Shown here: one piece after another, positions 1-64,000 of the stretch
Layout: each line of letters begins with the position of its first letter
How positions within the stretch are numbered: the stretch's first letter is position 1
Sequence record: PZ445427.1
Direction: 5' to 3' (one strand)
DNA length: 64,000 nucleotides
Origin: a phage
The notes under the pieces: generated by a model
What the model saw: only the letters and a program-made list of their open reading frames with translations
Told to the model about the DNA's origin: nothing
Database searches by the model: none
Translations under genes and position numbers: made by a program

Positions 1-63
1 GTAAAATCACCTGTATCTGGATTATACTCGAAAAGTTCTTTGAGCTTATCTTGTGTTATCATT

Positions 64-1410
64 TTATGCCTTAAATACTTCCTGGGCTAATCTAACTGCT
101 TTCTCCGGAGTCATAGTAATAGTTTTCCACGCATTATTGCGATACACGGCCATACGTCCAGAAGCCTGTCTTAAACCAGTACCTCCTTTCATAATTAGAT
201 CTACAACAATCGGATCTAGCTTTCCGTCAACAATACGTTGAACGCGGCCTGCTAACTGTTCTATGAGAGATTCATTATTAATGAGACTTCCCATTATTAA
301 ACAAGACAGCTCGTTAAGAGAAATACCTTCTGAGAAGATACTCTGAGCTGCTGCAAGCACACAGGGTCCGCCCTCCGCTACATCTTTCTGGATTCTCAAT
401 CGGTCATCCAAAGGAGTTGCACCTATAATCTCATAGGTTGTAACACCACGTTGTGCGAGAGCTTCTAATATTGTTTGGATTAGTTCCGTCCTATCACTTA
501 CAAAGAGAACCTTATGCCCCATAGACACATATAAATGTGCTAGGTTTATAATAGTTTCCCGATATTCAGGATGATTATATACATCATTAGCACGTAGTGC
601 CCACGGTACGTTCTGGTTTCCTGATAATTCTACAGGCACGGAGTACCTATGGATTGTGGGTGGAACAGTATTATTAACCGGAGGACTAAAGATCTTATAT
701 CCAAAGAAGTCTTTGAACATAACTTGTAGCCCATCTTTACGTTTTAATGTACCTGATAGACCGATCTTGTAGCGAGCACATGAGATCTCTAGGAAATTAG
801 TGAAAGTTGTAGCTACACAGTGGTGAACTTCATCAACTATAACAGTACCGAATACCTTAGAAAGATTATTCGCATGTTTGTTCACTGTTTGTATATTACT
901 GACCACGATTGGTGGATCAATGTTATACTTTCCAGAACCTATAATACCCGGCTCGAATCCAAACCATTTACGAACTTCTGCAGCCCACATTTCACGAATG
1001 GATGTGTTAGTGCAGATTACCAGAGTTTTCTGGCCAAACTTATATGCAAGAGCTAGAGCTAGGATAGTTTTACCAAATCCAGGCTTACCATTAATAATAC
1101 AGGTATCATCGCACTCTTCATATATAGGAAGCTGATCTTCTTCACGTAGCTTGAACTGAGGTTCTGGTATTTCTACCGGAGCTAATGTGCGTTTATCAAC
1201 TAATTCGTATTTTACTCCCTTAGCATCTAGCAAATCCAGACGCGTAATGGGAATCCACTTAATCTCTTTAGCAACAACACCACTATTCTTATACATAATA
1301 GGGTATTTACTAGTCATTGTCTCGATGTGGTAAGTGGTTTGTTTACTACAATAATCCCAGAGTTCATCATCGGGCTTGAAATAGGCTTTATTAGATATAA
1401 CAACCTTCAT
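64..1410 (-). CDS. SF2 DEAD/DEAH-type DNA helicase (T5 D10-like)
   Basis: 448-aa ORF; Walker A GKPGFGKT and DEVH-type box (IVDEVHH); lies next to the polymerase gene. Confidence 0.8.
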   Translation of the reverse strand: MKVVISNKAYFKPDDELWDYCSKQTTYHIETMTSKYPIMYKNSGVVAKEIKWIPITRLDLLDAKGVKYELVDKRTLAPVEIPEPQFKLREEDQLPIYEECDDTCIINGKPGFGKTILALALAYKFGQKTLVICTNTSIREMWAAEVRKWFGFEPGIIGSGKYNIDPPIVVSNIQTVNKHANNLSKVFGTVIVDEVHHCVATTFTNFLEISCARYKIGLSGTLKRKDGLQVMFKDFFGYKIFSPPVNNTVPPTIHRYSVPVELSGNQNVPWALRANDVYNHPEYRETIINLAHLYVSMGHKVLFVSDRTELIQTILEALAQRGVTTYEIIGATPLDDRLRIQKDVAEGGPCVLAAAQSIFSEGISLNELSCLIMGSLINNESLIEQLAGRVQRIVDGKLDPIVVDLIMKGGTGLRQASGRMAVYRNNAWKTITMTPEKAVRLAQEVFKA

Positions 1411-1904
1411 AATTTTATTCTAAGTCTAGGAATTTCAGGCTCCTCTTGATGGACTTGATAAATAACAGGGCTATTATTTACCAGAATATAGCTTATATAA
1501 GCTGGAACATAGGATAGCACGAATGGATATGGGACTTTAGCCACATAGCATTGATACTTTCCATTATAAATTCTTGCAGAATGCAGAACTTTAGACGTGA
1601 TAACATCGTAGAACGTAGTTTTCTTCCAGTTAATGAGATTTCCATCAGAATCTATGAACTGGCTACGCTTTGACCCAACTAATTGGGACAACATTGATAT
1701 TCTACCACGAATAGGATAGAGCTTATAAGGTAATTCTTTCCGCTTCTCAAATAAGGCTAACCTACGTTGAGAGAATGTGCCAGGCAACTCCCTGTTATCT
1801 AGCACATATTTATTATATCTTGTTGTAATTACGGAATAATCACCTTCCTGCTCAATTGATACAAATGCCCGTAAAGCATATACGGGCAATTTGAAATCAA
1901 GCAC
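1407..1904 (-). CDS. hypothetical protein (165 aa)
   Basis: ORF overlaps both neighbours by a few nt (operon-like coupling); no motif recognised. Confidence 0.45.
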   Translation of the reverse strand: MLDFKLPVYALRAFVSIEQEGDYSVITTRYNKYVLDNRELPGTFSQRRLALFEKRKELPYKLYPIRGRISMLSQLVGSKRSQFIDSDGNLINWKKTTFYDVITSKVLHSARIYNGKYQCYVAKVPYPFVLSYVPAYISYILVNNSPVIYQVHQEEPEIPRLRIKL

Positions 1905-4464
1905 CTAAAATCCTTTTCACATTATCCAGATCTTTACATACAGCAATAAACTTATCATCCTTGTACTTGCTGTGGTCTGGATGCTCTTTATCCATTGCAG
2001 CTAACTTCTTATACTCGAAATCTGCATCGAGTAATACACCCTTAACATAACGAGTATATTCATCATCATCAATACAAGCGATTGATGGGTGCTGTTTCTT
2101 CATCTTACCACAAGAGTAGTCACGAGAACCACCTTTCTCAGAATCAGAATCAATACCGATTGGGCAGCCAGGGATACTAATACCACGATCCTTCTGGATG
2201 TTACGAATCAGAATCTCGTTATACTGATCAATCAGATCTTCACGTACAATAGCAACCACGGAGTCGTGAACCAACATGACAATCTTCATCTCTTTTCCTA
2301 GACCCAGGGACAGGATTTCTTCATCAGCATCAATAGCACCTAACAACAGGCTATCAGAAGATGCAGACTGAATGATTGCGTTAAATCCAGAACGGATTTC
2401 TTCACCCTGAACACCACGATCTTCGGAGTGGATATTGTGCAGACGACGCTTACGACCAAAGTGACTATAGATGAATCCAAAGTTCTTGATCTGATCGTGG
2501 CACTTATCAATCCAACGCTTAAGCTGAGGGAACTGACCGAAGTAAGTTTCGATATAGTCCTTCGCATCTGCAACGGTACATTCAACAAACGGTTCGCCTG
2601 TCTTAGCGGCCTGTTCCAGAAGAGCTTCGTTAACAGAGTGAGCGACTTTAGCTGGGCCAGAACCATACAGAATACCGAAGGTAATTGCCTTAGCAGCCTG
2701 ACGCAGAGCTGGGAACAACTTCTTAACATCACGCGGTTCACAGGTCAGTTTAAATACCATGTGTGCGATGTTTGAGTGGAAGTCAGGGTATTTATCAGGC
2801 TCATTCTTCATGTTGATAAATACTTGTTGCATATTTCTGTCACCAGACAGAACAGCAGCATAATAAACTTCCGCAGTTGTTAAGTCCCATGCGATTACAC
2901 GATATCCAGGAGGAGCTACTACACAACCCTTGATAATAGATTCATCACGTGGTAGCTGTTGCAGGTTCAGCTTACCAGAAGAACTCAGACGACCAGAAGT
3001 AGTCATATGTTCATGGAAACCAGTACGAATGCAACCATCTGCATCAATGCTCAGAAGAATCTTCTCAACATAAGTAGAGATCAGCTTAGTCAGCTTACGA
3101 ATCTCTAGCAGAGTCTTAGCAATTGGATGCTGAGTAGCCAGTTCGTTCAGAGCTTCTGCGTTTGTAGAATCTGCACCTGTATCTGTCAGCTTACCAGTTG
3201 GAGTCAGACCAACATAATCAAATAAAAGAACACGGAGCTGCTTAACAGAGTTAGGGTTAAATGCTTCGTTCTGGTCTTTTTCTAGCTGAACGACTTCTGG
3301 ATAAGTATACAGTTTCTCACGAGCCTTGTTCAGATTGTGAGTTAGCTGATACTGAGCTTCTTTCAAGCGATCAACAGAAATCGGTACACCACGATCTTCC
3401 ACACGTTGCAAGAATACACAACCAGGCATCAGAACGTCATAGTATAGACTGCAAAGCTTTTCATTCTTCTCAATTTTCGGTAAGAAGAAGTTATGCAGAC
3501 GCAGAGTAGCATCGGTATCTTTTGCAGCATAAGGCCACATAATATCAAATGGAATCAGATCATAGCTGAAATCTTCTTTCTTGATCTTATGTGCTTTGCA
3601 ATAATCCTCCTTGAACTTATCCAGTTCAAAGTCATAATCACCCATGTCAGTATACTTCATAGCCAGAGATTTCAGGCCGTGAGTACCACGACGTTCATCA
3701 AGAACATAGTGTTGTAACATGGTATCGTGAAGTCTACGCTCTTTATGTGCTTTCTCAAAGGAAAGTCCTAGATGATAGGAGTAAAAGTGCATATCAAACT
3801 TCAAGTTATGAAAAACGATCTGATGATTCTTGCTATCCAGAATTTTCTGGAGATAATGTACAGCTACTTCGGTGATACTGTCAGAGTCAATATAGACACC
3901 CTGATACTCTTGGTGAGACATAGAAACACCAAGCAGATAACCATCACGAGCATACAGAGCCGAGGTTTCGGAGTCGAATGCGATAGGCCCGATAACCATG
4001 TTATACACCATCTTGATGTATTCTTCAGCTTCATCTGGATCAGTAATAGGACGATAGTCACCGGCTTTTGCAATCTTCTCACGACCATTAATAATGTCGT
4101 GAATACTTTCTACAGTTGCTTCAAAGACCGGTTTCATTTCAGGCTTAAAGTGTAGCTGAGCTGGACTGATACTTGCAATCCAGTTGGCGTAGCCACCATG
4201 CTCTACACGTTTACCAGTATAATCACCGATACCTTTCTTACCTGCGAAATACAGGAAAGGTTCAGCACCAACTAGTACCACAAAATCGTAATCGTTCGGA
4301 TCGAACGGGTTATCTGGAGTTCCGATTGTAATATGCTTTTTCAGCAGACGACCAGATAACTTCTCGTTACACATATGGAATACATCAACTTCCTCACCAT
4401 AGAGTTGGAAGTGTTTATCATAACGAGTGTTATTTAGAGCTTTATCAACTACTGCAATTTTCAA
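1897..4464 (-). CDS. DNA polymerase, family A, with 3'-5' exonuclease domain
   Basis: 855-aa ORF; exo motif FDSETS; pol motif B RQAAKAITFGILYG; motif C LVHDS; length as recalled for T5 DNA polymerase. Confidence 0.95.
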   Translation of the reverse strand: MKIAVVDKALNNTRYDKHFQLYGEEVDVFHMCNEKLSGRLLKKHITIGTPDNPFDPNDYDFVVLVGAEPFLYFAGKKGIGDYTGKRVEHGGYANWIASISPAQLHFKPEMKPVFEATVESIHDIINGREKIAKAGDYRPITDPDEAEEYIKMVYNMVIGPIAFDSETSALYARDGYLLGVSMSHQEYQGVYIDSDSITEVAVHYLQKILDSKNHQIVFHNLKFDMHFYSYHLGLSFEKAHKERRLHDTMLQHYVLDERRGTHGLKSLAMKYTDMGDYDFELDKFKEDYCKAHKIKKEDFSYDLIPFDIMWPYAAKDTDATLRLHNFFLPKIEKNEKLCSLYYDVLMPGCVFLQRVEDRGVPISVDRLKEAQYQLTHNLNKAREKLYTYPEVVQLEKDQNEAFNPNSVKQLRVLLFDYVGLTPTGKLTDTGADSTNAEALNELATQHPIAKTLLEIRKLTKLISTYVEKILLSIDADGCIRTGFHEHMTTSGRLSSSGKLNLQQLPRDESIIKGCVVAPPGYRVIAWDLTTAEVYYAAVLSGDRNMQQVFINMKNEPDKYPDFHSNIAHMVFKLTCEPRDVKKLFPALRQAAKAITFGILYGSGPAKVAHSVNEALLEQAAKTGEPFVECTVADAKDYIETYFGQFPQLKRWIDKCHDQIKNFGFIYSHFGRKRRLHNIHSEDRGVQGEEIRSGFNAIIQSASSDSLLLGAIDADEEILSLGLGKEMKIVMLVHDSVVAIVREDLIDQYNEILIRNIQKDRGISIPGCPIGIDSDSEKGGSRDYSCGKMKKQHPSIACIDDDEYTRYVKGVLLDADFEYKKLAAMDKEHPDHSKYKDDKFIAVCKDLDNVKRILGA

Positions 4465-4526
4465 ATTTAGTCTCCTTTTGGTAAGTAAGTATAACTTCAG
4501 TGTTTCTTCTCTAACTTACCAATATA

Positions 4527-5417
4527 TTATACCAAATCTTTGAGCGATTCGGCAACTAAAATTTCAATACGTTGAGCCAACATATCGATCTCTTCTTTAT
4601 TTAAATCACCCGGGTCTTTACCTTCTGGAAGAAGGAAGTTACCAATTACAGGTGATAAACGTGTTTTTGTACGAATTAGCTTCGCCAATGCTTGCGCAGC
4701 TTTATTACCAGAAGCATCGTTATCTAGCAAGATAACTACTACTCTTACTCCAGCAATAATGTAAGGGCTGAATTTATCAGCAACGTTATCAGGTGTGAAC
4801 TGATGTGTACCAAAACAGCAAGAAGCATAATCCACACCGTTATCTTCTAGGTTTAACATATCAAAGATACCTTCAACTAGAACAAGAACTGGTGTATTAT
4901 ATCGTACGGGGAAAATCGGTGGTGAAACTTGTTTTGGTTTTACTAAGTATTTAGGAGGGGCAGAACTGTTTATAGAACGTCCCAGGAATAGGATATTGCG
5001 TCCAACAGCATCTGTTATTGGGAATACAATTCTGCCTTCCCAGTCTGCTTGATGTTGGAAAGCAAAATATTTCTTCAAGGTCTTAGAACTGATACCTCGG
5101 AAATCACCTTCGAAAAGGTAAGCAGATTCAGGAATTGCAAGATTCGTAGATCCATTCCTAATCTCTGAAATCTTTTTACGTACTTGTGACAATCTTGGTG
5201 ACTGTCTGTACTGAGTCTCATTAAAATAATGGTAAATGCTCGGTATTCCTCTACCGAAGCCACAACTCAAGCAATGCATAATTCCTGATTCAGGATCAAT
5301 ACGCAAACTTGGGTGTTTATCATCATGATCTGGATTGAGACAACAGATGAGGATATCCCCACCTGTGTCTTTGTATTCAATGCCTTTCAGATCAAGTAGT
5401 TCTGTTATTCTACTCAT
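4527..5417 (-). CDS. DNA primase (CHC2 zinc finger + TOPRIM)
   Basis: 296 aa; Cys/His cluster HCLSCGFGRG; TOPRIM-like LVEGIFDMLNL and VILLDNDASG. Confidence 0.8.
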   Translation of the reverse strand: MSRITELLDLKGIEYKDTGGDILICCLNPDHDDKHPSLRIDPESGIMHCLSCGFGRGIPSIYHYFNETQYRQSPRLSQVRKKISEIRNGSTNLAIPESAYLFEGDFRGISSKTLKKYFAFQHQADWEGRIVFPITDAVGRNILFLGRSINSSAPPKYLVKPKQVSPPIFPVRYNTPVLVLVEGIFDMLNLEDNGVDYASCCFGTHQFTPDNVADKFSPYIIAGVRVVVILLDNDASGNKAAQALAKLIRTKTRLSPVIGNFLLPEGKDPGDLNKEEIDMLAQRIEILVAESLKDLV

Positions 5418-6886
5418 ATATCGCTGGCCTGTTCACCTGTTGAATTTTCAGCTTTGTCTTTCTTAGCACGTTTAGGTTGAGCTGGTTTATCCTTTTCAAT
5501 AGGAATAACGAACTCAGCTTCCATTTGCGCAATATCTTCCATTGCTAGGTTGGTAGTGTTATCCATTCGCAGAGTTTCCCAGTTCATCTTAGGCATAAAC
5601 TTCACACTATCAGAGGAACGAGTCTTAACGAAGTCAAACATAATAGCACCTTGACCGTTATCAGCTTTTGCAGCATTAAGATTAGCAGCCATATCTGCGG
5701 AATCAAGAATCCCTTTAGACATACGCGTTCTACCATCTTGGTCAATCTGGTAAGGGGCAACACCAGCCACGTTATGTTTCTGGCAGATAGATTTGAAAGA
5801 TGAACTAACAACCATCTGTTCTTTCCAGTCATACATATCAATGGTCTTTGAATCTGGAAGTCTTGTTTGGTTAATATAGTCTAGAAGAGCTACAGTAACC
5901 TTATCACCATACTTAGCAACTAGTTTATTTAATTCTACATCAACCGTCGTAATAGACAGTTCAGGATCGTAAACGATGATCATAGGAGTGTGAAGCTCAT
6001 AGCCTTCAAGGAGTTTACTTTCCATATCATAGAAGTCACTCATTTTAGCCATAGTGTATTGCTTAACGAAGTTATCGAAAAGCTCTTCACCACCATTAAA
6101 CATCCTAGCCCTAGTTCTGGCTAATCTCAACAGAGCAGCACCTTCAAGAGTGTTATTACGCATTGCTAATGCAGATACTCCAGCTAACATAGCCAGATTA
6201 CGTCTAAACACTTCGTGCTCTTTCATCTCAATTGAGAAATATGGAGCAATGTCTCCATTCAAATATTGCTGAACCTGTATGTTTGAACAGATAATGGATT
6301 TACCAGTACCACGCCAACCACCAAGCAGTAACGTTTCTGTGCGAGCTAAACCAATTTGAGCGTCGAACTCATTACAAATACCAAGAGCGATCAAGTTCAG
6401 TTTGGTATCTTCTTCTCTCTGGAAAATACGCATTGTGTCTGCGTTGAATACCTTTCCAGTATTCGTTACTTTCTCTTCTAATTTTAAGTGAAGGGAGGCA
6501 ACTCGGTTGAGAATTTCTCCCTGATCCAGCATTGTTAAATCTTGAAGCACGTCTGTTTCTAGAAGTTTCAGGAATAGATCCTGCGTATATTCAGCTTCTA
6601 GGACTTCAAGTGCCTGTTCCATGCTCACTTCTGGAATTTGAGTGTTAGCTAAGACGACAAGAGCTTGAGAAAGGCGGGCGTTCCTATTGGCCTCAAGCAT
6701 CAGTGCGTCAATGGACGGCATTGCGTTATATTTCTTATAATAATTCTGGACGGCTTGGTAAATTGAGGAGAAAGCGTCATTAAAATGATCTTTATGCAGT
6801 TTTGAGAATGTTTCCAATGCTACTTGCTTCTGTTCAGAAGCGAGAAGCATCTTCAACACTACAGCTTGCACGTTAAACAAGGTCAT
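5414..6886 (-). CDS. DnaB-like replicative helicase / RecA-fold ATPase
   Basis: Walker A GGWRGTGKS; start placed at internal ATG (6886, SD AAGGAGA) because the upstream ATG at 6937 sits inside a terminator hairpin. Confidence 0.6.
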   Translation of the reverse strand: MTLFNVQAVVLKMLLASEQKQVALETFSKLHKDHFNDAFSSIYQAVQNYYKKYNAMPSIDALMLEANRNARLSQALVVLANTQIPEVSMEQALEVLEAEYTQDLFLKLLETDVLQDLTMLDQGEILNRVASLHLKLEEKVTNTGKVFNADTMRIFQREEDTKLNLIALGICNEFDAQIGLARTETLLLGGWRGTGKSIICSNIQVQQYLNGDIAPYFSIEMKEHEVFRRNLAMLAGVSALAMRNNTLEGAALLRLARTRARMFNGGEELFDNFVKQYTMAKMSDFYDMESKLLEGYELHTPMIIVYDPELSITTVDVELNKLVAKYGDKVTVALLDYINQTRLPDSKTIDMYDWKEQMVVSSSFKSICQKHNVAGVAPYQIDQDGRTRMSKGILDSADMAANLNAAKADNGQGAIMFDFVKTRSSDSVKFMPKMNWETLRMDNTTNLAMEDIAQMEAEFVIPIEKDKPAQPKRAKKDKAENSTGEQASDI

Positions 6887-6918
6887 TCTCCTTTGCACGC
6901 TTTCGTGCCTTCTAAATG

Positions 6919-6950
6919 CAAAAAGGGGAAGGAGCATAGCCCCCTCCCCT
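6919..6950 (-). terminator. rho-independent terminator (minus strand)
   Basis: minus-strand GGGGAGGGGGC-TAT-GCTCCTTCCCC hairpin followed by T-run, just after stop of the 6969..7736 gene. Confidence 0.6.
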
Positions 6951-6968
6951 TAGGTTTAATTTACCAGA

Positions 6969-7736
6969 TTATTCAGCAGCCGCAGCTTTTGCATCCAGTT
7001 TAGCACGCTTAGCGGCACCATCATAGTCCTTAGCAACCAGACCACGACGAGACAGCATAGATTTAACACCGCGCTCAGACTTACCAGTTTTCTCAGCGAT
7101 CTCAGCAACAGTCATGTTAGCCAGATCCAGACCTTCTAACAGATCTTCACGAGTTTTAGCACTTGAAGTTTCCTGTACCGGCATAGCAGCGATACGACCT
7201 TCACGAAGCAGGCTCAGAGCTTTACCACGAATCTGCTTAATATTGCGACCGAAGTGAGCAGCGATAGCTTCAATAGTAGCACCAGCAACAACCTGATTAA
7301 CGAAATCAGTTTCTTCGTCAGGAGTGAAGGAACGAACAGCAGCAGCTTTTTCAGTTGGCTTAACAGAAGCGGTCATTTCCAGACTCAGGATCTTACCCTG
7401 TACCTGCTTAGCACCGAACTGACCACCAGCTACAGCAGCAGCGATTTCAGCGTAAGTATACTGACCAGCATGAGCGTTCAGGAAATCAACTAGTTCAGCT
7501 TCCTGCTCAGGAGTCCACGGGGATTTCTGTACTTCGTTAGCTTTCTGTACTTCGAAACCTTCTTTACGCAGCTTAGAGCCAACAGAGCGAGCGGTAACGT
7601 CTTTGCCAGTCTCGGTAGCCAGTTCAGCAGCGATAGCAGCTACTTGTTCTTGAGAGATTACAGCAACACCCAGAGCAGTGGCTTTTGCTTTCAGAGACTC
7701 GGTTACACCTTCTACGTTCCAGTTCAGTTTAGACAT
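6969..7736 (-). CDS. Ala-rich protein with repeated HTH-like units, putative DNA-binding regulator
   Basis: 255 aa; repeated segments resembling helix-turn-helix (e.g. MTVAEIAEKTGKSERGVKSMLSRRGL). Confidence 0.45.
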   Translation of the reverse strand: MSKLNWNVEGVTESLKAKATALGVAVISQEQVAAIAAELATETGKDVTARSVGSKLRKEGFEVQKANEVQKSPWTPEQEAELVDFLNAHAGQYTYAEIAAAVAGGQFGAKQVQGKILSLEMTASVKPTEKAAAVRSFTPDEETDFVNQVVAGATIEAIAAHFGRNIKQIRGKALSLLREGRIAAMPVQETSSAKTREDLLEGLDLANMTVAEIAEKTGKSERGVKSMLSRRGLVAKDYDGAAKRAKLDAKAAAAE

Positions 7737-8511
7737 TATTATTTTTCTCCAATAGTTCTTTAATCGACAGGATTTCTATCCCATTCGTTTCGGCTTTCTT
7801 ATAAGATGAGGAAGAACGTTTTGATTCATCCTCACAGATTAGGTATTTGACGTCTTTGGTAACGGACTTCTTGACCGTATATCCTAGACTTTCTAAATAG
7901 TTTGTTGCATCCGTTCGATTTGCAAAGTCTTGCAAAGATCCGGTAATACAGACCGTGATTCCATTTGGCTGGGCAACTAAATCATCTGTAATGATGATAT
8001 CAGCTTTAGCACCTCGAATACCAGTTGAGAATTTCCACGGTAGTTCAATAACATCCTTGCCTTGTGGGGAATTTAGCCAGGTTTTGTAATTTTCTCCAGC
8101 CTTGCCGTCAGCCTTCACATCGTGGAAGCTAGTGCAATTTTGGGACAGTTTCTTTGCTGCAACCTCTCCAATAAGAGGAATTCCTAAAGAACCGAGAACT
8201 GAACCAAAGTCAATGTCTCCGCGAACCTTAGTATTTAACTCGCTAATCAACTTAGCGGCAACCTTGCTACCCACAGCTCCTACCAAATCTTCTTCGGTCA
8301 GGTAAAACAGTTCTGAGATCTTAGTCAGCTCCAGCTTCTCAATAGTTTTCGGGCCAAAGCCCTTTAACTTCATTTTTGTGCAGAAGTTCTCGATTAACTT
8401 ACTTGATTGCGCTGGACAGTTGGACTTATTCCTACAGAATAATTGCCCGTTGACAAGATCTAGCTTAGAACCACAAGAGGGACATTGTGTTGGAATTTCG
8501 ATTTTCATCAA
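7729..8511 (-). CDS. NAD-dependent DNA ligase, C-terminal part (Zn finger, HhH, BRCT-like)
   Basis: 260 aa; Cys4 cluster CPSCGSK...CRNKSNC; HhH-like LKGFGPKTIEKL; separate ORF from the adenylation domain. Confidence 0.75.
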   Translation of the reverse strand: MMKIEIPTQCPSCGSKLDLVNGQLFCRNKSNCPAQSSKLIENFCTKMKLKGFGPKTIEKLELTKISELFYLTEEDLVGAVGSKVAAKLISELNTKVRGDIDFGSVLGSLGIPLIGEVAAKKLSQNCTSFHDVKADGKAGENYKTWLNSPQGKDVIELPWKFSTGIRGAKADIIITDDLVAQPNGITVCITGSLQDFANRTDATNYLESLGYTVKKSVTKDVKYLICEDESKRSSSSYKKAETNGIEILSIKELLEKNNNV

Positions 8512-8538
8512 ATTTCTTCCTTATCAATTTATATAAAT

Positions 8539-8567
8539 ATTATAGCAAGTATTTAAGCATTTAGCAA
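8539..8567 (-). promoter_or_regulatory. promoter cassette (minus strand) inside the ligase split
   Basis: minus-strand TTGCTA-N17-TATAAT plus conserved leader ATTTATATAAATTGATAAGGAAG directly upstream of ATG 8511. Confidence 0.6.
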
Positions 8568-8710
8568 CTACAATTTTAACTAACTTTGCTTACCCTCGCC
8601 ATAACTTTCTATCCCTCAACTGAATGATAATAGTATATACCTAAGCGGCGAAAATGTCAATAACCACTTTATAATTCCGACATGGTAAACGGGTAGCAAA
8701 GGGTTACGAA

Positions 8711-9682
8711 TTAGTCGTATACTCGCTCTACTATACAAGGGATTACACCACCAGCACGAATCACTCGAATCTGGCAACCGATCTCTAAATCGAGAGCGTT
8801 AATATAATCAACGTTATTAAGAGTTGCTTTAACGATTGTGGCATCATCAATAATCACCGGTTCGAAATAACCAACTGGAGTTACTTTACCAGAAGCCCCT
8901 ACTTGCCATTCAACTTTAACAAGTGTGGTAATTTCGCCTTCTTCATCCTCTTTAATAGCAAATGCACCACGAGGAAATTTATTAGTCCAACCTTCACGGA
9001 AGAATTTGTTGTTATCATTAATACGAACAACTTTACCATCCGTCGGAATCCACTTAAAGAAGGAACGAACATTAACAACTGTCAAGAAGTTCTCATTCTC
9101 TAGCCAAAGCATATCTTTTAAATAGGCTTCTGTAATACCGACTGTTTCCGCTGAACACTGGATACCATATGCAACGAAGATTAAACCACCTTCACCAATA
9201 CGTTGCATGAAATCATCGCTGTCTTTCAGGTTAATAGCACCCGAAGCGTAGTTACGTTTGTTCTCTACTTCTTTAGTAATGAGAACTTCACCAGTGATTT
9301 GAGTTGGTACTTTTTGGGAAATAGTTTTGGGGATGTTTAGCATTTTAACATTATGCGTTACATCATTCCCTAGAATACCGTTACCACGAGTTAACGCTTG
9401 AACAAATTCACCATTAATATATAACAGAGAAATTGCACAGCCATCTAACTTATCAGTTTCAACCTGACCTAATGGATTGAATGGAGCTTTATCACCACGA
9501 CCGTAATAGACTTTCTGCAAAGAATACATACGATACAAGTGAGGAATATCACCTTTCGGTCCGATTTCTTCCTCTAGTGGGAATCTTTTAATCAGACGAT
9601 CATATTCTTCATCGGAAATAAGACTCATTCCCTGGTAGTACGCTTCTTGACAACGTTTGATAAAGTCTTTTACATTATTCAT
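8711..9682 (-). CDS. NAD-dependent DNA ligase, N-terminal adenylation domain
   Basis: 323 aa; adenylation lysine motif KLDGCA; OB-fold region follows. Confidence 0.8.
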   Translation of the reverse strand: MNNVKDFIKRCQEAYYQGMSLISDEEYDRLIKRFPLEEEIGPKGDIPHLYRMYSLQKVYYGRGDKAPFNPLGQVETDKLDGCAISLLYINGEFVQALTRGNGILGNDVTHNVKMLNIPKTISQKVPTQITGEVLITKEVENKRNYASGAINLKDSDDFMQRIGEGGLIFVAYGIQCSAETVGITEAYLKDMLWLENENFLTVVNVRSFFKWIPTDGKVVRINDNNKFFREGWTNKFPRGAFAIKEDEEGEITTLVKVEWQVGASGKVTPVGYFEPVIIDDATIVKATLNNVDYINALDLEIGCQIRVIRAGGVIPCIVERVYD

Positions 9683-9875
9683 CGTCTGCGATTTCCATTT
9701 TGAGTTCTTTATTATACTGAGCAGCCATACCAGCTAAATCAGCAGCTTCTTTTAACCACGCATCTTTGTACGCTTTCTGGTTTGGAGTGCCAATATTGTC
9801 CTGATAATTGATCTTTGCTATGGAAAGCAAATTAAGTTTTGCTTGAATCTTTGGAAGTGTTATTGTCATTGCCAT
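9675..9875 (-). CDS. hypothetical small protein
   Basis: ORF to 9893; first ATGs lie in the conserved leader, so start placed at ATG after GAGAGG. Confidence 0.4.
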   Translation of the reverse strand: MAMTITLPKIQAKLNLLSIAKINYQDNIGTPNQKAYKDAWLKEAADLAGMAAQYNKELKMEIADDE

Positions 9876-9904
9876 AATTGATCCTCTCATCAATTTATAT
9901 AAAT

Positions 9905-9933
9905 ATTATATATGAAAACTGAGTCGAAAGCAA
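9905..9933 (-). promoter_or_regulatory. promoter cassette (minus strand)
   Basis: minus-strand TTGCTT-N17-TATAAT followed by ATTTATATAAATTGATGAGAGG leader. Confidence 0.6.
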
Positions 9934-9960
9934 GTACATTTATAAAGAAAAAGCCAAGAA

Positions 9961-10269
9961 CTAGGCATTCTTGGCTTTGAGTTCTTCAGCTCGTTTCTGT
10001 ACTTCATGCAAGACCTCGGATTCACTGAGGATTTGCGTAAAAGCGTAGAATAGCTGTGACGTAGTTTCTAGGGTATAAGGAAAAGAGAAGCCGGATTTCG
10101 TTGGAAACCACTCTCCAGTAATATCTTGGAGCCAGTAACGAATTCCCATGTATAGATTCCCACGAAATTCAGATACGGTTAGTCTTACTTGTTCTCCCTC
10201 CTTCTCCCAAAGCATGATGGACTGGTCGTCAACGTGTCCTTCATAGTTTTGATTTACCTGATCGCTCAT
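9961..10269 (-). CDS. hypothetical protein (102 aa)
   Basis: clean ORF in gene-dense minus-strand block. Confidence 0.5.
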   Translation of the reverse strand: MSDQVNQNYEGHVDDQSIMLWEKEGEQVRLTVSEFRGNLYMGIRYWLQDITGEWFPTKSGFSFPYTLETTSQLFYAFTQILSESEVLHEVQKRAEELKAKNA

Positions 10270-10319
10270 TTACATATCCCAAATACACAAAAAGCCCCAT
10301 ATAGGGGCTAATTGGTTTC

Positions 10320-10616
10320 TTATCGGCCTACTGGAGAAGCACGATCTAACTCTGACTGGAGGCTCGTCACACGGCGAACTTTCGCAACAGGAATGAAACG
10401 GAAGCTATCGTTAGTACGAGAGAAAACGAGGATTTCATCTTCTTTCGGCTTACGGATGCGCTCACGTTTAATACGCTCAGCCAGGTATTTATCCTGAGCT
10501 GGATCAAATTCCATCGTACCCTGAAGGTACGTGGTTCCTTTCTGACGAAGTTTTTCGTAATGAAGATAAAACTCACCAAATTTTTCGCATTGAGCAATAA
10601 TTTCAGCTTTATTCAT
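10320..10616 (-). CDS. hypothetical protein (98 aa)
   Basis: clean ORF; basic C-terminus. Confidence 0.5.
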   Translation of the reverse strand: MNKAEIIAQCEKFGEFYLHYEKLRQKGTTYLQGTMEFDPAQDKYLAERIKRERIRKPKEDEILVFSRTNDSFRFIPVAKVRRVTSLQSELDRASPVGR

Positions 10617-10652
10617 AACTGTATTCCTTGTGTTGGTGGATTTATCTAAGAA

Positions 10653-11063
10653 TTACTTAGTGATAGCTCGGATAGCTTCTGCCAGATGAGCAGCTGCTTT
10701 ACCGGTCAGCTTGTCGATGATTGCGTCGTCCAGGAAGTCCGGTGCTAAGCCAGCATCAGAGAATGCAGAGCGAAGATCGGAGTGAGCCTGAGCTTTGGAA
10801 GTACGAGAACCACCAGAAGCTTTTTCTCCAGTAGATGCGTTTGATTTAGAAGTAGAGCCAGCAGCTTTCTTGATATACAGACCTGCTTTGGTCAGCTTCA
10901 TACGGAAACCGTTCGGAGTTACACCATTTTCCTGAGCAATTTCGCTAACAATTTCCATGCTAACGCCCGGACGCTCATCTTCTGGGAATTGCTCCATACG
11001 AGCAACGTAGTCGGAAGACATTTTTTCGAACAGTTCATCAGTCCACTGAGTTGGAGTAGTCAT
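10653..11063 (-). CDS. hypothetical protein (136 aa)
   Basis: ORF with SD AAGGAAA upstream; promoter cassette at 11122-11150. Confidence 0.5.
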   Translation of the reverse strand: MTTPTQWTDELFEKMSSDYVARMEQFPEDERPGVSMEIVSEIAQENGVTPNGFRMKLTKAGLYIKKAAGSTSKSNASTGEKASGGSRTSKAQAHSDLRSAFSDAGLAPDFLDDAIIDKLTGKAAAHLAEAIRAITK

Positions 11064-11121
11064 ATTTTTCGATTTCCTTAATTAAGAATTAAACAGAATA
11101 GTTCTTTCAAACTATGAGAAT

Positions 11122-11150
11122 ATTATATCAAGAATTACAGGATTAAGCAA
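11122..11150 (-). promoter_or_regulatory. promoter cassette (minus strand)
   Basis: minus-strand TTGCTT-N17-TATAAT. Confidence 0.55.
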
Positions 11151-11170
11151 CTGAAATTTTTCAGTAACTG

Positions 11171-11425
11171 CTACACATCTAGTTCAACGATCTCCCAATC
11201 GTCGGCCAGAGCTTCGTCTAGAGTTAGCTCAGTGGTTTTCCACGATGCATCGTCTAGCGTGAGTTTAGTACGCCCATCTTTAGACCACCACCAAGTAAAT
11301 TCTATAATGTCGTTATTATCAACATCTACTTTGATGATAGTGGTAGAATAAGTATTATTTTCCCAGCTATCTCGCTGGAGATATTTTACGTCTCCAGCTT
11401 TTAACAGATCAGTTAGTTTACTCAC
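11171..11425 (-). CDS. hypothetical protein (84 aa)
   Basis: ORF overlapping upstream gene stop (translational coupling). Confidence 0.5.
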   Translation of the reverse strand: MSKLTDLLKAGDVKYLQRDSWENNTYSTTIIKVDVDNNDIIEFTWWWSKDGRTKLTLDDASWKTTELTLDEALADDWEIVELDV

Positions 11426-12122
11426 GGCGTTTTCCTTTCTCTTTATCGAGTTTCAGTGCAGCTTTAACAGCTTCATTAACCAACGTGATAACTTCTTCAC
11501 GGCTCCATTTAAAGCCAAGAGCCTTAACATCAACTCCCAGCTTTTCCAGATGTTTAACAGAAGCTAATTCGTAGTGCATATAGTGAACGTTCTGTTGTTT
11601 ACCTTCTGATAACAACCAAACACGGTAGCAGCCAACTGGGTTAGTCATTGCTTTCTTGATTTCACCAATACACTGATAGCCAGGAACCCAAACAAGTTCA
11701 CCAACTTCAAATTCTTCTGCCATTGCATCATCAGGAATCAACGGAGGATTCAATGGATCAACAATATCGTTTAAACGAAGTAGAGCACCATAACGTTCCA
11801 GAACAGATTTAATCATCGCTACAGAACGATAGTTACGATCAGCAATTTCTTCAAAAGAATCACCAGAAAGATACTGTTCAATTACGTTTGCAAGCTCAAC
11901 CCCCTCAATCAGTGTTCCGCGCTTCTTCTTTTTCATTTCCGCAACTTGAACCTGACGATCTCTCCATTCCTCGATCATTCGTTCCATAGTTGGGTTAGAA
12001 GAAACGCCGAGCATTTCACATGCTGCTTTCTTAGTACCACCATTCTCCAGATGTTCAATAACCTTTTTAAAGGTTTCATCAGGGATTTCATGGATAAGTT
12101 TCTTTCTACGAGAACCAGCCAT
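11418..12122 (-). CDS. putative HTH DNA-binding protein (234 aa)
   Basis: N-terminal HTH-like TKKAACEMLGVSSNPTMERM; promoter cassette immediately upstream. Confidence 0.5.
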   Translation of the reverse strand: MAGSRRKKLIHEIPDETFKKVIEHLENGGTKKAACEMLGVSSNPTMERMIEEWRDRQVQVAEMKKKKRGTLIEGVELANVIEQYLSGDSFEEIADRNYRSVAMIKSVLERYGALLRLNDIVDPLNPPLIPDDAMAEEFEVGELVWVPGYQCIGEIKKAMTNPVGCYRVWLLSEGKQQNVHYMHYELASVKHLEKLGVDVKALGFKWSREEVITLVNEAVKAALKLDKEKGKRRE

Positions 12123-12153
12123 ATTTAAACTCCTCTCTCAAATTTATGAATCT

Positions 12154-12182
12154 ATTATACAGAAAAATTTTCCTAAAAGCAA
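12154..12182 (-). promoter_or_regulatory. promoter cassette (minus strand)
   Basis: minus-strand TTGCTT-N17-TATAAT plus AGATTCATAAATTTGAGAGAGGAG leader ending at ATG 12122. Confidence 0.6.
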
Positions 12183-12190
12183 ATAAATTT

Positions 12191-12424
12191 TTACGATTCT
12201 TTGAGCAAAGAAGCAAGTTCAGCATAGACTTTATCTAACTCAAAGCCAATGCGAAGAGACACACGAGTCTTCCGTTGTTTAAGTAACCATATGGAGACGT
12301 TAGGGATGCCAGCGAGACGAGGTGGTACAACCCTACATAGTTTCTCCGCAGTATCGTAAACAGAAGTTTTACGTTCTTTTACGGGAAACTTCCTTGTTTC
12401 CCACTTTTTATTCTTCGCTGTCAT
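12191..12424 (-). CDS. hypothetical small protein
   Basis: ORF to 12475; start moved to ATG 12424 (MTAKNKK) to limit overlap with upstream gene end. Confidence 0.35.
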   Translation of the reverse strand: MTAKNKKWETRKFPVKERKTSVYDTAEKLCRVVPPRLAGIPNVSIWLLKQRKTRVSLRIGFELDKVYAELASLLKES

Positions 12425-15198
12425 TTCTAGCCCCCAATTCAGCAAGAGCTTCCTCATGCATCTGACGTTCTTCATCTGTCATAAACTTAACTGGAATCGG
12501 CATACATTCGATCTTACAGTAAGTTCTGTACCAGTCCACAATCTTTTCCGTATCCAGATCTTTACCGATACCCATCATGCCAAGATACATACGAGCATAT
12601 TTTGGGTTAGCGCTCTGACCTGTCTTAAGGAAGAAATCCTTCTTCTTATTCTTAAGAGCTTCGATAAACGGTTTGATTGTTACGTTTGAACACTTTTTAA
12701 TATCTTCCCAGAACATGTCGTGCATCTTATGGAAGAATGCAGCTCTATCGTTTGGTTTATCCTTGATATACTGTTCAACGTGTTCCACTGTTACATCTTT
12801 AATAGAATCCAGATGATAATAGCGAACCAGAAGTAACTTGGCTTCATAGGCATCTGCATGACGTGGTGCACAATATTCAGGAGTTGAGTGCAAAATAGCT
12901 TTGATTCGCTCTTCTGTATACTCTTTTCCTGCACCTTCGATAGTTCCCCAGCTTTCGCTGAAAATATCGATAGTTGCACCCTGATCAAGCAGATAATAAC
13001 GCAAAGTACTAGTATAGTTTCTAGATTCCAGCTCACGACGACGTGCGTACAGTTGTTGGGCTAACTCAATCCAACCTTCGTCAATATTATATTGCTCGGA
13101 ACCCGCAGAAAATCCACTCGTAGATTTATCAATAAAATAATAAATGTTCTGAGCACCACGGTCGCGCCTGATTGCTTGAAAACGCATGTTTGGCGCTTGG
13201 TTTGAGGTTCGAGTGATAACAAATACGTTATCAAAATAGTTAAAGTCAACACCACTTGTTACAGATGGACTACATAATAAACAATCAATCTGTTGATCAA
13301 TTAGCTCATTAGTTGTATAATCCAGAATACGACGGATATCTACATCAGACGTAGAGTTTGAGTGAATTTCTTTAACTAACGCACCTGTATTACGACGTAA
13401 TGCCATTCCCTTTTCATTCAGTTCATCCGGTCCACAGTCAGATACTAGGATTGATTTCTCACCCATCTCTAGAGATGTTTGAAGTGCAACCCAAATACTG
13501 GATTCGTCAGGGAATTCATAAGCGTGAGCTTTCGCCAGCATTTTACGGTGGTGATTATAAAATGCGACTGGTTTATCAAAATCAATCAAAGAACCATAGG
13601 CTTCAATCGTTTCTGCACTGATATCACCATCAGATAAGATCACCGTTTTAGCAGTAATAAGAATATCGCGAAGAACCTGTATACATTCACGACGGTTTTT
13701 AACAACCGGAGCGAATAACAGATCATTCATTACTGCGTCACATTCATCAATAAAGATCGTATCAATCTGACCCACAAAGCTCTTGAACTTATGGATAGAG
13801 TGAATAGTTGAAGACATACGATCAATGGCACCACGTTTGAAGTTCAGCATATCAACTGACTTATCATACTGACCAGCACTGAATTTCTTCGCGTTTGAAG
13901 ATACAAGTGCCCTAGTATTCGTGATTGCAATAAAGTTTCCTGGAAGAACACCTGCATCTAGCCACTTAGTTACTGCTGTGGTTTTACCTGTACCAAGACT
14001 TGCCTTAACAAATGTTAAATGTCCTTTTGGTGGTACAATGTTAATTTTCAGGTATGGAACTTCTGGTGGAGAATCTGTATCCAGACGTTTTAATGGTACG
14101 CCTTTTAAGTTGGGCGGAATCTCACGTTTGGAGTTATTTACAAAGGCTTTGAGAGCCTGCTTACGACCGTTATTAAAGTAATCTTGAATATTACGACTAT
14201 TATCTTTAGTTGCAATATATTCAGATAAAGCTGGTTTAATCTCACGTTCTAACCACGTAAAGTCAACACCATCTTCTAACGCTCTGTGATAAAGTTTTGG
14301 GATAATACGCAGGTACACCCCATCCTCAGCTTCTTCTAGTTCGCTGATGGTTTCTTCCACTTTATCAGATGCAGCCTTCTTGCCTTTAATTTGGTCAAGT
14401 AAGGAGTAGAATTCTTCTTTAAACTCACCTCTAGTTGTTTCAAAGTCAACTAGGTTATTGGGTAGATTCACTTTCGAACCCTTAACATACACAAGACGTG
14501 GTTTATTCTCCGCTTTAAACGGATCGACTATACCATCATCAAATAAGGGATCTGCGAAATAGTGAAGCTGAACAGAAGAATAATAAGCTAAGTCAGCAAT
14601 ATCAAAGCCATACTTTTGCTTACTACTGTCATTGATGGATGTAAATAAGAATTTTAATTGCCCCTGCGTTACCTTGACATTAGATTCTAGCATTAAGTGC
14701 ATTCGGATACCTGGTTTTAATCCAGCCGAAGACGATGCATGAGCAATAAACCCTGCATCAAGAGGAAACATATCCTCACTAATACTATTCAACATCTTAA
14801 TAATATGACGTGCCATGCCAACAAGATTAAACTTGTCATAGCCACCAGTATCTACAATACCATCCACGTCCATAGCGATAATATGACTAGGATTGGATAC
14901 GTTAAAGTTTCCTCTGGTACGACGCACATTATCTTTTGGGGCTAGACATTTACCACGAATAGCTACAATATGCGGGTCTTTGGTAAGACGACGCATGATA
15001 GGTAACATTTCAGCAAGGTTTTGCGGGTCAAGTTCTTCAAGTACATCAAATTTGAAGGGCATGGAAGCTGGTTTACCTTCTGGATGCTCTTTAGAGAATC
15101 GCTTTGCAAAGGTGTAATCTTCCACTTTGATCTCTTTCCAGATGCCAGTGGCTTTATCTCTGGAAAATCCTGCGTGACCTTGTAGGATTGAGAACACA
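12408..15198 (-). CDS. large P-loop NTPase, putative replication-origin-binding helicase (T5 D2-like?)
   Basis: Walker A GTGKTTAV and helicase-like motifs; ORF runs to 15320 but GTG 15198 has AGGAG 6 nt upstream and the N-terminal extension looks non-coding. Confidence 0.6.
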
Positions 15199-15693
15199 AC
15201 AATACTCCTATGTTGGTTATTCGGATATCTTTCTTTAGGACTATTCAAAAGAATAGAACAACTATTACTACCATTTACACAAACATTAATCATCATCAAG
15301 CAGTATGAATAAGTTATCATACCTCAGTGCTGCGCTCTCTTAACTCTTATCCAGATCAGAACCTAGGTCATTGGCCGCTAAGCCGATTCTGATTGCCCTC
15401 ACTATCCTATTGGTAGGTGGCTACTGGACGTGTCACCATTCGCTGCTCTTTTCGTTCGCACCCCCATATAAAGCTCTGCCTATATAACGAGCTAAATATG
15501 CACGGTTTGGATTTACCTTTCCGAATTCAGGGTACGCAGATCACTTAATTGATAATTAACTAATGCAGTATAAACACTAGTAATAGTTAAAACAACCCTT
15601 AATGGGGCAGCCTAACTGTTCCGTATTGCGGATTGTAAACAAGAAAAATTAGCAAAATCAATTTTTACTAATGTCTCTCAATTCAATATAAAT

Positions 15694-15722
15694 ATTATAT
15701 CAAGATTTTGAGCATCCTGCAA
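15694..15722 (-). promoter_or_regulatory. promoter (minus strand) about 490 nt upstream of the large NTPase gene
   Basis: minus-strand TTGCAG-N17-TATAAT followed by the conserved ATTTATATTGAATTGAGAG leader but no nearby start codon. Confidence 0.5.
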
Positions 15723-15813
15723 GTAAAATTTTTCCGAAGGTGCTATCAGTGTCTTTGAGCACAGAGAAAACCGAGCCAAAATGACTCGGTAATCAGGATT
15801 GGACTAATGAAAA

Positions 15814-16209
15814 TCAATCATCATTTAGGCCTGGAACATAGATCCCAATGCGATTTAATTGACCTTTAGCTTCTTCGAGAATATCTTCGGTGTACTCCCA
15901 AATATCATCTTCTACTTGCAAAAGATAAGGGGATTCACCAGTTTCGGGGTCACGTGTAATGGCTAAGCCACGTGGATGGAATATAGAGAAGTTGAGGGCA
16001 ACAATCAAGCCCATACTGGACAATTCATTCCAGTCAGCTTCCCAACCATCATCTTCATCTTCGTCCACAAAGACACCTACACTAGGGTCTGTTACAGAAG
16101 TAAACGGAAATGTTACACTAACCTTGTCAACCCCCAACCAACGTGCAAGGAGCCCTTCAGCACGCTCTACCAAACTAGGATCTATCTGACGCCAAAATAC
16201 TTGTTCCAT
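15814..16209 (-). CDS. hypothetical protein, paralog of 16219..16647
   Basis: 131 aa; shared blocks MGLIVALN..F.P and GE.P...V...GW.Y with neighbour. Confidence 0.5.
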   Translation of the reverse strand: MEQVFWRQIDPSLVERAEGLLARWLGVDKVSVTFPFTSVTDPSVGVFVDEDEDDGWEADWNELSSMGLIVALNFSIFHPRGLAITRDPETGESPYLLQVEDDIWEYTEDILEEAKGQLNRIGIYVPGLNDD

Positions 16210-16218
16210 TCTGCCTCC

Positions 16219-16647
16219 TTAAGCAGTTAAACCTGGGATCATATACCCGAAACGACGAAGTTTCTGAATCCCCTCATTTACTTCTTCGGGCGAATATGAC
16301 CAGCCCTCACGTTCATTTACCTGGAAAGCAGGAGCTTCACCAGTGCGATAGTTTACAATAAGACGGTGATTTGCAGGCATAAACAGCTTATGGTTCAAGG
16401 CAAAAACCAGACCCATTTCATCGAGTTCTTTCCAGTCTACAATTTCTTCTACTCCCTCACCTAAATCCACGCTAACTCCAATACATGGAGCTTCCTCTAG
16501 TGGGCCTTTAAAGGATAGGAAGATATCGTTATTCTCACACCAAATCTTAAGCAGATTGATGGTTTCATTATACATACCATTAGGGAGAGAACGCCAGAAG
16601 TTGAGGAGCATAGGGTTTACCTCTTTCATGAAAAGATTATCGAACAT
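16219..16647 (-). CDS. hypothetical protein, paralog of 15814..16209
   Basis: 142 aa; tandem duplicate. Confidence 0.5.
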   Translation of the reverse strand: MFDNLFMKEVNPMLLNFWRSLPNGMYNETINLLKIWCENNDIFLSFKGPLEEAPCIGVSVDLGEGVEEIVDWKELDEMGLVFALNHKLFMPANHRLIVNYRTGEAPAFQVNEREGWSYSPEEVNEGIQKLRRFGYMIPGLTA

Positions 16648-16649
16648 AT

Positions 16650-17165
16650 TTACACCTTAAGTTTCTGAAGAGCCTTACACATTTCAAGATCTGGACTAAA
16701 CTCCAGCATATAGCTGATAGCATTTAAATCTTGAAGGTTTATTCCAGTCCTGCCATTTACAATAACAGTAGGGAATTGGTACATCATAGCACCAGCATCA
16801 TCTAGGACACACCAATGCTTGAGCTTATATTTTTCGACGAAACGTAAAACAGAATTACCCCGAGATAAACCACCTCCAGTAAAATCTGTTGTACCAAGGA
16901 AACGATCGATCAAACCGAGTCCGGTCATAATCTGAACGTTCTCCATTTCATTTCGTACAGAAAACCATGAAGAGACCCCAACAATCATTATTGGGGAGGG
17001 TTTAAGAAAGTTCTGAAAAGCCTGGAGTAATGGCTTATAAACCCAATCACTGCCAAAGAACAGCTTTTCACTGTCTGGAGCATGATGGTGAGAGATGCTC
17101 GAATTGAGCACCCCATCAATATCCAGGAAAATCACAGGAGTATTACTTATTTCCACCAGTAGCAT
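16650..17165 (-). CDS. HAD-superfamily phosphatase-like protein
   Basis: N-terminal motif I IFLDIDGVLN (DxDG[V/T]). Confidence 0.5.
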   Translation of the reverse strand: MLLVEISNTPVIFLDIDGVLNSSISHHHAPDSEKLFFGSDWVYKPLLQAFQNFLKPSPIMIVGVSSWFSVRNEMENVQIMTGLGLIDRFLGTTDFTGGGLSRGNSVLRFVEKYKLKHWCVLDDAGAMMYQFPTVIVNGRTGINLQDLNAISYMLEFSPDLEMCKALQKLKV

Positions 17166-17328
17166 CCCACGTCCAGACTTTAACTTCCTCAGTAAAAGGA
17201 ACCGGAACCTTCAATTCACCTTTACCCCACATAACAGATAGGAACAGAGAATAAATGGTAATCATACCGATTAGGTTGACAAACCATACTAGACCTTTCC
17301 AGATACCCTTAAAAATCTTCTTTATCAT
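17143..17328 (-). CDS. small membrane protein (61 aa)
   Basis: hydrophobic core LVWFVNLIGMITIYSLFLSVMW. Confidence 0.35.
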   Translation of the reverse strand: MIKKIFKGIWKGLVWFVNLIGMITIYSLFLSVMWGKGELKVPVPFTEEVKVWTWDATGGNK

Positions 17329-17540
17329 TCGTTCTCCTCTAGGAACGCTTTATGTTCCGGTGTGTCGATATAGATTACACAGAAATCATCTGACATATAA
17401 TCCATTTCCCACAACTCTTCACGATAGCACCATGTTTTATCTGGCCATACAATTATATCATCAGGGTGTCTTTTAGGCGATTTGTAAAATCGGGGGTCTG
17501 ATCCCATATCTCCCATTTTACCCTTATTAGGATGCGACAT
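17325..17540 (-). CDS. hypothetical protein (71 aa)
   Basis: ORF in frame-coupled operon. Confidence 0.4.
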   Translation of the reverse strand: MSHPNKGKMGDMGSDPRFYKSPKRHPDDIIVWPDKTWCYREELWEMDYMSDDFCVIYIDTPEHKAFLEENE

Positions 17541-18369
17541 AAATAGTTCCTTCCATAAAGGCTTCTACTTGACCAATGAAATGCTTGTTACCAAAAACTT
17601 CGGCAGCTCCAGCCCGCCATACAGTAACACCACGTTTCTCATATTCAAGCTGTTCATCATAGCGAACTTGAGGGTTAACAACCATCATCTTAGTTCCACG
17701 ACATACAGCAGGGAATAGTTCCCAGTTGAAGTCAATCACTTGGTTGCTACAACCTACCACAATAACCATATCATTACTAGTAAGCGTATCAAACAGGTTA
17801 ATCTGACCCATATACCACGGAGCCGTCTCACCAAAGAATGTTACGTTTGGTTTTACCCATTCGTAATCTTCAGGGGCAATCGCAGTATACCCAACATCTT
17901 CGATGATTTGATTGCGACCCTGACGATAGATCACCTCTTTCAAGTACCCGTGAGCGTGAATGATTTCATCACGAGGGATACCAGCACGTTCCAGAAGGTC
18001 ATCAACGTTAGTAGTGAAGTTCTTCACGCTATCCGCATCATAACGCTGGAACCATTCTGCAATTCGCAGATGGGCAATGTTAGGCTCAACAGTCTGTAAT
18101 TCCTGACGACGCATGTTGTAGAACTCATGAGTCTTGAGATACAGATCGTTACCATCTTCATCAATGCCAGGGAAACGAGCACTGAAGTAGTTAGGATCAT
18201 CTTCACCACAGAAGCGACGGAAGCCAGCTTCAAAGTTAGGCAAGCTACATACTTCCTCTAGATCGTACTCATCCCACAAGGATTTCCCACTAGCAGTATC
18301 AGTACGGAAAGCACGAACACCACTATCTACACTCAAACCTGCACCACTAACAACGATTAGTCTACGCAT
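17527..18369 (-). CDS. Sir2-family NAD-dependent deacylase-like protein
   Basis: N-terminal VVSGAGLSVDSGVRAFR resembles Sir2/CobB GAGIS..SGI..FR NAD-binding motif. Confidence 0.65.
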   Translation of the reverse strand: MRRLIVVSGAGLSVDSGVRAFRTDTASGKSLWDEYDLEEVCSLPNFEAGFRRFCGEDDPNYFSARFPGIDEDGNDLYLKTHEFYNMRRQELQTVEPNIAHLRIAEWFQRYDADSVKNFTTNVDDLLERAGIPRDEIIHAHGYLKEVIYRQGRNQIIEDVGYTAIAPEDYEWVKPNVTFFGETAPWYMGQINLFDTLTSNDMVIVVGCSNQVIDFNWELFPAVCRGTKMMVVNPQVRYDEQLEYEKRGVTVWRAGAAEVFGNKHFIGQVEAFMEGTIYVAS

Positions 18370-18563
18370 TATACGATTCCTTGCTTGAATCCTTCGATGA
18401 TATTTTGGAGCAGAATTGCTTCTTCTGGGCGAACCTTCTCTTGCTTAATAAGTATATCCAAACCAGCAATACAGGTAGCTACTCCAGCATTATACCCAGC
18501 ATTCCACTGCTCCATGAGCATATTTTCTAAATTACTTTTTAGATTCTGATTCAAGAAGTCCAT
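18369..18563 (-). CDS. hypothetical small protein
   Basis: internal ATG with GGAGG 7-11 nt upstream; overlaps upstream gene. Confidence 0.4.
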   Translation of the reverse strand: MDFLNQNLKSNLENMLMEQWNAGYNAGVATCIAGLDILIKQEKVRPEEAILLQNIIEGFKQGIV

Positions 18564-18735
18564 AAAGTTTTTCCTCCAATTCCATAATACGATTTTCGTA
18601 AGAAGCACGCAGCTTCTCGATGGACAAAGCACGAACTGTAACTTCATCTGAATTGATCGCTAGCTGAGCTAGATCTTCTGTTTCCATACGTCCGTTGTAA
18701 ATTAAGCGATATTTAAGATGTTTTACGTTTTTCAT
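18532..18735 (-). CDS. hypothetical small protein (67 aa)
   Basis: ORF. Confidence 0.4.
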   Translation of the reverse strand: MKNVKHLKYRLIYNGRMETEDLAQLAINSDEVTVRALSIEKLRASYENRIMELEEKLYGLLESESKK

Positions 18736-18744
18736 TCTTGTTCC

Positions 18745-19026
18745 TTAGTTCTGTACTGTAAATTCATTCTTATCACAGTGAGCATAATAATACCCATACA
18801 TACGATAAATTTTAACAGCCTTAGTAGATCCTTTGGATTCTTCATAATCAATCCAGAGCCACTTGTCTTTACCTACATAATGTACCCGAAACTTCTTAAC
18901 TTTCTTATCATTCCATGTTGCAACAACACGACGATAATCAAATCCGCCTAACCAATCGAGAGCCTTACGTTCATCACTAGGCTCTCCAAGATGTGAAACA
19001 TCTACTTTAGGAAGCAATTCGCTCAT
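18745..19026 (-). CDS. hypothetical protein (93 aa)
   Basis: ORF with promoter cassette upstream. Confidence 0.5.
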   Translation of the reverse strand: MSELLPKVDVSHLGEPSDERKALDWLGGFDYRRVVATWNDKKVKKFRVHYVGKDKWLWIDYEESKGSTKAVKIYRMYGYYYAHCDKNEFTVQN

Positions 19027-19054
19027 AGCTTTCTCCTCTCAAATTTATAAATCA

Positions 19055-19083
19055 ATTATACATAAGTTTTAGCTCGAAAGCAA
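19055..19083 (-). promoter_or_regulatory. promoter cassette (minus strand)
   Basis: minus-strand TTGCTT-N17-TATAAT plus TGATTTATAAATTTGAGAGGAG leader. Confidence 0.6.
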
Positions 19084-19124
19084 ATAAAATAAAAGCCAGG
19101 TCGACTAGCAACCTGGCTGATTCA

Positions 19125-20999
19125 TTATTTAGCGCGAATGTCCTGATGTTTCACTCGACCCATAACCTCATGTTGTTTGCCTGGGTTAAATGGACGAGCA
19201 CCTGGATTTCCAAGATATCCGCAAACTCGACGAGTTACCTCAAGAGTCTCAGGATCATGATTGCCACAAATTGGGCATTTGAAACCATCCTCAGAAGCTA
19301 TAGTTTCACCCAAGAACCCACATTCCCCACAAGAGTCTACTGGAGTATTAATACCGAAGTAATGAACTTTACTTGCAGCATAGTTAATAACCCATTCCAG
19401 TGCATCAGGGAATCGTTTCATATCCGGTAATTCCACATAGGAAATGCACCCACCAGAAGCAATAGGAGTAAAGTTAGACTCATAATCAAACTTCACATTT
19501 GGAGCAACCTTACGTTCTACATCAAGGTGATGGGAATTAGTGTAATATCCTTTAGCCAGAATATCTTCATGCTCTGGGAAATACTCACGGTCTAGGCGAC
19601 AGAAGCGATCACATAGAGATTCAGATGGTGTAGCATACAGACTATACCCTAATTGAGTCTCTTCCTTCTTCTGATCAGCACGATCACGCATGTATTGTAG
19701 CACACGTTGAACGAACTTGATACAAGACTCAGACATTGTATCTACATCTTTACCAAACATGAGTTGCAACATTTCGTGGCAGCCAATATATCCTAGGGAT
19801 ACAGAAGCACGCTTGTAGAAATGATCAAATACATATTCATCTGGCCCCAGACGTAATCCAAAGGCTCCTGACATATAGAGGATGGGCGCAGCTTTAGCTT
19901 GAATGTATTTTAAGCGATCAACCCTCCACTCCAATCCTTTTAACGCGGTATCCACACGCAGCTCAAGCAGATCGAAGAATAGATCAATATTTCCTTCCGC
20001 TTCGATAGCAATTCGAGGAAGGTTCACAGAAACAACACCTAAGTTATTACGGCCAGAAGTTTCACCATCTTCCGCAGCAGCTAGGAATGAACGACAGCCC
20101 ATAGAGACTTTGTAGTCACCAGTAACTTCTACAACCTTATCATAACTGATATAGTCAGGATACATACGTTCAGCAGTACATTTCATAGCTAACTTCTTGA
20201 TATCATAGTTAACATCACCAGGTTTCATGTTAACACCATCACGAAGTACAAATACCAGTTTAGGGAAGATAGCTGTACGTTTATTAATACCCAAACCATC
20301 CATACGCACTTCTAAGATTGCTTTCTGTACAAGACGTGCTTCCCAAGAAGTTCCTAGACCAAAACCAAAGGTAATAAATGGACTCTGACCATTAGAGTTG
20401 AACATCGTATTGATCTCATACTCTAGACCCTGACAGGCATCGTAAACTTCCTTCTCAGTCATTTCCGTAGCCATTACAGATGCTTTAGCTTCATCCTTAG
20501 TCCAACGTTTTGCAAACGCATGATTCTTATCATAAGACTTACGAACATAAGGAGCCAATACTTCATCTAATCGGTCTACAGAAGTACCACCATATTGATG
20601 TGAACTAACCTGAGTGATAATCTGAGCTGTGATAGCAGCCGCAGTAGTAATAGAGTTTGGCGTACTGATTTCAGCATTACCAACCTTCATACCGTTTTTC
20701 AACATATCTTCCAAAGCAACCAGGCAACAGTTAGTCATACCTAACGCAGCGTAATCAGCATCATGGAAGTGAATATCACCAATCATGTGAGCATTTCGAA
20801 TCTGGATTGGCATTTCTTCCAGAATCAGATATTTACTCAATTCCCCTGCAAGCATGTCCCTTTGTGTAGGGAAACGTTCTGAGGGCTTATTGGCATTATT
20901 AAACAGCAGCTCTTCATCTGCTGAACCTTCGATAATTTCTTTGCAGTTTCGAATCAAGGACTGCATTCCTTTATACTTTAGTTCTTCATTGCGATTCAT
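19125..20999 (-). CDS. nrdD: anaerobic ribonucleoside-triphosphate reductase (class III RNR)
   Basis: 624 aa; C-terminal Zn-ribbon CGECG...CPICG and glycyl-radical motif RVCGYLG. Confidence 0.85.
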   Translation of the reverse strand: MNRNEELKYKGMQSLIRNCKEIIEGSADEELLFNNANKPSERFPTQRDMLAGELSKYLILEEMPIQIRNAHMIGDIHFHDADYAALGMTNCCLVALEDMLKNGMKVGNAEISTPNSITTAAAITAQIITQVSSHQYGGTSVDRLDEVLAPYVRKSYDKNHAFAKRWTKDEAKASVMATEMTEKEVYDACQGLEYEINTMFNSNGQSPFITFGFGLGTSWEARLVQKAILEVRMDGLGINKRTAIFPKLVFVLRDGVNMKPGDVNYDIKKLAMKCTAERMYPDYISYDKVVEVTGDYKVSMGCRSFLAAAEDGETSGRNNLGVVSVNLPRIAIEAEGNIDLFFDLLELRVDTALKGLEWRVDRLKYIQAKAAPILYMSGAFGLRLGPDEYVFDHFYKRASVSLGYIGCHEMLQLMFGKDVDTMSESCIKFVQRVLQYMRDRADQKKEETQLGYSLYATPSESLCDRFCRLDREYFPEHEDILAKGYYTNSHHLDVERKVAPNVKFDYESNFTPIASGGCISYVELPDMKRFPDALEWVINYAASKVHYFGINTPVDSCGECGFLGETIASEDGFKCPICGNHDPETLEVTRRVCGYLGNPGARPFNPGKQHEVMGRVKHQDIRAK

Positions 21000-21028
21000 T
21001 ATACCCTCCTTCTCTAACTAAGACTACT

Positions 21029-21057
21029 ATTATAACTCATTCGAAGGCGGATGTCAA
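21029..21057 (-). promoter_or_regulatory. sigma70-consensus promoter for nrdD (minus strand)
   Basis: minus-strand TTGACA-N17-TATAAT; differs from the reiterated TTGCTT-type cassette. Confidence 0.6.
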
Positions 21058-21084
21058 CAATATTTTACTATAACATTCTGTAAA

Positions 21085-21098
21085 TTGATCTGAGTCAA
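21085..21098. promoter_or_regulatory. FNR/CRP-like palindrome TTGAT-N4-GTCAA upstream of nrdD promoter
   Basis: TTGATCTGAGTCAA centred about 70 nt upstream of predicted nrdD start site. Confidence 0.35.
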
Positions 21099-21249
21099 AA
21101 AATTTTATTTGCCAACCTCTATTAAAAATAGTATAATCACGCGCCCGTGTACGCGATATAAAATGATTATCTAGTACCACACATCTCCCAATAAAAGCAA
21201 GCAAATTTTTTATTTAAAAGCAATATCATAGGCTTATTTAAAATTGTAG

Positions 21250-21278
21250 TTGCTTTCTCCCGTATATATTGGTATAAT
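21250..21278 (+). promoter_or_regulatory. promoter cassette (TTGCTT-N17-TATAAT)
   Basis: hexamers at 21250-21255 and 21273-21278 upstream of phoH. Confidence 0.6.
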
Positions 21279-21342
21279 ATATTTGTAAGTTGATAAACAA
21301 GATCTTTTTGTTGATCCTCTGTTAGCGAAGTACACTATAGGA

Positions 21343-22104
21343 GTGTTATTTATGGGAAAAGCACGTCAAAAAAGAGAGAACCGCAATGGTTCAAGAAAGC
21401 GTGGCAACAAGTACGAGAGTAACGTAATTCAAGCAGATTTCTCTGGTGATTACGCCAATCCAGTTGCTAAATCCCTAGTTGGTAAAAACCGTGAGCAAAA
21501 ATCATATATCAATATGATCAAGAACAACACAGTGACTGTGGGTATTGGTGAACCAGGTACTGGTAAAACCTTTATTCCATCCGTTCTTGCAGCTCAGGAA
21601 CTCGTAGACATTCACTCAGATATTGAGCAAGTGATCCTCGTGCGTCCGAACGAACCTCTAGGTAAATCTCTTGGTATGCTCCCAGGTGATCTGGCAGAAA
21701 AGCTAGAGCCTTGGTTGGAACCAATAGCCGATGGCATGAAATGGGCAATCGGTGATCACGCCTACAAAGGATATGTCGAACGTCAGAAAATTAAATTCCT
21801 GGCTATCGAACATGCCCGTGGCCGAACTTTCAACAACTCCTATGTAATTGTCGATGAAGCTCAGAATATCTCCGTTGAAGCAATGATCTGTCTCTTGACT
21901 CGTGTAGGACAAGATTGTCGTTTAATTATCTGTGGGGATATAGCGCAGAAAGACATCAAGGGTGATTCAGGTCTAGCACTTCTTATGGAAGTCTATGAGA
22001 AGTATGAAAACTCTCCTTTCTCTATGATCGAACTGATCGACAACGTTCGCTCACCAGAGTCTAAAGCATTCTACGATATCTTTAAGGATATGGGGAAGGT
22101 GTAA
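21343..22104 (+). CDS. phoH: PhoH-like ATPase
   Basis: 253 aa; Walker A GEPGTGKT; Walker B IVDEAQN. Confidence 0.8.
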   Translation: MLFMGKARQKRENRNGSRKRGNKYESNVIQADFSGDYANPVAKSLVGKNREQKSYINMIKNNTVTVGIGEPGTGKTFIPSVLAAQELVDIHSDIEQVILVRPNEPLGKSLGMLPGDLAEKLEPWLEPIADGMKWAIGDHAYKGYVERQKIKFLAIEHARGRTFNNSYVIVDEAQNISVEAMICLLTRVGQDCRLIICGDIAQKDIKGDSGLALLMEVYEKYENSPFSMIELIDNVRSPESKAFYDIFKDMGKV

Positions 22105-22105
22105 T

Positions 22106-22348
22106 ATGGGAAACGTCGTACATCTGCACCGCAAAACTAAGATCCACCGTACTTCACTGAGTGCTGCTAATATGATTACACGTAAGGAAGGGGAAGAAAG
22201 TCCTAAGACTACCCTAGCGTGGAAAATTGTAGCCTCTAATCCAAATCGGCCTTTTAATTATAATGAACTTTCAACATCAGTAGATATTCTTCTGAGGGCG
22301 AATGCGAAAGCAAAAGTAATTAATCAAGCCGAAAAACTAGACTGGTAA
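22106..22348 (+). CDS. hypothetical protein (80 aa)
   Basis: ORF coupled to phoH stop. Confidence 0.4.
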   Translation: MGNVVHLHRKTKIHRTSLSAANMITRKEGEESPKTTLAWKIVASNPNRPFNYNELSTSVDILLRANAKAKVINQAEKLDW

Positions 22349-22469
22349 TATAGAAGGCCTGGGTATGAAAATACTCGGGCCTTTTCTATCAGAAAATTTT
22401 ATTTGCCAAATGACTGAGAATAAAGTAAACTATTTCCTAAATCCTGATAACTACAAAAAGGAAAGCCAA

Positions 22470-24800
22470 ATGAGCCATCGCATAGAAAAAGTAATCAAAC
22501 GTGACGGTACTGTAGAAGACTTTGCTCCTGAAAAACTCAATGGTTGGGCAGTGTATGGCTGCAAAACAGTTGATGTAAGCTGGTCATCCATCACTATGGC
22601 TGCTCAAAAAACTCTACCTAAAGGTGTTGTAGACTCCGACACCCTAATGGATGCGTTAATTAAAGCCGCTGAAGGTCTTATCAAAGATAACCCAGCATAT
22701 GATGTGCCAGCTAAGGAATTACGTCTTGCGCAGATGCGTAAACGTCTATATGACTCCTTCGAGCCTCCTTCTCTGCGTTTCTTCCACGATCATATGGTTA
22801 GTGTTGGAGCTTGGGAAGACATGAGTGCATGGATTAGCGATGATCAGTTTGATGCTCTGAATCAAGTTATCGATCATGATCGCGATCGTTTATTCACCAG
22901 TGGTGGACTGAAACAGTTCTTCGACAAGTATTCCCGTCGTAATATTGCAACTGGTGAAATTTATGAAACCCCGCAGTTTGCCTACATGGGCATGGCAATG
23001 GCGATGTTATCTCAACCTAACTGGACAATCCTAGATGCAATCGACCTCTACAATGCAATGTCGCTCCACAAAATCAACGTTCCTACTCCACCTCTCGTGG
23101 GTCTTAGGAGCAGCGACCGCGGTTTTGCTTCTTGTTGTCTTGTTGATAGTACTGATACCCTCGATTCAATCGACACAGCCGAGCATATCGTCTTCAAAAT
23201 GGTCGCAGCCAGAGCGGGAATCGGGTATCATCTTGAAAGCCGATCAATTGCTGATCCGGTGCGAAATGGGGCATTCCCGCATTCCGGAAAACTGCCATAT
23301 TATCGACACATTGACCGTTCAGTAAAAGCTAACACTCAGCAAACCCGTGGCGGTTCTGCTACTGTGTCTTATCCATACTTCGATCCTGAAATCATTCAGT
23401 TGATGCAGGTTAAGCAGCAACGTGCTACAGACGAGAATAAAATCGATAAGATGGATTATTCTCTGAGCTTTAACAACCTTCTGTTAAAACGTTACCTGAA
23501 AAACGAAGATATTACGCTAATGTCCTACTTCTACGCACCAGAAGTTCATGAAGCGTTTTATGGTGAAGATGAGGCTAAGTTTGAAGAAATCTACGTGGCA
23601 GCGGAGAAACGTGTGGCATCTCTTACAAAGACCGACCACGAAGGAAAAACAATTCCAGCAGCTCCTAGAATCTCTGCAAAAGAAATCCTAGATACTTGGT
23701 TACGTATCCGTATGGAAACAGGGCGTATGTATGCTCATCACATTGGTGAATCTAACCGTCATGGTAACTTCCTTGACCCGATTCGTATGACCAACCTTTG
23801 TGTTGAAATTACTCAGCCAACCCGTCCATTCCATCACATTACGGAACTGTATAAAACCCAAGATCAGTTAGACGATATGCGTCCAGAAGATATTGGTGAA
23901 GTATCTCTGTGTAACTTAGGTGGTGTTGTACTAGGCCGCATGGAATCTCTGGCTGAATGGGAGAAAACTTGCTACATCCTTCTGAAATTCGTTGATACAA
24001 TCATCGAGATTCAGGATTACCCATTCCCAACTATGGAATACACGGCTAAGAAACGTCGAAACGTTGGTATTGGCCTGATGAACGCAGCAGGTGCAATGGC
24101 AGCAGAAGGTTTGGCTTACGAAGGTGTTGAAGCTCGTAACTGGATTCACCGTGAAGCTGAAAAACTGTCTTACTTCCTGCACAAAGCATCTGTACGTCTG
24201 GCTAAAGAACAAGGTGCATGTGACTGGTTTAATCGTACTAAGCCATCCAAAGGAACTCTGGTAATCGACACGTACAAGAAAACTGTTGATGAACTGGTAA
24301 CCGTAGGTCTAGAAATGGATTGGGAATCTCTGCGTGCAGATATCCTGAAATACGGTATGCGTAACTCTGTTCTGACTGCTCAGATGCCGGGTGAAAGTTC
24401 CTCTGTACTGCTAGGTGTTACTAACTCTATTGAACCACCTCGTAAGATTGTATCTATCAAGGGTAGTGCAGTGAATAAAGTAATTGCAATTGCTCCAGGT
24501 GCAACCGATTGGGATACATTAATGAGCTATAAACTGGCTTATGATGTAGATCGTATCGAGTGGATCAAATGGGTAGCAACCATGCAGAAATTTTTCAGTC
24601 AGTCTATCAGTACGAATATGTACTATGACTACACCAAGTTTGAGAATGAAATCATTCCTGGTCCAGTAGTAGTTCGTGATTTCATGACTGCTGTTAAGTA
24701 CGGTTGGAAAACTTGGTACTACGCTAACTTCAACACTGAAAATGGTGGTGGAGCTGGTGAAGAAGCAGCAGGTTGTGCATCCGGTGGTTGTAACCTATAA
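22470..24800 (+). CDS. nrdA: ribonucleoside-diphosphate reductase alpha subunit (class Ia)
   Basis: ATP-cone KRDGTVEDF at chosen start; catalytic-site region EVSLCNLGG; ORF extends to 22365 but upstream part looks like leader. Confidence 0.85.
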   Translation: MSHRIEKVIKRDGTVEDFAPEKLNGWAVYGCKTVDVSWSSITMAAQKTLPKGVVDSDTLMDALIKAAEGLIKDNPAYDVPAKELRLAQMRKRLYDSFEPPSLRFFHDHMVSVGAWEDMSAWISDDQFDALNQVIDHDRDRLFTSGGLKQFFDKYSRRNIATGEIYETPQFAYMGMAMAMLSQPNWTILDAIDLYNAMSLHKINVPTPPLVGLRSSDRGFASCCLVDSTDTLDSIDTAEHIVFKMVAARAGIGYHLESRSIADPVRNGAFPHSGKLPYYRHIDRSVKANTQQTRGGSATVSYPYFDPEIIQLMQVKQQRATDENKIDKMDYSLSFNNLLLKRYLKNEDITLMSYFYAPEVHEAFYGEDEAKFEEIYVAAEKRVASLTKTDHEGKTIPAAPRISAKEILDTWLRIRMETGRMYAHHIGESNRHGNFLDPIRMTNLCVEITQPTRPFHHITELYKTQDQLDDMRPEDIGEVSLCNLGGVVLGRMESLAEWEKTCYILLKFVDTIIEIQDYPFPTMEYTAKKRRNVGIGLMNAAGAMAAEGLAYEGVEARNWIHREAEKLSYFLHKASVRLAKEQGACDWFNRTKPSKGTLVIDTYKKTVDELVTVGLEMDWESLRADILKYGMRNSVLTAQMPGESSSVLLGVTNSIEPPRKIVSIKGSAVNKVIAIAPGATDWDTLMSYKLAYDVDRIEWIKWVATMQKFFSQSISTNMYYDYTKFENEIIPGPVVVRDFMTAVKYGWKTWYYANFNTENGGGAGEEAAGCASGGCNL

Positions 24801-24809
24801 TAAAAACAA

Positions 24810-24836
24810 GGAGATCTTCGGGTCTCCTTTTTCTTT
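24810..24836 (+). terminator. rho-independent terminator after nrdA
   Basis: GGAGATC-TTCG-GGTCTCC hairpin followed by TTTTTCTTT. Confidence 0.6.
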
Positions 24837-24846
24837 GAAATTTTAC

Positions 24847-24875
24847 TTGCTAATCGCTACCAGATTTGCTATAAT
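24847..24875 (+). promoter_or_regulatory. promoter cassette (TTGCTA-N17-TATAAT)
   Basis: upstream of nrdB. Confidence 0.6.
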
Positions 24876-24906
24876 ATTCCTGAAATAGTGAGAAAGAGGA
24901 AAATCA

Positions 24907-26052
24907 ATGACTACTTTACTAAACCTGAATTGGGATCATACTAACGCTGACCTTTTCCTGGGCGATTCTCTTGGTATCGCAGATTACGTTCGTGTAGCAC
25001 ATCCTGAACTTGAGCGTCTAGCACTTCTGCAACGTTCTCAATTTTGGACTGAAACTGAAATCAGTCTGGAAGCTGATAAGAAACAATGGCCAAACCTCCC
25101 GCGTGATATCCAGGAAATTACTCTCCTGAACTTAGCATGGCAAACTCAAACAGATTCTTTCATTAGTCGTGCTCCTGAGGCAGCTATTATGCCACTTGTA
25201 AGCCGTCCTGAATTGGAAGGTATGCTCAAGCAGTGGAGCTACTTCGAAGATCTACATAGCCGTGCGTATAGTAACATTATTCGTAACGTTCTGACTGACC
25301 CAGCAGAATTTATTGATTCTGTAACTAAAAACCAAGAAGCATTTGCACGTATCGCAGATTCTGTTGAACTGTTTGATGAATTGTATCTGTTAGGTCAGTA
25401 TTTCCTTGCAGTACGTGATCATCAGGGTGATAATACTTATCCAGAAACTGAGTTCCCTGAAGTTAAACGTGAAACTCAGGCTAAGCTGTTAGATGCTTAC
25501 TTTGCAATCTACGGTCTGGAAGCAATGCAGTTCTACGCATCTTTTGCATGTACCTTTGCTCTAGCAGAGAACGATATTCTGCAAGGTATTGCCAAGAACC
25601 TGCAACTAATTGCTAAAGATGAAGCTCTGCACACTCAAATGTCTAAAGCTATCATCCAGATTATGTTTCAGCAGTTTGATAAAGATCTGGTAGATGAAGC
25701 ATTAGCTAAAGCACCAGCACAACTCCTAAAAACTCTGAAAACTGAGATTGAATGGGGTCACTTTATCTTTAAAGGCCGTAGTCTGATTGGTTTGAACGCA
25801 GAACTGCTTGAAGAATATCTTTACTTTGTAGGACGTAACGCATTTATGCATATTGGTGTAGAATGGCCAAGCCACTTACCTGTAATTACTAAGAACCCTA
25901 TTCCGTGGATTATGAACTGGTTGGATACTACGTCTTTACAACCTGCTCCGCAAGAGATTCAGATTGGTGCGGCATACCGCGTAGGTCAGGTCACAGAAAC
26001 CTCTGCTGATACTCTGAAAGATCTTGGCAACGAATTTGAGGGTATGTTCTAA
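24907..26052 (+). CDS. nrdB: ribonucleoside-diphosphate reductase beta subunit
   Basis: 381 aa; di-iron ligand region (EALHT, helix with E/H pairs); follows nrdA. Confidence 0.85.
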   Translation: MTTLLNLNWDHTNADLFLGDSLGIADYVRVAHPELERLALLQRSQFWTETEISLEADKKQWPNLPRDIQEITLLNLAWQTQTDSFISRAPEAAIMPLVSRPELEGMLKQWSYFEDLHSRAYSNIIRNVLTDPAEFIDSVTKNQEAFARIADSVELFDELYLLGQYFLAVRDHQGDNTYPETEFPEVKRETQAKLLDAYFAIYGLEAMQFYASFACTFALAENDILQGIAKNLQLIAKDEALHTQMSKAIIQIMFQQFDKDLVDEALAKAPAQLLKTLKTEIEWGHFIFKGRSLIGLNAELLEEYLYFVGRNAFMHIGVEWPSHLPVITKNPIPWIMNWLDTTSLQPAPQEIQIGAAYRVGQVTETSADTLKDLGNEFEGMF

Positions 26053-26582
26053 TGATAGCAGCAATCTATGCAACTGGGCCGAATGGGGAGTTCGGCCTCA
26101 ACGGTAAACTCCCTTGGGGTTCTTTCAAAGAAGAACTAGATATCTTCTACGCTACTTTGGATTCTCTAGCACCTGATAATATTATTGTAGGAGCAGGAAC
26201 TTGGTTAGCCTTCCCTGAGACTCTGCAAAAAAGAATACTAGGAGATTCTGACCTATTTATTTATGCAAATAGACCACTACCTAACTCTGTAGGATCAGCC
26301 ACACGCATAAGTAACATTGGATACAGTCTACCTGATTTCCTCAAGGAAGAAGTAACTGTAGTATTAGGGGGAGCAACTCTGCTTCTTGAAATGTATGTCA
26401 AAAATCATCTAGATATGGCGTATATCTCTACTATTACTTCAGCTACACCATTATCTGCTGATGTACATCTGCATCATCACATTACTTTAACTAATTCAAT
26501 GGCAACTAGAATGGACTATGTAGCAGGACAGAATGCAGATAAAACACTTTCTTTCTTACAAGAATTGGTGATATTTAAATGA
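26052..26582 (+). CDS. dihydrofolate reductase
   Basis: 176 aa; N-terminal [15 protein letters not shown] pattern; coupled to thymidylate synthase gene. Confidence 0.7.
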
Positions 26583-27433
26583 GGCAATATATTGAAACTG
26601 GAAAACGTATTCTAGAAGAGGGTGTATGGGTAACGAATCCTAGAACAGGGGTTCGTTGCCTAACTATTATTGATGCAGACTTTACCTTTAACGTAGGAGC
26701 AGGAGAACTGCCGCTAGTAACTACTCGTAAAGCATTTGCTAAACAAGCAATAATGGAAATGATCGGATATCTCCGTGGGTACGACTCAGCAGCACAATTC
26801 CGCGCTATTGGTGTTAATACATGGAATGCTAATGCAAATGAAAATATTGCCTGGCTAGGTAATCCATTCCGTAAAGGCGAGGATGATATGGGACGAGTCT
26901 ATGGTGTTCAAGGACGTCATTGGACTAATTCTGATGGTATGGTATTTGATCAGTTAGCCAAAGTCTATCATAATTTGAAAAGAGGGATTGACGATCGTGG
27001 AGAAATTTTAACTTTTTGGAACCCTGGGGAATTTCGTAAAGGATGCCTACGTCCGTGTATGCATACCCATCAATTCTCTATTTTAGGTGATACACTATAC
27101 CTAAACTCTTTCCAGAGGTCTAATGATTTCTTGCTGGGCCAAGTATTTAATATGGTGCAATGTTATGCACTTCTAGCTATTATGGCACAGATTACAGGTC
27201 TTAAGCCAGGTATTGCTCGTCAAAAGATTATCAATCTTCATATCTATGAAGATCAGTATAATGTTCTGATGGAGCACAAGCAATTCGATCGTAAACCTTT
27301 TGCATCTCCTACTTTAGAAATCAATCCAAATATCCAAACTTTGGATGATGTATTAACGTGGGTAAATAAGGATGATTTTACTGTTCGTGGCTATGAACAC
27401 CATCCTGCTATTGCATACCCATTCACAGTCTAA
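26579..27433 (+). CDS. thyA: thymidylate synthase
   Basis: 284 aa; ThyA-like blocks incl. catalytic Cys region [10 protein letters not shown] and [13 protein letters not shown]. Confidence 0.9.
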
Positions 27434-27440
27434 TTCAAAT

Positions 27441-27463
27441 AGCCCTTCGGGGCTATTATATTT
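27441..27463 (+). terminator. UUCG-tetraloop hairpin / terminator
   Basis: AGCCC-TTCG-GGGCT followed by ATTATATTT. Confidence 0.5.
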
Positions 27464-27472
27464 AAATTTCAT

Positions 27473-27501
27473 TTGCTTACTGAGTGAAATTCAAATATAA
27501 T
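27473..27501 (+). promoter_or_regulatory. promoter cassette (TTGCTT-N17-TATAAT)
   Basis: overlaps the 5' end of ORF 27484; real start likely ATG 27526. Confidence 0.6.
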
Positions 27502-27525
27502 ATATTTTATAAATTGGAGACACTT

Positions 27526-27780
27526 ATGGGACTCTTTAAAAAGAAAGTTTATTTAACACAAAGTCAAGAACGCAGGTTCTTAGCTCTGTCTCAGTATTAC
27601 CATTTACCTTTCGATCATTTCATAGAACGGGCGTTAGAACAATTCCTAGAAAAGGAATTAAGGGCAATTAGACCTGAACCGCCAAGAGCACCAAATGATG
27701 CACAGAGAGGTCATCCACGTATCCCACCTATGCCGCCAGTTCCACCAGCGACTAGGGTCATTATAGAAGGTGAAAAATAA
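27526..27780 (+). CDS. hypothetical protein (about 85 aa), Pro-rich C-terminus
   Basis: ATG after GGAGACAC; upstream ATG 27484 lies inside the promoter. Confidence 0.45.
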   Translation: MGLFKKKVYLTQSQERRFLALSQYYHLPFDHFIERALEQFLEKELRAIRPEPPRAPNDAQRGHPRIPPMPPVPPATRVIIEGEK

Positions 27781-28049
27781 TGTCTATTCTTTTATCTGCT
27801 TTAGAAGCAAAACAAAATACTATTGCTAGTATTAAAAAGGAAGTAATTGACTTAGAGTCACTTATTGCCGTAGAGATTGACAAAGCCATCAAAGATAAAG
27901 AATTTAACTGTCACATCCAGGGATTGACTGAATATTCAGAAAATGCTAGAAATAGCGTCATGCAAAAACTTAGCAAACTAGGTTATGTTGTGGAAGCTAA
28001 GTATGAGCAACGTGAAGGTTTTTGGCTTGAAATTGATTGGAGCAAATAA
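27780..28049 (+). CDS. hypothetical protein (89 aa)
   Basis: ORF coupled to neighbours. Confidence 0.45.
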   Translation: MSILLSALEAKQNTIASIKKEVIDLESLIAVEIDKAIKDKEFNCHIQGLTEYSENARNSVMQKLSKLGYVVEAKYEQREGFWLEIDWSK

Positions 28050-28525
28050 TGTCGGTTTTCCACATATATACAGATGGTGCATGTAAGGGCAATCCTGGTT
28101 TAGGTGCGTGGGGATTCGTTGTCTATAATGATAATGATGATCGTATTGGCTCTAAATCTGGCTTCAGCCATAAAACTACTAATAACGAAATGGAACTTAC
28201 TGCAATTGTTGAAGTTCTTCGTTGGTCTACTAAGAAAGATAATCGTCCAGTAATTATCTACACTGATTCTGCTTACTGCAAAAATGGTATGGAAAGCTGG
28301 ATGTGGTCTTGGCAGAAGAAAGGATGGAAGAAAGGAGATGGTGAAACTCCTCTTAATCTAGAACTCTGGCAAGAAGCGTTTAAACTAACTCAACAGTATA
28401 TTAATTTCCATGATACTAACCCAACCTTTGTTAAGGTTAAAGGTCACTCAGGTATTCGTGGTAATGAAGAAGTTGATGCTCTATGCAATACTGTAATTAC
28501 TGAGCAAGAACTTGCTGAGATGTAA
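28037..28525 (+). CDS. ribonuclease H
   Basis: 162 aa; RNase H-like N-terminus IYTDGACKGNPGLGAWGF and downstream acidic/His residues. Confidence 0.8.
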   Translation: MEQIMSVFHIYTDGACKGNPGLGAWGFVVYNDNDDRIGSKSGFSHKTTNNEMELTAIVEVLRWSTKKDNRPVIIYTDSAYCKNGMESWMWSWQKKGWKKGDGETPLNLELWQEAFKLTQQYINFHDTNPTFVKVKGHSGIRGNEEVDALCNTVITEQELAEM

Positions 28526-28545
28526 TAAATAATTTAAAAATTCAC

Positions 28546-28574
28546 TTGCTTAAAGCCCTCGAATTTAGTATAAT
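28546..28574 (+). promoter_or_regulatory. promoter cassette (TTGCTT-N17-TATAAT)
   Basis: followed by leader with GAGGAGGG SD and ATG 28602. Confidence 0.6.
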
Positions 28575-28601
28575 ATTCGTATTGAAAGTGAGGAGGGCTT
28601 T

Positions 28602-28880
28602 ATGCGAATTTACAACTCAAATTCATTAGGATTTAAACCTTTGAGAAAACGCGCACAATCTCCGCGTCAGATCAGAAAGGCAAATATTGGTGAGCCAGAA
28701 ACTAGGCTTCCACCACCTCCGGAGCAGCGTCTAGTTTATCTAGATGAAGAATTAGCCGAAAGGGAACGCAAAGCTCAAGAAGAAATTGAGCGCAAGAAAC
28801 TGTGTACTGCTCCTGCATATAACAAGGGTGGTTATCAGTACGTTTCCAGTGAGGAACAAGCTAAGATGATCGGCAGATAA
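28602..28880 (+). CDS. hypothetical protein (92 aa)
   Basis: ORF after promoter cassette. Confidence 0.45.
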   Translation: MRIYNSNSLGFKPLRKRAQSPRQIRKANIGEPETRLPPPPEQRLVYLDEELAERERKAQEEIERKKLCTAPAYNKGGYQYVSSEEQAKMIGR

Positions 28881-28896
28881 TTTTTAAAAAATTCAT

Positions 28897-28925
28897 TTGC
28901 TAAACGCTTCAAAATTTCGTATAAT
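28897..28925 (+). promoter_or_regulatory. promoter cassette (TTGCTA-N17-TATAAT)
   Basis: upstream of 28964 gene. Confidence 0.6.
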
Positions 28926-28963
28926 ATATCTCATAAATTGATCAACAAAAAGGAAAACAAATA

Positions 28964-29479
28964 ATGGCTAAGCAGAAAAACGCAAAAACTCAGGCAGCTC
29001 CGGCAGTTAAAACTTTCGCTCAGACCGAAGCCAATCGTAAGGCTCGTCTGGAACGTCATCTGCGTAAGCATCCTACTGATGCTCAGGCTCAGACTGCCCT
29101 GAAGTCTGCGGCTCCGGTTCGCCAGAAGCCGAAGGCCAAGAACTCTACTCGCGCAACTGCTAAGCAGATTGTGTTCATCAAGGATGAAGGTCATAAGTCT
29201 GTACCGGTAACTCTGAGCTTTAACGGCGGTGCTGAGATGTTCGCCCGCAACGGTATGGCTCTGAAAGACTACGAAAAAGCAGTCAATCAGAAGCGTAAGC
29301 CAATGGCTGACGTAATGCGTGAATCCCGTGGACAGTTTGGCTCCGTTAAACCGAATATTTTCGGTGTAGAGTATAGCCGTGACAACGTTCGCGCTCTGTG
29401 CTACGGTATCGGTATTAAGTTTACTGGTGCTTCTGATCGTAAATCCGCTAAACCTACTCGTAAGCGTAAAGCGAAGTAA
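28964..29479 (+). CDS. highly basic Lys/Ala-rich protein (171 aa), probably abundant early protein
   Basis: codon usage shifts to CTG/CGT/GCT-rich; antisense ORF 28931..29503 judged spurious. Confidence 0.6.
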   Translation: MAKQKNAKTQAAPAVKTFAQTEANRKARLERHLRKHPTDAQAQTALKSAAPVRQKPKAKNSTRATAKQIVFIKDEGHKSVPVTLSFNGGAEMFARNGMALKDYEKAVNQKRKPMADVMRESRGQFGSVKPNIFGVEYSRDNVRALCYGIGIKFTGASDRKSAKPTRKRKAK

Positions 29480-29487
29480 TGATTGAT

Positions 29488-29501
29488 GGGGCGAAAGCCC
29501 C
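29488..29501 (+). other. GNRA-tetraloop hairpin GGGGC-GAAA-GCCCC
   Basis: perfect 5-bp stem with GAAA loop right after stop codon; no T-run. Confidence 0.5.
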
Positions 29502-29540
29502 ATATACTAACTCTTTCTCTGACTAATTAAGGATATTTTT

Positions 29541-29756
29541 ATGTTCTCTAAGAAACCACGTTCCGTTACTGAAATCGTTGCTTCCTTTACCACTATTACT
29601 GATGAACTTCAAGCTCGTATTGAAGCTGACCAGAAAACTGCTGCTGATATTCAGAAACAGCAGGAAGAACTCGCTCTGAAACTGGCTGAAACCAATAAGA
29701 GTGAAAAATCTGCTCAAACTATTAAGGAAAATATCCTTAAACTGCTGGGCAAGTAA
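29541..29756 (+). CDS. hypothetical protein (71 aa)
   Basis: ORF with host-like codon usage. Confidence 0.5.
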   Translation: MFSKKPRSVTEIVASFTTITDELQARIEADQKTAADIQKQQEELALKLAETNKSEKSAQTIKENILKLLGK

Positions 29757-29765
29757 TTTAAATCA

Positions 29766-29788
29766 GGGGGCGAAAGCCCCTCTTATTT
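29766..29788 (+). terminator. GNRA-hairpin terminator
   Basis: GGGGC-GAAA-GCCCC followed by TCTTATTT. Confidence 0.5.
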
Positions 29789-29797
29789 GGAGAAACT

Positions 29798-30010
29798 ATG
29801 CGTAACTTCGTTGCAAAGAATGATTTTAACCGTGCTAGCACTCACAAGTCTGCTAGAGACTACACTCGTCTTTCTAAACATGAGCTTCTAGAAGAAATCA
29901 TGGAAGAAAACTGGGATGTTAGTGAAAATGGAACAGACCTGTTTGAAGAAGAGGAACTTCCTCTGAAAGACCCCAAACAGTGGGAGTCTATTAAAGAGAC
30001 AGCTCTTTAA
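29798..30010 (+). CDS. hypothetical acidic protein (70 aa)
   Basis: ORF. Confidence 0.5.
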   Translation: MRNFVAKNDFNRASTHKSARDYTRLSKHELLEEIMEENWDVSENGTDLFEEEELPLKDPKQWESIKETAL

Positions 30011-30040
30011 TAGTTTTCTACAACAATAAAGGACATAATT

Positions 30041-30742
30041 ATGAAATTCAAGCCCTTTGGTATGCTGGACATTGAATCTCTAGGTACTCCAGGAAATTGC
30101 GGTACTACTCATATTGCAATGCCTTCTTTCGCTTTTGTAGCGATGCACGGAATTGATAAAGATCCTGATCTGGTATTCGTTACTCTAGACGTTCAAGATC
30201 AGCTTAATGCGGGTGCTAAGGTAACTGCCTCTACTATTGCATTCTGGATGGATCAAGCTAAAAACAGTCCATCTGCGCTCCATATTATGGAGGCTCTAAA
30301 TGGTCGTAATCCTAAACTGATTGCCTTCCGTGATGGTAAGCATCACTGCACTAATGACGTAGGCTCTAATTATGCTGCCTTCTCTATGGCTCAGAACATT
30401 ATGGAATTGTCTCTAGGAGATAATGCTCTGTATTACGGCAATGGCCCAGAGTTTGATATGACAATCTACTCTGCAAATACGTTCCATGCCGGAACCCATG
30501 AAGAAATAGTTCCGTGGAAATTCTGGAACTTAGGTAACGTTCGATCTTTCCGTAATCAGTGGATGCAAGCTGGTTATAGCTATAAAGATCTAGAAGCCGA
30601 AGGTGCTAGCTGGGCAAAAGCTAAAATGGAAAAGATGGACACCATTCGTTATGGAATCTATCCTGTGAAGCATGATCCAGCATTCGATGCTTTAGTTGAA
30701 AGTTATTGTGTAGCCGTCATGATCGAAAAAATCAAAATTTGA
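30041..30742 (+). CDS. hypothetical protein (233 aa)
   Basis: ORF with SD AAAGGA. Confidence 0.6.
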   Translation: MKFKPFGMLDIESLGTPGNCGTTHIAMPSFAFVAMHGIDKDPDLVFVTLDVQDQLNAGAKVTASTIAFWMDQAKNSPSALHIMEALNGRNPKLIAFRDGKHHCTNDVGSNYAAFSMAQNIMELSLGDNALYYGNGPEFDMTIYSANTFHAGTHEEIVPWKFWNLGNVRSFRNQWMQAGYSYKDLEAEGASWAKAKMEKMDTIRYGIYPVKHDPAFDALVESYCVAVMIEKIKI

Positions 30743-30743
30743 T

Positions 30744-30772
30744 TTGCTTTCAGCTCCAAAATTCTGTATAAT
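30744..30772 (+). promoter_or_regulatory. promoter cassette (TTGCTT-N17-TATAAT)
   Basis: -35 begins right after upstream stop. Confidence 0.6.
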
Positions 30773-30812
30773 ATATTCATAAATTTGAGAGAACAACAAA
30801 AGGAAAACAATT

Positions 30813-30995
30813 ATGCCAGTATCTAAAAACGTCCGTAAAAATGGTAAAGTAGCAAAACGTAACCTGGGTCTGCGTCGTATGGCTGAACGTCAGTCCGGCA
30901 TCCAGAAAATCTTTAACGTACTGAATCGCGCCAATCCGAATATTGATAACAGTTCTGATACTGTTCTGCGCACTCTGCTCGCAATCGGTCTGTAA
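30813..30995 (+). CDS. small basic protein (60 aa)
   Basis: ORF after promoter cassette. Confidence 0.5.
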   Translation: MPVSKNVRKNGKVAKRNLGLRRMAERQSGIQKIFNVLNRANPNIDNSSDTVLRTLLAIGL

Positions 30996-31049
30996 TAGAC
31001 CGTTTTTAAAACAAATTCAAATCTCAAACTTCATATAAGGAAGCAAATA

Positions 31050-31688
31050 ATGACTACTCGTATCTCTAAAACTCGTGCTCTGGCAACTATCAAGTCTCTG
31101 GAAGCTAAAATCCGTAAAGCTACTGAACAACAGCTTTTGATTGCTGTTGGTGAAGGTAAAGACAAGAATCAAGTTGTCGTTGGTGCTGCAATCGAAGTAG
31201 ATGCTCTGTCTACTCGTATTAAAACTGATTTCCAGTCTCTGCTGGATATGATGACCCAGCGTGATCATCTGAAAGCAGCGCTGATCAAGAGCAATGCTGA
31301 AACTGTTGTAGAGATCGGTTCCCGCTCTATGACTGTTGCGGAAGCAATCGAAGCTAAGCGTTCTATGGAACTCAAAGCTCAGTTGCTGGCTAACATGCGT
31401 AAGCAGTTCCATGCTGCTACTGTTAAGTTTAACACTCAAAAGGCTCAGTTTGATGCCAAGTATGAGCGTTTGCAGGATACCATGGCTACCCGTGACAAGA
31501 AGACTTCCGAGGATGAAGTTAAGATGCAGCTTAACCTGCTGGAACTCAAGAACACTCCGTTCCTGATCGATCCGCTGGAGCTGGAAAAGCTGATCAAGCA
31601 ACACGACGAAGAGTACCAGGACTTTGCAACCAACGTTGACTTTGTTCTGTCTGAGTCCAACGCCTCTACTTTTATCGAAGTAGAGTAA
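31050..31688 (+). CDS. hypothetical protein (212 aa), predicted helical
   Basis: ORF; three overlapping antisense/alternative ORFs judged spurious. Confidence 0.6.
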   Translation: MTTRISKTRALATIKSLEAKIRKATEQQLLIAVGEGKDKNQVVVGAAIEVDALSTRIKTDFQSLLDMMTQRDHLKAALIKSNAETVVEIGSRSMTVAEAIEAKRSMELKAQLLANMRKQFHAATVKFNTQKAQFDAKYERLQDTMATRDKKTSEDEVKMQLNLLELKNTPFLIDPLELEKLIKQHDEEYQDFATNVDFVLSESNASTFIEVE

Positions 31689-32072
31689 TAATTTAAAAGA
31701 CTAGTAAATCGGTAGACGAAAGCCCAAGCATCTTACCTCGCAGCAGCGGTTGAAATACGAGGTTAAATAAGACCGCTGACCATACTATAAAGTATAATCT
31801 ATTGGAGATTATGTTTATTACATCAGACATTTAATCTGACACGTAAAAACAAAAGGTCGTTGGTAGTACCAACACAACTTCAAAGATCAACGCTCAAGTA
31901 TGAAAGCTGAAAAGTTAAAAGCACTCAAACTTCTAACCTTCTAAAGCTAAAAGATGCAAAGTATTCGTTGATGATTCAAACCCTAGATCAAAGGTACATG
32001 GCTCATAAGATATGGCCTGTGGCGCCTCTAGGCTGTTTATCGGTTTACTAGTCTCTCAATTTAAAAATGTAT

Positions 32073-32101
32073 TTGCTAATTAGTTTAGTTTTCTATATAA
32101 T
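32073..32101 (+). promoter_or_regulatory. promoter cassette (TTGCTA-N17-TATAAT)
   Basis: ends a 440-nt ORF-free segment. Confidence 0.6.
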
Positions 32102-32131
32102 ATATTTTTAAATTGATGAGACGAGGCTATT

Positions 32132-32449
32132 ATGATTTTTCATATTCTGATTGATGATGTGCGTAACCTTCATGGAATGGACATTATCATTCGAACCCCC
32201 GAAGCCGCTGTTGAGTTTCTGAATAAAACCGATACCACAGGTCATTTCGTTTATATGGATAACGATCTGGCTGTAGATGGTATGGAAGGTTATCAAATTC
32301 TTCGTTTACTCCTAGAATTTGGTCAGAGACCCAAGAAAGTGGTACTAGTAACCTCGAACCCAGTAGCTAAAGAGACCATGCGTAATGATCTCTTAGACGA
32401 AGGGTATCAAGAAAGCCCTAATCGTATTGAGTACGATTGGCCGGAGTAA
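32132..32449 (+). CDS. hypothetical protein (105 aa), receiver-domain-like fold suspected
   Basis: ORF; weak pattern only. Confidence 0.45.
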   Translation: MIFHILIDDVRNLHGMDIIIRTPEAAVEFLNKTDTTGHFVYMDNDLAVDGMEGYQILRLLLEFGQRPKKVVLVTSNPVAKETMRNDLLDEGYQESPNRIEYDWPE

Positions 32450-32454
32450 ATAAA

Positions 32455-32904
32455 ATGAAGGCAGCTTTGCTTTTAATAGCTGCCCTAACCTATAGCTTCA
32501 ATAGTCATGCGACCTACGACTCAAAGCAGATTGATTGCATTGCAAAAAATATCTACTTCGAAGCACGAGGTGAGGGCACTAAAGGAATGATCGCAGTTGC
32601 ACAGGTTACTAAAAACCGTGTTAACTCTGGTACTTTTCCTGATTCTTACTGTAAAGTAGTATATCAGTCTAACCAGTTCTCTTGGGTGGCCAAGAGACCA
32701 AAAGTTGATAAAACCGATGAGGCTTGGCAAGTTGCTAAGAATTTAGCTAGAGTGATATACTACGTTGATTTACCACAAGATCCAACACATGGAGCGTTAT
32801 ACTTCCATAGTGGTAAAGATAAACCGTACTGGACAAAGAAGTTTAAGAAAACAACGAAGATTCAAGGCCATACGTTCTACAAGCCTGTGGTTAAGAAAAC
32901 TTAA
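32455..32904 (+). CDS. SleB-like cell-wall hydrolase with signal peptide
   Basis: signal-like MKAALLLIAALTYSFNSHA; block NIYFEARGEG...AVAQVTKNRV typical of Hydrolase_2 family. Confidence 0.55.
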   Translation: MKAALLLIAALTYSFNSHATYDSKQIDCIAKNIYFEARGEGTKGMIAVAQVTKNRVNSGTFPDSYCKVVYQSNQFSWVAKRPKVDKTDEAWQVAKNLARVIYYVDLPQDPTHGALYFHSGKDKPYWTKKFKKTTKIQGHTFYKPVVKKT

Positions 32905-32912
32905 AAATTCGA

Positions 32913-32941
32913 TTGCTTAAAGCCTTAAATTTCTGTATAAT
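32913..32941 (+). promoter_or_regulatory. promoter cassette (TTGCTT-N17-TATAAT)
   Basis: followed by conserved leader and ATG 32973. Confidence 0.6.
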
Positions 32942-32972
32942 ACTTTCATAAATTAATGAGAGGAAGCGAAAT

Positions 32973-33143
32973 ATGAAATCAGTTGTAATTATTGGTGTTA
33001 ATACTCGTGGTATCCGTACTACGAAAACAGTTAAAACTACTAACGTTGCTGAAATTACTACAAACCCTAAGAAGTTTGATTTCGCTAAAGTCTCGGCAGT
33101 TATGACAGAACAATCTTTTAACCAAGCACTGGGAATTAAATAA
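32973..33143 (+). CDS. hypothetical small protein (56 aa)
   Basis: ATG after GAGAGGAAG; stop overlaps next start (TAATG). Confidence 0.4.
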   Translation: MKSVVIIGVNTRGIRTTKTVKTTNVAEITTNPKKFDFAKVSAVMTEQSFNQALGIK

Positions 33144-33586
33144 TGGAAGAGAATATTCTAAATGTTTTGCGTAGGGCTTTGCAGGAATCTAAGGTTGATG
33201 GTTCTGATAAAGAAGTAGCTAAAAGCTACCAGACCATAATCGGAGATCTTCAGCGTGTTGATAAAGACTTCATTACTTCTGAACAGTTTGTATCTTATCT
33301 AAAAGCTCAACTGAAAAGCATTAATCAGACGAAAGCTAAACTTCACGGTCAAGACCTTGATAATTATAGCTTGCAGTCTGCTCAGTATGAGTATATACTG
33401 AACAAATGGCTACAACAGTATCTGCCGCCTCAGTTATCTGATTCTGAGATTCGCAAATACTTTGCAGAATTAGTTAAGTTGAACCCTGGGATTACAAAAG
33501 GTATGCTGATGAAAGCGATTAAGGAAGAGTTTCCTGGTCGTTACGACGGTGGCATTGCTGCTCAGGTTGCTGGCGAATTTAATTAA
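33143..33586 (+). CDS. YqeY/GatB-C-terminal-domain-like protein
   Basis: 147 aa; blocks YLPPQLSDSEIRKYF and C-terminal GxxKGxLMKAIKEE...G resemble YqeY family. Confidence 0.45.
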   Translation: MEENILNVLRRALQESKVDGSDKEVAKSYQTIIGDLQRVDKDFITSEQFVSYLKAQLKSINQTKAKLHGQDLDNYSLQSAQYEYILNKWLQQYLPPQLSDSEIRKYFAELVKLNPGITKGMLMKAIKEEFPGRYDGGIAAQVAGEFN

Positions 33587-33594
33587 AAATTGAT

Positions 33595-33623
33595 TTGCTA
33601 AACGCCTCAAAATTCTGTATAAT
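33595..33623 (+). promoter_or_regulatory. promoter cassette driving an ORF-free region
   Basis: TTGCTA-N17-TATAAT at 33595-33600/33618-33623; no start codon within normal distance. Confidence 0.6.
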
Positions 33624-33629
33624 AGATTC

Positions 33630-34482
33630 ATAAATTAGAGAACAGCGAGCCGATTACGCTGAGTGAGTTTAGTGATTCCTACTAGGATAGCTATTCCACT
33701 GAATAGAGTCGGTGAGTTGGAGACTAGTAAGTACTCTGAGAGAGGCTACGAGCTAACGCTTATTGCTATTGATAGGGAACTGAAAATCTGCGGAAAACTC
33801 GGGAGCTGTCCCGAAATCTCGTAAACTCTTCTCTAGTTTATGTTAGTGGGGTGTCGAACTGACTTATGTGATAACACTGCCGTCCTAGTATAAACGGTAA
33901 TATCAAACCGTAACTGGTGGAAGATGCAGGTTCGAATCCTGCGGTCGGAAAGAATCAGATAACTCGGGCTTATACCGGATAAGCATTCGCTGCTGGAGTA
34001 CATACTATGACGGTTCAGGAGGTACGCCACCTGATCAGTATTAGGTTAGAATCGAAACAGCTAAACCACGAGGAAACCTGACGGCCTCAACCAAACTCGG
34101 AACTCGGGATCACTGCCTAGTGTGTGCCCCGTTTAACCTGAGACTAGGCATCCAGCTTCGCATCGAAAATCGGAGGTGCGATTCTAACAGACCGCGTGAA
34201 TATGAGAGTGGGAAACGCTGACATGAGAGATGTCACTAATGGTGCCCAATAGTACAGGTAATTCGCGATAATTCCTGTTGAGCGGCAGCAGTAGGCTGGG
34301 AGTCATGACCTAAGCCTAACCGAGTTCTTCACATACGGAGAACATAACCACAAAGTCACCCTGACTTAAACTGGAAGATATTGTCTGACGGAAGGGCTGC
34401 AGAGCTTAATCTGAGGGGGCTGACCCTACCTACCGTCGGGTATCTTTAAGAGCTTTTATAAGAGTTCTTAAAAATACCTAAA
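33630..34482 (+). ncRNA. candidate large structured non-coding RNA (about 850 nt), class unknown
   Basis: no plus-strand ORF >=60 aa; balanced composition unlike AT-rich spacers; hairpins (e.g. GCCTAGT...ACTAGGC); three AACTCGGG repeats; internal partial tRNA copy. Confidence 0.45.
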
Positions 34483-34557
34483 CGGGGTGTAGTCTAAGGG
34501 ATAGGCAGGAGTCTTCTAAATTCCTTTATGCAGGTTCGAATCCTGTCACCTCGGCCA
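34483..34557 (+). tRNA. tRNA-Arg (anticodon UCU)
   Basis: acceptor CGGGGTG/CACCTCG; anticodon stem GGAGT/ATTCC with loop CTTCTAA; T-arm GCAGG-TTCGAAT-CCTGT; CCA encoded. Confidence 0.7.
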
Positions 34558-34583
34558 ATTTTATTAACTGCTAGGAAAATAAA

Positions 34584-34784
34584 GTGAAAACACGATATAT
34601 AGTAAAAGTAGTAGGTGAACATTCACAAGTAAATACCACCGATGTTACAGCGCTAGCATTTGAAGTAGTCTCCGGTATAGTCATATTTCATAACGGAGAT
34701 ATCAAAGCTCCTGAATTTGCTGTGGATGCTAGCCTGTTTATTTCTGCAACTAAAGTAACTGTAGTAGCTAACTCTTCTAAATAA
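34584..34784 (+). CDS. hypothetical protein (66 aa)
   Basis: ORF with SD AGGAAAATAAAG. Confidence 0.4.
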   Translation: MKTRYIVKVVGEHSQVNTTDVTALAFEVVSGIVIFHNGDIKAPEFAVDASLFISATKVTVVANSSK

Positions 34785-34795
34785 TAAGGAAATAT

Positions 34796-35740
34796 ATGTT
34801 TACTAAAAACACTAAAGAACTGACTTCCGATCAAAAAGTAATTCGTACTATTAAACGTTGGGGTGTTGGTGCTGTAGTTGGTCTTGGCGCTCTTATTCTG
34901 GCTCTCAATTCCTACACAGTTGTTCAGGATGGTACTGTTAAGACTCAAACCTTCCTGGGTAAAGTTAGCCCGAACCCTGTACTGCCAGGCTTCCATATTG
35001 TTAACCCATTTGCTTCTTTTGATACTTTTAGTACGAAAGATATTTCTATGAAACTGGATAAACTTCAGGTTCCTAGCCAGGATAAGTTTAAGTCTACTGT
35101 TGACATTACCGTTATGTTGCAGTTTGATGGTGCTAAAGCTCCTATGAACCGTGTTAACGCAGGTACTCAGGATCAGGCTCTGAACAAGTACGTTGAAGAG
35201 AAGATGCTATCTACGATTCGTGAGTTTGGTAAGTCTGTACCAAAAGCACAAGATCTGTTCGACGCTAAGATTCAGGCTCAACTGCAAACTGCTATTCAGC
35301 AAGAAGTAGAGGAGTATGCGCGTCCTTATGGTTACACCGTTAAGCAAGTATTCCTTCAGGATATTACTCTGCCACCGGTAATCATGGAACAGGTACAGAA
35401 CACCAAAGTTCGTGAAGAACAAGTTAACGCTGCAAAAGCTGAACTGGCTCGTGTTGAACAAGAAGCACAACAGAAAGTTAAGCAAGCTGAGGCAGATCGT
35501 TCTGCTCGTGAAAACATGGCAGTAGCTAACGAACGTGACGCAGATGCTAAACTGTACGCAGCTAAGAAAGAAGCTGAAGCTAACGCCGCTCTGCAACGTA
35601 CCATTACTCCTGAAATGATTCGTTGGAAGCAGCTGGAAGTTGAAATGCTTCGTGCTGAAAAATACCAAGGTGGTGTACCGCAGACTGTTGTTGGTACTGG
35701 CTATGATGGTCAAATGATCATGGATATGCGTAACAAGTAA
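34796..35740 (+). CDS. SPFH/band-7 (HflK/C-, prohibitin-like) membrane protein
   Basis: 314 aa; N-terminal TM helix, SPFH-like core, long Ala/Glu/Gln-rich coiled-coil tail. Confidence 0.65.
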   Translation: MFTKNTKELTSDQKVIRTIKRWGVGAVVGLGALILALNSYTVVQDGTVKTQTFLGKVSPNPVLPGFHIVNPFASFDTFSTKDISMKLDKLQVPSQDKFKSTVDITVMLQFDGAKAPMNRVNAGTQDQALNKYVEEKMLSTIREFGKSVPKAQDLFDAKIQAQLQTAIQQEVEEYARPYGYTVKQVFLQDITLPPVIMEQVQNTKVREEQVNAAKAELARVEQEAQQKVKQAEADRSARENMAVANERDADAKLYAAKKEAEANAALQRTITPEMIRWKQLEVEMLRAEKYQGGVPQTVVGTGYDGQMIMDMRNK

Positions 35741-35763
35741 TAGTTACACGTAATCTTCGAACC

Positions 35764-35798
35764 AAGCCCGCGTTTCCTCCGAGAGCGCGGGCTTTTCT
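35764..35798 (+). terminator. rho-independent terminator
   Basis: GCCCGCG...CGCGGGC hairpin followed by TTTTCTGT. Confidence 0.6.
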
Positions 35799-35814
35799 GT
35801 ATTTAAGACAAAAG

Positions 35815-35850
35815 AAAAGCCCCTTACCTTTCGGCAGGGGCTTTGTTTTT
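35815..35850. terminator. bidirectional terminator between convergent transcription units
   Basis: GCCCCTT...AGGGGC hairpin flanked by T-runs on both strands. Confidence 0.6.
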
Positions 35851-36057
35851 GGTTTAGAACCATATACTCTTGTTACAGCAACCACCCATACGGGAGACCA
35901 ATCTTGACTGAAAATCTACTCTAGGGGGCAGGATAAGAGTAGGCTTAAAGGCAAACGGATTGAACACCGGTATTTGCGTAAACATTGCTGGAGAGCAACA
36001 ACGTGCTACAGGCATTGGGCAGCATGATGTAGGTTTTCTACAACACATATAAACTCC

Positions 36058-36477
36058 TTAGGATTTCTCCCCATTTTGCGCTTTTGCAACTTGACTTTGA
36101 CAGAAACTATTAAACTTACCCATAAGTGAAACAAGTTGCTTCCCATCCTCTGTTTTAGCGAAGTCTTCGAAAAGGGCTAGAACAGCCTGTCCTTCCGCAG
36201 ATACCTGCGGTTGTTGGGTTTGTTGAGTCATCTGCTGCTGTGGTTGCATTTGCTGAGGCATCATCTGCTGAGGCACCATTTGTTGCATTTGCATTTGCGG
36301 CTGCATTTGCATCTGGTTGATGTTTCCCTGCGGGTTTTGCAGGGAATTTTGCATTTGCTGTGCTTCTGCCAATCTCTGTTGCAACTGTTGTAAGTAGGGG
36401 TTATCCAGCCCCGGAACGGGCTGCTGGGAGCCCATACTTTGATTAAATCCGTTGTTCACAAAACCATATTTACTCAT
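36058..36477 (-). CDS. Gln/Met-rich low-complexity protein (139 aa)
   Basis: about 40% Q in central region (QMQPQMQMQQMVPQQMMPQQMQPQQQ); structured C-terminus. Confidence 0.55.
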   Translation of the reverse strand: MSKYGFVNNGFNQSMGSQQPVPGLDNPYLQQLQQRLAEAQQMQNSLQNPQGNINQMQMQPQMQMQQMVPQQMMPQQMQPQQQMTQQTQQPQVSAEGQAVLALFEDFAKTEDGKQLVSLMGKFNSFCQSQVAKAQNGEKS

Positions 36478-36499
36478 GATGGGCTCCTCCCCTTAATTA

Positions 36500-37495
36500 T
36501 TAAGCCGGCAGTTTAGCCTGCAGACCAGCCAGAGTCTGAGTGATAGCACCAAGACTTACAGCGATTTGGTTGATTACCTGACCGTTAGCACCGCTACCCT
36601 GAGCGATAGCTTCACGCAGACGGCATTCGTTCAGTTCGTCCTGAATACGCGCAGTAGTTACACCAGCGATTGCAGACTGAAGTTCACAGCAGCATTCAGC
36701 GATCTGACGTTCCAGAGCGTTCTGGTTAGCACAAGCCTGAGCAGCTACAGCAGCGAACTGGTTGTTAGTCTGGATAGACTGAGCAAACATGATCTGAGCG
36801 GTATCGAACTTGTCTTGAGCACGTGCGATCTGGTTAGCAGCGAAAGCTTGATCCATTTGACGAGAAAGATCGAACTGACCCTGAATAACATTACGAGTTT
36901 CCTGACAGATCTGGTTGGACAGGTTAGCACCAGTACCGTAGATCGTAGTCAGAAGCTGTTGAGTACTAGCAGCTTGAGCAGCTCCTACACCATTTACTGC
37001 ACTCAGAACAGCACCAGTACCCTGATTAGCTTCAGTACGAGTAGTGTTGATTGCAGCTAGAATACTTGCAGTATCCTGGTTAGAAAGGATCGCATCCACA
37101 GCAGTTCCCTCAGCGGCAACACCAGCACCGCGGCCAAAACCACCGAAACCACCGAATCCGCCTGTTAATAGAGCACCGATTAGGATAGCTCCGAATAGAC
37201 CCATACCTTCACCACCGAAAGCACCATTAGCAACTGCTGGGTAACCACCCATTAGGCCAGGGAAGCCACTAGTGAATACGTTTACTGGTTCTTGCATTTT
37301 ATGTTTTCCATGTTTATGACAATGTTCATCATCGTCATCTTCTTCATCATTTTCATCGTGTTCACGATGTTCTTTTTCGTAGGCCTTGACCTTCTCCCAC
37401 TTTTTCTTGTCTGATTCTTCGTGACGACGCAGTTCTGCTGCTACGCCAGCGACCGTATCAGGACTCTTAGCTACTTCTTCTGTCATTTTTGACAC
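36500..37495 (-). CDS. membrane protein with His/acidic N-terminus and glycine-zipper segment (331 aa)
   Basis: HREHDENDEEDDDDEHCHKHGKH; Gly-zipper GGFGGFGGFGRG with hydrophobic stretch; Ala/Gln-rich C-terminal half with CCCELQ. Confidence 0.55.
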   Translation of the reverse strand: MSKMTEEVAKSPDTVAGVAAELRRHEESDKKKWEKVKAYEKEHREHDENDEEDDDDEHCHKHGKHKMQEPVNVFTSGFPGLMGGYPAVANGAFGGEGMGLFGAILIGALLTGGFGGFGGFGRGAGVAAEGTAVDAILSNQDTASILAAINTTRTEANQGTGAVLSAVNGVGAAQAASTQQLLTTIYGTGANLSNQICQETRNVIQGQFDLSRQMDQAFAANQIARAQDKFDTAQIMFAQSIQTNNQFAAVAAQACANQNALERQIAECCCELQSAIAGVTTARIQDELNECRLREAIAQGSGANGQVINQIAVSLGAITQTLAGLQAKLPA

Positions 37496-37547
37496 CTCCT
37501 AGTATATAGAAAATGTGTGTCTCTTTGATCACTCATCCATATCATAT

Positions 37548-37576
37548 ACTTTACATTACCCCAGCGAAAATGTCAA
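37548..37576 (-). promoter_or_regulatory. sigma70-like promoter for the 37495..36058 operon (minus strand)
   Basis: minus-strand TTGACA-N17-TAAAGT, then AGGAGGTG SD and ATG 37495. Confidence 0.5.
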
Positions 37577-37692
37577 GGGGTCTTTAAAAATTGCCCCCGG
37601 ATTTTTAGTGGGGTAACAATTTCTGGACTTCACCACTCACCTGCTACCCTTAAGTGCCCTGCGATTTTCCACTAAAAAGTTTAAAAATTCGA

Positions 37693-37721
37693 TTGCTTGA
37701 ATGCTAAATTCTCTGTATAAT
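37693..37721 (+). promoter_or_regulatory. promoter cassette (TTGCTT-N17-TATAAT)
   Basis: leader AAATTTGAGAGAGGAATCAAAT then ATG 37752. Confidence 0.6.
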
Positions 37722-37751
37722 ATATTTATAAATTTGAGAGAGGAATCAAAT

Positions 37752-38807
37752 ATGATTAAGACTGGTCTAGTAATTGGTAAGTTCGCACCATTAACGCGTG
37801 GTCATATTAACCTAATAAACACAGCAGCAACTATGTGTGAACGAGTTATTGTTGTAGTTAGTCATGATAATCGTTGGCTGGATAAGCAGAACACACGTGA
37901 TCAGGAAGTATTACAGTTAAAGAATCGACTTCGTTGGTTAGAACAAACTTACGCGGATATTGAGCACATTTCGGTAGAGTACATTATTGAAGATGATATT
38001 CCTGAATATCCGAATGGTTGGCCGGAATATGCTAGAATCCTTAATGAAAATTACGGACATTTGCCTGAGATCACCATTTTCTCTAGCGAACTAGACTATG
38101 ATGCAGAATATAAGAAATATCTGCCGAAGTTTGGTCATTATATTGTAGATTCTGATCGGACTCGTGTTCCAATCTCAGCTACAATGATTCGTAATGATCT
38201 TATGAAGTATTGGGAGTTTCTTCCTAGCGTAGTTCGTAAAGATTACGTGCGTAAGGTTGTAATCATTGGGACTGAAAGCTCGGGAAAGACTACTTTAACA
38301 AAATACCTTGCGAAGCTATACAACACTTCGTGGGTAGAAGAATATGGCCGAACGTATTGTGAAGTTGATCTAGTTGGTAACGAAAATCTACTTACCAGTG
38401 AAGATTATAGTAAAATTGCGTTCAGACACAAAGAGCTAGAGTTTGAAGCAGAACGTACTGCAAATAAGATCATGTTTGTGGATACAAATGCTTTTATTAC
38501 TGAGTTCTACCACAGACTTTATGAACATCGTAAGAATCCTGTGGTTACAGCAATTGCAAAAGAAGAACATTACGATTTAGTAATTGTTCTAGCGCCTACT
38601 GTTAAGTGGGTAGATGATGGTTTACGTATTAACTCCGATCGTTCAATTACTTCTGAACTGTTCGAGCAGATGAAGAAAGAATTTCCAAATCAGTTCCCTG
38701 AAGGGCGTACTGTTTACATCGACTCCCCGGACTACAAAGTTCGTATGGACGAAGCAGTAAACGCAGTAGACTGGCTGATTCATCACTTTAACGTTGGAGA
38801 GTTTTAA
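37752..38807 (+). CDS. NadR-like bifunctional NMN adenylyltransferase / ribosylnicotinamide kinase
   Basis: nucleotidyltransferase motif GKFAPLTRGH; Walker A IIGTESSGKTTL (compare NadR GGESSGKS); start at internal ATG after SD. Confidence 0.7.
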   Translation: MIKTGLVIGKFAPLTRGHINLINTAATMCERVIVVVSHDNRWLDKQNTRDQEVLQLKNRLRWLEQTYADIEHISVEYIIEDDIPEYPNGWPEYARILNENYGHLPEITIFSSELDYDAEYKKYLPKFGHYIVDSDRTRVPISATMIRNDLMKYWEFLPSVVRKDYVRKVVIIGTESSGKTTLTKYLAKLYNTSWVEEYGRTYCEVDLVGNENLLTSEDYSKIAFRHKELEFEAERTANKIMFVDTNAFITEFYHRLYEHRKNPVVTAIAKEEHYDLVIVLAPTVKWVDDGLRINSDRSITSELFEQMKKEFPNQFPEGRTVYIDSPDYKVRMDEAVNAVDWLIHHFNVGEF

Positions 38808-38808
38808 T

Positions 38809-39486
38809 ATGACTAACTATCTTGTAAATGACTTTAAAAACTGGAAACCTTTGGAATATCTGTGGCTGTTTATAGCAGTCGCCTTTATTAGTTTAGCAAA
38901 CTATAATGGTACAGCTCTAGATTGGGCTACTGCAATAACCAATGTGGTTTGTGTTATTCTGGTTGCAAAAGGACGTGTTTCCAACTATATTTGGGGCTTA
39001 GTGGGTGTTCTTACATATGGTATTACAGCTTTAAACGCAGATCTTTATGGTAACGCTGCACTAAACCTGCTATACTACGTTCCTATGCAGTTTTATGGAA
39101 TGTACTTATGGCATAAAAATAAGCCAAGTAATCTGCCAGATGTTCCAACTAAGGTTCTGACTAAAGCCCAAGCTCTGCTGACTCTAGGGATTCTAGCAGT
39201 AGCCACGTTAGGGTATGGTAGTTTCTTAGCTACTACGGCTGATCCATTCCCAATGTTGGATGCATTTACTGCGGTAGGTAGTGTGATCGCTATGTGGCTT
39301 ATGGTTAAGCAGTATGCCGAGCAGTGGCTGATCTGGATTGCTATTAACATTGGTACTGTGTACATTTGGCTTGTAACTGCTCAATCTACAGGTGCATCTT
39401 ATGCAATCCTAGCAATGTGGCTAGTATTCTTAGGTAACTCTATTATGGGAGCCTATAAAGGATACTTTGTACGCGTTAACAAATAA
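38809..39486 (+). CDS. PnuC-like nicotinamide riboside transporter
   Basis: about 225 aa polytopic membrane protein with W-rich helices; immediately follows NadR-like gene. Confidence 0.6.
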   Translation: MTNYLVNDFKNWKPLEYLWLFIAVAFISLANYNGTALDWATAITNVVCVILVAKGRVSNYIWGLVGVLTYGITALNADLYGNAALNLLYYVPMQFYGMYLWHKNKPSNLPDVPTKVLTKAQALLTLGILAVATLGYGSFLATTADPFPMLDAFTAVGSVIAMWLMVKQYAEQWLIWIAINIGTVYIWLVTAQSTGASYAILAMWLVFLGNSIMGAYKGYFVRVNK

Positions 39487-39494
39487 AGTAGTTA

Positions 39495-39520
39495 TAGCCC
39501 TCGCTTAGAGGGCTATTATA
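39495..39520 (+). terminator. rho-independent terminator
   Basis: TAGCCCTC-GCTTA-GAGGGCTA hairpin followed by TTATAC. Confidence 0.5.
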
Positions 39521-39533
39521 CAGAAATTTTCAC

Positions 39534-39562
39534 TTGCTTTATATAGAAAATTTCTGTATAAT
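39534..39562 (+). promoter_or_regulatory. promoter cassette (TTGCTT-N17-TATAAT)
   Basis: upstream of 39593 gene. Confidence 0.6.
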
Positions 39563-39592
39563 ATATTTATAAATTTGAGAGAGGAATCAAAC

Positions 39593-39889
39593 ATGAAACG
39601 CATTGTACTTGCATTGACTCTAGTATCTACTTCTGTATTTGCTGTTCCACAACAGGAACTTTGTCAAGTTCAGGTTTGTAATAAGTTAGAACGATTTACT
39701 TTGGATATTTGGTCACACATTAAAGATAATATGGGTGAACAGTGTTTTGATATTGTTCTGCCAAAAGAGCAGGCTGTTCCTGGTGCTGTTCTTAGCTCAG
39801 AGTCACGTTGGTGGCAGGGTTCTTCTATCAACCCAACTAAGAAGTCAGTGACACGTATCAAACAGGTATATCAGTGCAATGTTCAGTAA
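39593..39889 (+). CDS. secreted small protein with signal peptide (98 aa)
   Basis: MKRIVLALTLVSTSVFA signal-like N-terminus; 4 Cys. Confidence 0.5.
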   Translation: MKRIVLALTLVSTSVFAVPQQELCQVQVCNKLERFTLDIWSHIKDNMGEQCFDIVLPKEQAVPGAVLSSESRWWQGSSINPTKKSVTRIKQVYQCNVQ

Positions 39890-39897
39890 AATTTCAC

Positions 39898-39926
39898 TTG
39901 CTTAATGCCGAAATTTTCTGTATAAT
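39898..39926 (+). promoter_or_regulatory. promoter cassette driving tRNA operon
   Basis: TTGCTT-N17-TATAAT; first tRNA starts about 15 nt after predicted TSS. Confidence 0.6.
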
Positions 39927-39940
39927 ATATTCATAAATTT

Positions 39941-40034
39941 GGAAGATTAACCCTAAAGGTAAGGGAGCTGTTTGCTAAACAGCCAGTAACTGTGGAGACA
40001 CGGTGTGCCAGTTCGAATCTGGCATCTTCCTCCA
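39941..40034 (+). tRNA. tRNA-Ser (anticodon GCU), class II
   Basis: acceptor GGAAGAT/ATCTTCC; anticodon stem GCTGT/ACAGC loop TTGCTAA; long variable arm; T-arm GCCAG-TTCGAAT-CTGGC; CCA encoded. Confidence 0.75.
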
Positions 40035-40039
40035 AATTT

Positions 40040-40117
40040 GGTTCTCAAGCTCATTTGGTATGAGCCGTCGCCTCATAAGCGAAAGGTAGGTAGGTTCGAA
40101 TCCTCCGGGAGCCACCA
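40040..40117 (+). tRNA. tRNA with anticodon CAU (Met or Ile-lysidine type)
   Basis: acceptor GGTTCTC/GGGAGCC (2 G-U); anticodon loop CTCATAA; T-loop TTCGAAT; CCA encoded. Confidence 0.6.
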
Positions 40118-40134
40118 ATTAATTAGGAGACTAT

Positions 40135-40320
40135 ATGTCTAGATTCTACGAAATGAAGAAAGCATTAGAAGAATGTCGGTGTAAGGACTGTCATGGTGGT
40201 GGTAGGCAGGATGATGCAGAACCTGGGGATATTTTCTGTAGAGAATGGGAATGTCCTACATGTAAAGGTACTGGTATCAACCCTGAATATGCAATTTGTC
40301 TAGACATTGAGCGAGGCTAA
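40135..40320 (+). CDS. small Zn-ribbon protein (61 aa)
   Basis: CxxC...CxxC (CRCKDC / CPTCKG). Confidence 0.5.
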   Translation: MSRFYEMKKALEECRCKDCHGGGRQDDAEPGDIFCREWECPTCKGTGINPEYAICLDIERG

Positions 40321-40660
40321 GATGGATATTTTTACTACTCCGGCAATAAACCTTTTAGGTGTTGGCTTGTTCCAAGCTACGGTGTATCGTACCGATGATT
40401 CTACTGATGTGGTAACGTTCATCGTACCTGAGTTCTTCCTAGAAAAGTTCTTTGAAGAGTTTGAGCAGTTCCGTGAAGAACACAATGCTCATTCCGATAT
40501 GGAAGATCTAGCAGCTATGTTCCCTGCGGTTTACGGCTATATCTTTGAAGGTAATGGCCTAGATCTTAATAAATCTGAACTCGTTGAACTTAATTGGGGC
40601 ATCAATTTTGAGGTTGGCTCTCCATTCCCTCGATATTTCCAGGGTTTAGAGATTCGCTAA
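40307..40660 (+). CDS. hypothetical protein (117 aa)
   Basis: ORF. Confidence 0.5.
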   Translation: MSEAKMDIFTTPAINLLGVGLFQATVYRTDDSTDVVTFIVPEFFLEKFFEEFEQFREEHNAHSDMEDLAAMFPAVYGYIFEGNGLDLNKSELVELNWGINFEVGSPFPRYFQGLEIR

Positions 40661-40668
40661 GATTACAT

Positions 40669-40745
40669 GGGGGTGTAATCGAATTGGCATAGGTACTGGA
40701 CTTAAAATTCAGGTTTTGTGGGTTCGAATCCCACCACCCCTACCA
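40669..40745 (+). tRNA. tRNA, anticodon UAA (Leu-type anticodon but class I length)
   Basis: acceptor GGGGGTG/CACCCCT; anticodon stem CTGGA/TTCAG loop CTTAAAA; T-arm GTGGG-TTCGAAT-CCCAC; D-arm not resolved. Confidence 0.5.
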
Positions 40746-40896
40746 AATTAAGGAAATAAAATGAAAGCTATTAAGAAAGCACTACGTAAATTTATGTACT
40801 GTCGTTTCCATAGTATTAAGGCTTCAACTAATGGTACGACTTACGATCGCTATGATCCTAAGTTTGGCTTACATTCTAAATAACTGGAGATAATAA

Positions 40897-41103
40897 ATGG
40901 CTAATCCTGAAATTACTGCACAGCGCTTTATGCTGAAAGGTATTATTGCTGAAGCAGGCATGACAGAAGAAGTTGCAGATTTTCAAAAGCAGTTCCTAAA
41001 TATTCTCACTCAAGCCAAAGAGCTAGGAGAGAAAGAACATGGCGCGGCTATTATGGCAATCACATTGGTTGGGCTTGATCTGGCAGAAGAATCAGGAGTT
41101 TAA
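40897..41103 (+). CDS. hypothetical protein (68 aa)
   Basis: ORF. Confidence 0.45.
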   Translation: MANPEITAQRFMLKGIIAEAGMTEEVADFQKQFLNILTQAKELGEKEHGAAIMAITLVGLDLAEESGV

Positions 41104-41133
41104 CTCCTCCAAGCAGAAATTTTAAAAATGTAC

Positions 41134-41163
41134 TTGCTTTTTACTTAAGATTTCTGCTATAAT
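41134..41163 (+). promoter_or_regulatory. promoter cassette (TTGCTT-N18-TATAAT)
   Basis: upstream of 41194 gene. Confidence 0.55.
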
Positions 41164-41193
41164 AGTTATATAAATTGATGAAGGAGTTAACGA

Positions 41194-41469
41194 ATGTCAA
41201 AACGTGTTACTTCAACTGGTGTTGAAAGTGCTGTTTGTAAATCCTGGGGTGGCTGGGAAGGTGAGATTGAATGGCTTTATTTCTACGATGTAGAACTTCT
41301 GCCGGAAGTCAAAGCTAAATGTGTGGAAGCTGGTATGGCTCCTGATGCAAAGGCTGATATCGAAATCACCATGACTAAGCTAGAAGGTCGTGTAATTACG
41401 CTCAATGATGATTATGAAGAAGTGTTCGAGCTTCCATTCAAACTGAGTGTCACTCCTAGCTTCGAGTAA
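41194..41469 (+). CDS. hypothetical protein (91 aa)
   Basis: ORF after promoter. Confidence 0.5.
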   Translation: MSKRVTSTGVESAVCKSWGGWEGEIEWLYFYDVELLPEVKAKCVEAGMAPDAKADIEITMTKLEGRVITLNDDYEEVFELPFKLSVTPSFE

Positions 41470-41505
41470 CTGATATAGCACTGAGCAAGTTCTTTAAAAT
41501 TTGAC

Positions 41506-41534
41506 TTGCTCAGTCCTTCAAAACTTGATATAAT
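41506..41534 (+). promoter_or_regulatory. promoter cassette (TTGCTC-N17-TATAAT) driving tRNA-Tyr
   Basis: hexamers 41506-41511 / 41529-41534. Confidence 0.55.
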
Positions 41535-41599
41535 ATTTATCTAATTTGGAAACATATTTAAAAGTGTTTAAATGAGAATTTTTGAATACTTCTAAATAT

Positions 41600-41687
41600 G
41601 GGCGTTTATTCCGTAAGTGGTAGCGGAGGGGATTGTAAATCCCTGGTCATTGCGACTCGAGTGGTTCGACTCCATTAACGCCCACCA
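41600..41687 (+). tRNA. tRNA-Tyr (anticodon GUA), class II
   Basis: perfect acceptor GGGCGTT/AACGCCC; D-stem TCCG/CGGA; anticodon loop TTGTAAA; long variable arm; T-loop TTCGACT; CCA encoded. Confidence 0.75.
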
Positions 41688-41704
41688 AATTAAAGGTAAA
41701 GGAT

Positions 41705-42196
41705 ATGTATATTGATCGGATAATTCAAGAAGCTGCAAATAGGGGTATTATACAGTTGGGTTCACCCGCTGATATAAATAAAGATCTAATATTAGAAAGC
41801 CTCACATTTGGTACAGCTAACTTTGGTCGCGATAGTAATCGTCGATATAGCTTGAAGTTATCTGCACTATCTTTTATCAAGTATAACAAAAGTATTGGAG
41901 AAAAATCCAGCTGTGGTTTTATTTACGCAATAACTAACCCAGCTTGGGATAACTATGTAAAAATTGGTATGTCTTCTGATCCTAAAACAAGATTAAGAAA
42001 TTACCAAACCTATTCTCCTTTACGTGATTATAAGTTAATACATTGGTCATTCTGGTTTAATGCTAGAGAAGCGGAGAAAATGCTTCATAATAGCTTTCCT
42101 GAACGGCTTAACGAATGGGTAGTGTTAGACAGAGGTGTAGACGAAATACTTTCCGAGTTTAACAATTTATCCAATAAGCAATTTAAGTCCTGTTAG
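41705..42196 (+). CDS. T5orf172/GIY-YIG-like domain protein (putative homing-endonuclease-type)
   Basis: 163 aa; block GFIYAITNPAWDNYVKIGMS...RL..Y resembles GIY-YIG/T5orf172 core; 3' end overlaps tRNA-Glu by about 10 nt. Confidence 0.55.
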   Translation: MYIDRIIQEAANRGIIQLGSPADINKDLILESLTFGTANFGRDSNRRYSLKLSALSFIKYNKSIGEKSSCGFIYAITNPAWDNYVKIGMSSDPKTRLRNYQTYSPLRDYKLIHWSFWFNAREAEKMLHNSFPERLNEWVVLDRGVDEILSEFNNLSNKQFKSC

Positions 42197-42263
42197 ACAA
42201 ACTGGTAAAGTCACTACCCTTTCAAGGTAGGATTTGCGGGTTCGATCCCCGCACAGGACGCCA
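42187..42263 (+). tRNA. tRNA-Glu (anticodon UUC)
   Basis: acceptor GTCCTGT/ACAGGAC; anticodon stem CTACC/GGTAG loop CTTTCAA; T-arm GCGGG-TTCGATC-CCCGC; CCA encoded. Confidence 0.7.
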
Positions 42264-42272
42264 ATTTCTGCA

Positions 42273-42348
42273 TTCCTAGAGTGTTACTGGACAGCATGTC
42301 GGTCTCCAAAACCGTACGGTCTAGGTTCGAGTCCTAGTAGGTTTGCCA
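42273..42348 (+). other. tRNA-like element with Trp-type anticodon arm (CCA); possible degenerate tRNA
   Basis: anticodon arm CGGT-CTCCAAA-ACCG and T-arm CTAGG-TTCGAGT-CCTAG are canonical, but acceptor pairing is only 5/7. Confidence 0.35.
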
Positions 42349-42354
42349 ATATTT

Positions 42355-42429
42355 GCACCTTTAGCTGAGATGGATTAGCGCTTGCCTGAAGAGCTTGAGA
42401 GGTTCGTTCAATTCGAACAGGGTGCACCA
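42355..42429 (+). tRNA. tRNA, anticodon probably GAA (Phe); CUG not excluded
   Basis: acceptor GCACCTT/AGGGTGC; D-stem GCTG/TAGC; anticodon loop CTGAAGA with weak stem; T-arm GTTCG-TTCAATT-CGAAC; CCA encoded. Confidence 0.55.
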
Positions 42430-42448
42430 ATTAATCAATATAAGGCTT

Positions 42449-42829
42449 ATGGAAACAAAAACGTGTAATAAGTGTGGAAATACATTTCCCTTGAGTACGG
42501 ACTACTTCTTTAAAAGTGGTAAGCAAGTCTCAGGAAAACAAAAATGGAAACCTATGTGCAAACAATGCGAAAGTATATCTCGTATTGAATACTATAATAA
42601 TACAATTGCCGAGGTTTTTCCTGACTTACATTGTGCTATTTGTGGGTATAACAAGTGTCCACAGGCGATTGATTTCCATCATTTAGAGCAGGATGATAAA
42701 GAGTTTAATATTAGTGAAGCTAGACGGGGTACGTTTAACAAAGAAAAACTAATAGAAGAGCTTGAGAAATGTGTACCTTTATGCTGTAGGTGTCACAGAG
42801 AATATCATGCTGGAGTTATTGAGCTTTAA
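42449..42829 (+). CDS. HNH homing endonuclease
   Basis: HNH motif DFHHLEQDDKEFN...CCRCHREYH with Zn-binding Cys pairs; start placed after upstream tRNA. Confidence 0.75.
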   Translation: METKTCNKCGNTFPLSTDYFFKSGKQVSGKQKWKPMCKQCESISRIEYYNNTIAEVFPDLHCAICGYNKCPQAIDFHHLEQDDKEFNISEARRGTFNKEKLIEELEKCVPLCCRCHREYHAGVIEL

Positions 42830-42843
42830 ACTGAAAAATGTAG

Positions 42844-42872
42844 TTGCTTAAATCCTTAAAGTTCTGTATAAT
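42844..42872 (+). promoter_or_regulatory. promoter cassette (TTGCTT-N17-TATAAT)
   Basis: upstream of 42901 gene. Confidence 0.6.
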
Positions 42873-42900
42873 TATTATATAAATTGAACTGGAGAACTAG

Positions 42901-43089
42901 ATGAAAGCACCTAAACCGAAATTAGTTAAGTTCGACTGCTGTGACACTGAAATCTTATTTACTAAGTTTGGTGAATTTAAGATGTGTGAATGTGGAACAT
43001 GTGGTTATGATCATGGTGATGGATATTATTGCAGAACCCTCGGGCCTTCTGAACTAATCCACTTCTCATGGCCGGAAAGTAAAGAATAA
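42901..43089 (+). CDS. small Cys-rich protein (62 aa)
   Basis: CC...CEC..C...C pattern. Confidence 0.45.
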   Translation: MKAPKPKLVKFDCCDTEILFTKFGEFKMCECGTCGYDHGDGYYCRTLGPSELIHFSWPESKE

Positions 43090-43091
43090 TA

Positions 43092-43167
43092 CGACCGTTG
43101 GCTGAATGGCTTAGGCGGAGGCCTGCAAAACCTCCTTATGTGAGTTCGAATCTCATGCGGTCGTCCA
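43092..43167 (+). tRNA. tRNA-Cys (anticodon GCA)
   Basis: acceptor CGACCGT/GCGGTCG; anticodon loop CTGCAAA (stem GAGGC/ACCTC with one mismatch); T-arm GTGAG-TTCGAAT-CTCAT; CCA encoded. Confidence 0.6.
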
Positions 43168-43174
43168 AATTTTA

Positions 43175-43257
43175 GGGTCGTTAGCCAAGCGGTTTGGCGG
43201 TGGACTGTTAATCCATGTCGAAAGACAACGTAGGTTCGAATCCTACACGGCCCGCCA
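43175..43257 (+). tRNA. tRNA, anticodon GUU (Asn-type) with unusually long variable arm
   Basis: acceptor GGGTCGT/ACGGCCC; anticodon stem GTGGA/TCCAT loop CTGTTAA; 13-nt variable hairpin; T-arm GTAGG-TTCGAAT-CCTAC; CCA encoded. Confidence 0.55.
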
Positions 43258-43360
43258 TATTCTGTGTAGAGTTAAGTAAACCGGTAGCCAACCAGCTATC
43301 ATTGCTGATATCGAATTCAGTCACAGATACCATTTTTCATTAACAACTGAGGAAATAGAT

Positions 43361-43546
43361 ATGACAACTCGTGCAATTGCTCGACTAGAAGCTGATCGTG
43401 ATAGTCTGATTAATAATATTAAGGTTTGGGATCAAGAAATTGAAAACCAAAAACTGACATTAATTCAAGATATGCAACAACAGAATGCCCGTCGTGAAGC
43501 TCTAAAAGAGGTTGAGGAAGCTATCGAAAAACTCAAAACTGAGTAA
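43361..43546 (+). CDS. hypothetical coiled-coil protein (61 aa)
   Basis: ORF with SD GAGGAAATAG. Confidence 0.45.
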   Translation: MTTRAIARLEADRDSLINNIKVWDQEIENQKLTLIQDMQQQNARREALKEVEEAIEKLKTE

Positions 43547-43554
43547 ATAAATTA

Positions 43555-43632
43555 TGCGATCGGGGCTGGCTTGGTAATGGTACTCCCCTGTCACGGGAGA
43601 GAATGTGGGTTCGAATCCCATCGGTCGCGCCA
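43555..43632 (+). tRNA. tRNA-Asp (anticodon GUC)
   Basis: acceptor GCGATCC/CGGTCGC (6/7); anticodon stem CTCCC/GGGAG loop CTGTCAC; T-arm GTGGG-TTCGAAT-CCCAT; CCA encoded. Confidence 0.65.
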
Positions 43633-43638
43633 AATAAT

Positions 43639-43714
43639 ACATCCATAGCTCAATGGTTAGAGCTACCGCCTCTTAAGCGGAGGGTTCTAGGTTCAAGTCC
43701 TAGTGGGTGTACCA
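43639..43714 (+). tRNA. tRNA-Lys (anticodon CUU)
   Basis: acceptor ACATCCA/TGGGTGT; D-stem GCTC/GAGC; anticodon loop CTCTTAA; T-arm CTAGG-TTCAAGT-CCTAG; CCA encoded. Confidence 0.65.
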
Positions 43715-43794
43715 AACATCAGAGCAGCGTGATGTACTGCAAAGACCCAAAGTCCGGGGTGGACTTCTTGATTCAAAGGAGCAGGCATTAATTA

Positions 43795-43905
43795 TCATTC
43801 TAGCGTGGTGGAGAGGGGACACCAGCTTGCCGAGGGTAGAAGCTCGTTCGATTCGAGTGAAAGAATGGTTCTCGTAAATCCGCACAAGTGATAGTAGGTT
43901 CAAGT
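43795..43905 (+). other. unresolved tRNA-like structured segment
   Basis: contains T-arm-like GCTCG-TTCGATT-CGAGT and GTAGG-TTCAAGT-CCTAC but no acceptor pairing at tRNA spacing. Confidence 0.3.
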
Positions 43906-43927
43906 CCTACCTAGATTGACTCATTAT

Positions 43928-44001
43928 GCGTTCGTAGTTAAAAGGTATAATTTTTGGTTGCCAACCAGAAGTTGAGGGTTCGATTCCCTCCGACCGCACC
44001 A
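43928..44001 (+). tRNA. tRNA-Gly (anticodon GCC)
   Basis: acceptor GCGTTCG/CGACCGC (6/7); D-stem GTTA/TAAT; anticodon stem TTTGG/CCAGA loop TTGCCAA; T-arm GAGGG-TTCGATT-CCCTC; CCA encoded. Confidence 0.65.
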
Positions 44002-44249
44002 AATTTAGGTTTCTGCTTCCTAGAGAACTGACTCCTAGATAAACAAGGCGATGAGTTTCCGGCCGGTTCTAGTCGCTGAAAATCCTCCCGACCAGGTAGG
44101 TGTAAGTAAACGAAAGTTTACTTATTAAGTAAGTCCGACACATCGGCGGGTGTGTTCTAGTACTTAAAGAAGGTCTCGCAAACTTTCTCGCTAGCATGAG
44201 TTGATAGCTCGGTGACTTACCTAATAAGTAAATTTATTAAAAAATGTAG

Positions 44250-44278
44250 TTGCTATTTAGCTTAATTCTCTGTATAAT
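44250..44278 (+). promoter_or_regulatory. promoter cassette driving tRNA-Pro/CAU operon
   Basis: TTGCTA-N17-TATAAT. Confidence 0.6.
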
Positions 44279-44310
44279 ATATTTTATAAAGTGAGTTAAC
44301 AAAGAATATT

Positions 44311-44388
44311 CTCCGTGTAGCTCAGTTTGGCCAGAGCGTTTCGTTTGGGGCGATAGGGTCGGGGGTTCAAATCCTCCCACGGAGACCA
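44311..44388 (+). tRNA. tRNA-Pro (anticodon UGG)
   Basis: perfect acceptor CTCCGTG/CACGGAG; D-stem GCTC/GAGC; anticodon loop TTTGGGG; T-arm GGGGG-TTCAAAT-CCTCC; CCA encoded. Confidence 0.7.
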
Positions 44389-44394
44389 AACAAT

Positions 44395-44472
44395 TGCGGG
44401 TTAGATCTCTGGTAGAGATCGCTAGTCTCATAAGCTAGAAAGAGGTAGGTTCGATTCCTACACCCGCTTCCA
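44395..44472 (+). tRNA. tRNA with anticodon CAU (second copy; Met/fMet/Ile2 type)
   Basis: acceptor TGCGGGT/ACCCGCT (1:72 mismatch, as in initiator tRNAs); D-stem GATC/GATC; anticodon stem CTAGT/GCTAG loop CTCATAA; CCA encoded. Confidence 0.65.
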
Positions 44473-44493
44473 ATTTAATAGAAGGATTTCGAA

Positions 44494-44658
44494 ATGAAAT
44501 TATTTCGTTTAAAAGTAAGTGATCTACGTTCTAGCAAAGATCGTAAGAAGTATCCACTAGCCCATTACGGTAAAGATGAAAATGAAGTGATGGCGGAATT
44601 TGGTATTAATCATCCTTACTTGAAAGTTCACTCTATTAAAGAAGTATACATGTATTAA
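44494..44658 (+). CDS. hypothetical small protein (54 aa)
   Basis: ATG after AAGGATTTCGAA; below 60-aa threshold of ORF track. Confidence 0.35.
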   Translation: MKLFRLKVSDLRSSKDRKKYPLAHYGKDENEVMAEFGINHPYLKVHSIKEVYMY

Positions 44659-44660
44659 AT

Positions 44661-44738
44661 TGACCGTTAACTCAACTGGATAAGAGTACCGAGCTTTTAC
44701 CTCGTAGGTTCTGGGTTCGAATCCCAGACGGTCAACCA
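44661..44738 (+). tRNA. tRNA-Lys (anticodon UUU)
   Basis: perfect acceptor TGACCGT/ACGGTCA; D-stem ACTC/GAGT; anticodon loop CTTTTAC; T-arm CTGGG-TTCGAAT-CCCAG; CCA encoded. Confidence 0.65.
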
Positions 44739-44755
44739 ATTTAAAGGAATTTGTT

Positions 44756-45073
44756 ATGAATATTAACAAAGTTCTAGGAACAATATCAGAAATGTCTGGT
44801 AGAGCTGGAAAACGCTTTACTGAATTATGTATTAAAAATCAAAAAGTACCAGAACATCAATGTCATTATTGTCGAGACTGTGAACAATACCATGAAATGT
44901 GTGTGGTTGAAGATTGGGTCTGGGATCAGATAAGAAAAGAACAATCCAAAGATATTGTTCTATGTTTTACTTGTATGGAACGACGTTTAGGACGTAAAAT
45001 TACTCTTAAAGATCTTAAACATGTTCCCTGTAACGCTCCTTACTTCATTGGTTTTAGAATGGAGAGATTTTGA
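44756..45073 (+). CDS. Cys-rich protein (105 aa)
   Basis: CHYCRDC and CFTC clusters (Zn-binding likely). Confidence 0.5.
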   Translation: MNINKVLGTISEMSGRAGKRFTELCIKNQKVPEHQCHYCRDCEQYHEMCVVEDWVWDQIRKEQSKDIVLCFTCMERRLGRKITLKDLKHVPCNAPYFIGFRMERF

Positions 45074-45206
45074 TGATAATCTGGTTTTACTTAATGAAAC
45101 AAAAAGTCAAGCAGTACAACGTATTTTCTGCTGATTTTACTATTGGAATGTTCTTAGCGGGATTATGTGAGTTTCTGTTTGAAGCCTACATCATAGGAAG
45201 TCTTTT

Positions 45207-45280
45207 GCTCGGTTAGTTTAATGGGAGAACCCCGTCTTTACACGGCGGTTGCGATAGTTCGATTCTATCACCGAGTACCA
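45207..45280 (+). tRNA. tRNA-Val (anticodon UAC)
   Basis: acceptor GCTCGGT/ACCGAGT; anticodon stem CCGTC/GGCGG loop TTTACAC; T-arm GATAG-TTCGATT-CTATC; CCA encoded. Confidence 0.65.
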
Positions 45281-45299
45281 ATTAACTCAAAATAAGGAA

Positions 45300-45659
45300 T
45301 TGCAAATGCAATTATCAAGCAAGGTTCAAGGCTATTTCGGGCATGTAACAATGGAGTTCGCTATCTCTAAAGGTTGGGACTTCGAACAAGATCTAGCTGA
45401 ATTCTACAAAGATATTGATCTGAATGTACCGTACATAGGACTCTCTACTGGTCAAGAGATCACAGAAGGCGATGTGTTCAAGGCAAGTCAAGGTGAGGTA
45501 ACACCTAGTTTTGCCGAGTTCTGGTTAGGTATTACTTTGAAAGAAGATGCACCGGATGGTGGTGTGGTTATGCAGAGTATGCACTCTGGAAGCTCTGACT
45601 ACCTTTTCGTTAGTGACGTTAAGGAAATACAAGAAATCTGCAAAAATGTACTTGCTTGA
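45300..45659 (+). CDS. hypothetical protein (119 aa)
   Basis: ORF. Confidence 0.5.
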   Translation: MQMQLSSKVQGYFGHVTMEFAISKGWDFEQDLAEFYKDIDLNVPYIGLSTGQEITEGDVFKASQGEVTPSFAEFWLGITLKEDAPDGGVVMQSMHSGSSDYLFVSDVKEIQEICKNVLA

Positions 45660-45680
45660 TGCTTAATTTCTTGTTATAAT
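45652..45680 (+). promoter_or_regulatory. promoter cassette followed by about 245-nt leader
   Basis: TTGCTT-N17-TATAAT; next ATG only at 45924. Confidence 0.55.
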
Positions 45681-45923
45681 ATTTATATAAATTGATGGGG
45701 AGAAATCCTCATCAAAGTTCACTAAGGTATTAGCTCGACCTAGGACTGGCTGCCAAAAAGCACGATCCCTACGACTTGGGAGAAGTTCTAGATTAGTCCA
45801 CTAGATTCAGTGGCAACTGAATAGTGTATCGGGTTTGTGAAGAGCGGTTATCCTCTACTGGCTAATGTCTGAGGGTAATACGCACACCGAGCTAATAGCC
45901 TTAGTAAACTAGAAGGAATATCT

Positions 45924-46187
45924 ATGTTTGATCTTAAAGATATGGCTAAGAAACTAATGTCGCAACGTTATCAACAAAGAACCCTCCATAAACGAGTTTC
46001 CGATATGAAGAAACGTTGCAATAATGCTAAGTATTATAATAGTCTTAATAAACTATCTGATGTAGATCTTGCTAAAACTGAAGCAATATATAATCACTTA
46101 GTAGTAGAATCTGATATAGTGAATAAAGATATTGCTAGGCTAGAAGCTCAGATTGTAGCAACTGTTCTCGATATGTATAGAGAATAA
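45924..46187 (+). CDS. hypothetical protein (87 aa)
   Basis: ORF with SD AGAAGGAATATC. Confidence 0.5.
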   Translation: MFDLKDMAKKLMSQRYQQRTLHKRVSDMKKRCNNAKYYNSLNKLSDVDLAKTEAIYNHLVVESDIVNKDIARLEAQIVATVLDMYRE

Positions 46188-46196
46188 ATAAATTTT

Positions 46197-46275
46197 GGGG
46201 AATGGGTCTGCATGGAGTGGACACCTCGCTTGCACCGAGGACATCAGAACGGTTCGATTCCGTTATTCTCCACCA
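46197..46275 (+). tRNA. tRNA-Ala (anticodon UGC), copy 1
   Basis: acceptor GGGGAAT/ATTCTCC with G3-U70; anticodon stem CCTCG/CGAGG loop CTTGCAC; T-arm AACGG-TTCGATT-CCGTT; CCA encoded. Confidence 0.55.
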
Positions 46276-46281
46276 AAATTC

Positions 46282-46357
46282 GGGGTCATAGGTTATTTGG
46301 TTAAACTTACTGCCTTGCAAGCAGTGGAACTCAGTTCAATTCTGAGTGACTCCACCA
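46282..46357 (+). tRNA. tRNA-Ala (anticodon UGC), copy 2
   Basis: acceptor GGGGTCA/TGACTCC with G3-U70; anticodon stem ACTGC/GCAGT loop CTTGCAA; T-arm CTCAG-TTCAATT-CTGAG; CCA encoded. Confidence 0.7.
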
Positions 46358-46376
46358 AACAAATTAAGGAAATAAT

Positions 46377-46595
46377 ATGGTATTCTTAGCAGCCTCTGTA
46401 GTTCTTGCAGCTTTAGCACTAGCTATCTATTTTAGAACTATTAAAGATTTAGCTAAAGAAAAGAAAACTTTCTTTACTGATTATTCTTGGGGCGCTCCAT
46501 ATACCGTCCGCTTTATCAGCTTAGAAGCTATGCTGATAATGGTATTCAGTGGTATAGGTTCCGTTGTTACAGGGTTACTATTTATTTCTAACTAA
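46377..46595 (+). CDS. small membrane protein (72 aa)
   Basis: two hydrophobic helices. Confidence 0.5.
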   Translation: MVFLAASVVLAALALAIYFRTIKDLAKEKKTFFTDYSWGAPYTVRFISLEAMLIMVFSGIGSVVTGLLFISN

Positions 46596-46602
46596 ATAAA
46601 AT

Positions 46603-46683
46603 GGGGATGTGGCGAAATTGGCAGACGCGCTAGATTTAGGCTCTAGTCTTCGGGTGTGGGTTCGAGTCCCTCCATCCCTACCA
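46603..46683 (+). tRNA. tRNA-Leu (anticodon UAG), class II
   Basis: acceptor GGGGATG/CATCCCT; Leu-type D-arm GGCGAAATTGGCAGACGCGC; anticodon stem CTAGA/TCTAG loop TTTAGGC; CCA encoded. Confidence 0.65.
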
Positions 46684-46857
46684 AACATTGGATTAACTCA
46701 TGATGAAAACTCCTATAACTGATATCTGGTTAGCTGTTAATACATTAACTAAAGAGTATGTGTTTATAGAGTATGGTCAGAGGTATGACCAAAAGATGTA
46801 TAATCTCATACTTCCAGTATCCGCTAATGAAGTTTATGATTTAATCCTGAGATCTAC

Positions 46858-46948
46858 GGAAGAGCAAATCGATTAGGTGACGAAAACCGCTTGGAAAGTG
46901 GCTGACTGGTAAAACGGCTTGAGAGTTCGAATCTCTCTTCTTCCGCCA
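46858..46948 (+). tRNA. tRNA-Ser (anticodon GGA), class II
   Basis: acceptor GGAAGAG/TTCTTCC; anticodon loop TTGGAAA; long variable arm; T-arm GAGAG-TTCGAAT-CTCTC; CCA encoded. Confidence 0.55.
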
Positions 46949-46970
46949 AACAACTTACTAGGAAACTAAT

Positions 46971-47327
46971 ATGTCAGAAGTGACAATCTATAATGAAATG
47001 CTTGGCAAAATTTTTACTAGTGTATGCCAAGACCAAGATACTCTTATCTTCATTTGTACTGATGGTAAGAACTATAAGTTTTATCATGAGCAGGACTGCT
47101 GTGAAGATGTTCATATAGATGATATTATTGGTGATTTACATGACCTTTTAGGTTATCCAATCATAGAAGCAGAGGAAGTAATCACACACGCTACAGAAGA
47201 TTGGGATTCAGTAACCCATACATGGTATAAGTTTGCCACAGCTAAAGGCTGTGTAACCGTTAAATGGCATGGTTCTAGTAATGGTTATTACTCTGAATCT
47301 GTAAACTTTGTAATATACGAACAATAG
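46971..47327 (+). CDS. hypothetical protein (118 aa)
   Basis: ORF; stop overlaps start of next tRNA by 2 nt. Confidence 0.5.
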   Translation: MSEVTIYNEMLGKIFTSVCQDQDTLIFICTDGKNYKFYHEQDCCEDVHIDDIIGDLHDLLGYPIIEAEEVITHATEDWDSVTHTWYKFATAKGCVTVKWHGSSNGYYSESVNFVIYEQ

Positions 47328-47415
47328 AAGATAGGACGTAGTGGTACGTAACCGGTCTTGAAAACCGGCCCGCTGTAGTGATATGGTGATGGTTCGACTC
47401 CATTATCTTCTGCCA
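47326..47415 (+). tRNA. tRNA-Ser (anticodon UGA), class II
   Basis: perfect acceptor AGAAGAT/ATCTTCT; anticodon stem CCGGT/ACCGG loop CTTGAAA; long variable arm; T-arm GATGG-TTCGACT-CCATT; CCA encoded. Confidence 0.7.
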
Positions 47416-47560
47416 AATCTTGAAGTATGCCGGAATCGGTAGACGGGGCTTCCTAAAGGGCGTAAGGGGAACATCCACTCCTCATAAGATACCCGAAAAC
47501 GAGGCTGAGATAAATGGTCTATCTCGTGAAGGTTCAAGTCCTTCTGCTTCTTGATATTCA
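47416..47560 (+). other. unresolved tRNA-like structured segment
   Basis: Leu-type D-arm-like CCGGAATCGGTAGACGGGG and T-arm GAAGG-TTCAAGT-CCTTC, but no acceptor or anticodon arm at tRNA spacing. Confidence 0.3.
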
Positions 47561-47773
47561 ATGGCTCAAAGAGTAACGGTGCACCTTTCTAGAGAATTTC
47601 CTGGGCGAGAATCCAGGTGTAATCAACTAGTTGTTAGTGTGATGAGTTTCGGAGAGCCGCCACAATTGAAAATTCGTACTCGTCTTGAGCTTCGTGCAAT
47701 AGAAGATAACTTGATTAGTATTCTAGAAAATGCTATTTGAGGATGGTTTCGCTAACCCTGCGAGTTTTCAATT

Positions 47774-47850
47774 GTGGCTATATCATAATTGGTTAATGAT
47801 CCTGATTGTGAATCAGGCCTATGTGGATTCGAGTTCCACTAGCCACCCCA
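47774..47850 (+). tRNA. tRNA-His (anticodon GUG)
   Basis: perfect acceptor GTGGCTA/TAGCCAC; D-stem TCAT/ATGA; anticodon stem CCTGA/TCAGG loop TTGTGAA; CCA encoded. Confidence 0.75.
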
Positions 47851-47856
47851 AATATT

Positions 47857-47931
47857 GCGTCCTTATTTCAACGGAAAGAATGTAAAGCTACGAACTTTAC
47901 GATCGGGGTTCGATTCCCTGAGGATGCACCA
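47857..47931 (+). tRNA. tRNA-Arg (anticodon ACG)
   Basis: acceptor GCGTCCT/AGGATGC; anticodon stem GTAAAG/CTTTAC loop CTACGAA; T-arm CGGGG-TTCGATT-CCCTG; CCA encoded. Confidence 0.65.
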
Positions 47932-47954
47932 ATTAACTTAAACAGGAAAATAAT

Positions 47955-48156
47955 AATGGCTGATTTCTGTAAAGAATGCTCTATCGATATGTGGGGCAAA
48001 GATACACAAGATCTTTCTGGTCTTATCACTGAAGCCGAGGTTAAAGAGGGCTACGGTGCTGTAGTAATCTGCGAAGGTTGTGGTATTATCCGTGTTGATC
48101 ATGAAGGCAAACGCCTTGAAGAACCTGAGCCAATCGCAACGGTTCCTGTAGAGTAA
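47955..48156 (+). CDS. small Cys-rich protein (67 aa)
   Basis: start placed after tRNAs (ORF 47821 otherwise overlaps two tRNAs); CxxC...CxxC. Confidence 0.45.
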
Positions 48157-48164
48157 AGAATTAT

Positions 48165-48240
48165 TGGGATGTAGATCAATTGGCAGATCGTCGGCCTCTG
48201 ACTCCGAAGGTTCCACGTTCGATCCGTGGCATCCCAGCCA
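48165..48240 (+). tRNA. tRNA-Gln (anticodon CUG)
   Basis: perfect acceptor TGGGATG/CATCCCA with U1-A72 and G73 (Gln-like); D-stem GATC/GATC; anticodon loop CTCTGAC; CCA encoded. Confidence 0.7.
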
Positions 48241-48246
48241 AACAAT

Positions 48247-48322
48247 TGGAGAGTAGTGTAACGGTTAGCACAACGGCCTTTGACTCCGTTAATGGTAGGT
48301 TCGATTCCTCCTTCTCCAGCCA
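48247..48322 (+). tRNA. tRNA-Gln (anticodon UUG)
   Basis: acceptor TGGAGAG/TTCTCCA, G73; anticodon loop CTTTGAC; T-loop TTCGATT; CCA encoded. Confidence 0.65.
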
Positions 48323-48328
48323 ATTTAT

Positions 48329-48403
48329 GCGTGATTAGTTCAGTGGCTAGAATAACTGGCTTCCAACCAGTAGACACGAGTTCGACTCTCGTATCCCGCA
48401 CCA
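48329..48403 (+). tRNA. tRNA-Gly (anticodon UCC)
   Basis: acceptor GCGTGAT/ATCCCGC (6/7); D-stem GTTC/GAAT; anticodon stem ACTGG/CCAGT loop CTTCCAA; CCA encoded. Confidence 0.65.
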
Positions 48404-48419
48404 AATATAAGGAAACGTT

Positions 48420-48662
48420 ATGGACGTTTTTGAGTTTCGTAATAAAAGCCCCAATAGGCGCGTTTTGATTATTGGTGAAACATATCGAGCTTATGAGCAA
48501 GAAGATGGTTCGGTTTTACTAAACGATGAAAAGCAAGGTTATAGCTTTTATCCAGAAGAAACGTATGAAGAATTTCGTACCAAGTTTCTCTTACCAGACT
48601 GGCTAGCAGTAGCCGAGCAACGAGAATCCGAAGATGGCAGAAAACCTAAAATTAAAGGTTGA
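48420..48662 (+). CDS. hypothetical protein (80 aa)
   Basis: ORF with SD AAGGAAACG. Confidence 0.5.
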   Translation: MDVFEFRNKSPNRRVLIIGETYRAYEQEDGSVLLNDEKQGYSFYPEETYEEFRTKFLLPDWLAVAEQRESEDGRKPKIKG

Positions 48663-48785
48663 CAAACAAAAGAAATACGTTGAGGTTGAATTAGGCGAAG
48701 AACGCTTAAAGCTATCCTTCGAGTTTCTTCAGCAGTTGGCGATGACAGTAATGTCTGATAAGTCTCCTGTATTTGAGAAAGAAAT

Positions 48786-48808
48786 CCCGTTGAAATGACG
48801 GGTTTATT
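48786..48808 (+). terminator. hairpin CCCGT-TGAAATGA-ACGGG followed by TTTATT
   Basis: directly upstream of tRNA-Thr; may be terminator or processing signal. Confidence 0.35.
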
Positions 48809-48883
48809 GCTCCTAAAGCATTGCTGGCGATGCAGTTGCCTTGTAAGCATCTGAACCGGGTTCGATTCCTGGTGGGAGCACCA
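48809..48883 (+). tRNA. tRNA-Thr (anticodon UGU)
   Basis: acceptor GCTCCTA/TGGGAGC; D-stem GCAT/ATGC; anticodon loop CTTGTAA; T-arm CCGGG-TTCGATT-CCTGG; CCA encoded. Confidence 0.65.
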
Positions 48884-48898
48884 AATTTAAAAATTCAT

Positions 48899-48927
48899 TT
48901 GCCTTCTCTCTTATTTCTTGTTATAAT
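48899..48927 (+). promoter_or_regulatory. promoter cassette (TTGCCT-N17-TATAAT)
   Basis: followed by AATTAATGAGAGGGAAACC leader and ATG 48958. Confidence 0.55.
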
Positions 48928-48957
48928 ATTTATATAAATTAATGAGAGGGAAACCAA

Positions 48958-49251
48958 ATGAAACGTTATCTTTCTGTCGTATTCCAAACGGGTGGTCAAC
49001 GCTACACTTACGAATTTCCTGAGTCTTGGAAAATCAAAGAGGGTGATCAAGTTGTTGTGTTAACACCTCGTGAAGGCTTCAAAGTAGTAACGGTTAAACA
49101 AGTATTTCCAAAAGATCACGAACCATCTAAGTCTCTTAACTATAAGATGATTCATGGTCTGGTACGAAAAGTACCTAGAACAGAAGTCGAAGTAGATAAA
49201 ACTGGAGAAGCTAAATACCAGTATACCTCTTACTTAGACGAAATGATGTAA
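48958..49251 (+). CDS. hypothetical protein (97 aa)
   Basis: ORF after promoter. Confidence 0.5.
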   Translation: MKRYLSVVFQTGGQRYTYEFPESWKIKEGDQVVVLTPREGFKVVTVKQVFPKDHEPSKSLNYKMIHGLVRKVPRTEVEVDKTGEAKYQYTSYLDEMM

Positions 49252-49252
49252 T

Positions 49253-49328
49253 GCTCCGATAGTTCAAACGGTTAGAACAGGCGACCGATAATCGTCAAAT
49301 CTTGGTTCGATCCCAAGTCGGAGTACCA
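49253..49328 (+). tRNA. tRNA-Ile (anticodon GAU)
   Basis: acceptor GCTCCGA/TCGGAGT; D-stem GTTC/GAAC; anticodon stem GGCGA/TCGTC loop CCGATAA; T-arm CTTGG-TTCGATC-CCAAG; CCA encoded. Confidence 0.7.
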
Positions 49329-49334
49329 AATTAT

Positions 49335-49407
49335 AGTTAGTTGGCAGAGTGGTTATGCACCTCCTTCATACGGAGTGACTACAGTGGTTCAAATCCACTA
49401 CTAACTA
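49335..49407 (+). tRNA. tRNA with anticodon CAU (third copy); CCA not encoded
   Basis: perfect acceptor AGTTAGT/ACTAACT; anticodon loop TTCATAC; T-arm AGTGG-TTCAAAT-CCACT; 3' end followed by CTA. Confidence 0.55.
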
Positions 49408-49779
49408 CTAAACAGAGGATCAGGTCATTGTACCAGATCCTGCTGAGAAGAGAGTCCACATTCTATAAATGGCCGGGCGTGACAGCAGGAAGTAGACTGC
49501 AACTCCATGCTATCCAGGAGTATAAATGTAGAAGCTAGGACTTTAGATAGCCATTGTCTTAGCGTGAGCAATCACGTAGTTGCAACAGACCTGGAAGATC
49601 GCAACGTTAAAATCAAAGTTCCAGTGCTTATTTATCTAATCGAGACCATCAATCTCACCGGAATGCTAGCACCCCAACAGTAGCTAGTGATTAGATAATA
49701 AGCAAGCCTGCCTTCCAGTTTTTATCTTGCTTCTGGGTTAACAAAAAGCTGAGCCAAATTCTAACATCAGGGAGATCTA

Positions 49780-50148
49780 ATGAAAGCATATCAAAGTCTT
49801 AAGTCTGGCGTAATTAACATTGTTCATAACAATCAGATCATTCAACTATATTCTAAAGATGGTGAACTTAAACAGAAAGTTCTAGTCGAAGATCTAGAAG
49901 GTATCACACCTCACTTTGACCCTGAGGCCTTTCGCATTGTAGATGTGGAAGTGGTTCCTCAAGTCGAGGGTGGTCAGCACCTAAATGTCAATGTGTTAAG
50001 CCGTGATCAGCTTTTGGATGCACAGAAACATCCTGAAAAATATCCTCAGTTGACCATCCGTGTCTCTGGCTATGCTGTTCGATTTAACGCATTGACGCGT
50101 GAACAACAGAACGACGTTATTAGTCGTACATTTACTCAGGCGATATAA
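49780..50148 (+). CDS. autonomous glycyl-radical cofactor (GrcA/YfiD-like)
   Basis: 122 aa; C-terminal glycyl-radical signature [25 protein letters not shown]. Confidence 0.7.
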
Positions 50149-50229
50149 TGGGGTTTGGATACGATTTCTCCCAGCTACGCAAGGTAGTCGAGCAAACTCC
50201 ATTTATCTCCCAAGTTTTAGGAGAAATGT

Positions 50230-50529
50230 GTGGATCGAGCATTAAGACGCCATCACCGGCAACGTGTGAAAAACAACCGAAAGAAGTATTGGACAGTATT
50301 CCCTCATGAAGAAAGTCCTAAGCGGTTAGGCATTATTACTACCACGCCTTGCATCTGTTCTTGTTGGATGTGTGGGAATCCTCGCAAATACTATAAGAAT
50401 AGTAAAGCAGGTATGAAAATCTCGGAGATTAAAAAGATGGATGCAATGATTATGGGCACCACCTTTACAGGTGGTATCTCTGATGAATTCGACGGTTTTG
50501 TAACTCAAGATATTGTTGAAATTATCTAA
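50230..50529 (+). CDS. short radical-SAM-like protein, possible glycyl-radical activase (NrdG/PflA-like core)
   Basis: 99 aa; CxxxCxxC (CICSCWMC) preceded by Gly/Thr-rich strand and followed by GGISDE (compare GGEP of activases). Confidence 0.4.
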   Translation: MDRALRRHHRQRVKNNRKKYWTVFPHEESPKRLGIITTTPCICSCWMCGNPRKYYKNSKAGMKISEIKKMDAMIMGTTFTGGISDEFDGFVTQDIVEII

Positions 50530-50537
50530 TTAATAAT

Positions 50538-50575
50538 AAACCCCAGCTATTGAATAAGTAGTCTGGGGTTTTCTT
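50538..50575 (+). terminator. rho-independent terminator
   Basis: AACCCCAG...CTGGGGTT hairpin followed by TTCTTG. Confidence 0.55.
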
Positions 50576-50593
50576 GTATGTAGGATTTTCGAA

Positions 50594-50779
50594 ATGAAAA
50601 TTTTTAAAGTGAACTATAGAGGCCTGTGGTTAGGTGGTACAGCTATTGTTGTTGCGGAAACTGCGGAAGAAGCAATCGAACTGGCTAGAAACCATAGAAG
50701 TTCTATAGAGTTCGAAGATGCGAGGGTAGAAGAACTCCCAAGCAGTGGGGTAGTATACAACGACAACGGAGATTACTAA
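50594..50779 (+). CDS. hypothetical protein (61 aa)
   Basis: ORF. Confidence 0.45.
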   Translation: MKIFKVNYRGLWLGGTAIVVAETAEEAIELARNHRSSIEFEDARVEELPSSGVVYNDNGDY

Positions 50780-50837
50780 TGTTATATTTTGAAGTTCGTC
50801 CACATTAAGTTAATTCAAAAGACTTAATGGAGGTAAT

Positions 50838-51185
50838 ATGAGCCGTACTTATCGTAAACAATCTGGTGATCAGTGGTGGAAATCAAAAGCTAAGTATACT
50901 CAGGAGTACACTCTCCTCAAAGGTAGTGGCTACTGGATTCGAGTTACTTACGCTAAATCCTGGGATGAAGTAGAGCAGGAAATGAAGGAAGCAACTATCC
51001 GCAACGAGAAAAAGGATGGTTACAACTGGGATTCTGTTAGCAAGAATGTTAAGTGGCATTCTAACAAAATGGTTCGTCAAGGGAATCGTCAAGAACTCCA
51101 CCGTGTAATGAGAGATCCAGAAAATTACGACTATAATCGCGACCATGACATGCGTAAGCGTGGTTTATGGTGGTGCTACGACTAA
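50838..51185 (+). CDS. hypothetical protein (115 aa)
   Basis: ORF with SD GGAGGTAATATG. Confidence 0.5.
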   Translation: MSRTYRKQSGDQWWKSKAKYTQEYTLLKGSGYWIRVTYAKSWDEVEQEMKEATIRNEKKDGYNWDSVSKNVKWHSNKMVRQGNRQELHRVMRDPENYDYNRDHDMRKRGLWWCYD

Positions 51186-51191
51186 GGAAAT

Positions 51192-51689
51192 ATGGAAACC
51201 TGGAAAGACATAACAGGTTTTGAGGGTAAATACCAGATATCTAATAAGGGGAATGTCTCTAGTTATTTATCTGGTAAAATTCTCAAACCCCAAGTAAATA
51301 GACAAGGGTATCTTGTCATCAACCTATATTATGAAGTAGGTAAAGCTAGAAAATTTAGGATACACAGACTTGTAGCTGAGCACTTTATACCTAATCCAGA
51401 TAATAAACCCTTCGTTAATCATCTGGATGGTGATAAGTCAAATAATGACGAGGATAACCTAGAATGGAGCACCTCGGAAGAGAATAATAGACATGCCCGT
51501 GAAAATGGTTTAGCTAATTGGGCGAAAGGGGAACAGCATGGTAGGTGTAAACTATCTGATGCAGATATCTTTTGGATAAGAAGTCATTATCAGCCAAGAA
51601 ACCGAGAATTTGGTCAAGCTGCTTTAGCTAGGATGTTCGGTGTAAGTCAACCTCACATATCGTATATAATTAACGGGCATAAAAGGTAA
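51192..51689 (+). CDS. HNH homing endonuclease (NUMOD4-HNH type)
   Basis: N-terminal FEGKYQISNKGNV; HNH region HRLVAEHF...NHLDGDKSNNDEDNLEW. Confidence 0.7.
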   Translation: METWKDITGFEGKYQISNKGNVSSYLSGKILKPQVNRQGYLVINLYYEVGKARKFRIHRLVAEHFIPNPDNKPFVNHLDGDKSNNDEDNLEWSTSEENNRHARENGLANWAKGEQHGRCKLSDADIFWIRSHYQPRNREFGQAALARMFGVSQPHISYIINGHKR

Positions 51690-51705
51690 AAATGAAATAA
51701 TTCAT

Positions 51706-51734
51706 TTGCTAAAGAACCTCTTTATTGATATAAT
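51706..51734 (+). promoter_or_regulatory. promoter cassette (TTGCTA-N17-TATAAT)
   Basis: leader AATTGATAGAGAGGGCTTTGAA then ATG 51766. Confidence 0.6.
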
Positions 51735-51765
51735 ATTTATATAAATTGATAGAGAGGGCTTTGAA

Positions 51766-52047
51766 ATGAAAACTCGCCTAGACTGTGCTGTTCATGTACT
51801 TGAGCATGATATTGTTGGGACTTGTATGTCTTATCATGAAGCAGGTAAAATGATTGTTAAACGTGTTGCTGATGTTTGTAGTTTGAAAATCACCGAAGAT
51901 GAAGCAGACGAACTGCTTGGACAGGCAATAGAGAAAACAGAAATTTTCTTGTGCGATTCTTGTTCTTGGTGGTGTGAAGCTCACGAACATTCTTTCAATG
52001 ATTATGATGTATGCCGTGACTGTAAAGAGGACGATGAAGATGAATAA
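51766..52047 (+). CDS. Cys-rich acidic protein (93 aa)
   Basis: CDSCSWWC...CRDC clusters. Confidence 0.5.
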   Translation: MKTRLDCAVHVLEHDIVGTCMSYHEAGKMIVKRVADVCSLKITEDEADELLGQAIEKTEIFLCDSCSWWCEAHEHSFNDYDVCRDCKEDDEDE

Positions 52048-52339
52048 GTTTATTATTGCTCTGGTAATTTCAGCAGTCAGTTTCGGTTCTCTGGCATCTA
52101 CCAAAGTTTCTATGAAAAATGGTAATGTTAAAGTTCAGCAGAATGGCATTACCACCGAATATGGTAAAGTACGTGATGTAAAAGAACGTAATGGCAAAGT
52201 AGAAATATATACTAATAAAAACTTCTCTACTCCGGCTGTTACTGTTAGTAAACGTGGTGAAATCACTACTCAACGTACTAATAGTTCTGATTCTTTTACT
52301 TGCCGTTATGACTGCGGCTTTGAAGGTGAAGATGAGTAA
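52040..52339 (+). CDS. secreted protein with signal peptide (99 aa)
   Basis: start at MNKFIIALVISAVSFGSLAS; upstream in-frame extension overlaps previous gene. Confidence 0.5.
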   Translation: MNKFIIALVISAVSFGSLASTKVSMKNGNVKVQQNGITTEYGKVRDVKERNGKVEIYTNKNFSTPAVTVSKRGEITTQRTNSSDSFTCRYDCGFEGEDE

Positions 52340-52751
52340 TTTAGACCCTAGAATTAAACATGCAGTTGAAGAAATCCAAGATCAAATCGATGAGGATTTC
52401 ACTGTTTGGTCAAGATTTGGTAATGGTGAAGGTTGTCAGCTTTATAGCATGAAAATGGGTATCTCGATTGAACTTAGTATCAATCCCGAGGGTAACGTAG
52501 AAGCCCAACCCATGTTCAGTGTTCCAGGCTTCTCTGGATTTGTTATGGGCATGAAACTATGTCTACCAAATAAACATCTTTACCGTGTTATCTGTCAGCT
52601 AGAAACAATTAAACATTTCTTGCCAGAAGATAACATTAATGACTACTATCATGAAGTTGTAGCAGCTTACATGATGAAAGAACGCAAACGTCGGAGAGCA
52701 GAACGTGAAAGAGCTAAATCTCAACAGTCTAGTACAGATTCCAGCAACTGA
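52332..52751 (+). CDS. hypothetical protein (139 aa)
   Basis: start at ATG overlapping previous stop (ATGAGTAA). Confidence 0.5.
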   Translation: MSNLDPRIKHAVEEIQDQIDEDFTVWSRFGNGEGCQLYSMKMGISIELSINPEGNVEAQPMFSVPGFSGFVMGMKLCLPNKHLYRVICQLETIKHFLPEDNINDYYHEVVAAYMMKERKRRRAERERAKSQQSSTDSSN

Positions 52752-53001
52752 TGCTGTACTAGACTTCCTCAAGCAGGAACATATTAAGTTCTGGACTAAC
52801 TATGCAGAACAGTACGAAGAAACTTCTAGTGCAATAACATTCGCGGATAAACGAATAGCTGAGTATACAGATCCTAGAGTTAAAAATGGTATGATTACCT
52901 TACCACTTTGGGATGTAATGGAAAAGTTTGGTAAAGATTTGTGCCCAGGTTGTATACCATTGTTTGTTACTATTCTAATTGACGAAAAGGATCTTAAATG
53001 A
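52705..53001 (+). CDS. hypothetical protein (98 aa)
   Basis: ORF; overlaps previous gene by 47 nt in another frame. Confidence 0.4.
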   Translation: MKELNLNSLVQIPATDAVLDFLKQEHIKFWTNYAEQYEETSSAITFADKRIAEYTDPRVKNGMITLPLWDVMEKFGKDLCPGCIPLFVTILIDEKDLK

Positions 53002-53282
53002 TTATCTCTCCATTTGCTTTGTGGTTTGTTATTGGTGCAGTTGTCGCGATTTACAGTCTGATTGATGATCTGTATATCTCTAAAAATAAAGATGTTATTC
53101 TTTATGTTATAAACAAATATCGTCCGCCAGAATTAGCAGAATTTGACGATGAAAAGATGTTCAAATTCATTATGTCAGGTATGCTTATTATGGACACCTT
53201 GTTCGGGCCAGTAGCTACTTATTTCTTCTTCCGTAAAACTCGTAAGATGAAAAAGTTCCGTGCTGAAATGCAGAGCAAGTAA
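52998..53282 (+). CDS. small membrane protein (94 aa)
   Basis: N-terminal TM helix; basic C-terminus. Confidence 0.5.
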   Translation: MIISPFALWFVIGAVVAIYSLIDDLYISKNKDVILYVINKYRPPELAEFDDEKMFKFIMSGMLIMDTLFGPVATYFFFRKTRKMKKFRAEMQSK

Positions 53283-53398
53283 AGAACTCGCGTAGGACCG
53301 AGTTGCGTCACCTGCAACTGTTACGGATAAGGGAGTCGTGCCCCTTAGTGCGGTAAGTGGTGAGTTGGTCGCTGACCTCAACTTTAACTGGAGATATC

Positions 53399-53746
53399 AT
53401 GAGCTTTATTTTATTTATTGTAGCAGCATGGTTTATTATTGGTTTAGGCTATGCTATTGCAGTTATTCGTCATCTGGATGAATATTCTGCTGAATGGTTT
53501 ATTAAGTACCTACGTTTAGACGATCAAGAACACGAGTTCGACAGTGCTGAGGAAAGACAGGCTGTCCAGTCAATGACTCCCAAAGAATGCTTGCTTTACA
53601 TGCGTGTAATTGGTTTCTTTGGACTGTTGGTAGCGGGGCCGCTAGGTCTTACTATTGCTCCCTACAAAGAAGTTGTTGACGACATTAAACTATGGAGAAC
53701 CGCTGGATCGCTACGTCGTGCTAGAGAATTAAGTAAACAAGAGTGA
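53399..53746 (+). CDS. membrane protein (115 aa)
   Basis: start at ATG after GGAGATATC; two TM helices. Confidence 0.5.
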   Translation: MSFILFIVAAWFIIGLGYAIAVIRHLDEYSAEWFIKYLRLDDQEHEFDSAEERQAVQSMTPKECLLYMRVIGFFGLLVAGPLGLTIAPYKEVVDDIKLWRTAGSLRRARELSKQE

Positions 53747-53781
53747 TGATAATCACCTCCTAGCAAGAATAATAATGACAA

Positions 53782-53817
53782 AGCCCAGCCTGCAATTTTG
53801 CGACTGGGCTATTTTTG
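53782..53817 (+). terminator. rho-independent terminator
   Basis: AGCCCAG...CTGGGCT hairpin followed by ATTTTTG. Confidence 0.6.
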
Positions 53818-53831
53818 TAATAAAATTTCAG

Positions 53832-53860
53832 TTGCTCAGATGCCACAAGTATTGTATAAT
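53832..53860 (+). promoter_or_regulatory. promoter cassette (TTGCTC-N17-TATAAT)
   Basis: upstream of 53892 gene. Confidence 0.6.
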
Positions 53861-53891
53861 ATGTTTATAGATTGAGGCAAAAGGATAATTT

Positions 53892-54590
53892 ATGAGAATC
53901 ATTTCAAAGTTCAATGATGTATACGATTTGCAGAATAGTTTATTTGATCCAGATCGTGTCTGGGAGCGTAAAACTGAAGAGCTGCTAGTAAAAGTAACTG
54001 ACGATGTAGAAAAGAATATCGTTCATAATCGTCAGGTGTTTCGTGAGGGTTCCTTATCCTTCCGTGGTGACTTCGAATACTCAGTAAATCCACTGTTTAT
54101 TGCAGGCGAAGTTTACTGGTTACATGAACTGTCCTGCTGGCATCCAGCATTCAGTTTCAAAACGTTCAACATCGATGCTGTGTTCGATAAAATGGAAGAA
54201 ATGGGATTACATGCCCGTTCTTACTTACTAGATAAGAATCGTGGTGATGTTCGTGAAACCATGCGAGATATGTTGGTTGAAGCAAAACCTAAAGCAGAAC
54301 GTATCTTATCTGAACTGCGCGTACCAATTGCATATGTGAAAGGTATTAAGAAGAACGATAACGATGATGTTCGTAACTTCGTAATTCAGACAAACATTCG
54401 TTTCCATCAGTCAGGTATTCCGTGGCAGGAAATTGAAAGTAACTTATACCGTTTACACCAAGTTCTCGAACAGTATATCTTCGGTGTACTAGGAACTGGT
54501 GAGCCTGATATGATTACCGTATCAGATAAAGACAGGTTAGCAGCACATGGATTTGATACAAAAACTTCTTTCAGGAATATGGCAAGGTAA
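53892..54590 (+). CDS. hypothetical protein (232 aa)
   Basis: ORF with SD AAAAGGATAA. Confidence 0.55.
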   Translation: MRIISKFNDVYDLQNSLFDPDRVWERKTEELLVKVTDDVEKNIVHNRQVFREGSLSFRGDFEYSVNPLFIAGEVYWLHELSCWHPAFSFKTFNIDAVFDKMEEMGLHARSYLLDKNRGDVRETMRDMLVEAKPKAERILSELRVPIAYVKGIKKNDNDDVRNFVIQTNIRFHQSGIPWQEIESNLYRLHQVLEQYIFGVLGTGEPDMITVSDKDRLAAHGFDTKTSFRNMAR

Positions 54591-54996
54591 GTGGTATATC
54601 CTGGGAGCTGGTCTTGCGATAGGTATCGGATTCGGTGCTTATCACTTAGTAAATAAGGTTGAAACCCTAGCTGGGGATCTTGCAATTGCGACTAAAAAGA
54701 TCTCCACTCTAGAGACTTCCCTTAATAAGGTGAAAACTGAGAGTGAACTTCGTGAGACTCGAATGAACCAGTATTTCACAATGAATAATATTTCGCAAGC
54801 AGATCTAGACAAAAAGATTAAGCAGTTAGATAAAGCTCTTAGTCGTCAAGATGTTATCGCTGCAAAGCCTGGATTGGTAACATTAATTGCTAAAAAGCAG
54901 AATAAAGAGTTCGAGGAAAGATTAGCATGTTTAACTGGAAACTTGGAGTACTGCTCGCAGCCGCAATCACAATCACAGGCTGTGCAGAAGAAATAA
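54547..54996 (+). CDS. membrane-anchored coiled-coil protein, candidate i-spanin
   Basis: N-terminal TM helix WYILGAGLAIGIGFGAY then long helical periplasmic part; next gene starts inside it. Confidence 0.4.
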   Translation: MDLIQKLLSGIWQGKWYILGAGLAIGIGFGAYHLVNKVETLAGDLAIATKKISTLETSLNKVKTESELRETRMNQYFTMNNISQADLDKKIKQLDKALSRQDVIAAKPGLVTLIAKKQNKEFEERLACLTGNLEYCSQPQSQSQAVQKK

Positions 54997-55280
54997 AACC
55001 AGAGCCATCTCATGAGTTAAAGCAAGCTCATGTTGACTGGCCTAAAGGACTTCAGCCGTGTAGCTTTGATTTCAAATTCGAAAAGAAATTAGCTACAAAT
55101 GGTGAAGATGGCGTAGTAGTTGTTGTACCTTACAAAGATTGGAATGCAAAAGCAAAATGCGAGGAAGCAGTTTACTCTTACATTTCACGACTGACCGGTA
55201 TGGTTTGCTTCTATCGTCAAGATTTACAAGAAAAACGTTGCTTAGTTTACTATCCACCCATTACAAATAGGAAAGATTAA
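54927..55280 (+). CDS. lipoprotein, candidate o-spanin
   Basis: lipobox LAAAITITGC after signal helix; embedded start within previous gene (Rz/Rz1-like architecture). Confidence 0.4.
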   Translation: MFNWKLGVLLAAAITITGCAEEIKPEPSHELKQAHVDWPKGLQPCSFDFKFEKKLATNGEDGVVVVVPYKDWNAKAKCEEAVYSYISRLTGMVCFYRQDLQEKRCLVYYPPITNRKD

Positions 55281-56032
55281 TGTCAGTATTAGTCGGTTTA
55301 CATGGTGAGGCTGGTGCGGGAAAAGATACCGTTGCAGAATTAATGATTGACTGGTGTAATGACACGTTCCCAACGTGTTTATCCCGTCGTTATAGTTTTG
55401 CTAAACCCGTTTACGAACTTGCATCCGTAATCCTCGGGGTAACCCCAGAGTTTCTGGGAGAGCGCAGGGGAAAAGAGATTGACCAATGGTTTACAGTCAC
55501 ACAATCTCAATTGGAGCGAGCTAGAGACGTATGGTTTAAGTATGGTATCGATAAGTTTGAGGACTTCTCGTACGTTTGGCCGATATTTGAAGGAAAATAC
55601 CTTGATCCTCAGCAGTTAATTGGGCAAGCTGATGATGCGCTGTATAGCGTATTTATCTCCCCAAGAAAAATGCTACAGCTTGTAGGTACTGAGTTAGGAA
55701 GGCAGCTGGTGCATGAACGCATTTGGCTCATAATTCTGGAGCAATCCATCGATAAAGACGACCCAGACGTCGCAATCGTTACCGATGTGCGTTTCCCCAA
55801 TGAGGGAGAGCTAATCATGGAAACCAATACTCTAGATATGGATTCCATGCTTATTAAGGTTGAATCTGGTATTACTAATAAGTATCGCATCGAGACAGAT
55901 CATCCGTCTGAAAGCGGTATTCCTGAAAAATACATTTCTCATAAATTTGAGAATACCTTCAACGGACTTGATGCACTTCGTACCGATGTGTACCACTTCT
56001 GTGACTTAGAGCTAGAACCACTAGTTGGATAA
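55280..56032 (+). CDS. deoxynucleoside monophosphate kinase-like P-loop kinase
   Basis: 250 aa; P-loop GLHGEAGAGKDT (compare T4 gp1 GxxRSGKDT). Confidence 0.6.
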   Translation: MSVLVGLHGEAGAGKDTVAELMIDWCNDTFPTCLSRRYSFAKPVYELASVILGVTPEFLGERRGKEIDQWFTVTQSQLERARDVWFKYGIDKFEDFSYVWPIFEGKYLDPQQLIGQADDALYSVFISPRKMLQLVGTELGRQLVHERIWLIILEQSIDKDDPDVAIVTDVRFPNEGELIMETNTLDMDSMLIKVESGITNKYRIETDHPSESGIPEKYISHKFENTFNGLDALRTDVYHFCDLELEPLVG

Positions 56033-56044
56033 TTAAGGATCACT

Positions 56045-56644
56045 ATGACTAATAAGAAAGAAGAAAAGACTAACCTGTTTCACACTGTTCGCCAATCTAA
56101 CGAATATACCTTTTTCTTTGATGAAGAATTAGGCTCACCGGATGAGTATCGTGATCTATCAATGATACTGATGCAGGCTGGTGAAGATGATGAAATTAAT
56201 CTGATGATTAATGGGCCTGGTGGTTACGTTGATACTGCTGCACAACTATCTAACCTAATCGCTAACTGTCGTGGAACGGTTATTGGACACCTGCTCGGTC
56301 CTAGTGCTTCTGCTTACTGCACAATCTTCCTGTCTTGCCATGGTTGGGTTGTACATCCACATGCTACGCTTATGGGACATACGTTCTCTGGCGGATTCTG
56401 TGAGAAAGGTCAAGAAATCAAGAAAGCCTATGAATCTTACAACCAGTTTGTAGAAGATATGATGCTCGATGTTTACTTCCCGTTCTTCTCTATTGACGAG
56501 ATCGAGGACATGGTAAAAGAGAATAAGAATATCTACCTCAACAGCAAAGAAATCAATAAGCGTATTGAAATTTTGGCGAATTATCGCAAAGAGCAATATA
56601 GTAAAGCTCAAGCTCCACATCCAGAAGAACATGGAGAAGTGTAA
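56045..56644 (+). CDS. ClpP/S49-like serine protease fold protein (tentative)
   Basis: 199 aa; LMINGPGGYVD and GPSASA segments resemble ClpP-family cores. Confidence 0.4.
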   Translation: MTNKKEEKTNLFHTVRQSNEYTFFFDEELGSPDEYRDLSMILMQAGEDDEINLMINGPGGYVDTAAQLSNLIANCRGTVIGHLLGPSASAYCTIFLSCHGWVVHPHATLMGHTFSGGFCEKGQEIKKAYESYNQFVEDMMLDVYFPFFSIDEIEDMVKENKNIYLNSKEINKRIEILANYRKEQYSKAQAPHPEEHGEV

Positions 56645-56800
56645 GTAGTTTTAAGCCAGAGTTTAACGACTCTGGCTTTTCTTTTGCCTAAAATTCTTCT
56701 TGACAACGACAAAAAATTATGCTCCAGAAGTGATCTTTAAAAACACGTTGTAATTTTCCTCTAGAATTAGTATAATGGTAATGGTTAGAGGAGGTTACAA

Positions 56801-57457
56801 GTGGAAAAGTTTCTACAACTATTAACGGTACTGCTCCAAGAAGCGAAAGATCCAGCTTCGCTACTAAAACGTCTGCTAACTATCTTAGTTGCTGTCATTA
56901 TTTTCTTGTTTGTAAGTAACACTAGCGAGGTGATGTCATTTTTAAAGACTTTCTCCACGTCTGCGGTTTTACAGGATGTTCAAACCCAAAGGATAGATAA
57001 CTTTCCTAATGTAGCACGAGAAAAGAGCATGGTTCTTTTCTCTCAGACGGGTGCGGATGCTGTTTTTGTAGTCAAGTATAAACCCGATGCTATAAACGAT
57101 TATTCGAACATTATTGCATGGGAAAGCAATGCGCAATTGGATAGGGCTGACTTGGCCGATAAAGCAGTAAACAAGACGTCTGAACTTTATAGACGTCACC
57201 TGGAAGGCTTTAACTACGCTTCGGATTTAAGTGTAAAAGTAAATAAATATATGGGGTCAAATATACCCGCGTTTAAGAACGTTACTTTTAATTACGTCTA
57301 TACTTGTCCGTATTTCAACCTAAATAATATCTATGCTGGATACATAGGTATTGCCTGGAAGGATAAACCCGTAGATACAGCTGACTCGGAACAATTTAAG
57401 GAGTACTTAACAAAGCTTTGCTCACCGCAGCAAAGATCATTAGGTAGATCTATATGA
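56801..57457 (+). CDS. holin-like membrane protein (218 aa)
   Basis: GTG start after GAGGAGG; single N-terminal TM helix LLTILVAVIIFLFV; immediately upstream of and overlapping endolysin. Confidence 0.55.
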   Translation: MEKFLQLLTVLLQEAKDPASLLKRLLTILVAVIIFLFVSNTSEVMSFLKTFSTSAVLQDVQTQRIDNFPNVAREKSMVLFSQTGADAVFVVKYKPDAINDYSNIIAWESNAQLDRADLADKAVNKTSELYRRHLEGFNYASDLSVKVNKYMGSNIPAFKNVTFNYVYTCPYFNLNNIYAGYIGIAWKDKPVDTADSEQFKEYLTKLCSPQQRSLGRSI

Positions 57458-57867
57458 GTTTTAAATTTGGTAAAAATAGCGAAAAACAATTAGCAACTGT
57501 TAAGCCCGAGCTACAAAAGGTAGCTCGTAGGGCTTTAGAACTATCCCCATATGATTTCACAATCGTACAAGGTATTCGTACAGTAGCACAAAGTGCCCAA
57601 AACATTGCTAATGGTACTTCATTTTTGAAAGACCCTAGCAAAAGTAAGCATGTAACTGGAGACGCTATCGATTTTGCACCATATATTAATGGTAAGATTG
57701 ATTGGAAAGATCTGGAAGCATTTTGGGCTGTTAAGAAGGCTTTTGAACAAGCTGGTAAGGAACTTGGTGTCAAACTTCGTTTTGGTGCCGACTGGAATAG
57801 TTCTGGTGATTATCATGATGAGATCGATCGTGGTACTTACGACGGTGGTCACGTAGAATTAGTCTGA
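57454..57867 (+). CDS. endolysin, M15-family L-alanyl-D-glutamate peptidase
   Basis: 137 aa; Zn-ligand motifs H..GDAIDF and DGGHVE; N-terminus MSFKFGKNSEKQL as recalled for T5 endolysin. Confidence 0.85.
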   Translation: MSFKFGKNSEKQLATVKPELQKVARRALELSPYDFTIVQGIRTVAQSAQNIANGTSFLKDPSKSKHVTGDAIDFAPYINGKIDWKDLEAFWAVKKAFEQAGKELGVKLRFGADWNSSGDYHDEIDRGTYDGGHVELV

Positions 57868-57876
57868 TAATAAATC

Positions 57877-57901
57877 AAGGCGGGGTAATTCCCGCCTTTT
57901 A
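57877..57901 (+). terminator. rho-independent terminator after endolysin
   Basis: GGCGGG-GTAATT-CCCGCC followed by TTTT. Confidence 0.65.
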
Positions 57902-57942
57902 AAGCAAAGGGGGCTTTAAAAACTTAATGATAGGAGAAAGCC

Positions 57943-58359
57943 ATGTTTGCAGAACTATTCACCATGATATTACTAGGAATATGGAAAATAAGCCTAGTAG
58001 TTTTCATCTTAATGATAATTCTCACTGTTGTCGCACTAGTTACCCAAAATGATACATTAAAGAAAGTCGTTCATGGGCTAGAGTATATAATTATGGGCAC
58101 ATTCGGCGTTTGCAAATGCAACTGCCAGAGGAATACGAAATATTGTTGGCTTTGGATGGAGTTAGAGAACTGCATCACAGTAGCCCTGGCTGTCTCATTC
58201 GGTATGATTCTTATGGCCCTTACTCTAGCATTGATACCACTGATGTTAGCTGGGGGAGTCACGGCTTATTTCACCCTTTTCTCCCCTATACTTATGTATT
58301 CAATATATCCAATAACTATGTACTTAGTTAGGAAGAGATTCCCACATCAAGCACACTAA
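57943..58359 (+). CDS. polytopic membrane protein (138 aa)
   Basis: several hydrophobic helices; Cys cluster CKCNCQ. Confidence 0.5.
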   Translation: MFAELFTMILLGIWKISLVVFILMIILTVVALVTQNDTLKKVVHGLEYIIMGTFGVCKCNCQRNTKYCWLWMELENCITVALAVSFGMILMALTLALIPLMLAGGVTAYFTLFSPILMYSIYPITMYLVRKRFPHQAH

Positions 58360-58372
58360 TATAAAAAAGTAG

Positions 58373-58401
58373 TTGACTTTCCGCTGAAATTTTTATATAA
58401 T
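58373..58401 (+). promoter_or_regulatory. promoter cassette (TTGACT-N17-TATAAT)
   Basis: upstream of 58435 gene. Confidence 0.6.
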
Positions 58402-58434
58402 ATTTGTATAAATTGAATCAGAGGAGTTTCACAA

Positions 58435-58845
58435 ATGTCAGATCGTTACTATACTCAGATGGCTAACCATTACAATATGGCTCCGTATGAATTGAACATC
58501 GCATTACGTGACCTCGATTCACCAGAGCGTGCAAAACTTGAGAAAAAGGCGGGAATTCGTATGTCTAGCAATGGCAAGAAACTTACTCGTATTGACTTAA
58601 ATACCATGCTAATGGAAGAGCTTGGCGTGAATATTGAAGGTCAGAAGTTGCCTCTCAATGTTCTTGAAACGATGCTGGATATAGTCAAAAAGAAAACCTA
58701 TAAGAAAGTACAAGTACCGGAAGGCAGGCTAAAAGCCCCTTATCAGGCTGCTGTATCTGAGTGCTTAGGTGCTACCTTAGATCTTAGCACTGCAACTGTT
58801 AAAGTGATGAAGGCATTTTTGGAGGCCATTAATAAACATGAGTAA
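58435..58845 (+). CDS. hypothetical protein (136 aa)
   Basis: ORF. Confidence 0.5.
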   Translation: MSDRYYTQMANHYNMAPYELNIALRDLDSPERAKLEKKAGIRMSSNGKKLTRIDLNTMLMEELGVNIEGQKLPLNVLETMLDIVKKKTYKKVQVPEGRLKAPYQAAVSECLGATLDLSTATVKVMKAFLEAINKHE

Positions 58846-59128
58846 ATTAGTATATCTATTAAAGGGATCTACCTGCAATCCGTGCAAAATGTTCGAGCCT
58901 GTATTTGATAAAGTAGTACAGGACTACAGTCTAGAAGTTCATAAAGAGACTGATAACACAGAACTTATGCAGAAATTTGGCGTTCGTCAGGTTCCTGTAG
59001 TAGTTTTAGCAGATCGTCTCCCGAATGGTCGTGTGGAAGCCAACCACATTCTGATTGGTCGTCAGCTTCGTAAAGAAACTATGCACGATGCAATCAAAAA
59101 CTTCCTGGAAGATAATCCAGAAGATTAA
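58838..59128 (+). CDS. thioredoxin-fold protein
   Basis: 96 aa; CxxC active-site-like CNPC near N-terminus. Confidence 0.5.
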   Translation: MSKLVYLLKGSTCNPCKMFEPVFDKVVQDYSLEVHKETDNTELMQKFGVRQVPVVVLADRLPNGRVEANHILIGRQLRKETMHDAIKNFLEDNPED

Positions 59129-59136
59129 TAAATCCA

Positions 59137-59168
59137 ACCCAGATCTTAGCTGATCTGGGTTTTTTATT
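59137..59168 (+). terminator. rho-independent terminator
   Basis: ACCCAGATC-TTAGCT-GATCTGGGT followed by TTTTTATT. Confidence 0.65.
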
Positions 59169-59170
59169 AC

Positions 59171-59199
59171 TTGCTTTCTGCTAAAAATTTTGATATAAT
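59171..59199 (+). promoter_or_regulatory. promoter cassette (TTGCTT-N17-TATAAT)
   Basis: leader AAATTGATGAGAGGAGTATCACA then TTG start 59231. Confidence 0.6.
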
Positions 59200-59230
59200 A
59201 TATGTATAAATTGATGAGAGGAGTATCACA

Positions 59231-59611
59231 TTGAATTACGCATATCTTATAATACATAACAACGTGGTCTGTGGTACTCGTGCTGTAGAGATGGGAATCA
59301 CAGAAGAAAAGTATAAGTCACTGCCTGAAAAGGAGCAAGAATATTATGTTGAGCAAGCTGCTTGGGAATATGCTGAAGTTTATCCCGAAGAACGTGAAGG
59401 CCGTGTTACTATTGTTGTTGCTCTGGGGCTGGTGGGCTGTGATACCGAAGTTGATACAGATCTAGAAACACTTGAAGAATGGGAAGAGCTGGATATTGCA
59501 GAGCAAAATGCTATTATCCGTGAATCTTTCTGGGAAGCAGTAGACTGTCACGTTGTATTTGAGCCAAACGATACAGAAGCTGAAAAACACACTAATTGGA
59601 TGACTCGATAA
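59231..59611 (+). CDS. hypothetical acidic protein (126 aa)
   Basis: TTG start after GAGAGGAG. Confidence 0.45.
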   Translation: MNYAYLIIHNNVVCGTRAVEMGITEEKYKSLPEKEQEYYVEQAAWEYAEVYPEEREGRVTIVVALGLVGCDTEVDTDLETLEEWEELDIAEQNAIIRESFWEAVDCHVVFEPNDTEAEKHTNWMTR

Positions 59612-60474
59612 TGAAAAAAGAATTTAACCTGCATGAAATGTTAGTAGTACCAGATGATGTTAACCTGTTCTTCGTAGGAGATATTCACGGCTGTAATGAT
59701 ATGCTGGAAGATGCTCTTAAACTAGCAGGGTATAAAGAGAAGCGTGATTATGTTGTCTGTGTTGGCGACCTAATTGACCGTGGCCCGCAGAACTTACAGG
59801 TTCTAGCCAAATTCTTATATAACCCACGCTTCCGTAGCGTTCGTGGCAACCATGATCAGTTTATGATTGCTGGTGACTATGCCAACTGGATGTATAATGG
59901 TGGAATGTGGGCAATGAATGATCTGGATACCGATACAATTAAAGGTATCGCAGAAGATATGGCAGTTAAAATGCCAGTATTCATGACTGTACTCCATCGT
60001 GGCAAGAAATACGGTGTTGTTCATGGTGGAATACCATTCCAATATAAAGATGCGGGATTCGATGTACATACACCTAATTGGGACGATATTATTGATCATA
60101 TCGCTGCAAGTGAAAATGATCCTAATGATCATCCTAGTTATTACATTGAGCCATATCTATGGGATCGTGATGTAATTCAGGAAATTGGTTTTCATCTGTC
60201 TAAGCAAGGTGCAGAGCACCCCTATTTCCAGCGTTATACAGGATTTAAAGATGAACTGACTGTGGAAGTGCCAGAAGTTGAAAGTGTAGATTTCGTATTC
60301 CATGGTCACACTGGTGTTCCTTACCCAATTCTGTACAAGAACCGTGTTTATCTCGATACTGGCGGTGTTTTCAACGGGCAGTTGACGGTTGCGCAAGTTA
60401 ATGATGAAGCTGGTAAGATTATGACATTTACCACTGACAAAGATGATAGCTGTGGTGTACAGAGGATTCTATAA
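59596..60474 (+). CDS. Ser/Thr protein phosphatase (PPP-family metallophosphoesterase)
   Basis: motifs GDIHG, GDLIDRG, GNHD characteristic of lambda-PP-like phosphatases. Confidence 0.8.
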   Translation: MDDSIMKKEFNLHEMLVVPDDVNLFFVGDIHGCNDMLEDALKLAGYKEKRDYVVCVGDLIDRGPQNLQVLAKFLYNPRFRSVRGNHDQFMIAGDYANWMYNGGMWAMNDLDTDTIKGIAEDMAVKMPVFMTVLHRGKKYGVVHGGIPFQYKDAGFDVHTPNWDDIIDHIAASENDPNDHPSYYIEPYLWDRDVIQEIGFHLSKQGAEHPYFQRYTGFKDELTVEVPEVESVDFVFHGHTGVPYPILYKNRVYLDTGGVFNGQLTVAQVNDEAGKIMTFTTDKDDSCGVQRIL

Positions 60475-60842
60475 TGGAACGTGAAGAACGTTATGTAGTT
60501 ATAAAGCTGTCTGATATTGAGAAAGCCCTAGAATTAGGGCATATCACTCAGAGTAACTTTACCACTTTGGAACATATCTTGTCCAAACTATGGTATAGTC
60601 GAGCACAACGTGGTAAAGAAGATCTCAAAACCGTCGTGGTAGAGCATGATTGGCCAGAGTACGAAGAAGTCTGGAAAATGCTAGAGAATCGTGTTGGTTT
60701 TGAGCAAGCACGACAGGAAGAACTTGACAAAGGATATCAAGAAGCGAAAGAGCACCATGAGGTTTATGATGAAATATTCAAACTTCGTGGTATTAGTAGT
60801 TATTGTCAGGGTTGGAATAAATATGCGGAGGAAGTTCTGTAA
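60474..60842 (+). CDS. hypothetical protein (122 aa)
   Basis: ORF coupled to neighbours. Confidence 0.5.
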   Translation: MEREERYVVIKLSDIEKALELGHITQSNFTTLEHILSKLWYSRAQRGKEDLKTVVVEHDWPEYEEVWKMLENRVGFEQARQEELDKGYQEAKEHHEVYDEIFKLRGISSYCQGWNKYAEEVL

Positions 60843-61048
60843 TGAAGAGATTACTACTAGTATCAGTACTAATACTAGCTGGATGTGATCCTTATGATAA
60901 TAGTATGAGATTCACCGCAGAAGATACTAGACACTTGTGTGATGTAGCTGGAGGTGAGCTGGATAATTCCAGCATCCAAATTGGACTCACAAAAGGTATA
61001 TTCTACGATAGTTATACTATTACCTCAACTTGTGTAAGGAATAAGTAA
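60842..61048 (+). CDS. small lipoprotein (68 aa)
   Basis: signal + lipobox VLILAGC. Confidence 0.5.
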   Translation: MKRLLLVSVLILAGCDPYDNSMRFTAEDTRHLCDVAGGELDNSSIQIGLTKGIFYDSYTITSTCVRNK

Positions 61049-61638
61049 TGAAAGTTAAATTCTGGTCGGATTTGCACCTAGACCATCCTGGAACTCTTCG
61101 CTTCCGTCCGTGGTTTAAGAACATGAAAGAGCACGATGAATATATCCTAGATACTTTGTCCAAGCACATTGGCAAGCGTACAAAACTTGTATTGCTAGGA
61201 GATATTGCCGTGGGGCGTGAAGGGTTGGCTAAATTGAAGTCGGTTATCCACAATGTGCCTAACCAATTAATCATGGGCAACCACGATGCTGAACGTCAGG
61301 GTCTGCGTATTAAAGATCTTGTAGACGTTTATGATGATATTCAGGCTCTAGGTAAGCAAACAGGTGGTGGCAAGAAGTTTTGGCTGTCACACTGTCCATT
61401 GCACGAAGCAGAACTTCGTGGTAAGCTAAACATTCACGGACATGTGCACACCAATTCTGTGCGTGACCCACGTTATATCAACGTCTCTTTTGAGATGAGC
61501 AAGACTCCTATTCCTCTAGAGGATATTGTGTCTGGCAAGTTCACAAGCTATGATAAAGTGGTTAACTGCACTACTGGTGAAATACTCCAAATCGATGAAG
61601 ATGTGGCGGCGGTATTGAGAGGAGATATCAATGTTTGA
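61048..61638 (+). CDS. calcineurin-like metallophosphoesterase
   Basis: 196 aa; GDIAVG, GNHDAE, GHVH metal-ligand motifs. Confidence 0.6.
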   Translation: MKVKFWSDLHLDHPGTLRFRPWFKNMKEHDEYILDTLSKHIGKRTKLVLLGDIAVGREGLAKLKSVIHNVPNQLIMGNHDAERQGLRIKDLVDVYDDIQALGKQTGGGKKFWLSHCPLHEAELRGKLNIHGHVHTNSVRDPRYINVSFEMSKTPIPLEDIVSGKFTSYDKVVNCTTGEILQIDEDVAAVLRGDINV

Positions 61639-61740
61639 TTTTGATGGCATGGCTCGTGAGATATTTATAGCAATAGGTATAGTAGTTCTTATCTCTTTCT
61701 TTACGGGCCTAGGCTTAGGCCTTTTATTTTAAAACTTCAT

Positions 61741-61769
61741 TTGCTAAAATGCTTAGTTTTCTGTATAAT
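61741..61769 (+). promoter_or_regulatory. promoter cassette (TTGCTA-N17-TATAAT)
   Basis: upstream of 61800 gene. Confidence 0.6.
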
Positions 61770-61799
61770 TACTTTATAAATTGATGAGAAGGAATCAAA

Positions 61800-62231
61800 A
61801 TGCAAAAGATTGATAAAGCACTCTTAATCGCAACAGCAGATAAGTTTGAGCAAGTTAAAGCTACTTTTAAGGCAGTCTTTCAGTCCTATGTTCAAGACAA
61901 ATCGAACCCGATTTCTGAGCGTTTGATGATGTGGGAATGTTTTGCTTGCAATGCTCTGCTAATTTCCGATTATAAGGGAGAAGTATCTGAGGAATTGCAT
62001 GAGATCTTTATTAATGAGGATACTCCACGCTATCAGTTAGTGAACTTCCAAGATCTAGCTGAGCAAGTTATTCCTGATGATCTTTGGGACAAGTATTACG
62101 GTGATCCTGAAGAAGATGGTATGGAACCTGAGAAGTGCATCGAACTGATCTGTAAGGATCACCCTGAAATTGCTGAGAAATTTGAGCTAGTATTTGCTTC
62201 TGAGTTCTCAGGTTTCGTTAACGATTGGTAA
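61800..62231 (+). CDS. hypothetical protein (143 aa)
   Basis: ORF after promoter. Confidence 0.5.
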   Translation: MQKIDKALLIATADKFEQVKATFKAVFQSYVQDKSNPISERLMMWECFACNALLISDYKGEVSEELHEIFINEDTPRYQLVNFQDLAEQVIPDDLWDKYYGDPEEDGMEPEKCIELICKDHPEIAEKFELVFASEFSGFVNDW

Positions 62232-62248
62232 GTAAATAAAAAATTCAG

Positions 62249-62277
62249 TTGCTTTTAGCTTTAAAATTCTGTATAAT
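62249..62277 (+). promoter_or_regulatory. promoter cassette (TTGCTT-N17-TATAAT)
   Basis: leader ATAAATTAATGAGAGAGGAAATTCTA then ATG 62310. Confidence 0.6.
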
Positions 62278-62309
62278 AAGTTCATAAATTAATGAGAGAG
62301 GAAATTCTA

Positions 62310-62561
62310 ATGGAAAACATGACTAAAACTGAAATGGCTAACGTTCTGGCAATTCTCCTCGATATGCAGGGTTTTGAAGGTCAGCTCATGAAGATGTCTA
62401 TTCCGGCAATGAAAAAGATGTATGATTCTCTGAACAAGAATGCTATGGCATTCAACCTTGCAAAACAAGAAGCACGTTTTGCAAAAGAGCATCAGGCAAC
62501 TGCGGAACGTCGTGCAGCATCTTTTGAGCGTGAAGTTAAGCAACTGAAAGGTAAAAAATAA
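62310..62561 (+). CDS. hypothetical protein (83 aa)
   Basis: start after GAGAGAGG; upstream in-frame ATG lies in the leader. Confidence 0.5.
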   Translation: MENMTKTEMANVLAILLDMQGFEGQLMKMSIPAMKKMYDSLNKNAMAFNLAKQEARFAKEHQATAERRAASFEREVKQLKGKK

Positions 62562-62974
62562 TGACTTACGGCCAATTCTTCTATACACTAGGGCTTGGTG
62601 CCCTAGTTTCACTCTGTATTTCGATGGGCACGACGGGCTATATGCTTAGTCAAAGAGATGCAGATCTACCAAAACCAGTAACTAAAGAAGTATACGTTTA
62701 CTCCAGTCCTGAAGTACAAGCAATAGCGGAACGTAATAAAATGCTCGCAGAAGCAAACGTTGCACTTAAACAAACAGAATTAGATGAAGCGTTATCGAAA
62801 TATTCTGGGGTTGAAGTAGTAGATGCCTACAAAATGGAAGACTCAATTGAAGTCAAGCTTCAAATTGAAGAGGGTAAAAGATTCTGTAAAATGAATGATT
62901 CCTCCTTAGTAAAAATTAAGTTTTATGAAACTATAAGCCCCTACATTAAATGTAGTAATGGAGTAACGGATTAA
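62561..62974 (+). CDS. hypothetical membrane-anchored protein (137 aa)
   Basis: N-terminal hydrophobic helix. Confidence 0.5.
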   Translation: MTYGQFFYTLGLGALVSLCISMGTTGYMLSQRDADLPKPVTKEVYVYSSPEVQAIAERNKMLAEANVALKQTELDEALSKYSGVEVVDAYKMEDSIEVKLQIEEGKRFCKMNDSSLVKIKFYETISPYIKCSNGVTD

Positions 62975-63255
62975 TGATTACAGAAATTTTAATTGGATTG
63001 CTGGTTCTCACGACTTTAGCAGCAATTGGTGGAATCATTGGCATTCTTAATGCTAATAAAAATATGGAAGCAATGAAGGCCACCAATAATGCGCTTTGGG
63101 AAAAATATATAGCTGCTGAAAAAGATATCGAAGACACGCAAAGACGTTCAGATCTTCTTAAAGAAAAGCTAAAGAATGTTGAAGCTCTTGTTGGTAACAC
63201 TAAACTTCCTATTAAAGTCCTGCGCGCTCAGGTAATCACGGAGATTAAGAAATGA
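62974..63255 (+). CDS. small membrane-anchored coiled-coil protein (93 aa)
   Basis: N-terminal TM helix then helical segment. Confidence 0.5.
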   Translation: MITEILIGLLVLTTLAAIGGIIGILNANKNMEAMKATNNALWEKYIAAEKDIEDTQRRSDLLKEKLKNVEALVGNTKLPIKVLRAQVITEIKK

Positions 63256-63497
63256 TGTTAATTATCTTAGCTTTTTATCTGGTTATTGTTGGTGTTCTGG
63301 TTACTAAGTATCACACCTGGACTCCAAAGAACGTTGGTAAAGTAGCGCTGTTTGTTCTGCCAGTTCCTATCATCATTGTTGCTATGTTGTTCACGATGTT
63401 GGCAGGTAAAGTGACAAAAACTGATGTAAAACGCATTGTAGACGAACTACAGCAATCTTCTGACCTGATCGAGGATATTCTGAAAGATGAAGCTTAA
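63252..63497 (+). CDS. small membrane protein (81 aa)
   Basis: two TM helices. Confidence 0.5.
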   Translation: MMLIILAFYLVIVGVLVTKYHTWTPKNVGKVALFVLPVPIIIVAMLFTMLAGKVTKTDVKRIVDELQQSSDLIEDILKDEA

Positions 63498-63819
63498 TTT
63501 TAGTGAATTAACCCTGCTGGACGAGTTTCTAGGTTTTGTTACTGAACGTGGGTTTATTAACGTAGACCCCCAGACACTAGAAGTCCTTCAATCTATCCAG
63601 AATAAAACTAAAACAGATCTGGAAGACTTATGGCGACCGCTTTCTGAGTTAACTCCTCTTAATATGAAAGTGATTGTTAAAAATATTGAAACTGGTGAAG
63701 AACGTGAGATGGTTCGTAAAGAACTAGCTAATAGTTATTCTCCAGAGTCCTTAGTGATGCATCATGACGATGAACCAGAAACACTTTGGACAGCCCATTA
63801 CGTTTGGCGTCTACCTTGA
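63487..63819 (+). CDS. hypothetical protein (110 aa)
   Basis: ORF. Confidence 0.5.
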   Translation: MKLNFSELTLLDEFLGFVTERGFINVDPQTLEVLQSIQNKTKTDLEDLWRPLSELTPLNMKVIVKNIETGEEREMVRKELANSYSPESLVMHHDDEPETLWTAHYVWRLP

Positions 63820-64000
63820 TTGATTTAACAACTGTTACGGCAATCTTAATCTTCGGTTTAGTGGTTGCCGTTTTCATAATCATTGAGCAGGCCAAAGTAA
63901 TACGGAGACTTAAAAACAATGCTAAGACTTCTTAGTTCCAAGCTCTCCCAATCCATTTGGGAGTATTTTATAATTCTACCAGCTTTTATGTTAAGTTGTG

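What the first reader, a model, noticed from the sequence alone, without database searches (positions are those of the whole stretch)
33595..34557. Promoter-driven ~850-nt ORF-free structured region ending in tRNA-Arg: candidate large non-coding RNA
Seen in sequence: a canonical promoter cassette (33595-33623) is followed by no usable start codon and about 850 nt with no plus-strand ORF of 60 aa or more, in a genome where genes are otherwise packed with 0-60-nt spacers. Composition is balanced rather than AT-rich, hairpins are abundant, and AACTCGGG occurs three times. The region ends exactly at tRNA-Arg(UCU) (34483-34557). It also contains a partial copy of that tRNA: the same GGGGTGT 5' end (33848-33854) and an identical 18-nt T-arm ATGCAGGTTCGAATCCTG (33924-33941 versus 34528-34545). 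Inference: either a large structured RNA co-transcribed with a tRNA (large ornate RNAs such as GOLLD/ROOL are known to sit beside phage tRNA genes), or the remnant of an element that inserted into tRNA-Arg and duplicated its ends.
Basis: partly seen in the sequence, partly recalled or inferred. Interest (0 to 1): 0.85.

Follow-up and report, generated by a model that had tools for sequence, protein, structure and literature searches.

The report
Phage T5-family large structured RNA (rnaX)
This gene-free stretch encodes a roughly 850-base, intricately folded non-coding RNA that T5-like phages make next to a tRNA gene; databases already list it as "RNAX, function unknown", yet nobody seems to have described its fold, which resembles the giant self-assembling phage RNAs GOLLD and ROOL.

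Summary
A near-consensus early promoter (33595-33623) drives about 853 nt with no usable ORF, ending at tRNA-Arg(UCU). The window is a T5-like phage (Epseptimavirus, identical to Seabear/Stitch here).

The region is the ortholog of rnaX, annotated in RefSeq T5 as "RNAX, stable RNA with unknown functions". Its existence is therefore already known. No Rfam family matches it, and no paper in the searchable library describes it.

Homologs occur at the same position in at least seven Demerecviridae genera, at 640-1290 nt. They are modular and strongly structured. Two domains tested quantitatively are 93-94% paired against 32-50% in shifted controls, with 16 and 8 doubly changed pairs.

The RNA carries a tRNA-shaped module without an anticodon loop at the tip of a long helix. 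One apical loop holds a different 6-8-nt palindrome in each lineage, the pattern taken as the signature of self-kissing loops in GOLLD and OLE.

It is not a GOLLD/ROOL member, a tmRNA, an intron or an integration scar. Function is unknown. My best guess (about 35%) is a self-associating RNA scaffold that displays a tRNA mimic.

The parts
33595..33623 (+). Early sigma-70 promoter (TTGCTA-17-TATAAT). The inferred transcription start is A33630.
   Evidence: Conserved in all homologs. Annotated as promoter P16-17 in T5 and phage 5.
33630..34482 (+). RNAX (rnaX ortholog), about 853 nt of non-coding RNA.
   Evidence: 75% identity to the annotated rnaX of phage 5/T5. No ORF and no codon periodicity. 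Fold z = -3.4 on the plus strand only.
33630..33841 (+). Optional 5' domain A. It is closed by helix P1 (33630-33642 with 33829-33841). It contains S1 (33643-47/33657-61), S2 (33649-53/33709-13, compatible with a pseudoknot) and a hairpin at 33799-33814.
   Evidence: Domain A is absent in T5 proper and the Shivani class, with P1 kept as a hairpin (compensatory AGAGA/UCUCU to AGAUG/CAUCU). An HNH endonuclease gene replaces it in PMBT31/CitS1. S1 and S2 switch G-C/C-G to A-U in DU_PP_V, My1, Proteus and Providencia. The hairpin takes the forms UCGGGA/UCCCGA, GAGG/CCUC, GUGG/CCAC and CUCAGU/ACUGAG.
33859..33967 (+). Domain B. A long interrupted helix (33859-33872 with 33954-33967) carries an exchangeable 'slot'.
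   Evidence: 12 pairs, 7 with changes on both sides, 99.6% paired. RNAalifold recovers it independently. It also covaries in Proteus and Providencia.
33879..33950 (+). tRNA-like module in the slot. It has an acceptor stem, a D loop with GG and a T arm GCAGG-UUCGAAU-CCUGC, but only a 3-bp stem where the anticodon arm should be.
   Evidence: Rfam tRNA 29.3 bits (gathering score 29), with the anticodon arm unaligned. ARAGORN does not call it. Acceptor, T and 'AC' stems covary. Replaced by other small structures in the Sds2/1-29 class and in Proteus.
33968..33984 (+). Conserved hairpin GCUUAU-ACCGG-AUAAGC.
   Evidence: 6 pairs, 2 with changes on both sides.
33985..34207 (+). Central mosaic region, including the conserved D hairpin UCGCA/UGCGA (34158-34181). 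Its overall structure is unresolved.
   Evidence: Modules are swapped between lineages. The D hairpin stem takes the forms UCGCA/UGCGA, UCACA/UGUGA and UUACAUA/UAUGUAA.
34208..34351 (+). Multi-helix junction E1, closed by GUGG (34208-11) with CCAC (34348-51).
   Evidence: The same closing helix appears in the minimum-energy fold of most of the 34 variants folded; exceptions include T5 proper, DU_PP_V and two Klebsiella-phage variants. It is sequence-invariant, so it cannot be tested by covariation.
34254..34278 (+). Hairpin La (ACAGG/CCUGU). Its apical loop holds the palindrome UCGCGA (34263-34268). Candidate symmetric kissing loop.
   Evidence: The palindrome differs by lineage: UCGCGA, CGCGCG, CUCGAG, CCGCGG, GUGCGCAC, GUGCAC, UGAUCA. 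Chance per loop is 0.07-0.29. Each occurs once per RNA in 11 of 12 RNAs checked (twice in My1), and palindromes are not generally enriched. My1 and Providencia keep the palindrome while neighbouring bases change.
34292..34318 (+). Hairpin Lb. A two-tier stem presents the invariant 8-nt loop AGUCAUGA (34301-34308).
   Evidence: The outer stem has at least 8 different sequences, all paired. My1 has AGUCAUGC, which gives 8/8 pairs with the downstream GCAUGACU. The apical part is deleted in Providencia PR1.
34354..34366 (+). AGUCA-CCC-UGACU motif. It forms either a local hairpin or the pairing partner of loop Lb.
   Evidence: Conserved in model R1 hits. Complementary to Lb (direct reading; My1/DU_PP_V comparison).
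34387..34437 (+). Three-way junction: Ea (34387-95 with 34429-37), Eb (34396-34405), linker CUUAAU, Ec (34414-34427).
   Evidence: Covariance-model alignment of 30 sequences. Ea has 4 of 8 pairs changed on both sides, Eb 1 of 2, Ec 3 of 4.
34439..34478 (+). Terminal 16-bp (17 positions, one internal mismatch) AU-rich hairpin with a nearly invariant sequence.
   Evidence: 97% paired. Only one-sided changes occur (A-U/G-U, C-G/U-G). These keep pairing in plus-strand RNA but not in the complement. No T-run follows, so it is not an intrinsic terminator.
34483..34557 (+). tRNA-Arg(UCU) with encoded CCA. Its 5' processing would create the RNAX 3' end.
   Evidence: The T5 annotation places the rnaX end at the tRNA 5' end.

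Best explanation
The region is the Epseptimavirus ortholog of T5 rnaX. It is a roughly 853-nt non-coding RNA that folds into a conserved, modular, multi-domain structure.

**Shown**
- It is homologous to, and syntenic with, the annotated rnaX.
- A conserved strong promoter precedes it.
- It lacks coding signal.
- Many helices are supported by compensatory changes on the plus strand.
- A tRNA-shaped module without an anticodon loop sits at the tip of a long helix.
- One apical loop stays palindromic while its sequence changes between lineages.

**Inferred**
- Host RNA polymerase transcribes it early and abundantly, together with tRNA-Arg and two downstream genes.
- RNase P cleavage at tRNA-Arg releases its 3' end. 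RNase P may also nick at the internal tRNA-like module.

**Most likely mode of action (about 35%)**
It acts as an RNA-only scaffold, like GOLLD/ROOL. Two or more copies join through the palindromic loop La (a symmetric kissing loop). The assembly displays a tRNA mimic to host tRNA-recognising machinery.

Identity as a structured rnaX RNA is about 95% certain. The mechanism is a hypothesis.
For: **Homology and synteny**
- blastn finds 533 phage records. The phage 5 match is annotated as rnaX.
- RefSeq T5 carries rnaX/T5s08, 719 nt, between promoter P16-17 and tRNA-Arg.
- The same position, after the YqeY-like gene and before tRNA-Arg, holds a homolog in Tequintavirus, Epseptimavirus, Hongcheonvirus, Myunavirus, Novosibvirus and Priunavirus, and next to the endolysin gene in Sugarlandvirus.

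**Structure**
- Domain B: 92.6% paired against 32-42% in slid controls, and 16 doubly changed pairs against 1-4. RNAalifold recovers it independently.
- 3' domain: 94.3% paired against 33-50%, and 8 doubly changed pairs against 2-4.
- Further covarying helices appear.
- G-U-tolerant changes point to plus-strand RNA.
- Fold z-score is -3.4 on the plus strand and -0.9 on the minus strand.

**Non-coding**
-.

**Transcription unit**
- There is no plus-strand terminator before 35764.

**Self-association**
- Loop La holds seven different palindromes at the homologous loop.
- The same criterion was used for GOLLD and OLE symmetric kissing loops (PMC12286853).

**RNase P precedent**
- A tRNA-like module with a 7-bp acceptor stem is cleaved by RNase P in M. 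smegmatis YrlA (PMC4201824).
Against: - I had no expression data. 'Stable RNA' rests on the GenBank annotation alone.
- No function is known, and no paper was found.
- Large parts are dispensable or swapped: domain A, the tRNA-like module, and loop Lb in Providencia. The RNA may therefore be non-essential.
- The palindrome argument rests on about 4-6 independent lineages. It also depends on my assignment of homologous hairpins. Per-loop chance is 0.07-0.29.
- My1 suggests loop Lb pairs within the molecule rather than between molecules.
- The central region is unresolved.
- The covariance-model alignment leans toward its own structure.
Confidence: 0.7

Rival explanations
1. tRNA-mimic decoy or anti-defence RNA. 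The RNA exists to present a tRNA-shaped module (elbow plus acceptor stem) that titrates or misdirects a host factor recognising tRNA shape. Candidates are a tRNA-targeting defence nuclease, RNase P, the CCA-adding enzyme or a modification enzyme. The rest of the RNA would serve as a stabilising scaffold.
For: - The tRNA-like acceptor and T stems are kept by compensatory changes, while the anticodon arm is degenerate.
- T5 encodes about 25 tRNAs plus several other annotated 'tRNA-like stable RNAs'.
- T5 tRNAs are reported to counter tRNA-cleaving defences (cited in PMC10644984).
- Rapid modular exchange and homing-endonuclease activity at the locus fit an arms race.
Against: - The module has no anticodon loop, which is the target of the known anticodon nucleases.
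- It is replaced by non-tRNA structures in the Sds2/1-29 class and is not detectable in Proteus.
- It does not explain about 700 nt of other conserved structure.
- No defence system is linked to it.
Confidence: 0.2
2. Long structured 5' leader, a cis-acting element. The RNA has no function in trans. It would control stability, timing or processing of the co-transcribed tRNA-Arg(UCU) and the downstream orf66/band-7 genes.
For: - One promoter serves the unit, with no terminator until 35764-35794.
- tRNA-Arg(UCU) directly follows in most phages.
Against: - ORFs of 169 aa (Epseptimavirus) or two to three small ORFs (Sugarlandvirus, Providencia) separate it from tRNA-Arg in many phages. The RNA is unchanged in those cases.
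- An 850-nt multi-domain structure is far beyond known tRNA leaders.
- It is annotated as a stable species.
Confidence: 0.1
3. Non-functional graveyard. The region would be decayed tRNA genes and homing-endonuclease scars that are merely transcribed.
For: - A degenerate tRNA lies inside.
- Homing endonuclease genes insert here.
- Lengths vary from 640 to 1290 nt.
- One T5 record annotates only a pseudo-tRNA here.
Against: - Motifs are invariant across at least seven genera.
- Dozens of compensatory pair changes occur.
- The promoter is conserved.
- Decay would not preserve pairing.
Confidence: 0.03
4. Integration or insertion scar. A mobile element inserted into tRNA-Arg and duplicated its ends.
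For: An 18-nt T-arm identity with tRNA-Arg.
Against: - The identity is specific to this lineage. T5-type homologs have GUAGG/CCUAC in the internal element while tRNA-Arg is unchanged.
- No integrase is present.
- The element is embedded in a covarying helix.
- The GGGGTGT motif is part of another conserved motif.
Confidence: 0.02
5. Divergent member of the GOLLD or ROOL family, or another Rfam family such as tmRNA, RNase P RNA, an intron or a Y RNA.
For: Phage-encoded, next to tRNA genes, similar in size, with a variable 5' and a conserved 3' part.
Against: cmscan of 32500-36000 against all 4227 Rfam 15 families at E <= 1 gives only tRNA hits and terminator-like noise. The same holds for the Proteus homolog. 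ARAGORN finds no tmRNA.
Confidence: 0.02

Closest known systems
T5 rnaX / RNAX (NC_005859 T5s08, 40848-41566; also AJ604531 phage 5)
   Same: - Same gene: 75% identity over 75% of the length.
- Same promoter type (P16-17).
- Same neighbours: the YqeY-like gene upstream and tRNA-Arg(UCU) downstream.
   Different: - The window copy has the 5' domain A, which T5 proper lacks (853 nt against 719 nt).
- T5 proper has an 85-nt insertion flanked by a 23-nt direct repeat.
- The database entry says only 'stable RNA with unknown functions'. No structure or function is recorded.
GOLLD and ROOL (large ornate phage/prophage RNAs; Kretsch et al. 2025, PMC12286853)
   Same: - Phage-encoded and next to tRNA genes.
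- 0.6-1.3 kb with many conserved helices and likely pseudoknots.
- Conserved 3' part and variable 5' part.
- A tRNA or tRNA-like element inside a variable region.
- A conserved apical loop whose palindrome covaries, as in the GOLLD and OLE symmetric kissing loops.
   Different: - No sequence or structure match to either Rfam model.
- Hosts are Enterobacterales phages of one family.
- Oligomerisation has not been shown.
Phage T4 stable RNAs C and D (species 1 and 2) and the other T5 stable RNAs (RNAI, III, IV, 1, 2, 2H, 3)
   Same: They are stable, non-tRNA products of phage tRNA gene clusters with unknown function, and some are tRNA-like (T5 annotation). The T4 case is from my own knowledge.
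   Different: Those RNAs are 70-170 nt. RNAX is 5-10 times larger and has multiple domains.
tRNA-like modules in longer RNAs processed by RNase P (bacterial YrlA Y RNA, PMC4201824; MALAT1/mascRNA, from my own knowledge)
   Same: An L-shaped tRNA mimic with T arm, D loop and acceptor stem but no decoding function. A 7-position acceptor stem makes RNase P cleavage plausible.
   Different: - In YrlA the RNA ends leave from the anticodon side and bind Ro60. Here they leave from the acceptor side into a 12-bp helix.
- There is no Rfam YrlA match and no rsr gene nearby.

Membership tests
T5 rnaX (RNAX stable RNA) | Sequence homology to the annotated rnaX gene | tested here: met
   blastn shows 75% identity over 75% of the query to the AJ604531 rnaX feature, with the T5 class aligned in blocks.
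T5 rnaX (RNAX stable RNA) | Position between the YqeY-like gene with a P16-17-type promoter and tRNA-Arg(UCU) | tested here: met
T5 rnaX (RNAX stable RNA) | Accumulates as a stable transcript in infected cells | not testable with these tools
   Only the GenBank note supports this. No paper was found.
GOLLD (Rfam) / ROOL (Rfam) | Match to the family covariance model | tested here: not met
   cmscan against all Rfam 15 families at E <= 1 gives no hit for either. The same holds for the Proteus homolog.
GOLLD (Rfam) / ROOL (Rfam) | Large (>500 nt) multi-helix RNA encoded by phages next to tRNA genes | tested here: met
GOLLD (Rfam) / ROOL (Rfam) | Homo-oligomeric assembly through symmetric kissing loops | tested here: inconclusive
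   The La loop palindrome changes sequence but stays palindromic in 7 lineages. There is no physical test.
tRNA (RF00005), for the internal element 33879-33950 | Score at or above the Rfam gathering threshold | tested here: met
   29.3 bits against a threshold of 29, so borderline.
tRNA (RF00005), for the internal element 33879-33950 | 5-bp anticodon stem with a 7-nt anticodon loop | tested here: not met
   The stem is 3 bp with a 6-nt loop here. Other lineages have 3-6 bp stems with 3-8-nt loops or a long extended hairpin. ARAGORN does not call it.
tRNA (RF00005), for the internal element 33879-33950 | Acceptor and T stems maintained by covariation | tested here: met
   The acceptor stem has 4 of 7 pairs doubly changed, and the T stem 2 of 5.
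tmRNA | tRNA-like domain formed by the 5' and 3' ends, plus a tag reading frame | tested here: not met
   ARAGORN finds no tmRNA. There is no Rfam tmRNA hit.
Bacterial Y RNA (YrlA) | Rfam model match, a Ro60-binding helix, and linkage to the rsr gene | tested here: not met
   No Rfam hit. No rsr is among the neighbouring genes. The topology differs.
Group I/II intron, RNase P RNA, 6S RNA, self-cleaving ribozymes | Rfam model match | tested here: not met
   No hits at E <= 1.
Integration scar in a tRNA gene | A duplicated tRNA 3' segment that tracks the target tRNA sequence, with an integrase nearby | tested here: not met
   The internal T stem covaries independently of tRNA-Arg. No integrase lies in the neighbourhood.

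The most novel reading that the evidence does not exclude
RNAX may be a third, independent class of phage 'ornate' RNAs that, like GOLLD and ROOL, self-assemble without protein. Copies would join through the lineage-specific palindromic loop La. The assembly would display a tRNA-shaped module at the tip of a long helix.

Because RNAX sits in the model phage T5 and its E. coli and Salmonella relatives, the biological role of such RNA assemblies would become genetically testable for the first time.
Probability: 0.3. Interest if true: 0.85.

Novelty: already known. Interest (0 to 1): 0.6.

Why it matters
The gene itself is not new. RefSeq T5 has listed rnaX as a stable RNA of unknown function since 2004. 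What appears to be undescribed is the following:

- It is a conserved, covariation-supported, 0.64-1.3 kb modular structure.
- It is present in more than 500 sequenced T5-like phages, spanning at least seven genera.
- It carries a tRNA mimic.
- One of its loops behaves like the self-kissing loops of GOLLD and OLE.

The function of large ornate bacterial and phage RNAs is an open question. Their known hosts are hard to work with genetically. T5-like phages infect E. coli K-12 and Salmonella and can be engineered, and their hosts have temperature-sensitive RNase P mutants and defined defence-system collections. A specialist could therefore test processing, oligomerisation and fitness effects directly.

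There is also a practical point. Current annotations of many T5-like genomes place spurious small 'hypothetical proteins' or pseudo-tRNAs here. An Rfam family would correct that.

Tried and rejected
- **Rfam.** I scanned at a permissive threshold over 32500-36000 and over the Proteus homolog. Only tRNA hits and terminator-like noise appeared.
- **Metagenome scan.** I used the terminal-hairpin pattern. It returned 7 T5-like contigs and 4 chance hits in AT-rich coding DNA, so no new lineages.
- **Genome scan.** I searched 100,044 bacterial and archaeal species with the domain-B motif and found 0 hits. There is therefore no host-encoded relative at that stringency.
- **IMG/VR scans.** Three motifs returned only isolate-type T5-like genomes.
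- **Band-7 protein as a synteny anchor.** It is shared with T4-like and other phages, so it was uninformative.
- **Model R1 on distant phages.** It found nothing significant in Proteus, Vibrio or the partial My1 locus that lacks the 3' domain. The Proteus and Providencia homologs were then recognised by motif and synteny instead.
- **Vibrio phage Thalassa.** It has the YqeY-like gene but no RNAX-sized gap.
- **Literature.** Seven searches found no paper on T5 RNAX.
- **Global alignment.** MAFFT plus RNAalifold on whole RNAs failed because modules differ between lineages. I worked domain by domain instead.
- **The AACTCGGG triple as a motif.** Rejected, because the copies are strands of different helices and are absent in T5-type homologs.
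- **An RNP with the YqeY-like protein.** Weakened, because Sugarlandvirus has RNAX next to the endolysin gene with no YqeY-like gene adjacent.
- **An intramolecular partner for loop La.** The conserved CCGCG motif near 34193 does not track the palindrome across lineages (reasoned).
- **The central region (33985-34207).** I could not fold it convincingly.
Full report
**What the window is.** ARAGORN finds 29 tRNA genes in the window. The finding's region is 100% identical to Salmonella phages Seabear and Stitch, which belong to Demerecviridae, genus Epseptimavirus. The window is therefore a T5-like phage.

**The observation.** Every sequence-level claim checks out.
- The only sigma-70-type promoter match in 32800-36200 is TTGCTA-17-TATAAT at 33595-33623.
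- Its initial transcribed sequence puts the start at A33630.
- There is no plus-strand ORF above 53 aa, and each plus frame has 19-24 stops.
- GC is 0.463, against 0.403 for the window.
- AACTCGGG occurs three times in 64 kb, all of them here.
- The 18-nt T-arm string occurs twice.
- tRNA-Arg(UCU) lies at 34483-34557 and encodes its CCA.
- The plus strand folds better than shuffled sequence (z = -3.4). The minus strand does not (z = -0.9).

**It is an annotated gene.** A sensitive blastn finds matches in 533 phage records. One is the phage 5 tRNA-region record AJ604531. There the homologous 785 nt are annotated as misc_RNA 'rnaX, RNAX: stable RNA with unknown functions', driven by 'promoter P16-17' and directly followed by tRNA-Arg. 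RefSeq T5 (NC_005859) carries the same feature, rnaX/T5s08, 719 nt. It sits alongside seven smaller 'stable RNAs', several of them called tRNA-like. The other T5 record annotates only a pseudo-tRNA here. Seabear annotates two small 'hypothetical proteins' inside the region. I found no paper on RNAX in the held library. No Rfam 15 family other than tRNA matches at E <= 1.

**Distribution and modularity.** I collected 52 distinct homologs of 640-1290 nt. More divergent ones turned up in three further genera:
- Pectobacterium phage My1;
- Proteus Novosibvirus;
- Providencia Priunavirus.

In almost all of them the RNA follows the YqeY-like gene and precedes tRNA-Arg. A scan of 100,044 bacterial and archaeal genomes with a domain-B motif found nothing. 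A metagenome scan found only T5-like contigs.

The RNA is built of modules.
- The 5' domain A (33630-33841) is absent from T5 proper and the Shivani class, where only its closing helix P1 remains as a hairpin.
- An HNH homing-endonuclease gene replaces domain A in PMBT31, CitS1 and related phages.
- The central region is a mosaic.
- Sugarlandvirus and some Epseptimaviruses carry an extra module of about 190 nt.
- In Proteus and Providencia the modules occur in a different order.

**Evidence that it is a structured RNA.** Two domains were tested quantitatively.

*Domain B (33845-33985).* This used a MAFFT alignment of 23 distinct sequences.
- My proposed structure is 92.6% paired, against 32-42% when partners are slid by 1-3 columns.
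- It has 16 pairs changed on both sides, against 1-4 in the slid controls.
- No shuffle out of 500 reaches the observed value on four of the five measures.
- RNAalifold, given no structure, recovers the same helices: 31 pairs, 16 of them with compensatory changes.

*3' domain (34354-34479).* I built a covariance model from window-type sequences and used it to align 30 sequences from all classes.
- The alignment is 94.3% paired, against 33-50% in slid controls.
- It has 8 doubly changed pairs, all in the three-way junction.
- The terminal 16-bp hairpin changes only by G-U/A-U and C-G/U-G steps. These preserve pairing in plus-strand RNA but not in the complement.

*Other helices with several compensatory forms.*
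- The stem presenting the AGUCAUGA loop has at least 8 different sequences.
- S1 and S2 in domain A covary.
- The hairpin at 33799-33814 takes four forms.
- The stem of hairpin La covaries between DU_PP_V and My1.
- The domain-B helix covaries again in Proteus and Providencia.

Substitutions between homologs show no three-base periodicity (p = 0.23-0.96). ORFs of 70 aa or more are absent from most homologs, apart from the inserted endonuclease gene.

**Notable anatomy.**

*The tRNA-like module (33879-33950).*
- It sits at the tip of the 12-bp domain-B helix (33859-72 with 33954-67).
- It reaches the Rfam tRNA threshold only just (29.3 bits against 29).
- It keeps an acceptor stem, a D loop with GG and a canonical T arm.
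- Its 'anticodon arm' is a 3-bp stem. In other lineages that arm is a 3-6-bp stem or a long hairpin. It never has a 7-nt loop.
- In the Sds2/1-29 class the whole cloverleaf is replaced by another small stem-enclosed element. In Proteus and Providencia the slot holds a plain hairpin.
- The 18-nt identity with tRNA-Arg is lineage-specific. T5-type RNAs have GUAGG/CCUAC in this element while tRNA-Arg is unchanged.

*Loop Lb.*
- The invariant 8-nt loop AGUCAUGA (34301-34308) is complementary to the downstream AGUCA-CCC-UGACU motif (34354-34366).
- My1 has AGUCAUGC. This breaks the palindrome but gives 8/8 pairs with the downstream GCAUGACU.
- I therefore read Lb as part of a long-range pairing within the molecule.

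*Loop La (hairpin 34254-34278).* This loop lies 21-27 nt upstream of the Lb hairpin (76 nt upstream in Proteus). It carries a different Watson-Crick palindrome of at least 6 nt in each lineage:

| Lineage | Palindrome |
|---|---|
| Window and T5-like phages | UCGCGA |
| T5 proper | CGCGCG |
| 1-29, YZU-L1 | CUCGAG |
| Sugarlandvirus | CCGCGG |
| phiR2-01, CitS1 | GUGCGCAC |
| DU_PP_V, My1 | GUGCAC |
| Proteus, Providencia | UGAUCA |

- Composition-preserving shuffles of each loop give a palindrome of this length with probability 0.07-0.29.
- The palindrome occurs once per RNA in 11 of the 12 RNAs checked; My1 has two copies of GUGCAC.
- Palindromic 6-mers are not enriched overall (9 seen against about 13 expected).
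- In My1 and Providencia the palindrome is kept while neighbouring loop and stem bases change.

A loop that must stay self-complementary while its sequence drifts is the criterion Kretsch et al. used to support intermolecular symmetric kissing loops in GOLLD and OLE (PMC12286853).

**How it most likely works.**

*Shown:* a conserved promoter, a conserved structured plus-strand RNA, and no terminator before 35764.

*Inferred:*
- Host RNA polymerase makes a transcript covering RNAX, tRNA-Arg, orf66 and the band-7 gene.
- RNase P cleavage at tRNA-Arg creates the RNAX 3' end, as the T5 annotation implies.
- The internal module, with its 7-position acceptor stem, may also be an RNase P substrate. 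M. smegmatis YrlA is a precedent (PMC4201824).

*Function:* my preferred hypothesis (about 35%) is an RNA-only scaffold that dimerises or oligomerises through loop La and presents a tRNA mimic. The main alternatives are a tRNA-shape decoy against host factors (about 20%) and a purely cis-acting leader (about 10%). A graveyard of decayed genes, an integration scar, coding potential, and membership of GOLLD, ROOL, tmRNA or intron families are each contradicted by a test run here.

**Comparison with known systems.** It is the same gene as T5 rnaX.

It resembles GOLLD and ROOL in these respects:
- phage origin;
- tRNA neighbourhood;
- size;
- a variable 5' and a conserved 3' part;
- an embedded tRNA-like element;
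- a covarying palindromic loop.

It fails their Rfam models, so it is not a member of either family. It also recalls the small stable RNAs of the T4 and T5 tRNA clusters, and tRNA-like modules in YrlA and MALAT1. It differs from all of these in size and topology.

**Verdict.** This is a real feature. Its existence is already recorded in databases, so by that criterion it is not novel. Its structure, breadth across Demerecviridae, modular evolution and possible self-association do not appear to have been described. Interest is moderate to high for RNA and phage specialists, because it sits in a tractable model phage.

Noticed in passing
window 33663-33824 and 34120-34221: The Seabear GenBank record annotates small 'hypothetical proteins' with ribosome-binding sites inside the RNA: a 50-aa one that begins 9 nt inside the first stretch, and a 33-aa one matching the second. 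They lie in covarying helices and are absent from homologs, so they are probably spurious gene calls.
   Followed up: partly
window about 30741-30800 and 32905-32955 (and 33587-33644): The promoter cassette upstream of RNAX is one of at least three copies, 82-83% identical, within 3 kb. One T5 record annotates the copy in front of rnaX as 'repeat c'.
   Followed up: no
window 39941-49408 (tRNA cluster): RefSeq T5 annotates seven further 'stable RNAs with unknown functions' between its tRNA genes: RNAI, III, IV, 1, 2, 2H and 3, of 73-172 nt, several of them 'tRNA-like'. Orthologs probably lie in the gaps of this window's tRNA cluster. I did not look.
   Followed up: no
L005 1544-2026 (PMBT31); also CitS1 and vB_SenS-3: A 160-aa HNH_3 homing endonuclease gene sits directly after the RNAX promoter and replaces the 5' domain A. 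The rest of the RNA is intact.
   Followed up: partly
L008 1890-2399 (phage 1-29); also PMBT31, YZU-L1, CitS1 and ende: A 169-aa ORF with no Pfam match is inserted exactly between the invariant terminal hairpin of RNAX and tRNA-Arg in several Epseptimaviruses. It is possibly another mobile gene that uses the conserved hairpin as its target.
   Followed up: no
L026/L057 (phage T5 proper) and L078: T5 proper carries an insertion of about 85 nt in the 3' domain. It is flanked by a direct repeat of about 23 nt, AGUCACCUUGAC(U/A)UAAACUGGAA, which looks like a target-site duplication.
   Followed up: no
L101 3462-4224 (Proteus phage 2) and L106 about 2966-3660 (Providencia PR1): The divergent homologs have the same motifs in a different order: domain A, then a T-arm-like hairpin, loop La, the Lb stem and finally the domain-B helix. 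They lack the AU-rich terminal hairpin. PR1 also lacks the AGUCAUGA loop and has an annotated minus-strand ORF over the RNA.
   Followed up: partly
window 35764-35794: A strong GC-rich hairpin with T-runs on both sides is annotated in T5 as an efficient bidirectional terminator. It explains the weak Rfam hits to anti-hemB and to the Thr and Leu leaders.
   Followed up: yes
window 33143-33586 and 32973-33143: The upstream gene is a weak YqeY/GatB-tail-like protein (25.6 bits, below the Pfam cutoff of 27). Its usual annotation, 'tRNA amidotransferase' or 'recombination-related exonuclease', is unsupported. The gene before it belongs to DUF7616. The YqeY-like gene lies directly beside RNAX in Tequintavirus, Epseptimavirus, Myunavirus and Novosibvirus, with one small ORF intervening in Hongcheonvirus and Priunavirus, but is not adjacent in Sugarlandvirus.
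   Followed up: partly
phage records OR848805 and OR848534 ('Listeria phage LM 4-14-1'), and Campylobacter-labelled records: Short records labelled as Listeria or Campylobacter phages contain T5-like RNAX and YqeY sequence. This is probably contamination or mislabelling.
   Followed up: no

What the first reader, a model, noticed from the sequence alone, without database searches (positions are those of the whole stretch)
35815..37576. Opposite-strand two-gene module with low-complexity proteins and a host-type promoter
Seen in sequence: in an otherwise plus-strand region, two minus-strand genes (37495..36500 and 36477..36058) are driven by a TTGACA-type promoter (37548-37576) rather than the phage cassette, and end at a bidirectional terminator (35815-35850). 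Protein 1 combines a His/Asp/Glu-rich N-terminus, a glycine-zipper hydrophobic segment (GGFGGFGGFGRG) and an Ala/Gln-rich helical half with a CCCELQ cluster. Protein 2 is dominated by Gln/Met repeats. Inference: neither resembles standard phage replication or lysis proteins; the architecture suggests a membrane-active or condensate-forming accessory module (exclusion, toxin-like or host takeover).
Basis: partly seen in the sequence, partly recalled or inferred. Interest (0 to 1): 0.6.

Follow-up and report, generated by a model that had tools for sequence, protein, structure and literature searches.

The report
Mobile three-gene phage accessory operon
This is a small, self-contained and dispensable three-gene operon of T5-like phages (the counterpart of T5 genes T5.077-T5.079) that encodes a probable membrane-anchored helical protein with an invariant triple-cysteine motif plus two small cysteine-bearing partners; the same cassette turns up in four unrelated phage groups, but its function is still unknown.

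Summary
The window is a T5-like phage, 99% identical to Escherichia phage IrmaTschudi. The minus-strand unit holds three genes, not two. A 64-aa Cys/Pro-rich ORF (36048..35854) fills the gap before the terminator. The unit matches T5.077-T5.079. Its TTGACA promoter is T5's annotated P12, and its hairpin is T5's annotated bidirectional terminator.

All three proteins are under purifying selection and co-occur in about 220 phage genomes. The same trio, in the same order, occurs in a lambdoid phage, in Pseudomonas KPP23/RSP phages and in an N4-like phage. It is cleanly deleted from close relatives such as SP_Thor. Published T5 data show it is dispensable. It is therefore a mobile accessory cassette of the moron type.

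Protein 1 belongs to a large, uncharacterised phage family (171 clusters). The family shares a Gly-rich hydrophobic segment, a helical domain and an invariant CCC motif. It has no Pfam, PDB or defence-system match. Structure prediction gave only low-confidence helices.

My best reading is a membrane-anchored, cysteine-linked three-protein complex acting in phage-host or phage-phage competition. Its accessory status is well supported. Membrane activity is plausible. The actual function is untested.

The parts
37548..37576 (-). Sigma-70-type promoter, TTGACA (37576-37571), 17 nt spacer, TAAAGT (37553-37548). It is the orthologue of T5 promoter P12.
   Evidence: Consensus scan, 10 of 12 matches. 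One of only 3 TTGACA-type sites in the window. Aligns base for base with the annotated P12 of T5.
37487..37547 (-). 5' leader with the AGGAGG ribosome-binding site (37500-37495). It is almost invariant among T5-like phages.
   Evidence: The 4-phage alignment is invariant over about 110 nt from upstream of the -35 element to the start codon, although coding dS between the same phages is 0.3-0.9.
36500..37495 (-). Gene 1, orthologue of T5.077. It encodes 331 aa from the GTG at 37495, or more likely 328 aa from the ATG at 37486. The order of features is: N-terminal helix with an HExxD motif, a His/Asp/Glu tract, a Gly-rich hydrophobic segment, then a helical Ala/Gln-rich domain of about 200 aa with an invariant CCC.
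   Evidence: ORF. phrog_8119, E 5e-196. 221 phage records. dN/dS 0.14-0.15. Fop 0.74, 2.4 SD above the window mean. AF2 model all-helical with low confidence.
37133..37201 (-). Codons for residues 99-121, GLFGAILIGALLTGGFGGFGGFG. This is the predicted membrane segment.
   Evidence: Highest Kyte-Doolittle 19-mer, 1.72. Conserved in position across the whole family.
36686..36694 (-). Codons for the invariant Cys268-Cys269-Cys270 (CCC) motif.
   Evidence: Invariant in alignments A1 and A2. In the 55-sequence A4 alignment C269 is invariant and C268 and C270 are conserved at 90% or more. Two of the 55 members have no CCC.
36058..36477 (-). Gene 2, orthologue of T5.078, 139 aa. It has a short conserved N-terminal helix (LQQLQQRLAEAQQMQ), a variable Gln/Met/Pro-rich linker, and a conserved C-terminal domain TEDGKQL..KF..FCQ with one invariant Cys. 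No signal peptide.
   Evidence: ORF with a GGAGGAG ribosome-binding site. phrog_7894. 221 records. Four-lineage alignment. dN/dS 0.15-0.18.
35854..36048 (-). It encodes 64 aa, Pro-rich (14%) and Cys-rich (12.5%), with four CC doublets and an N-terminal MCC. It has no signal peptide or lipobox.
   Evidence: ORF with an AAGGAG ribosome-binding site. 220 records at 80-100% identity. dN/dS 0.21-0.27. Cys-doublet homologues sit directly after gene 2 in the lambdoid, Pseudomonas and N4-like copies.
35815..35850 (.). Bidirectional intrinsic terminator, a G+C-rich hairpin with T-runs on both strands. It ends the operon.
   Evidence: Sequence and fold: -41.9 kcal/mol for 35740-35860, z -3.9. Annotated as an efficient bidirectional terminator in T5. 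Equivalent hairpins follow gene 3 in the lambdoid and KPP23 copies.
35764..35794 (+). Separate plus-strand terminator of the convergent SPFH/Band-7 gene (34796..35740). It is a neighbour, not part of the module.
   Evidence: Terminator scan. The SPFH gene is kept in relatives that lack the module.

Best explanation
The region is a mobile, self-transcribed accessory operon of the moron type. It is orthologous to T5.077-T5.078-T5.079.

Shown: host sigma-70 RNA polymerase has a plausible start site at a conserved TTGACA/TAAAGT promoter (T5 P12). Three tightly packed genes, each with a strong ribosome-binding site, follow it, and the unit ends at a bidirectional hairpin terminator.

Inferred: gene 1 gives an abundant protein that is held in the inner membrane by its Gly-rich hydrophobic segment and oligomerises through its long helical domain. 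The family-invariant CCC motif, the invariant Cys of protein 2 and the CC doublets of protein 3 form a shared thiol-based site, either a metal-thiolate centre or covalent cross-links, that ties the three proteins into one complex. Proteins 2 and 3 have no export signals, and flank charges in the wider family favour an N-out/C-in orientation. I therefore place the helical domain and both partners on the cytoplasmic face.

Most speculative: the complex is not needed for phage growth in the laboratory. I think it acts at the envelope in competition, either by excluding superinfecting phages or by blunting or evading a host defence.

Sub-claim probabilities: accessory mobile cassette about 0.9; membrane anchoring about 0.65; three-protein complex about 0.5; exclusion or defence-related role about 0.3.
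For: Identity with the T5 P12 / T5.077-079 / terminator unit. Promoter and terminator found independently. Three genes with their own ribosome-binding sites. Purifying selection on all three, dN/dS 0.14-0.27. Strict co-occurrence in 221, 221 and 220 phage records.

The same gene order occurs as a discrete unit in four settings: a lambdoid phage, between the Q antiterminator and the holin/lysozyme/Rz genes and on the opposite strand; Pseudomonas phages KPP23/RSP; an N4-like contig next to the virion RNA polymerase gene; and T5-like phages.

SP_Thor, whose SPFH protein is 100% identical, has a clean deletion of about 1.75 kb that leaves a remnant of the gene 3 end. Local G+C is 0.477 against about 0.40 nearby.

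Published dispensability: CRISPRi-ART knock-down scores T5.077, T5.078 and T5.079 as 'Not Fit' (PMC11879866, supplementary file 16). The viable T5Mos variant lacks 30661-38625, which removes P12 and the first 187 codons of T5.077 if those are NC_005859 coordinates (PMC11464382).

The hydrophobic Gly-rich segment and CCC are conserved in a family of 171 clusters. Flank charges: N-side 11 K+R against 52 D+E; C-side 37 K+R against 27 D+E. Gene 1 codon usage is among the most 'highly expressed' in the window. Cysteines are invariant in all three proteins across lineages.
Against: No experiment or homology gives a function. The hydrophobic peak is borderline (KD19 1.72). The T5-type protein also carries a charged N-terminal extension of about 95 aa (14 K+R, 22 D+E) that would be hard to export, so the topology is unresolved. 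AF2 confidence is low (pLDDT 45 and 58, pTM 0.2) and heptad periodicity is weak (7% of shuffles reach it). A physical complex of the three proteins is inferred only from co-inheritance. There was no PADLOC hit and no similarity to any known exclusion or anti-defence protein. I could not retrieve expression data: the Bas33 RNA-seq table is truncated in the held copy.
Confidence: 0.4

Rival explanations
1. Cytoplasmic host-takeover or anti-defence effectors. The three proteins act on a host target or defence system inside the cell, and the hydrophobic Gly-rich stretch is an interaction or low-complexity element rather than a membrane anchor.
For: The module sits in a plastic accessory region. 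In T5 its divergent neighbour T5.076 is annotated as subverting retron defence, and the nearby tRNA genes counter PARIS. The module is dispensable on laboratory K-12, as anti-defence genes usually are. Proteins 2 and 3 lack export signals. The hydropathy peak is borderline.
Against: The hydrophobic segment is the most consistently placed feature of a very diverse family. In distant members it is a clear transmembrane-like stretch such as WWIIILFLF. There is no similarity to any known anti-defence protein.
Confidence: 0.2
2. A metal- or thiol-handling module. The CCC motif, the CC doublets, the His-rich tract and the Met-rich linker bind soft metals (Cu, Zn) or an Fe-S cluster, and so buffer metal or redox stress in the infected cell.
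For: Cysteines are the only residues invariant across all lineages in all three proteins. T5-type copies add His-rich tracts (up to HHYHHHHHEH) and MxM-type repeats. An HExxD motif sits in the one confidently modelled helix.
Against: The His-rich and Met-rich tracts are not conserved outside T5-like phages. No metal-binding family was matched. This describes a property, not a biological role, and it is compatible with the best explanation.
Confidence: 0.1
3. A lysis-related or membrane-remodelling device. Protein 1 would work like an i-spanin or a class I fusion protein, with a hydrophobic Gly-rich peptide followed by long helices, and the Pro/Cys-rich protein 3 would be its partner.
For: The architecture resembles the N-terminal TMD plus helical domain of Rz, and protein 3 is small, Pro-rich and Cys-bearing like Rz1. 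The family profile gives weak hits to influenza HA2, HEF2 and coronavirus S2 helical regions (E 0.011-0.19). GLFGAI is also the start of the influenza HA2 fusion peptide (from memory). In the lambdoid phage the unit lies beside the lysis genes.
Against: Those hits are not significant and look compositional. Protein 3 has no signal peptide or lipobox. The lambdoid host phage already has its own Rz-family gene (PF03245), and the unit is on the opposite strand from the lysis cassette. Knock-down in T5 has no fitness effect. There is no Phage_lysis hit.
Confidence: 0.08
4. A toxin-like or abortive module. The membrane protein permeabilises or depolarises the membrane, and the small proteins modulate it.
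For: Gly-rich hydrophobic helices occur in pore formers. A weak profile hit to the Gly-rich N-terminal region of colicin E1 (E 0.03). Own promoter.
Against: Codon usage suggests high expression of protein 1, which fits poorly with a potent toxin. The unit is stably carried by virulent phages and by a probable temperate phage. No toxin family was matched.
Confidence: 0.07
5. A virion or assembly component, for example a scaffold or an ejected membrane protein.
For: High codon adaptation. In some distant relatives the family gene lies near tail genes.
Against: It is dispensable and absent from close relatives. It is transcribed against the flow from a host-type promoter, and it lies outside the late region. 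In the distant phages it sits in the plastic junction between the tail or lysis module and the replication module, next to HTH and HNH genes.
Confidence: 0.05

Closest known systems
Phage T5 promoter P12, T5.077, T5.078, T5.079 and the bidirectional terminator (NC_005859 37954-39720)
   Same: Orthologous unit. It has the same promoter sequence (near-identical over about 110 nt), the same three genes in the same order, the same terminator and the same convergent SPFH neighbour T5.080.
   Different: On the promoter side T5 has T5.076 (Toprim-like, anti-retron), whereas this phage has NadR-like and PnuC genes. All T5 products are annotated only as hypothetical, and no function is published.
Phage morons, i.e. 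autonomous accessory transcription units such as lambda bor/lom and HK97 gp15
   Same: Own promoter and terminator. Inserted between conserved genes and transcribed independently of, and here against, the surrounding programme. Higher G+C than the flanks. Present or absent among close relatives. Non-essential. In the lambdoid copy it sits at the classic Q-to-lysis moron site.
   Different: Most copies are in virulent phages, so lysogenic conversion cannot be the general role. It is a three-gene unit rather than one gene. Expression from a prophage was not tested.
Membrane-bound superinfection-exclusion proteins (T4 Imm and Sp, P22 SieA, HK97 gp15, lactococcal Sie2009)
   Same: Small accessory membrane-anchored phage proteins that are made independently of late genes and are dispensable in single infections. 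This comparison draws on general knowledge of those proteins.
   Different: There is no sequence or fold relation. Protein 1 is much larger, with a long helical domain, and needs two co-inherited partners. An exclusion phenotype is untested.
Two-component spanins (Rz/Rz1)
   Same: An N-terminal hydrophobic anchor with a helical, Cys-bearing domain, paired with a small Pro-rich, Cys-bearing protein encoded nearby.
   Different: Protein 3 has no lipoprotein signal. The unit is outside the lysis cassette. It is non-essential. A phage that carries it also has a true Rz gene. No family match.
Class I viral fusion subunits (influenza HA2, coronavirus S2)
   Same: A Gly-rich hydrophobic peptide followed by long helices. 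Weak profile hits at E 0.011-0.19.
   Different: The hits are below significance. There is no evidence of trimeric hairpin architecture, and the biological setting is entirely different.

Membership tests
Phage moron / autonomous accessory cassette | Own promoter upstream | tested here: met
   TTGACA-17-TAAAGT at 37576..37548. It equals the annotated T5 P12. This is a sequence match only; transcription was not measured.
Phage moron / autonomous accessory cassette | Own terminator downstream | tested here: met
   Hairpin with T-runs at 35815-35850. Equivalent hairpins are present in the lambdoid and KPP23 copies.
Phage moron / autonomous accessory cassette | Present or absent between otherwise collinear relatives | tested here: met
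   SP_Thor goes from SPFH straight to NadR with a 270-bp spacer holding a remnant of the gene 3 end. About 220 records carry the trio, whereas 397 match the 2-kb region.
Phage moron / autonomous accessory cassette | Dispensable for lytic growth | tested here: met
   From the literature: CRISPRi-ART scores T5.077-079 'Not Fit', and the T5Mos deletion is viable.
Phage moron / autonomous accessory cassette | Expressed from the repressed prophage | not testable with these tools
   The lambdoid copy is on the opposite strand between Q and the holin gene. No expression data.
Two-component spanin (Rz/Rz1) | o-spanin is an outer-membrane lipoprotein with a signal peptide and lipobox | tested here: not met
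   Protein 3 starts MCCRKPTSCC and has no hydrophobic signal or lipobox.
Two-component spanin (Rz/Rz1) | Encoded in the lysis cassette and required for lysis | tested here: not met
   The unit is separate from the lysis genes. The lambdoid carrier has its own PF03245 gene. Knock-down is neutral. No Phage_lysis hit.
Class I viral fusion protein | Significant sequence or fold similarity to the HA2/S2 core | tested here: not met
   Best E-value 0.011, below significance. Foldseek found nothing.
cAMP-dependent protein kinase catalytic subunit (the 'kapc' label on gene 2 in several GenBank records) | Protein kinase catalytic domain | tested here: not met
   No kinase domain in the Pfam or NCBIfam scans. 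Only sub-threshold low-complexity hits. The label appears in AY587007, Seabear and STWB21.
Known anti-phage defence or Abi proteins (PADLOC) | Match to a defence-system model | tested here: not met
   No hits for proteins 1-3 or for the distant relatives P0027 and P0192. P0189 gave one non-significant hit, JetC/MukB-like, E 0.086.
Holin / antiholin | Small protein with one to three or more TMDs and a charged C-terminus, next to an endolysin gene | tested here: not met
   Protein 1 is 331 aa with one borderline hydrophobic segment and a 200-aa helical domain. It is not next to the endolysin gene.
CCC-motif phage protein family (phrog_8119 / 9288 / 16490; uncharacterised) | N-proximal Gly-rich hydrophobic segment, helical domain and conserved (A/Q)xCCC(E/D) motif | tested here: met
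   phrog_8119 at E 5e-196. Profile search finds 171 clusters. The motif and segment are conserved in alignments A1, A2 and A4.
Superinfection-exclusion membrane proteins | Blocks entry or growth of a second phage when expressed | not testable with these tools
   Needs plating assays. There is no sequence family to test against.

The most novel reading that the evidence does not exclude
The CCC-motif proteins are a previously unrecognised, widespread class of phage membrane-anchored helical oligomers. Their triple cysteine, together with dedicated small Cys-bearing and Gln-rich partners, would build a metal- or disulfide-locked assembly at the cell membrane. That assembly would remodel or seal the envelope, in a fusogen-like or exclusion-like way. 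The T5.077-079 cassette would be a portable version exchanged among T5-like, N4-like, lambdoid and Pseudomonas phages.
Probability: 0.15. Interest if true: 0.7.

Novelty: new member of a known kind. Interest (0 to 1): 0.38.

Why it matters
T5 is a classic model phage and T5-like phages are widely used in therapy and biocontrol, yet T5.077-079 remain unexplained. This analysis makes three points.

First, the genes form one portable three-gene unit that selection keeps together in four unrelated phage lineages. That argues for a general, host-facing function rather than a T5-specific one.

Second, protein 1 is the entry point to a large family (171 clusters at 50% identity, three PHROG families, no Pfam) with a striking invariant CCC motif. 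Solving one member would annotate many phage genes of unknown function.

Third, the unit is dispensable in the laboratory and has a natural deletion variant. Clean genetic tests for exclusion, defence evasion, lysis timing and metal binding are therefore straightforward.

If the role proves to be ordinary exclusion, the result is a useful annotation but not a surprise.

Tried and rejected
Database scans of the three proteins. Pfam, NCBIfam and PADLOC gave nothing significant, and PHROGs gave only families of unknown function. PDB sequence searches with single proteins and with the family profile gave only sub-threshold coiled-coil or Gly-rich hits: HA2, colicin E1, keratin and spike S2.

Structure. 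Two AlphaFold2 runs, with 14 and 55 sequences, gave pLDDT 45 and 58 and pTM 0.2. Both models are all long helices and are not usable for fold assignment. Foldseek against PDB and BFVD returned nothing meaningful: vimentin at E 1.2 and a Pandoravirus SMC-like protein at E 0.03.

Rejected labels. The kinase label on gene 2 is a low-complexity artefact. Spanin, holin and class I fusion membership all fail (see the membership tests).

Literature. Searches for T5.077, T5.078 and T5.079, for their accession numbers and for the PHROG ids found no functional study. The hits were prefix matches to unrelated accessions. The HIDEN-SEQ preprint covers no T5-like phage. The Bas33 RNA-seq and proteome table (PMC13250531) is truncated in the held copy and lacks the relevant genes. 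I first suspected bas33_0082 was gene 3, but by position it matches a different small ORF.

Other searches. The lambdoid copy has no match in 5,426 complete E. coli genomes, so its host stays unknown. The genome-contig scan found one locus only, but it used a single peptide pattern, so it is weak evidence of absence from prophages. Cluster look-ups gave no names for distant relatives.

SPFH neighbour. A functional link between the module and the SPFH neighbour was considered and dropped. SPFH is kept where the module is deleted and has a different divergence history.
Full report
WHAT THE WINDOW IS. The 2-kb region is 99% identical to Escherichia phage IrmaTschudi (Bas28, Epseptimavirus, Demerecviridae) and matches 397 T5-like phage records. 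The window carries 29 tRNA genes, a NadR-like gene, a PnuC gene and an SPFH/Band-7 gene. This is the early, tRNA-rich accessory region of a T5-like genome.

CHECK OF THE OBSERVATION. The promoter-like site TTGACA-17-TAAAGT is at 37576..37548. The surrounding genes use a different and highly repeated cassette, TTGCT[A/T]-N17-TATAAT, with 27 matches against 0.58 expected. TTGACA-type sites occur only three times in the window. The hairpin at 35815-35850 has T-runs on both strands and folds well (z -3.9 for the 121-nt stretch). The composition claims for both proteins hold.
- Three corrections are needed.
- Gene 1 probably starts at the ATG at 37486, because the GTG at 37495 lies inside the ribosome-binding site and homologues start MTEEV.
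- 'Glycine zipper' is only loosely correct.
- The whole unit is already annotated in T5 as promoter P12, T5.077, T5.078, T5.079 and an 'efficient bidirectional rho-independent terminator', with a major DNA nick site just beyond it. The promoter and leader are almost invariant among T5, Seabear, Bas27 and this phage.

ARE THE GENES REAL AND DO THEY BELONG TOGETHER? Against T5 and Seabear, dN/dS is 0.14-0.15 for gene 1, 0.15-0.18 for gene 2 and 0.21-0.27 for gene 3.
- tblastn finds the three proteins in 221, 221 and 220 phage records, with the same organism breakdown.
- The same three genes, in the same order and ended by a hairpin, occur in three other settings.
- One is a lambdoid phage, where they lie between the Q antiterminator and the holin/lysozyme/Rz genes on the opposite strand.
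- Another is Pseudomonas phages KPP23 and RSP, where they lie divergent from the terminase genes.
- The third is an N4-like contig, next to the giant virion RNA polymerase gene.
- Across these lineages only a few features survive. In protein 1 they are the hydrophobic segment, the CCC motif and the C-terminal helices. In protein 2 they are a short N-terminal helix and a C-terminal TEDGKQL..KF..FCQ domain, while the Gln/Met tract is a variable linker. In protein 3 they are the N-terminal MC(C), a PV..CC motif and Pro-richness.
- Each protein therefore keeps at least one invariant cysteine.

ACCESSORY STATUS. Salmonella phage SP_Thor has an SPFH protein 100% identical to this window's, but it passes from SPFH to NadR through a 270-bp spacer that still contains a remnant of the gene 3 end. 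This is a clean deletion of about 1.75 kb.
- The Seabear SPFH gene is almost identical to the window's (dS 0.03), while the cassette genes differ by dS 0.08-0.7. The cassette therefore has its own history. Local G+C is 0.477 against about 0.40.
- Published data agree. A transcriptome-wide dCas13d knock-down screen scores T5.077, T5.078 and T5.079 (and T5.080) as 'Not Fit' and lists them as unknown function (PMC11879866, supplementary files 8 and 16).
- The viable T5Mos strain lacks 30661-38625, which removes P12 and the first part of T5.077 if those are NC_005859 coordinates (PMC11464382).
- This fits the definition of a moron-type cassette. The difference is that most carriers are virulent phages.

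WHAT THE PROTEINS ARE. No curated family, solved structure or defence model matches any of the three. The 'cAMP-dependent protein kinase' label on gene 2 in several records is a low-complexity artefact.
- Protein 1 is phrog_8119. A profile search of 1.84 billion cluster representatives finds 171 clusters at E up to 1e-3 and 23 at E up to 1e-10. Most are 220-290 aa.
- The family members share a short N-terminus and a Gly-flanked hydrophobic stretch, such as LLIGALLFGG or WWIIILFLF, followed by GGFGGFG. A helical Asn/Gln/Ala-rich domain and the motif (A/Q)xCCC(E/D) follow.
- They map to phrog_8119, phrog_9288 and phrog_16490, all of unknown function. 76 loci were found in viral contigs, against one in 185,579 species genomes, though that genome scan used only one pattern.
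- In these distant phages the gene lies in the plastic junction between the tail or lysis module and the replication module. It is co-oriented with small GerE/sigma-r4-like proteins, with Gln/Asn/Met-rich proteins that share the QQRL..EQQ helix of protein 2, and with a BclA_C/C1q-like or a 97-aa beta-rich protein. A Gln-rich partner is thus an old companion of the family, while protein 3 is specific to the T5-type branch.
- AlphaFold2 gives only low-confidence long helices (pLDDT 45 and 58). The one confident element is the N-terminal helix carrying a conserved HExxD motif. Fold searches return nothing.
- The family profile gives weak, non-significant hits to influenza HA2, HEF2, coronavirus S2 helical regions and the Gly-rich part of colicin E1 (E 0.011-0.19). 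I treat these as a resemblance of architecture only.

TOPOLOGY AND EXPRESSION LEVEL. The best 19-residue hydropathy window is 1.72, at residues 99-117. Across 55 family members, the 15 residues before the hydrophobic core hold 11 K+R and 52 D+E. The 15 residues after it hold 37 K+R and 27 D+E. This favours N-out/C-in.
- That orientation would put the Cys-bearing helical domain in the cytoplasm, together with proteins 2 and 3, which lack export signals.
- The T5-type protein has an extra charged N-terminal region of 95 residues that would be hard to export, so the topology stays open.
- Gene 1 uses E. coli 'optimal' codons at 0.74. The window mean is 0.51 with SD 0.095, and gene 1 ranks fourth of all ORFs. 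Genes 2 and 3 do not share this bias. This suggests protein 1 is made in quantity.

MOST LIKELY MECHANISM, AND WHAT IS SHOWN OR INFERRED.
- Shown: a conserved, self-contained three-gene unit that is mobile among phages and dispensable, with a plausible host-type promoter and a terminator.
- Inferred: protein 1 is membrane-anchored and oligomeric, and the three proteins form one complex held by a cysteine-based site, either a metal-thiolate centre or cross-links.
- Speculative: the complex acts at the envelope in competition, either by excluding other phages or by interacting with host defences.
- The reasons for the last step are as follows. The unit is useless in single infections of K-12 yet is kept under purifying selection. 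It spreads among unrelated phages of Gammaproteobacteria. It occupies a moron site in a lambdoid phage. In T5 it neighbours genes with proven anti-defence roles.
- Rival readings are listed with their tests: a cytoplasmic anti-defence effector, a metal or redox module, a spanin- or fusogen-like device, a toxin, and a virion component.

VERDICT. The sequence observation is largely right, apart from the missed third gene. The 'accessory module' reading is well supported. Membrane association is plausible but unproven, and condensate formation, toxicity and exclusion are untested. The unit is a known but uncharacterised T5 operon. What is new here is its portability as a trio and its link to a large CCC-motif family. 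Interest is moderate. It is a tractable piece of unexplained phage gene content rather than a demonstrated new mechanism.

Noticed in passing
window 35854-36048 (-): The 64-aa Cys/Pro-rich third gene (the T5.079 orthologue) has no annotated feature under the match ('none') in 8 of the 12 records listed, although it is 80-100% conserved in 220 genomes. KPP23 annotates a different frame at that position.
   Followed up: yes
L011:5716-5919 (-) and L099:6756-6911 (-): In the lambdoid and the N4-like copies, a homologous small zinc-ribbon protein (MDRRYCPxCGTL.HKC..CG.WFTK.R...) is encoded divergently just upstream of gene 1. It may be a regulator that travels with the cassette. T5-like and KPP23 copies lack it.
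   Followed up: partly
window 37487-37600 (-): The promoter and 5' leader of the operon are almost invariant across T5, Seabear, Bas27 and this phage. They are more conserved than the coding sequence and contain CCCC/GGGG inverted repeats around the -35 element. This suggests an operator or an RNA element.
   Followed up: partly
window, 27 sites (e.g. 33595-33623, 37693-37721, 39898-39926): The phage's own early-promoter cassette, TTGCT[A/T]-N17-TATAAT, often with TG before the -10 element, occurs 27 times against 0.58 expected.
   Followed up: yes
window 8632-8660 (-) and 21029-21057 (-): These are the only two other TTGACA-type promoter-like sites. The first shares the 13-mer TTGACATTTTCGC with the operon's promoter and lies upstream of a 260-aa gene (7729..8511) and the window's most codon-optimised gene (6969..7736, Fop 0.83). 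Together they may form a small separate promoter class.
   Followed up: partly
window 34796-35740 (+): The convergent SPFH/Band-7 gene (T5.080, labelled 'lipoprotein' or 'membrane protease') also has high codon adaptation (Fop 0.69). It has close homologues in T4-like phages of Yersinia, Klebsiella, Cronobacter and Aeromonas. It is scored 'Not Fit' in T5.
   Followed up: partly
window 37701-39486 (+) versus T5 37279-37797: The promoter-side neighbour differs between phages. Here it is a NadR-like adenylyltransferase/kinase gene plus the PnuC transporter gene. In T5 it is T5.076, a Toprim-like protein annotated as subverting retron defence. Bas27 has two extra small genes there. The site is a hot spot for accessory genes.
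   Followed up: partly
window 35764-35794: The SPFH terminator hairpin contains GAGCGCGG. T5 annotates its major single-strand nick (32.6%, consensus Pu-GCGC) in the matching spot between the two terminators.
   Followed up: no
GenBank records AY587007, MK728824, MW567727 and others: Gene 2 is repeatedly labelled 'cAMP-dependent protein kinase catalytic subunit' (kapc). This is a propagated artefact of its Gln-rich low-complexity tract.
   Followed up: yes
L058, L091, L093 and related viral contigs: Distant CCC-family genes sit in a recurring cassette. Its other members are a small GerE/sigma-r4-like protein, Asn/Gln/Met-rich proteins, a Cys-bearing BclA_C/C1q-like protein and a weakly ferritin-like protein. 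The cassette lies between the tail or lysis genes and the replication genes.
   Followed up: partly
P0054, P0058, P0079 (metagenomic proteins): Longer relatives (390-685 aa) carry apolipoprotein-like helical repeats and end in the same ECCCxxK...LRDEL motif, sometimes twice. Their source organisms are unknown.
   Followed up: partly
phage records MG065642 and MG065692: Two records named 'Campylobacter phage' (A148, C13) are T5-like genomes. A148 is 97.7% identical to this region at the DNA level, and C13 matches protein 1 at 75%. They are probably mislabelled or contaminant assemblies.
   Followed up: no
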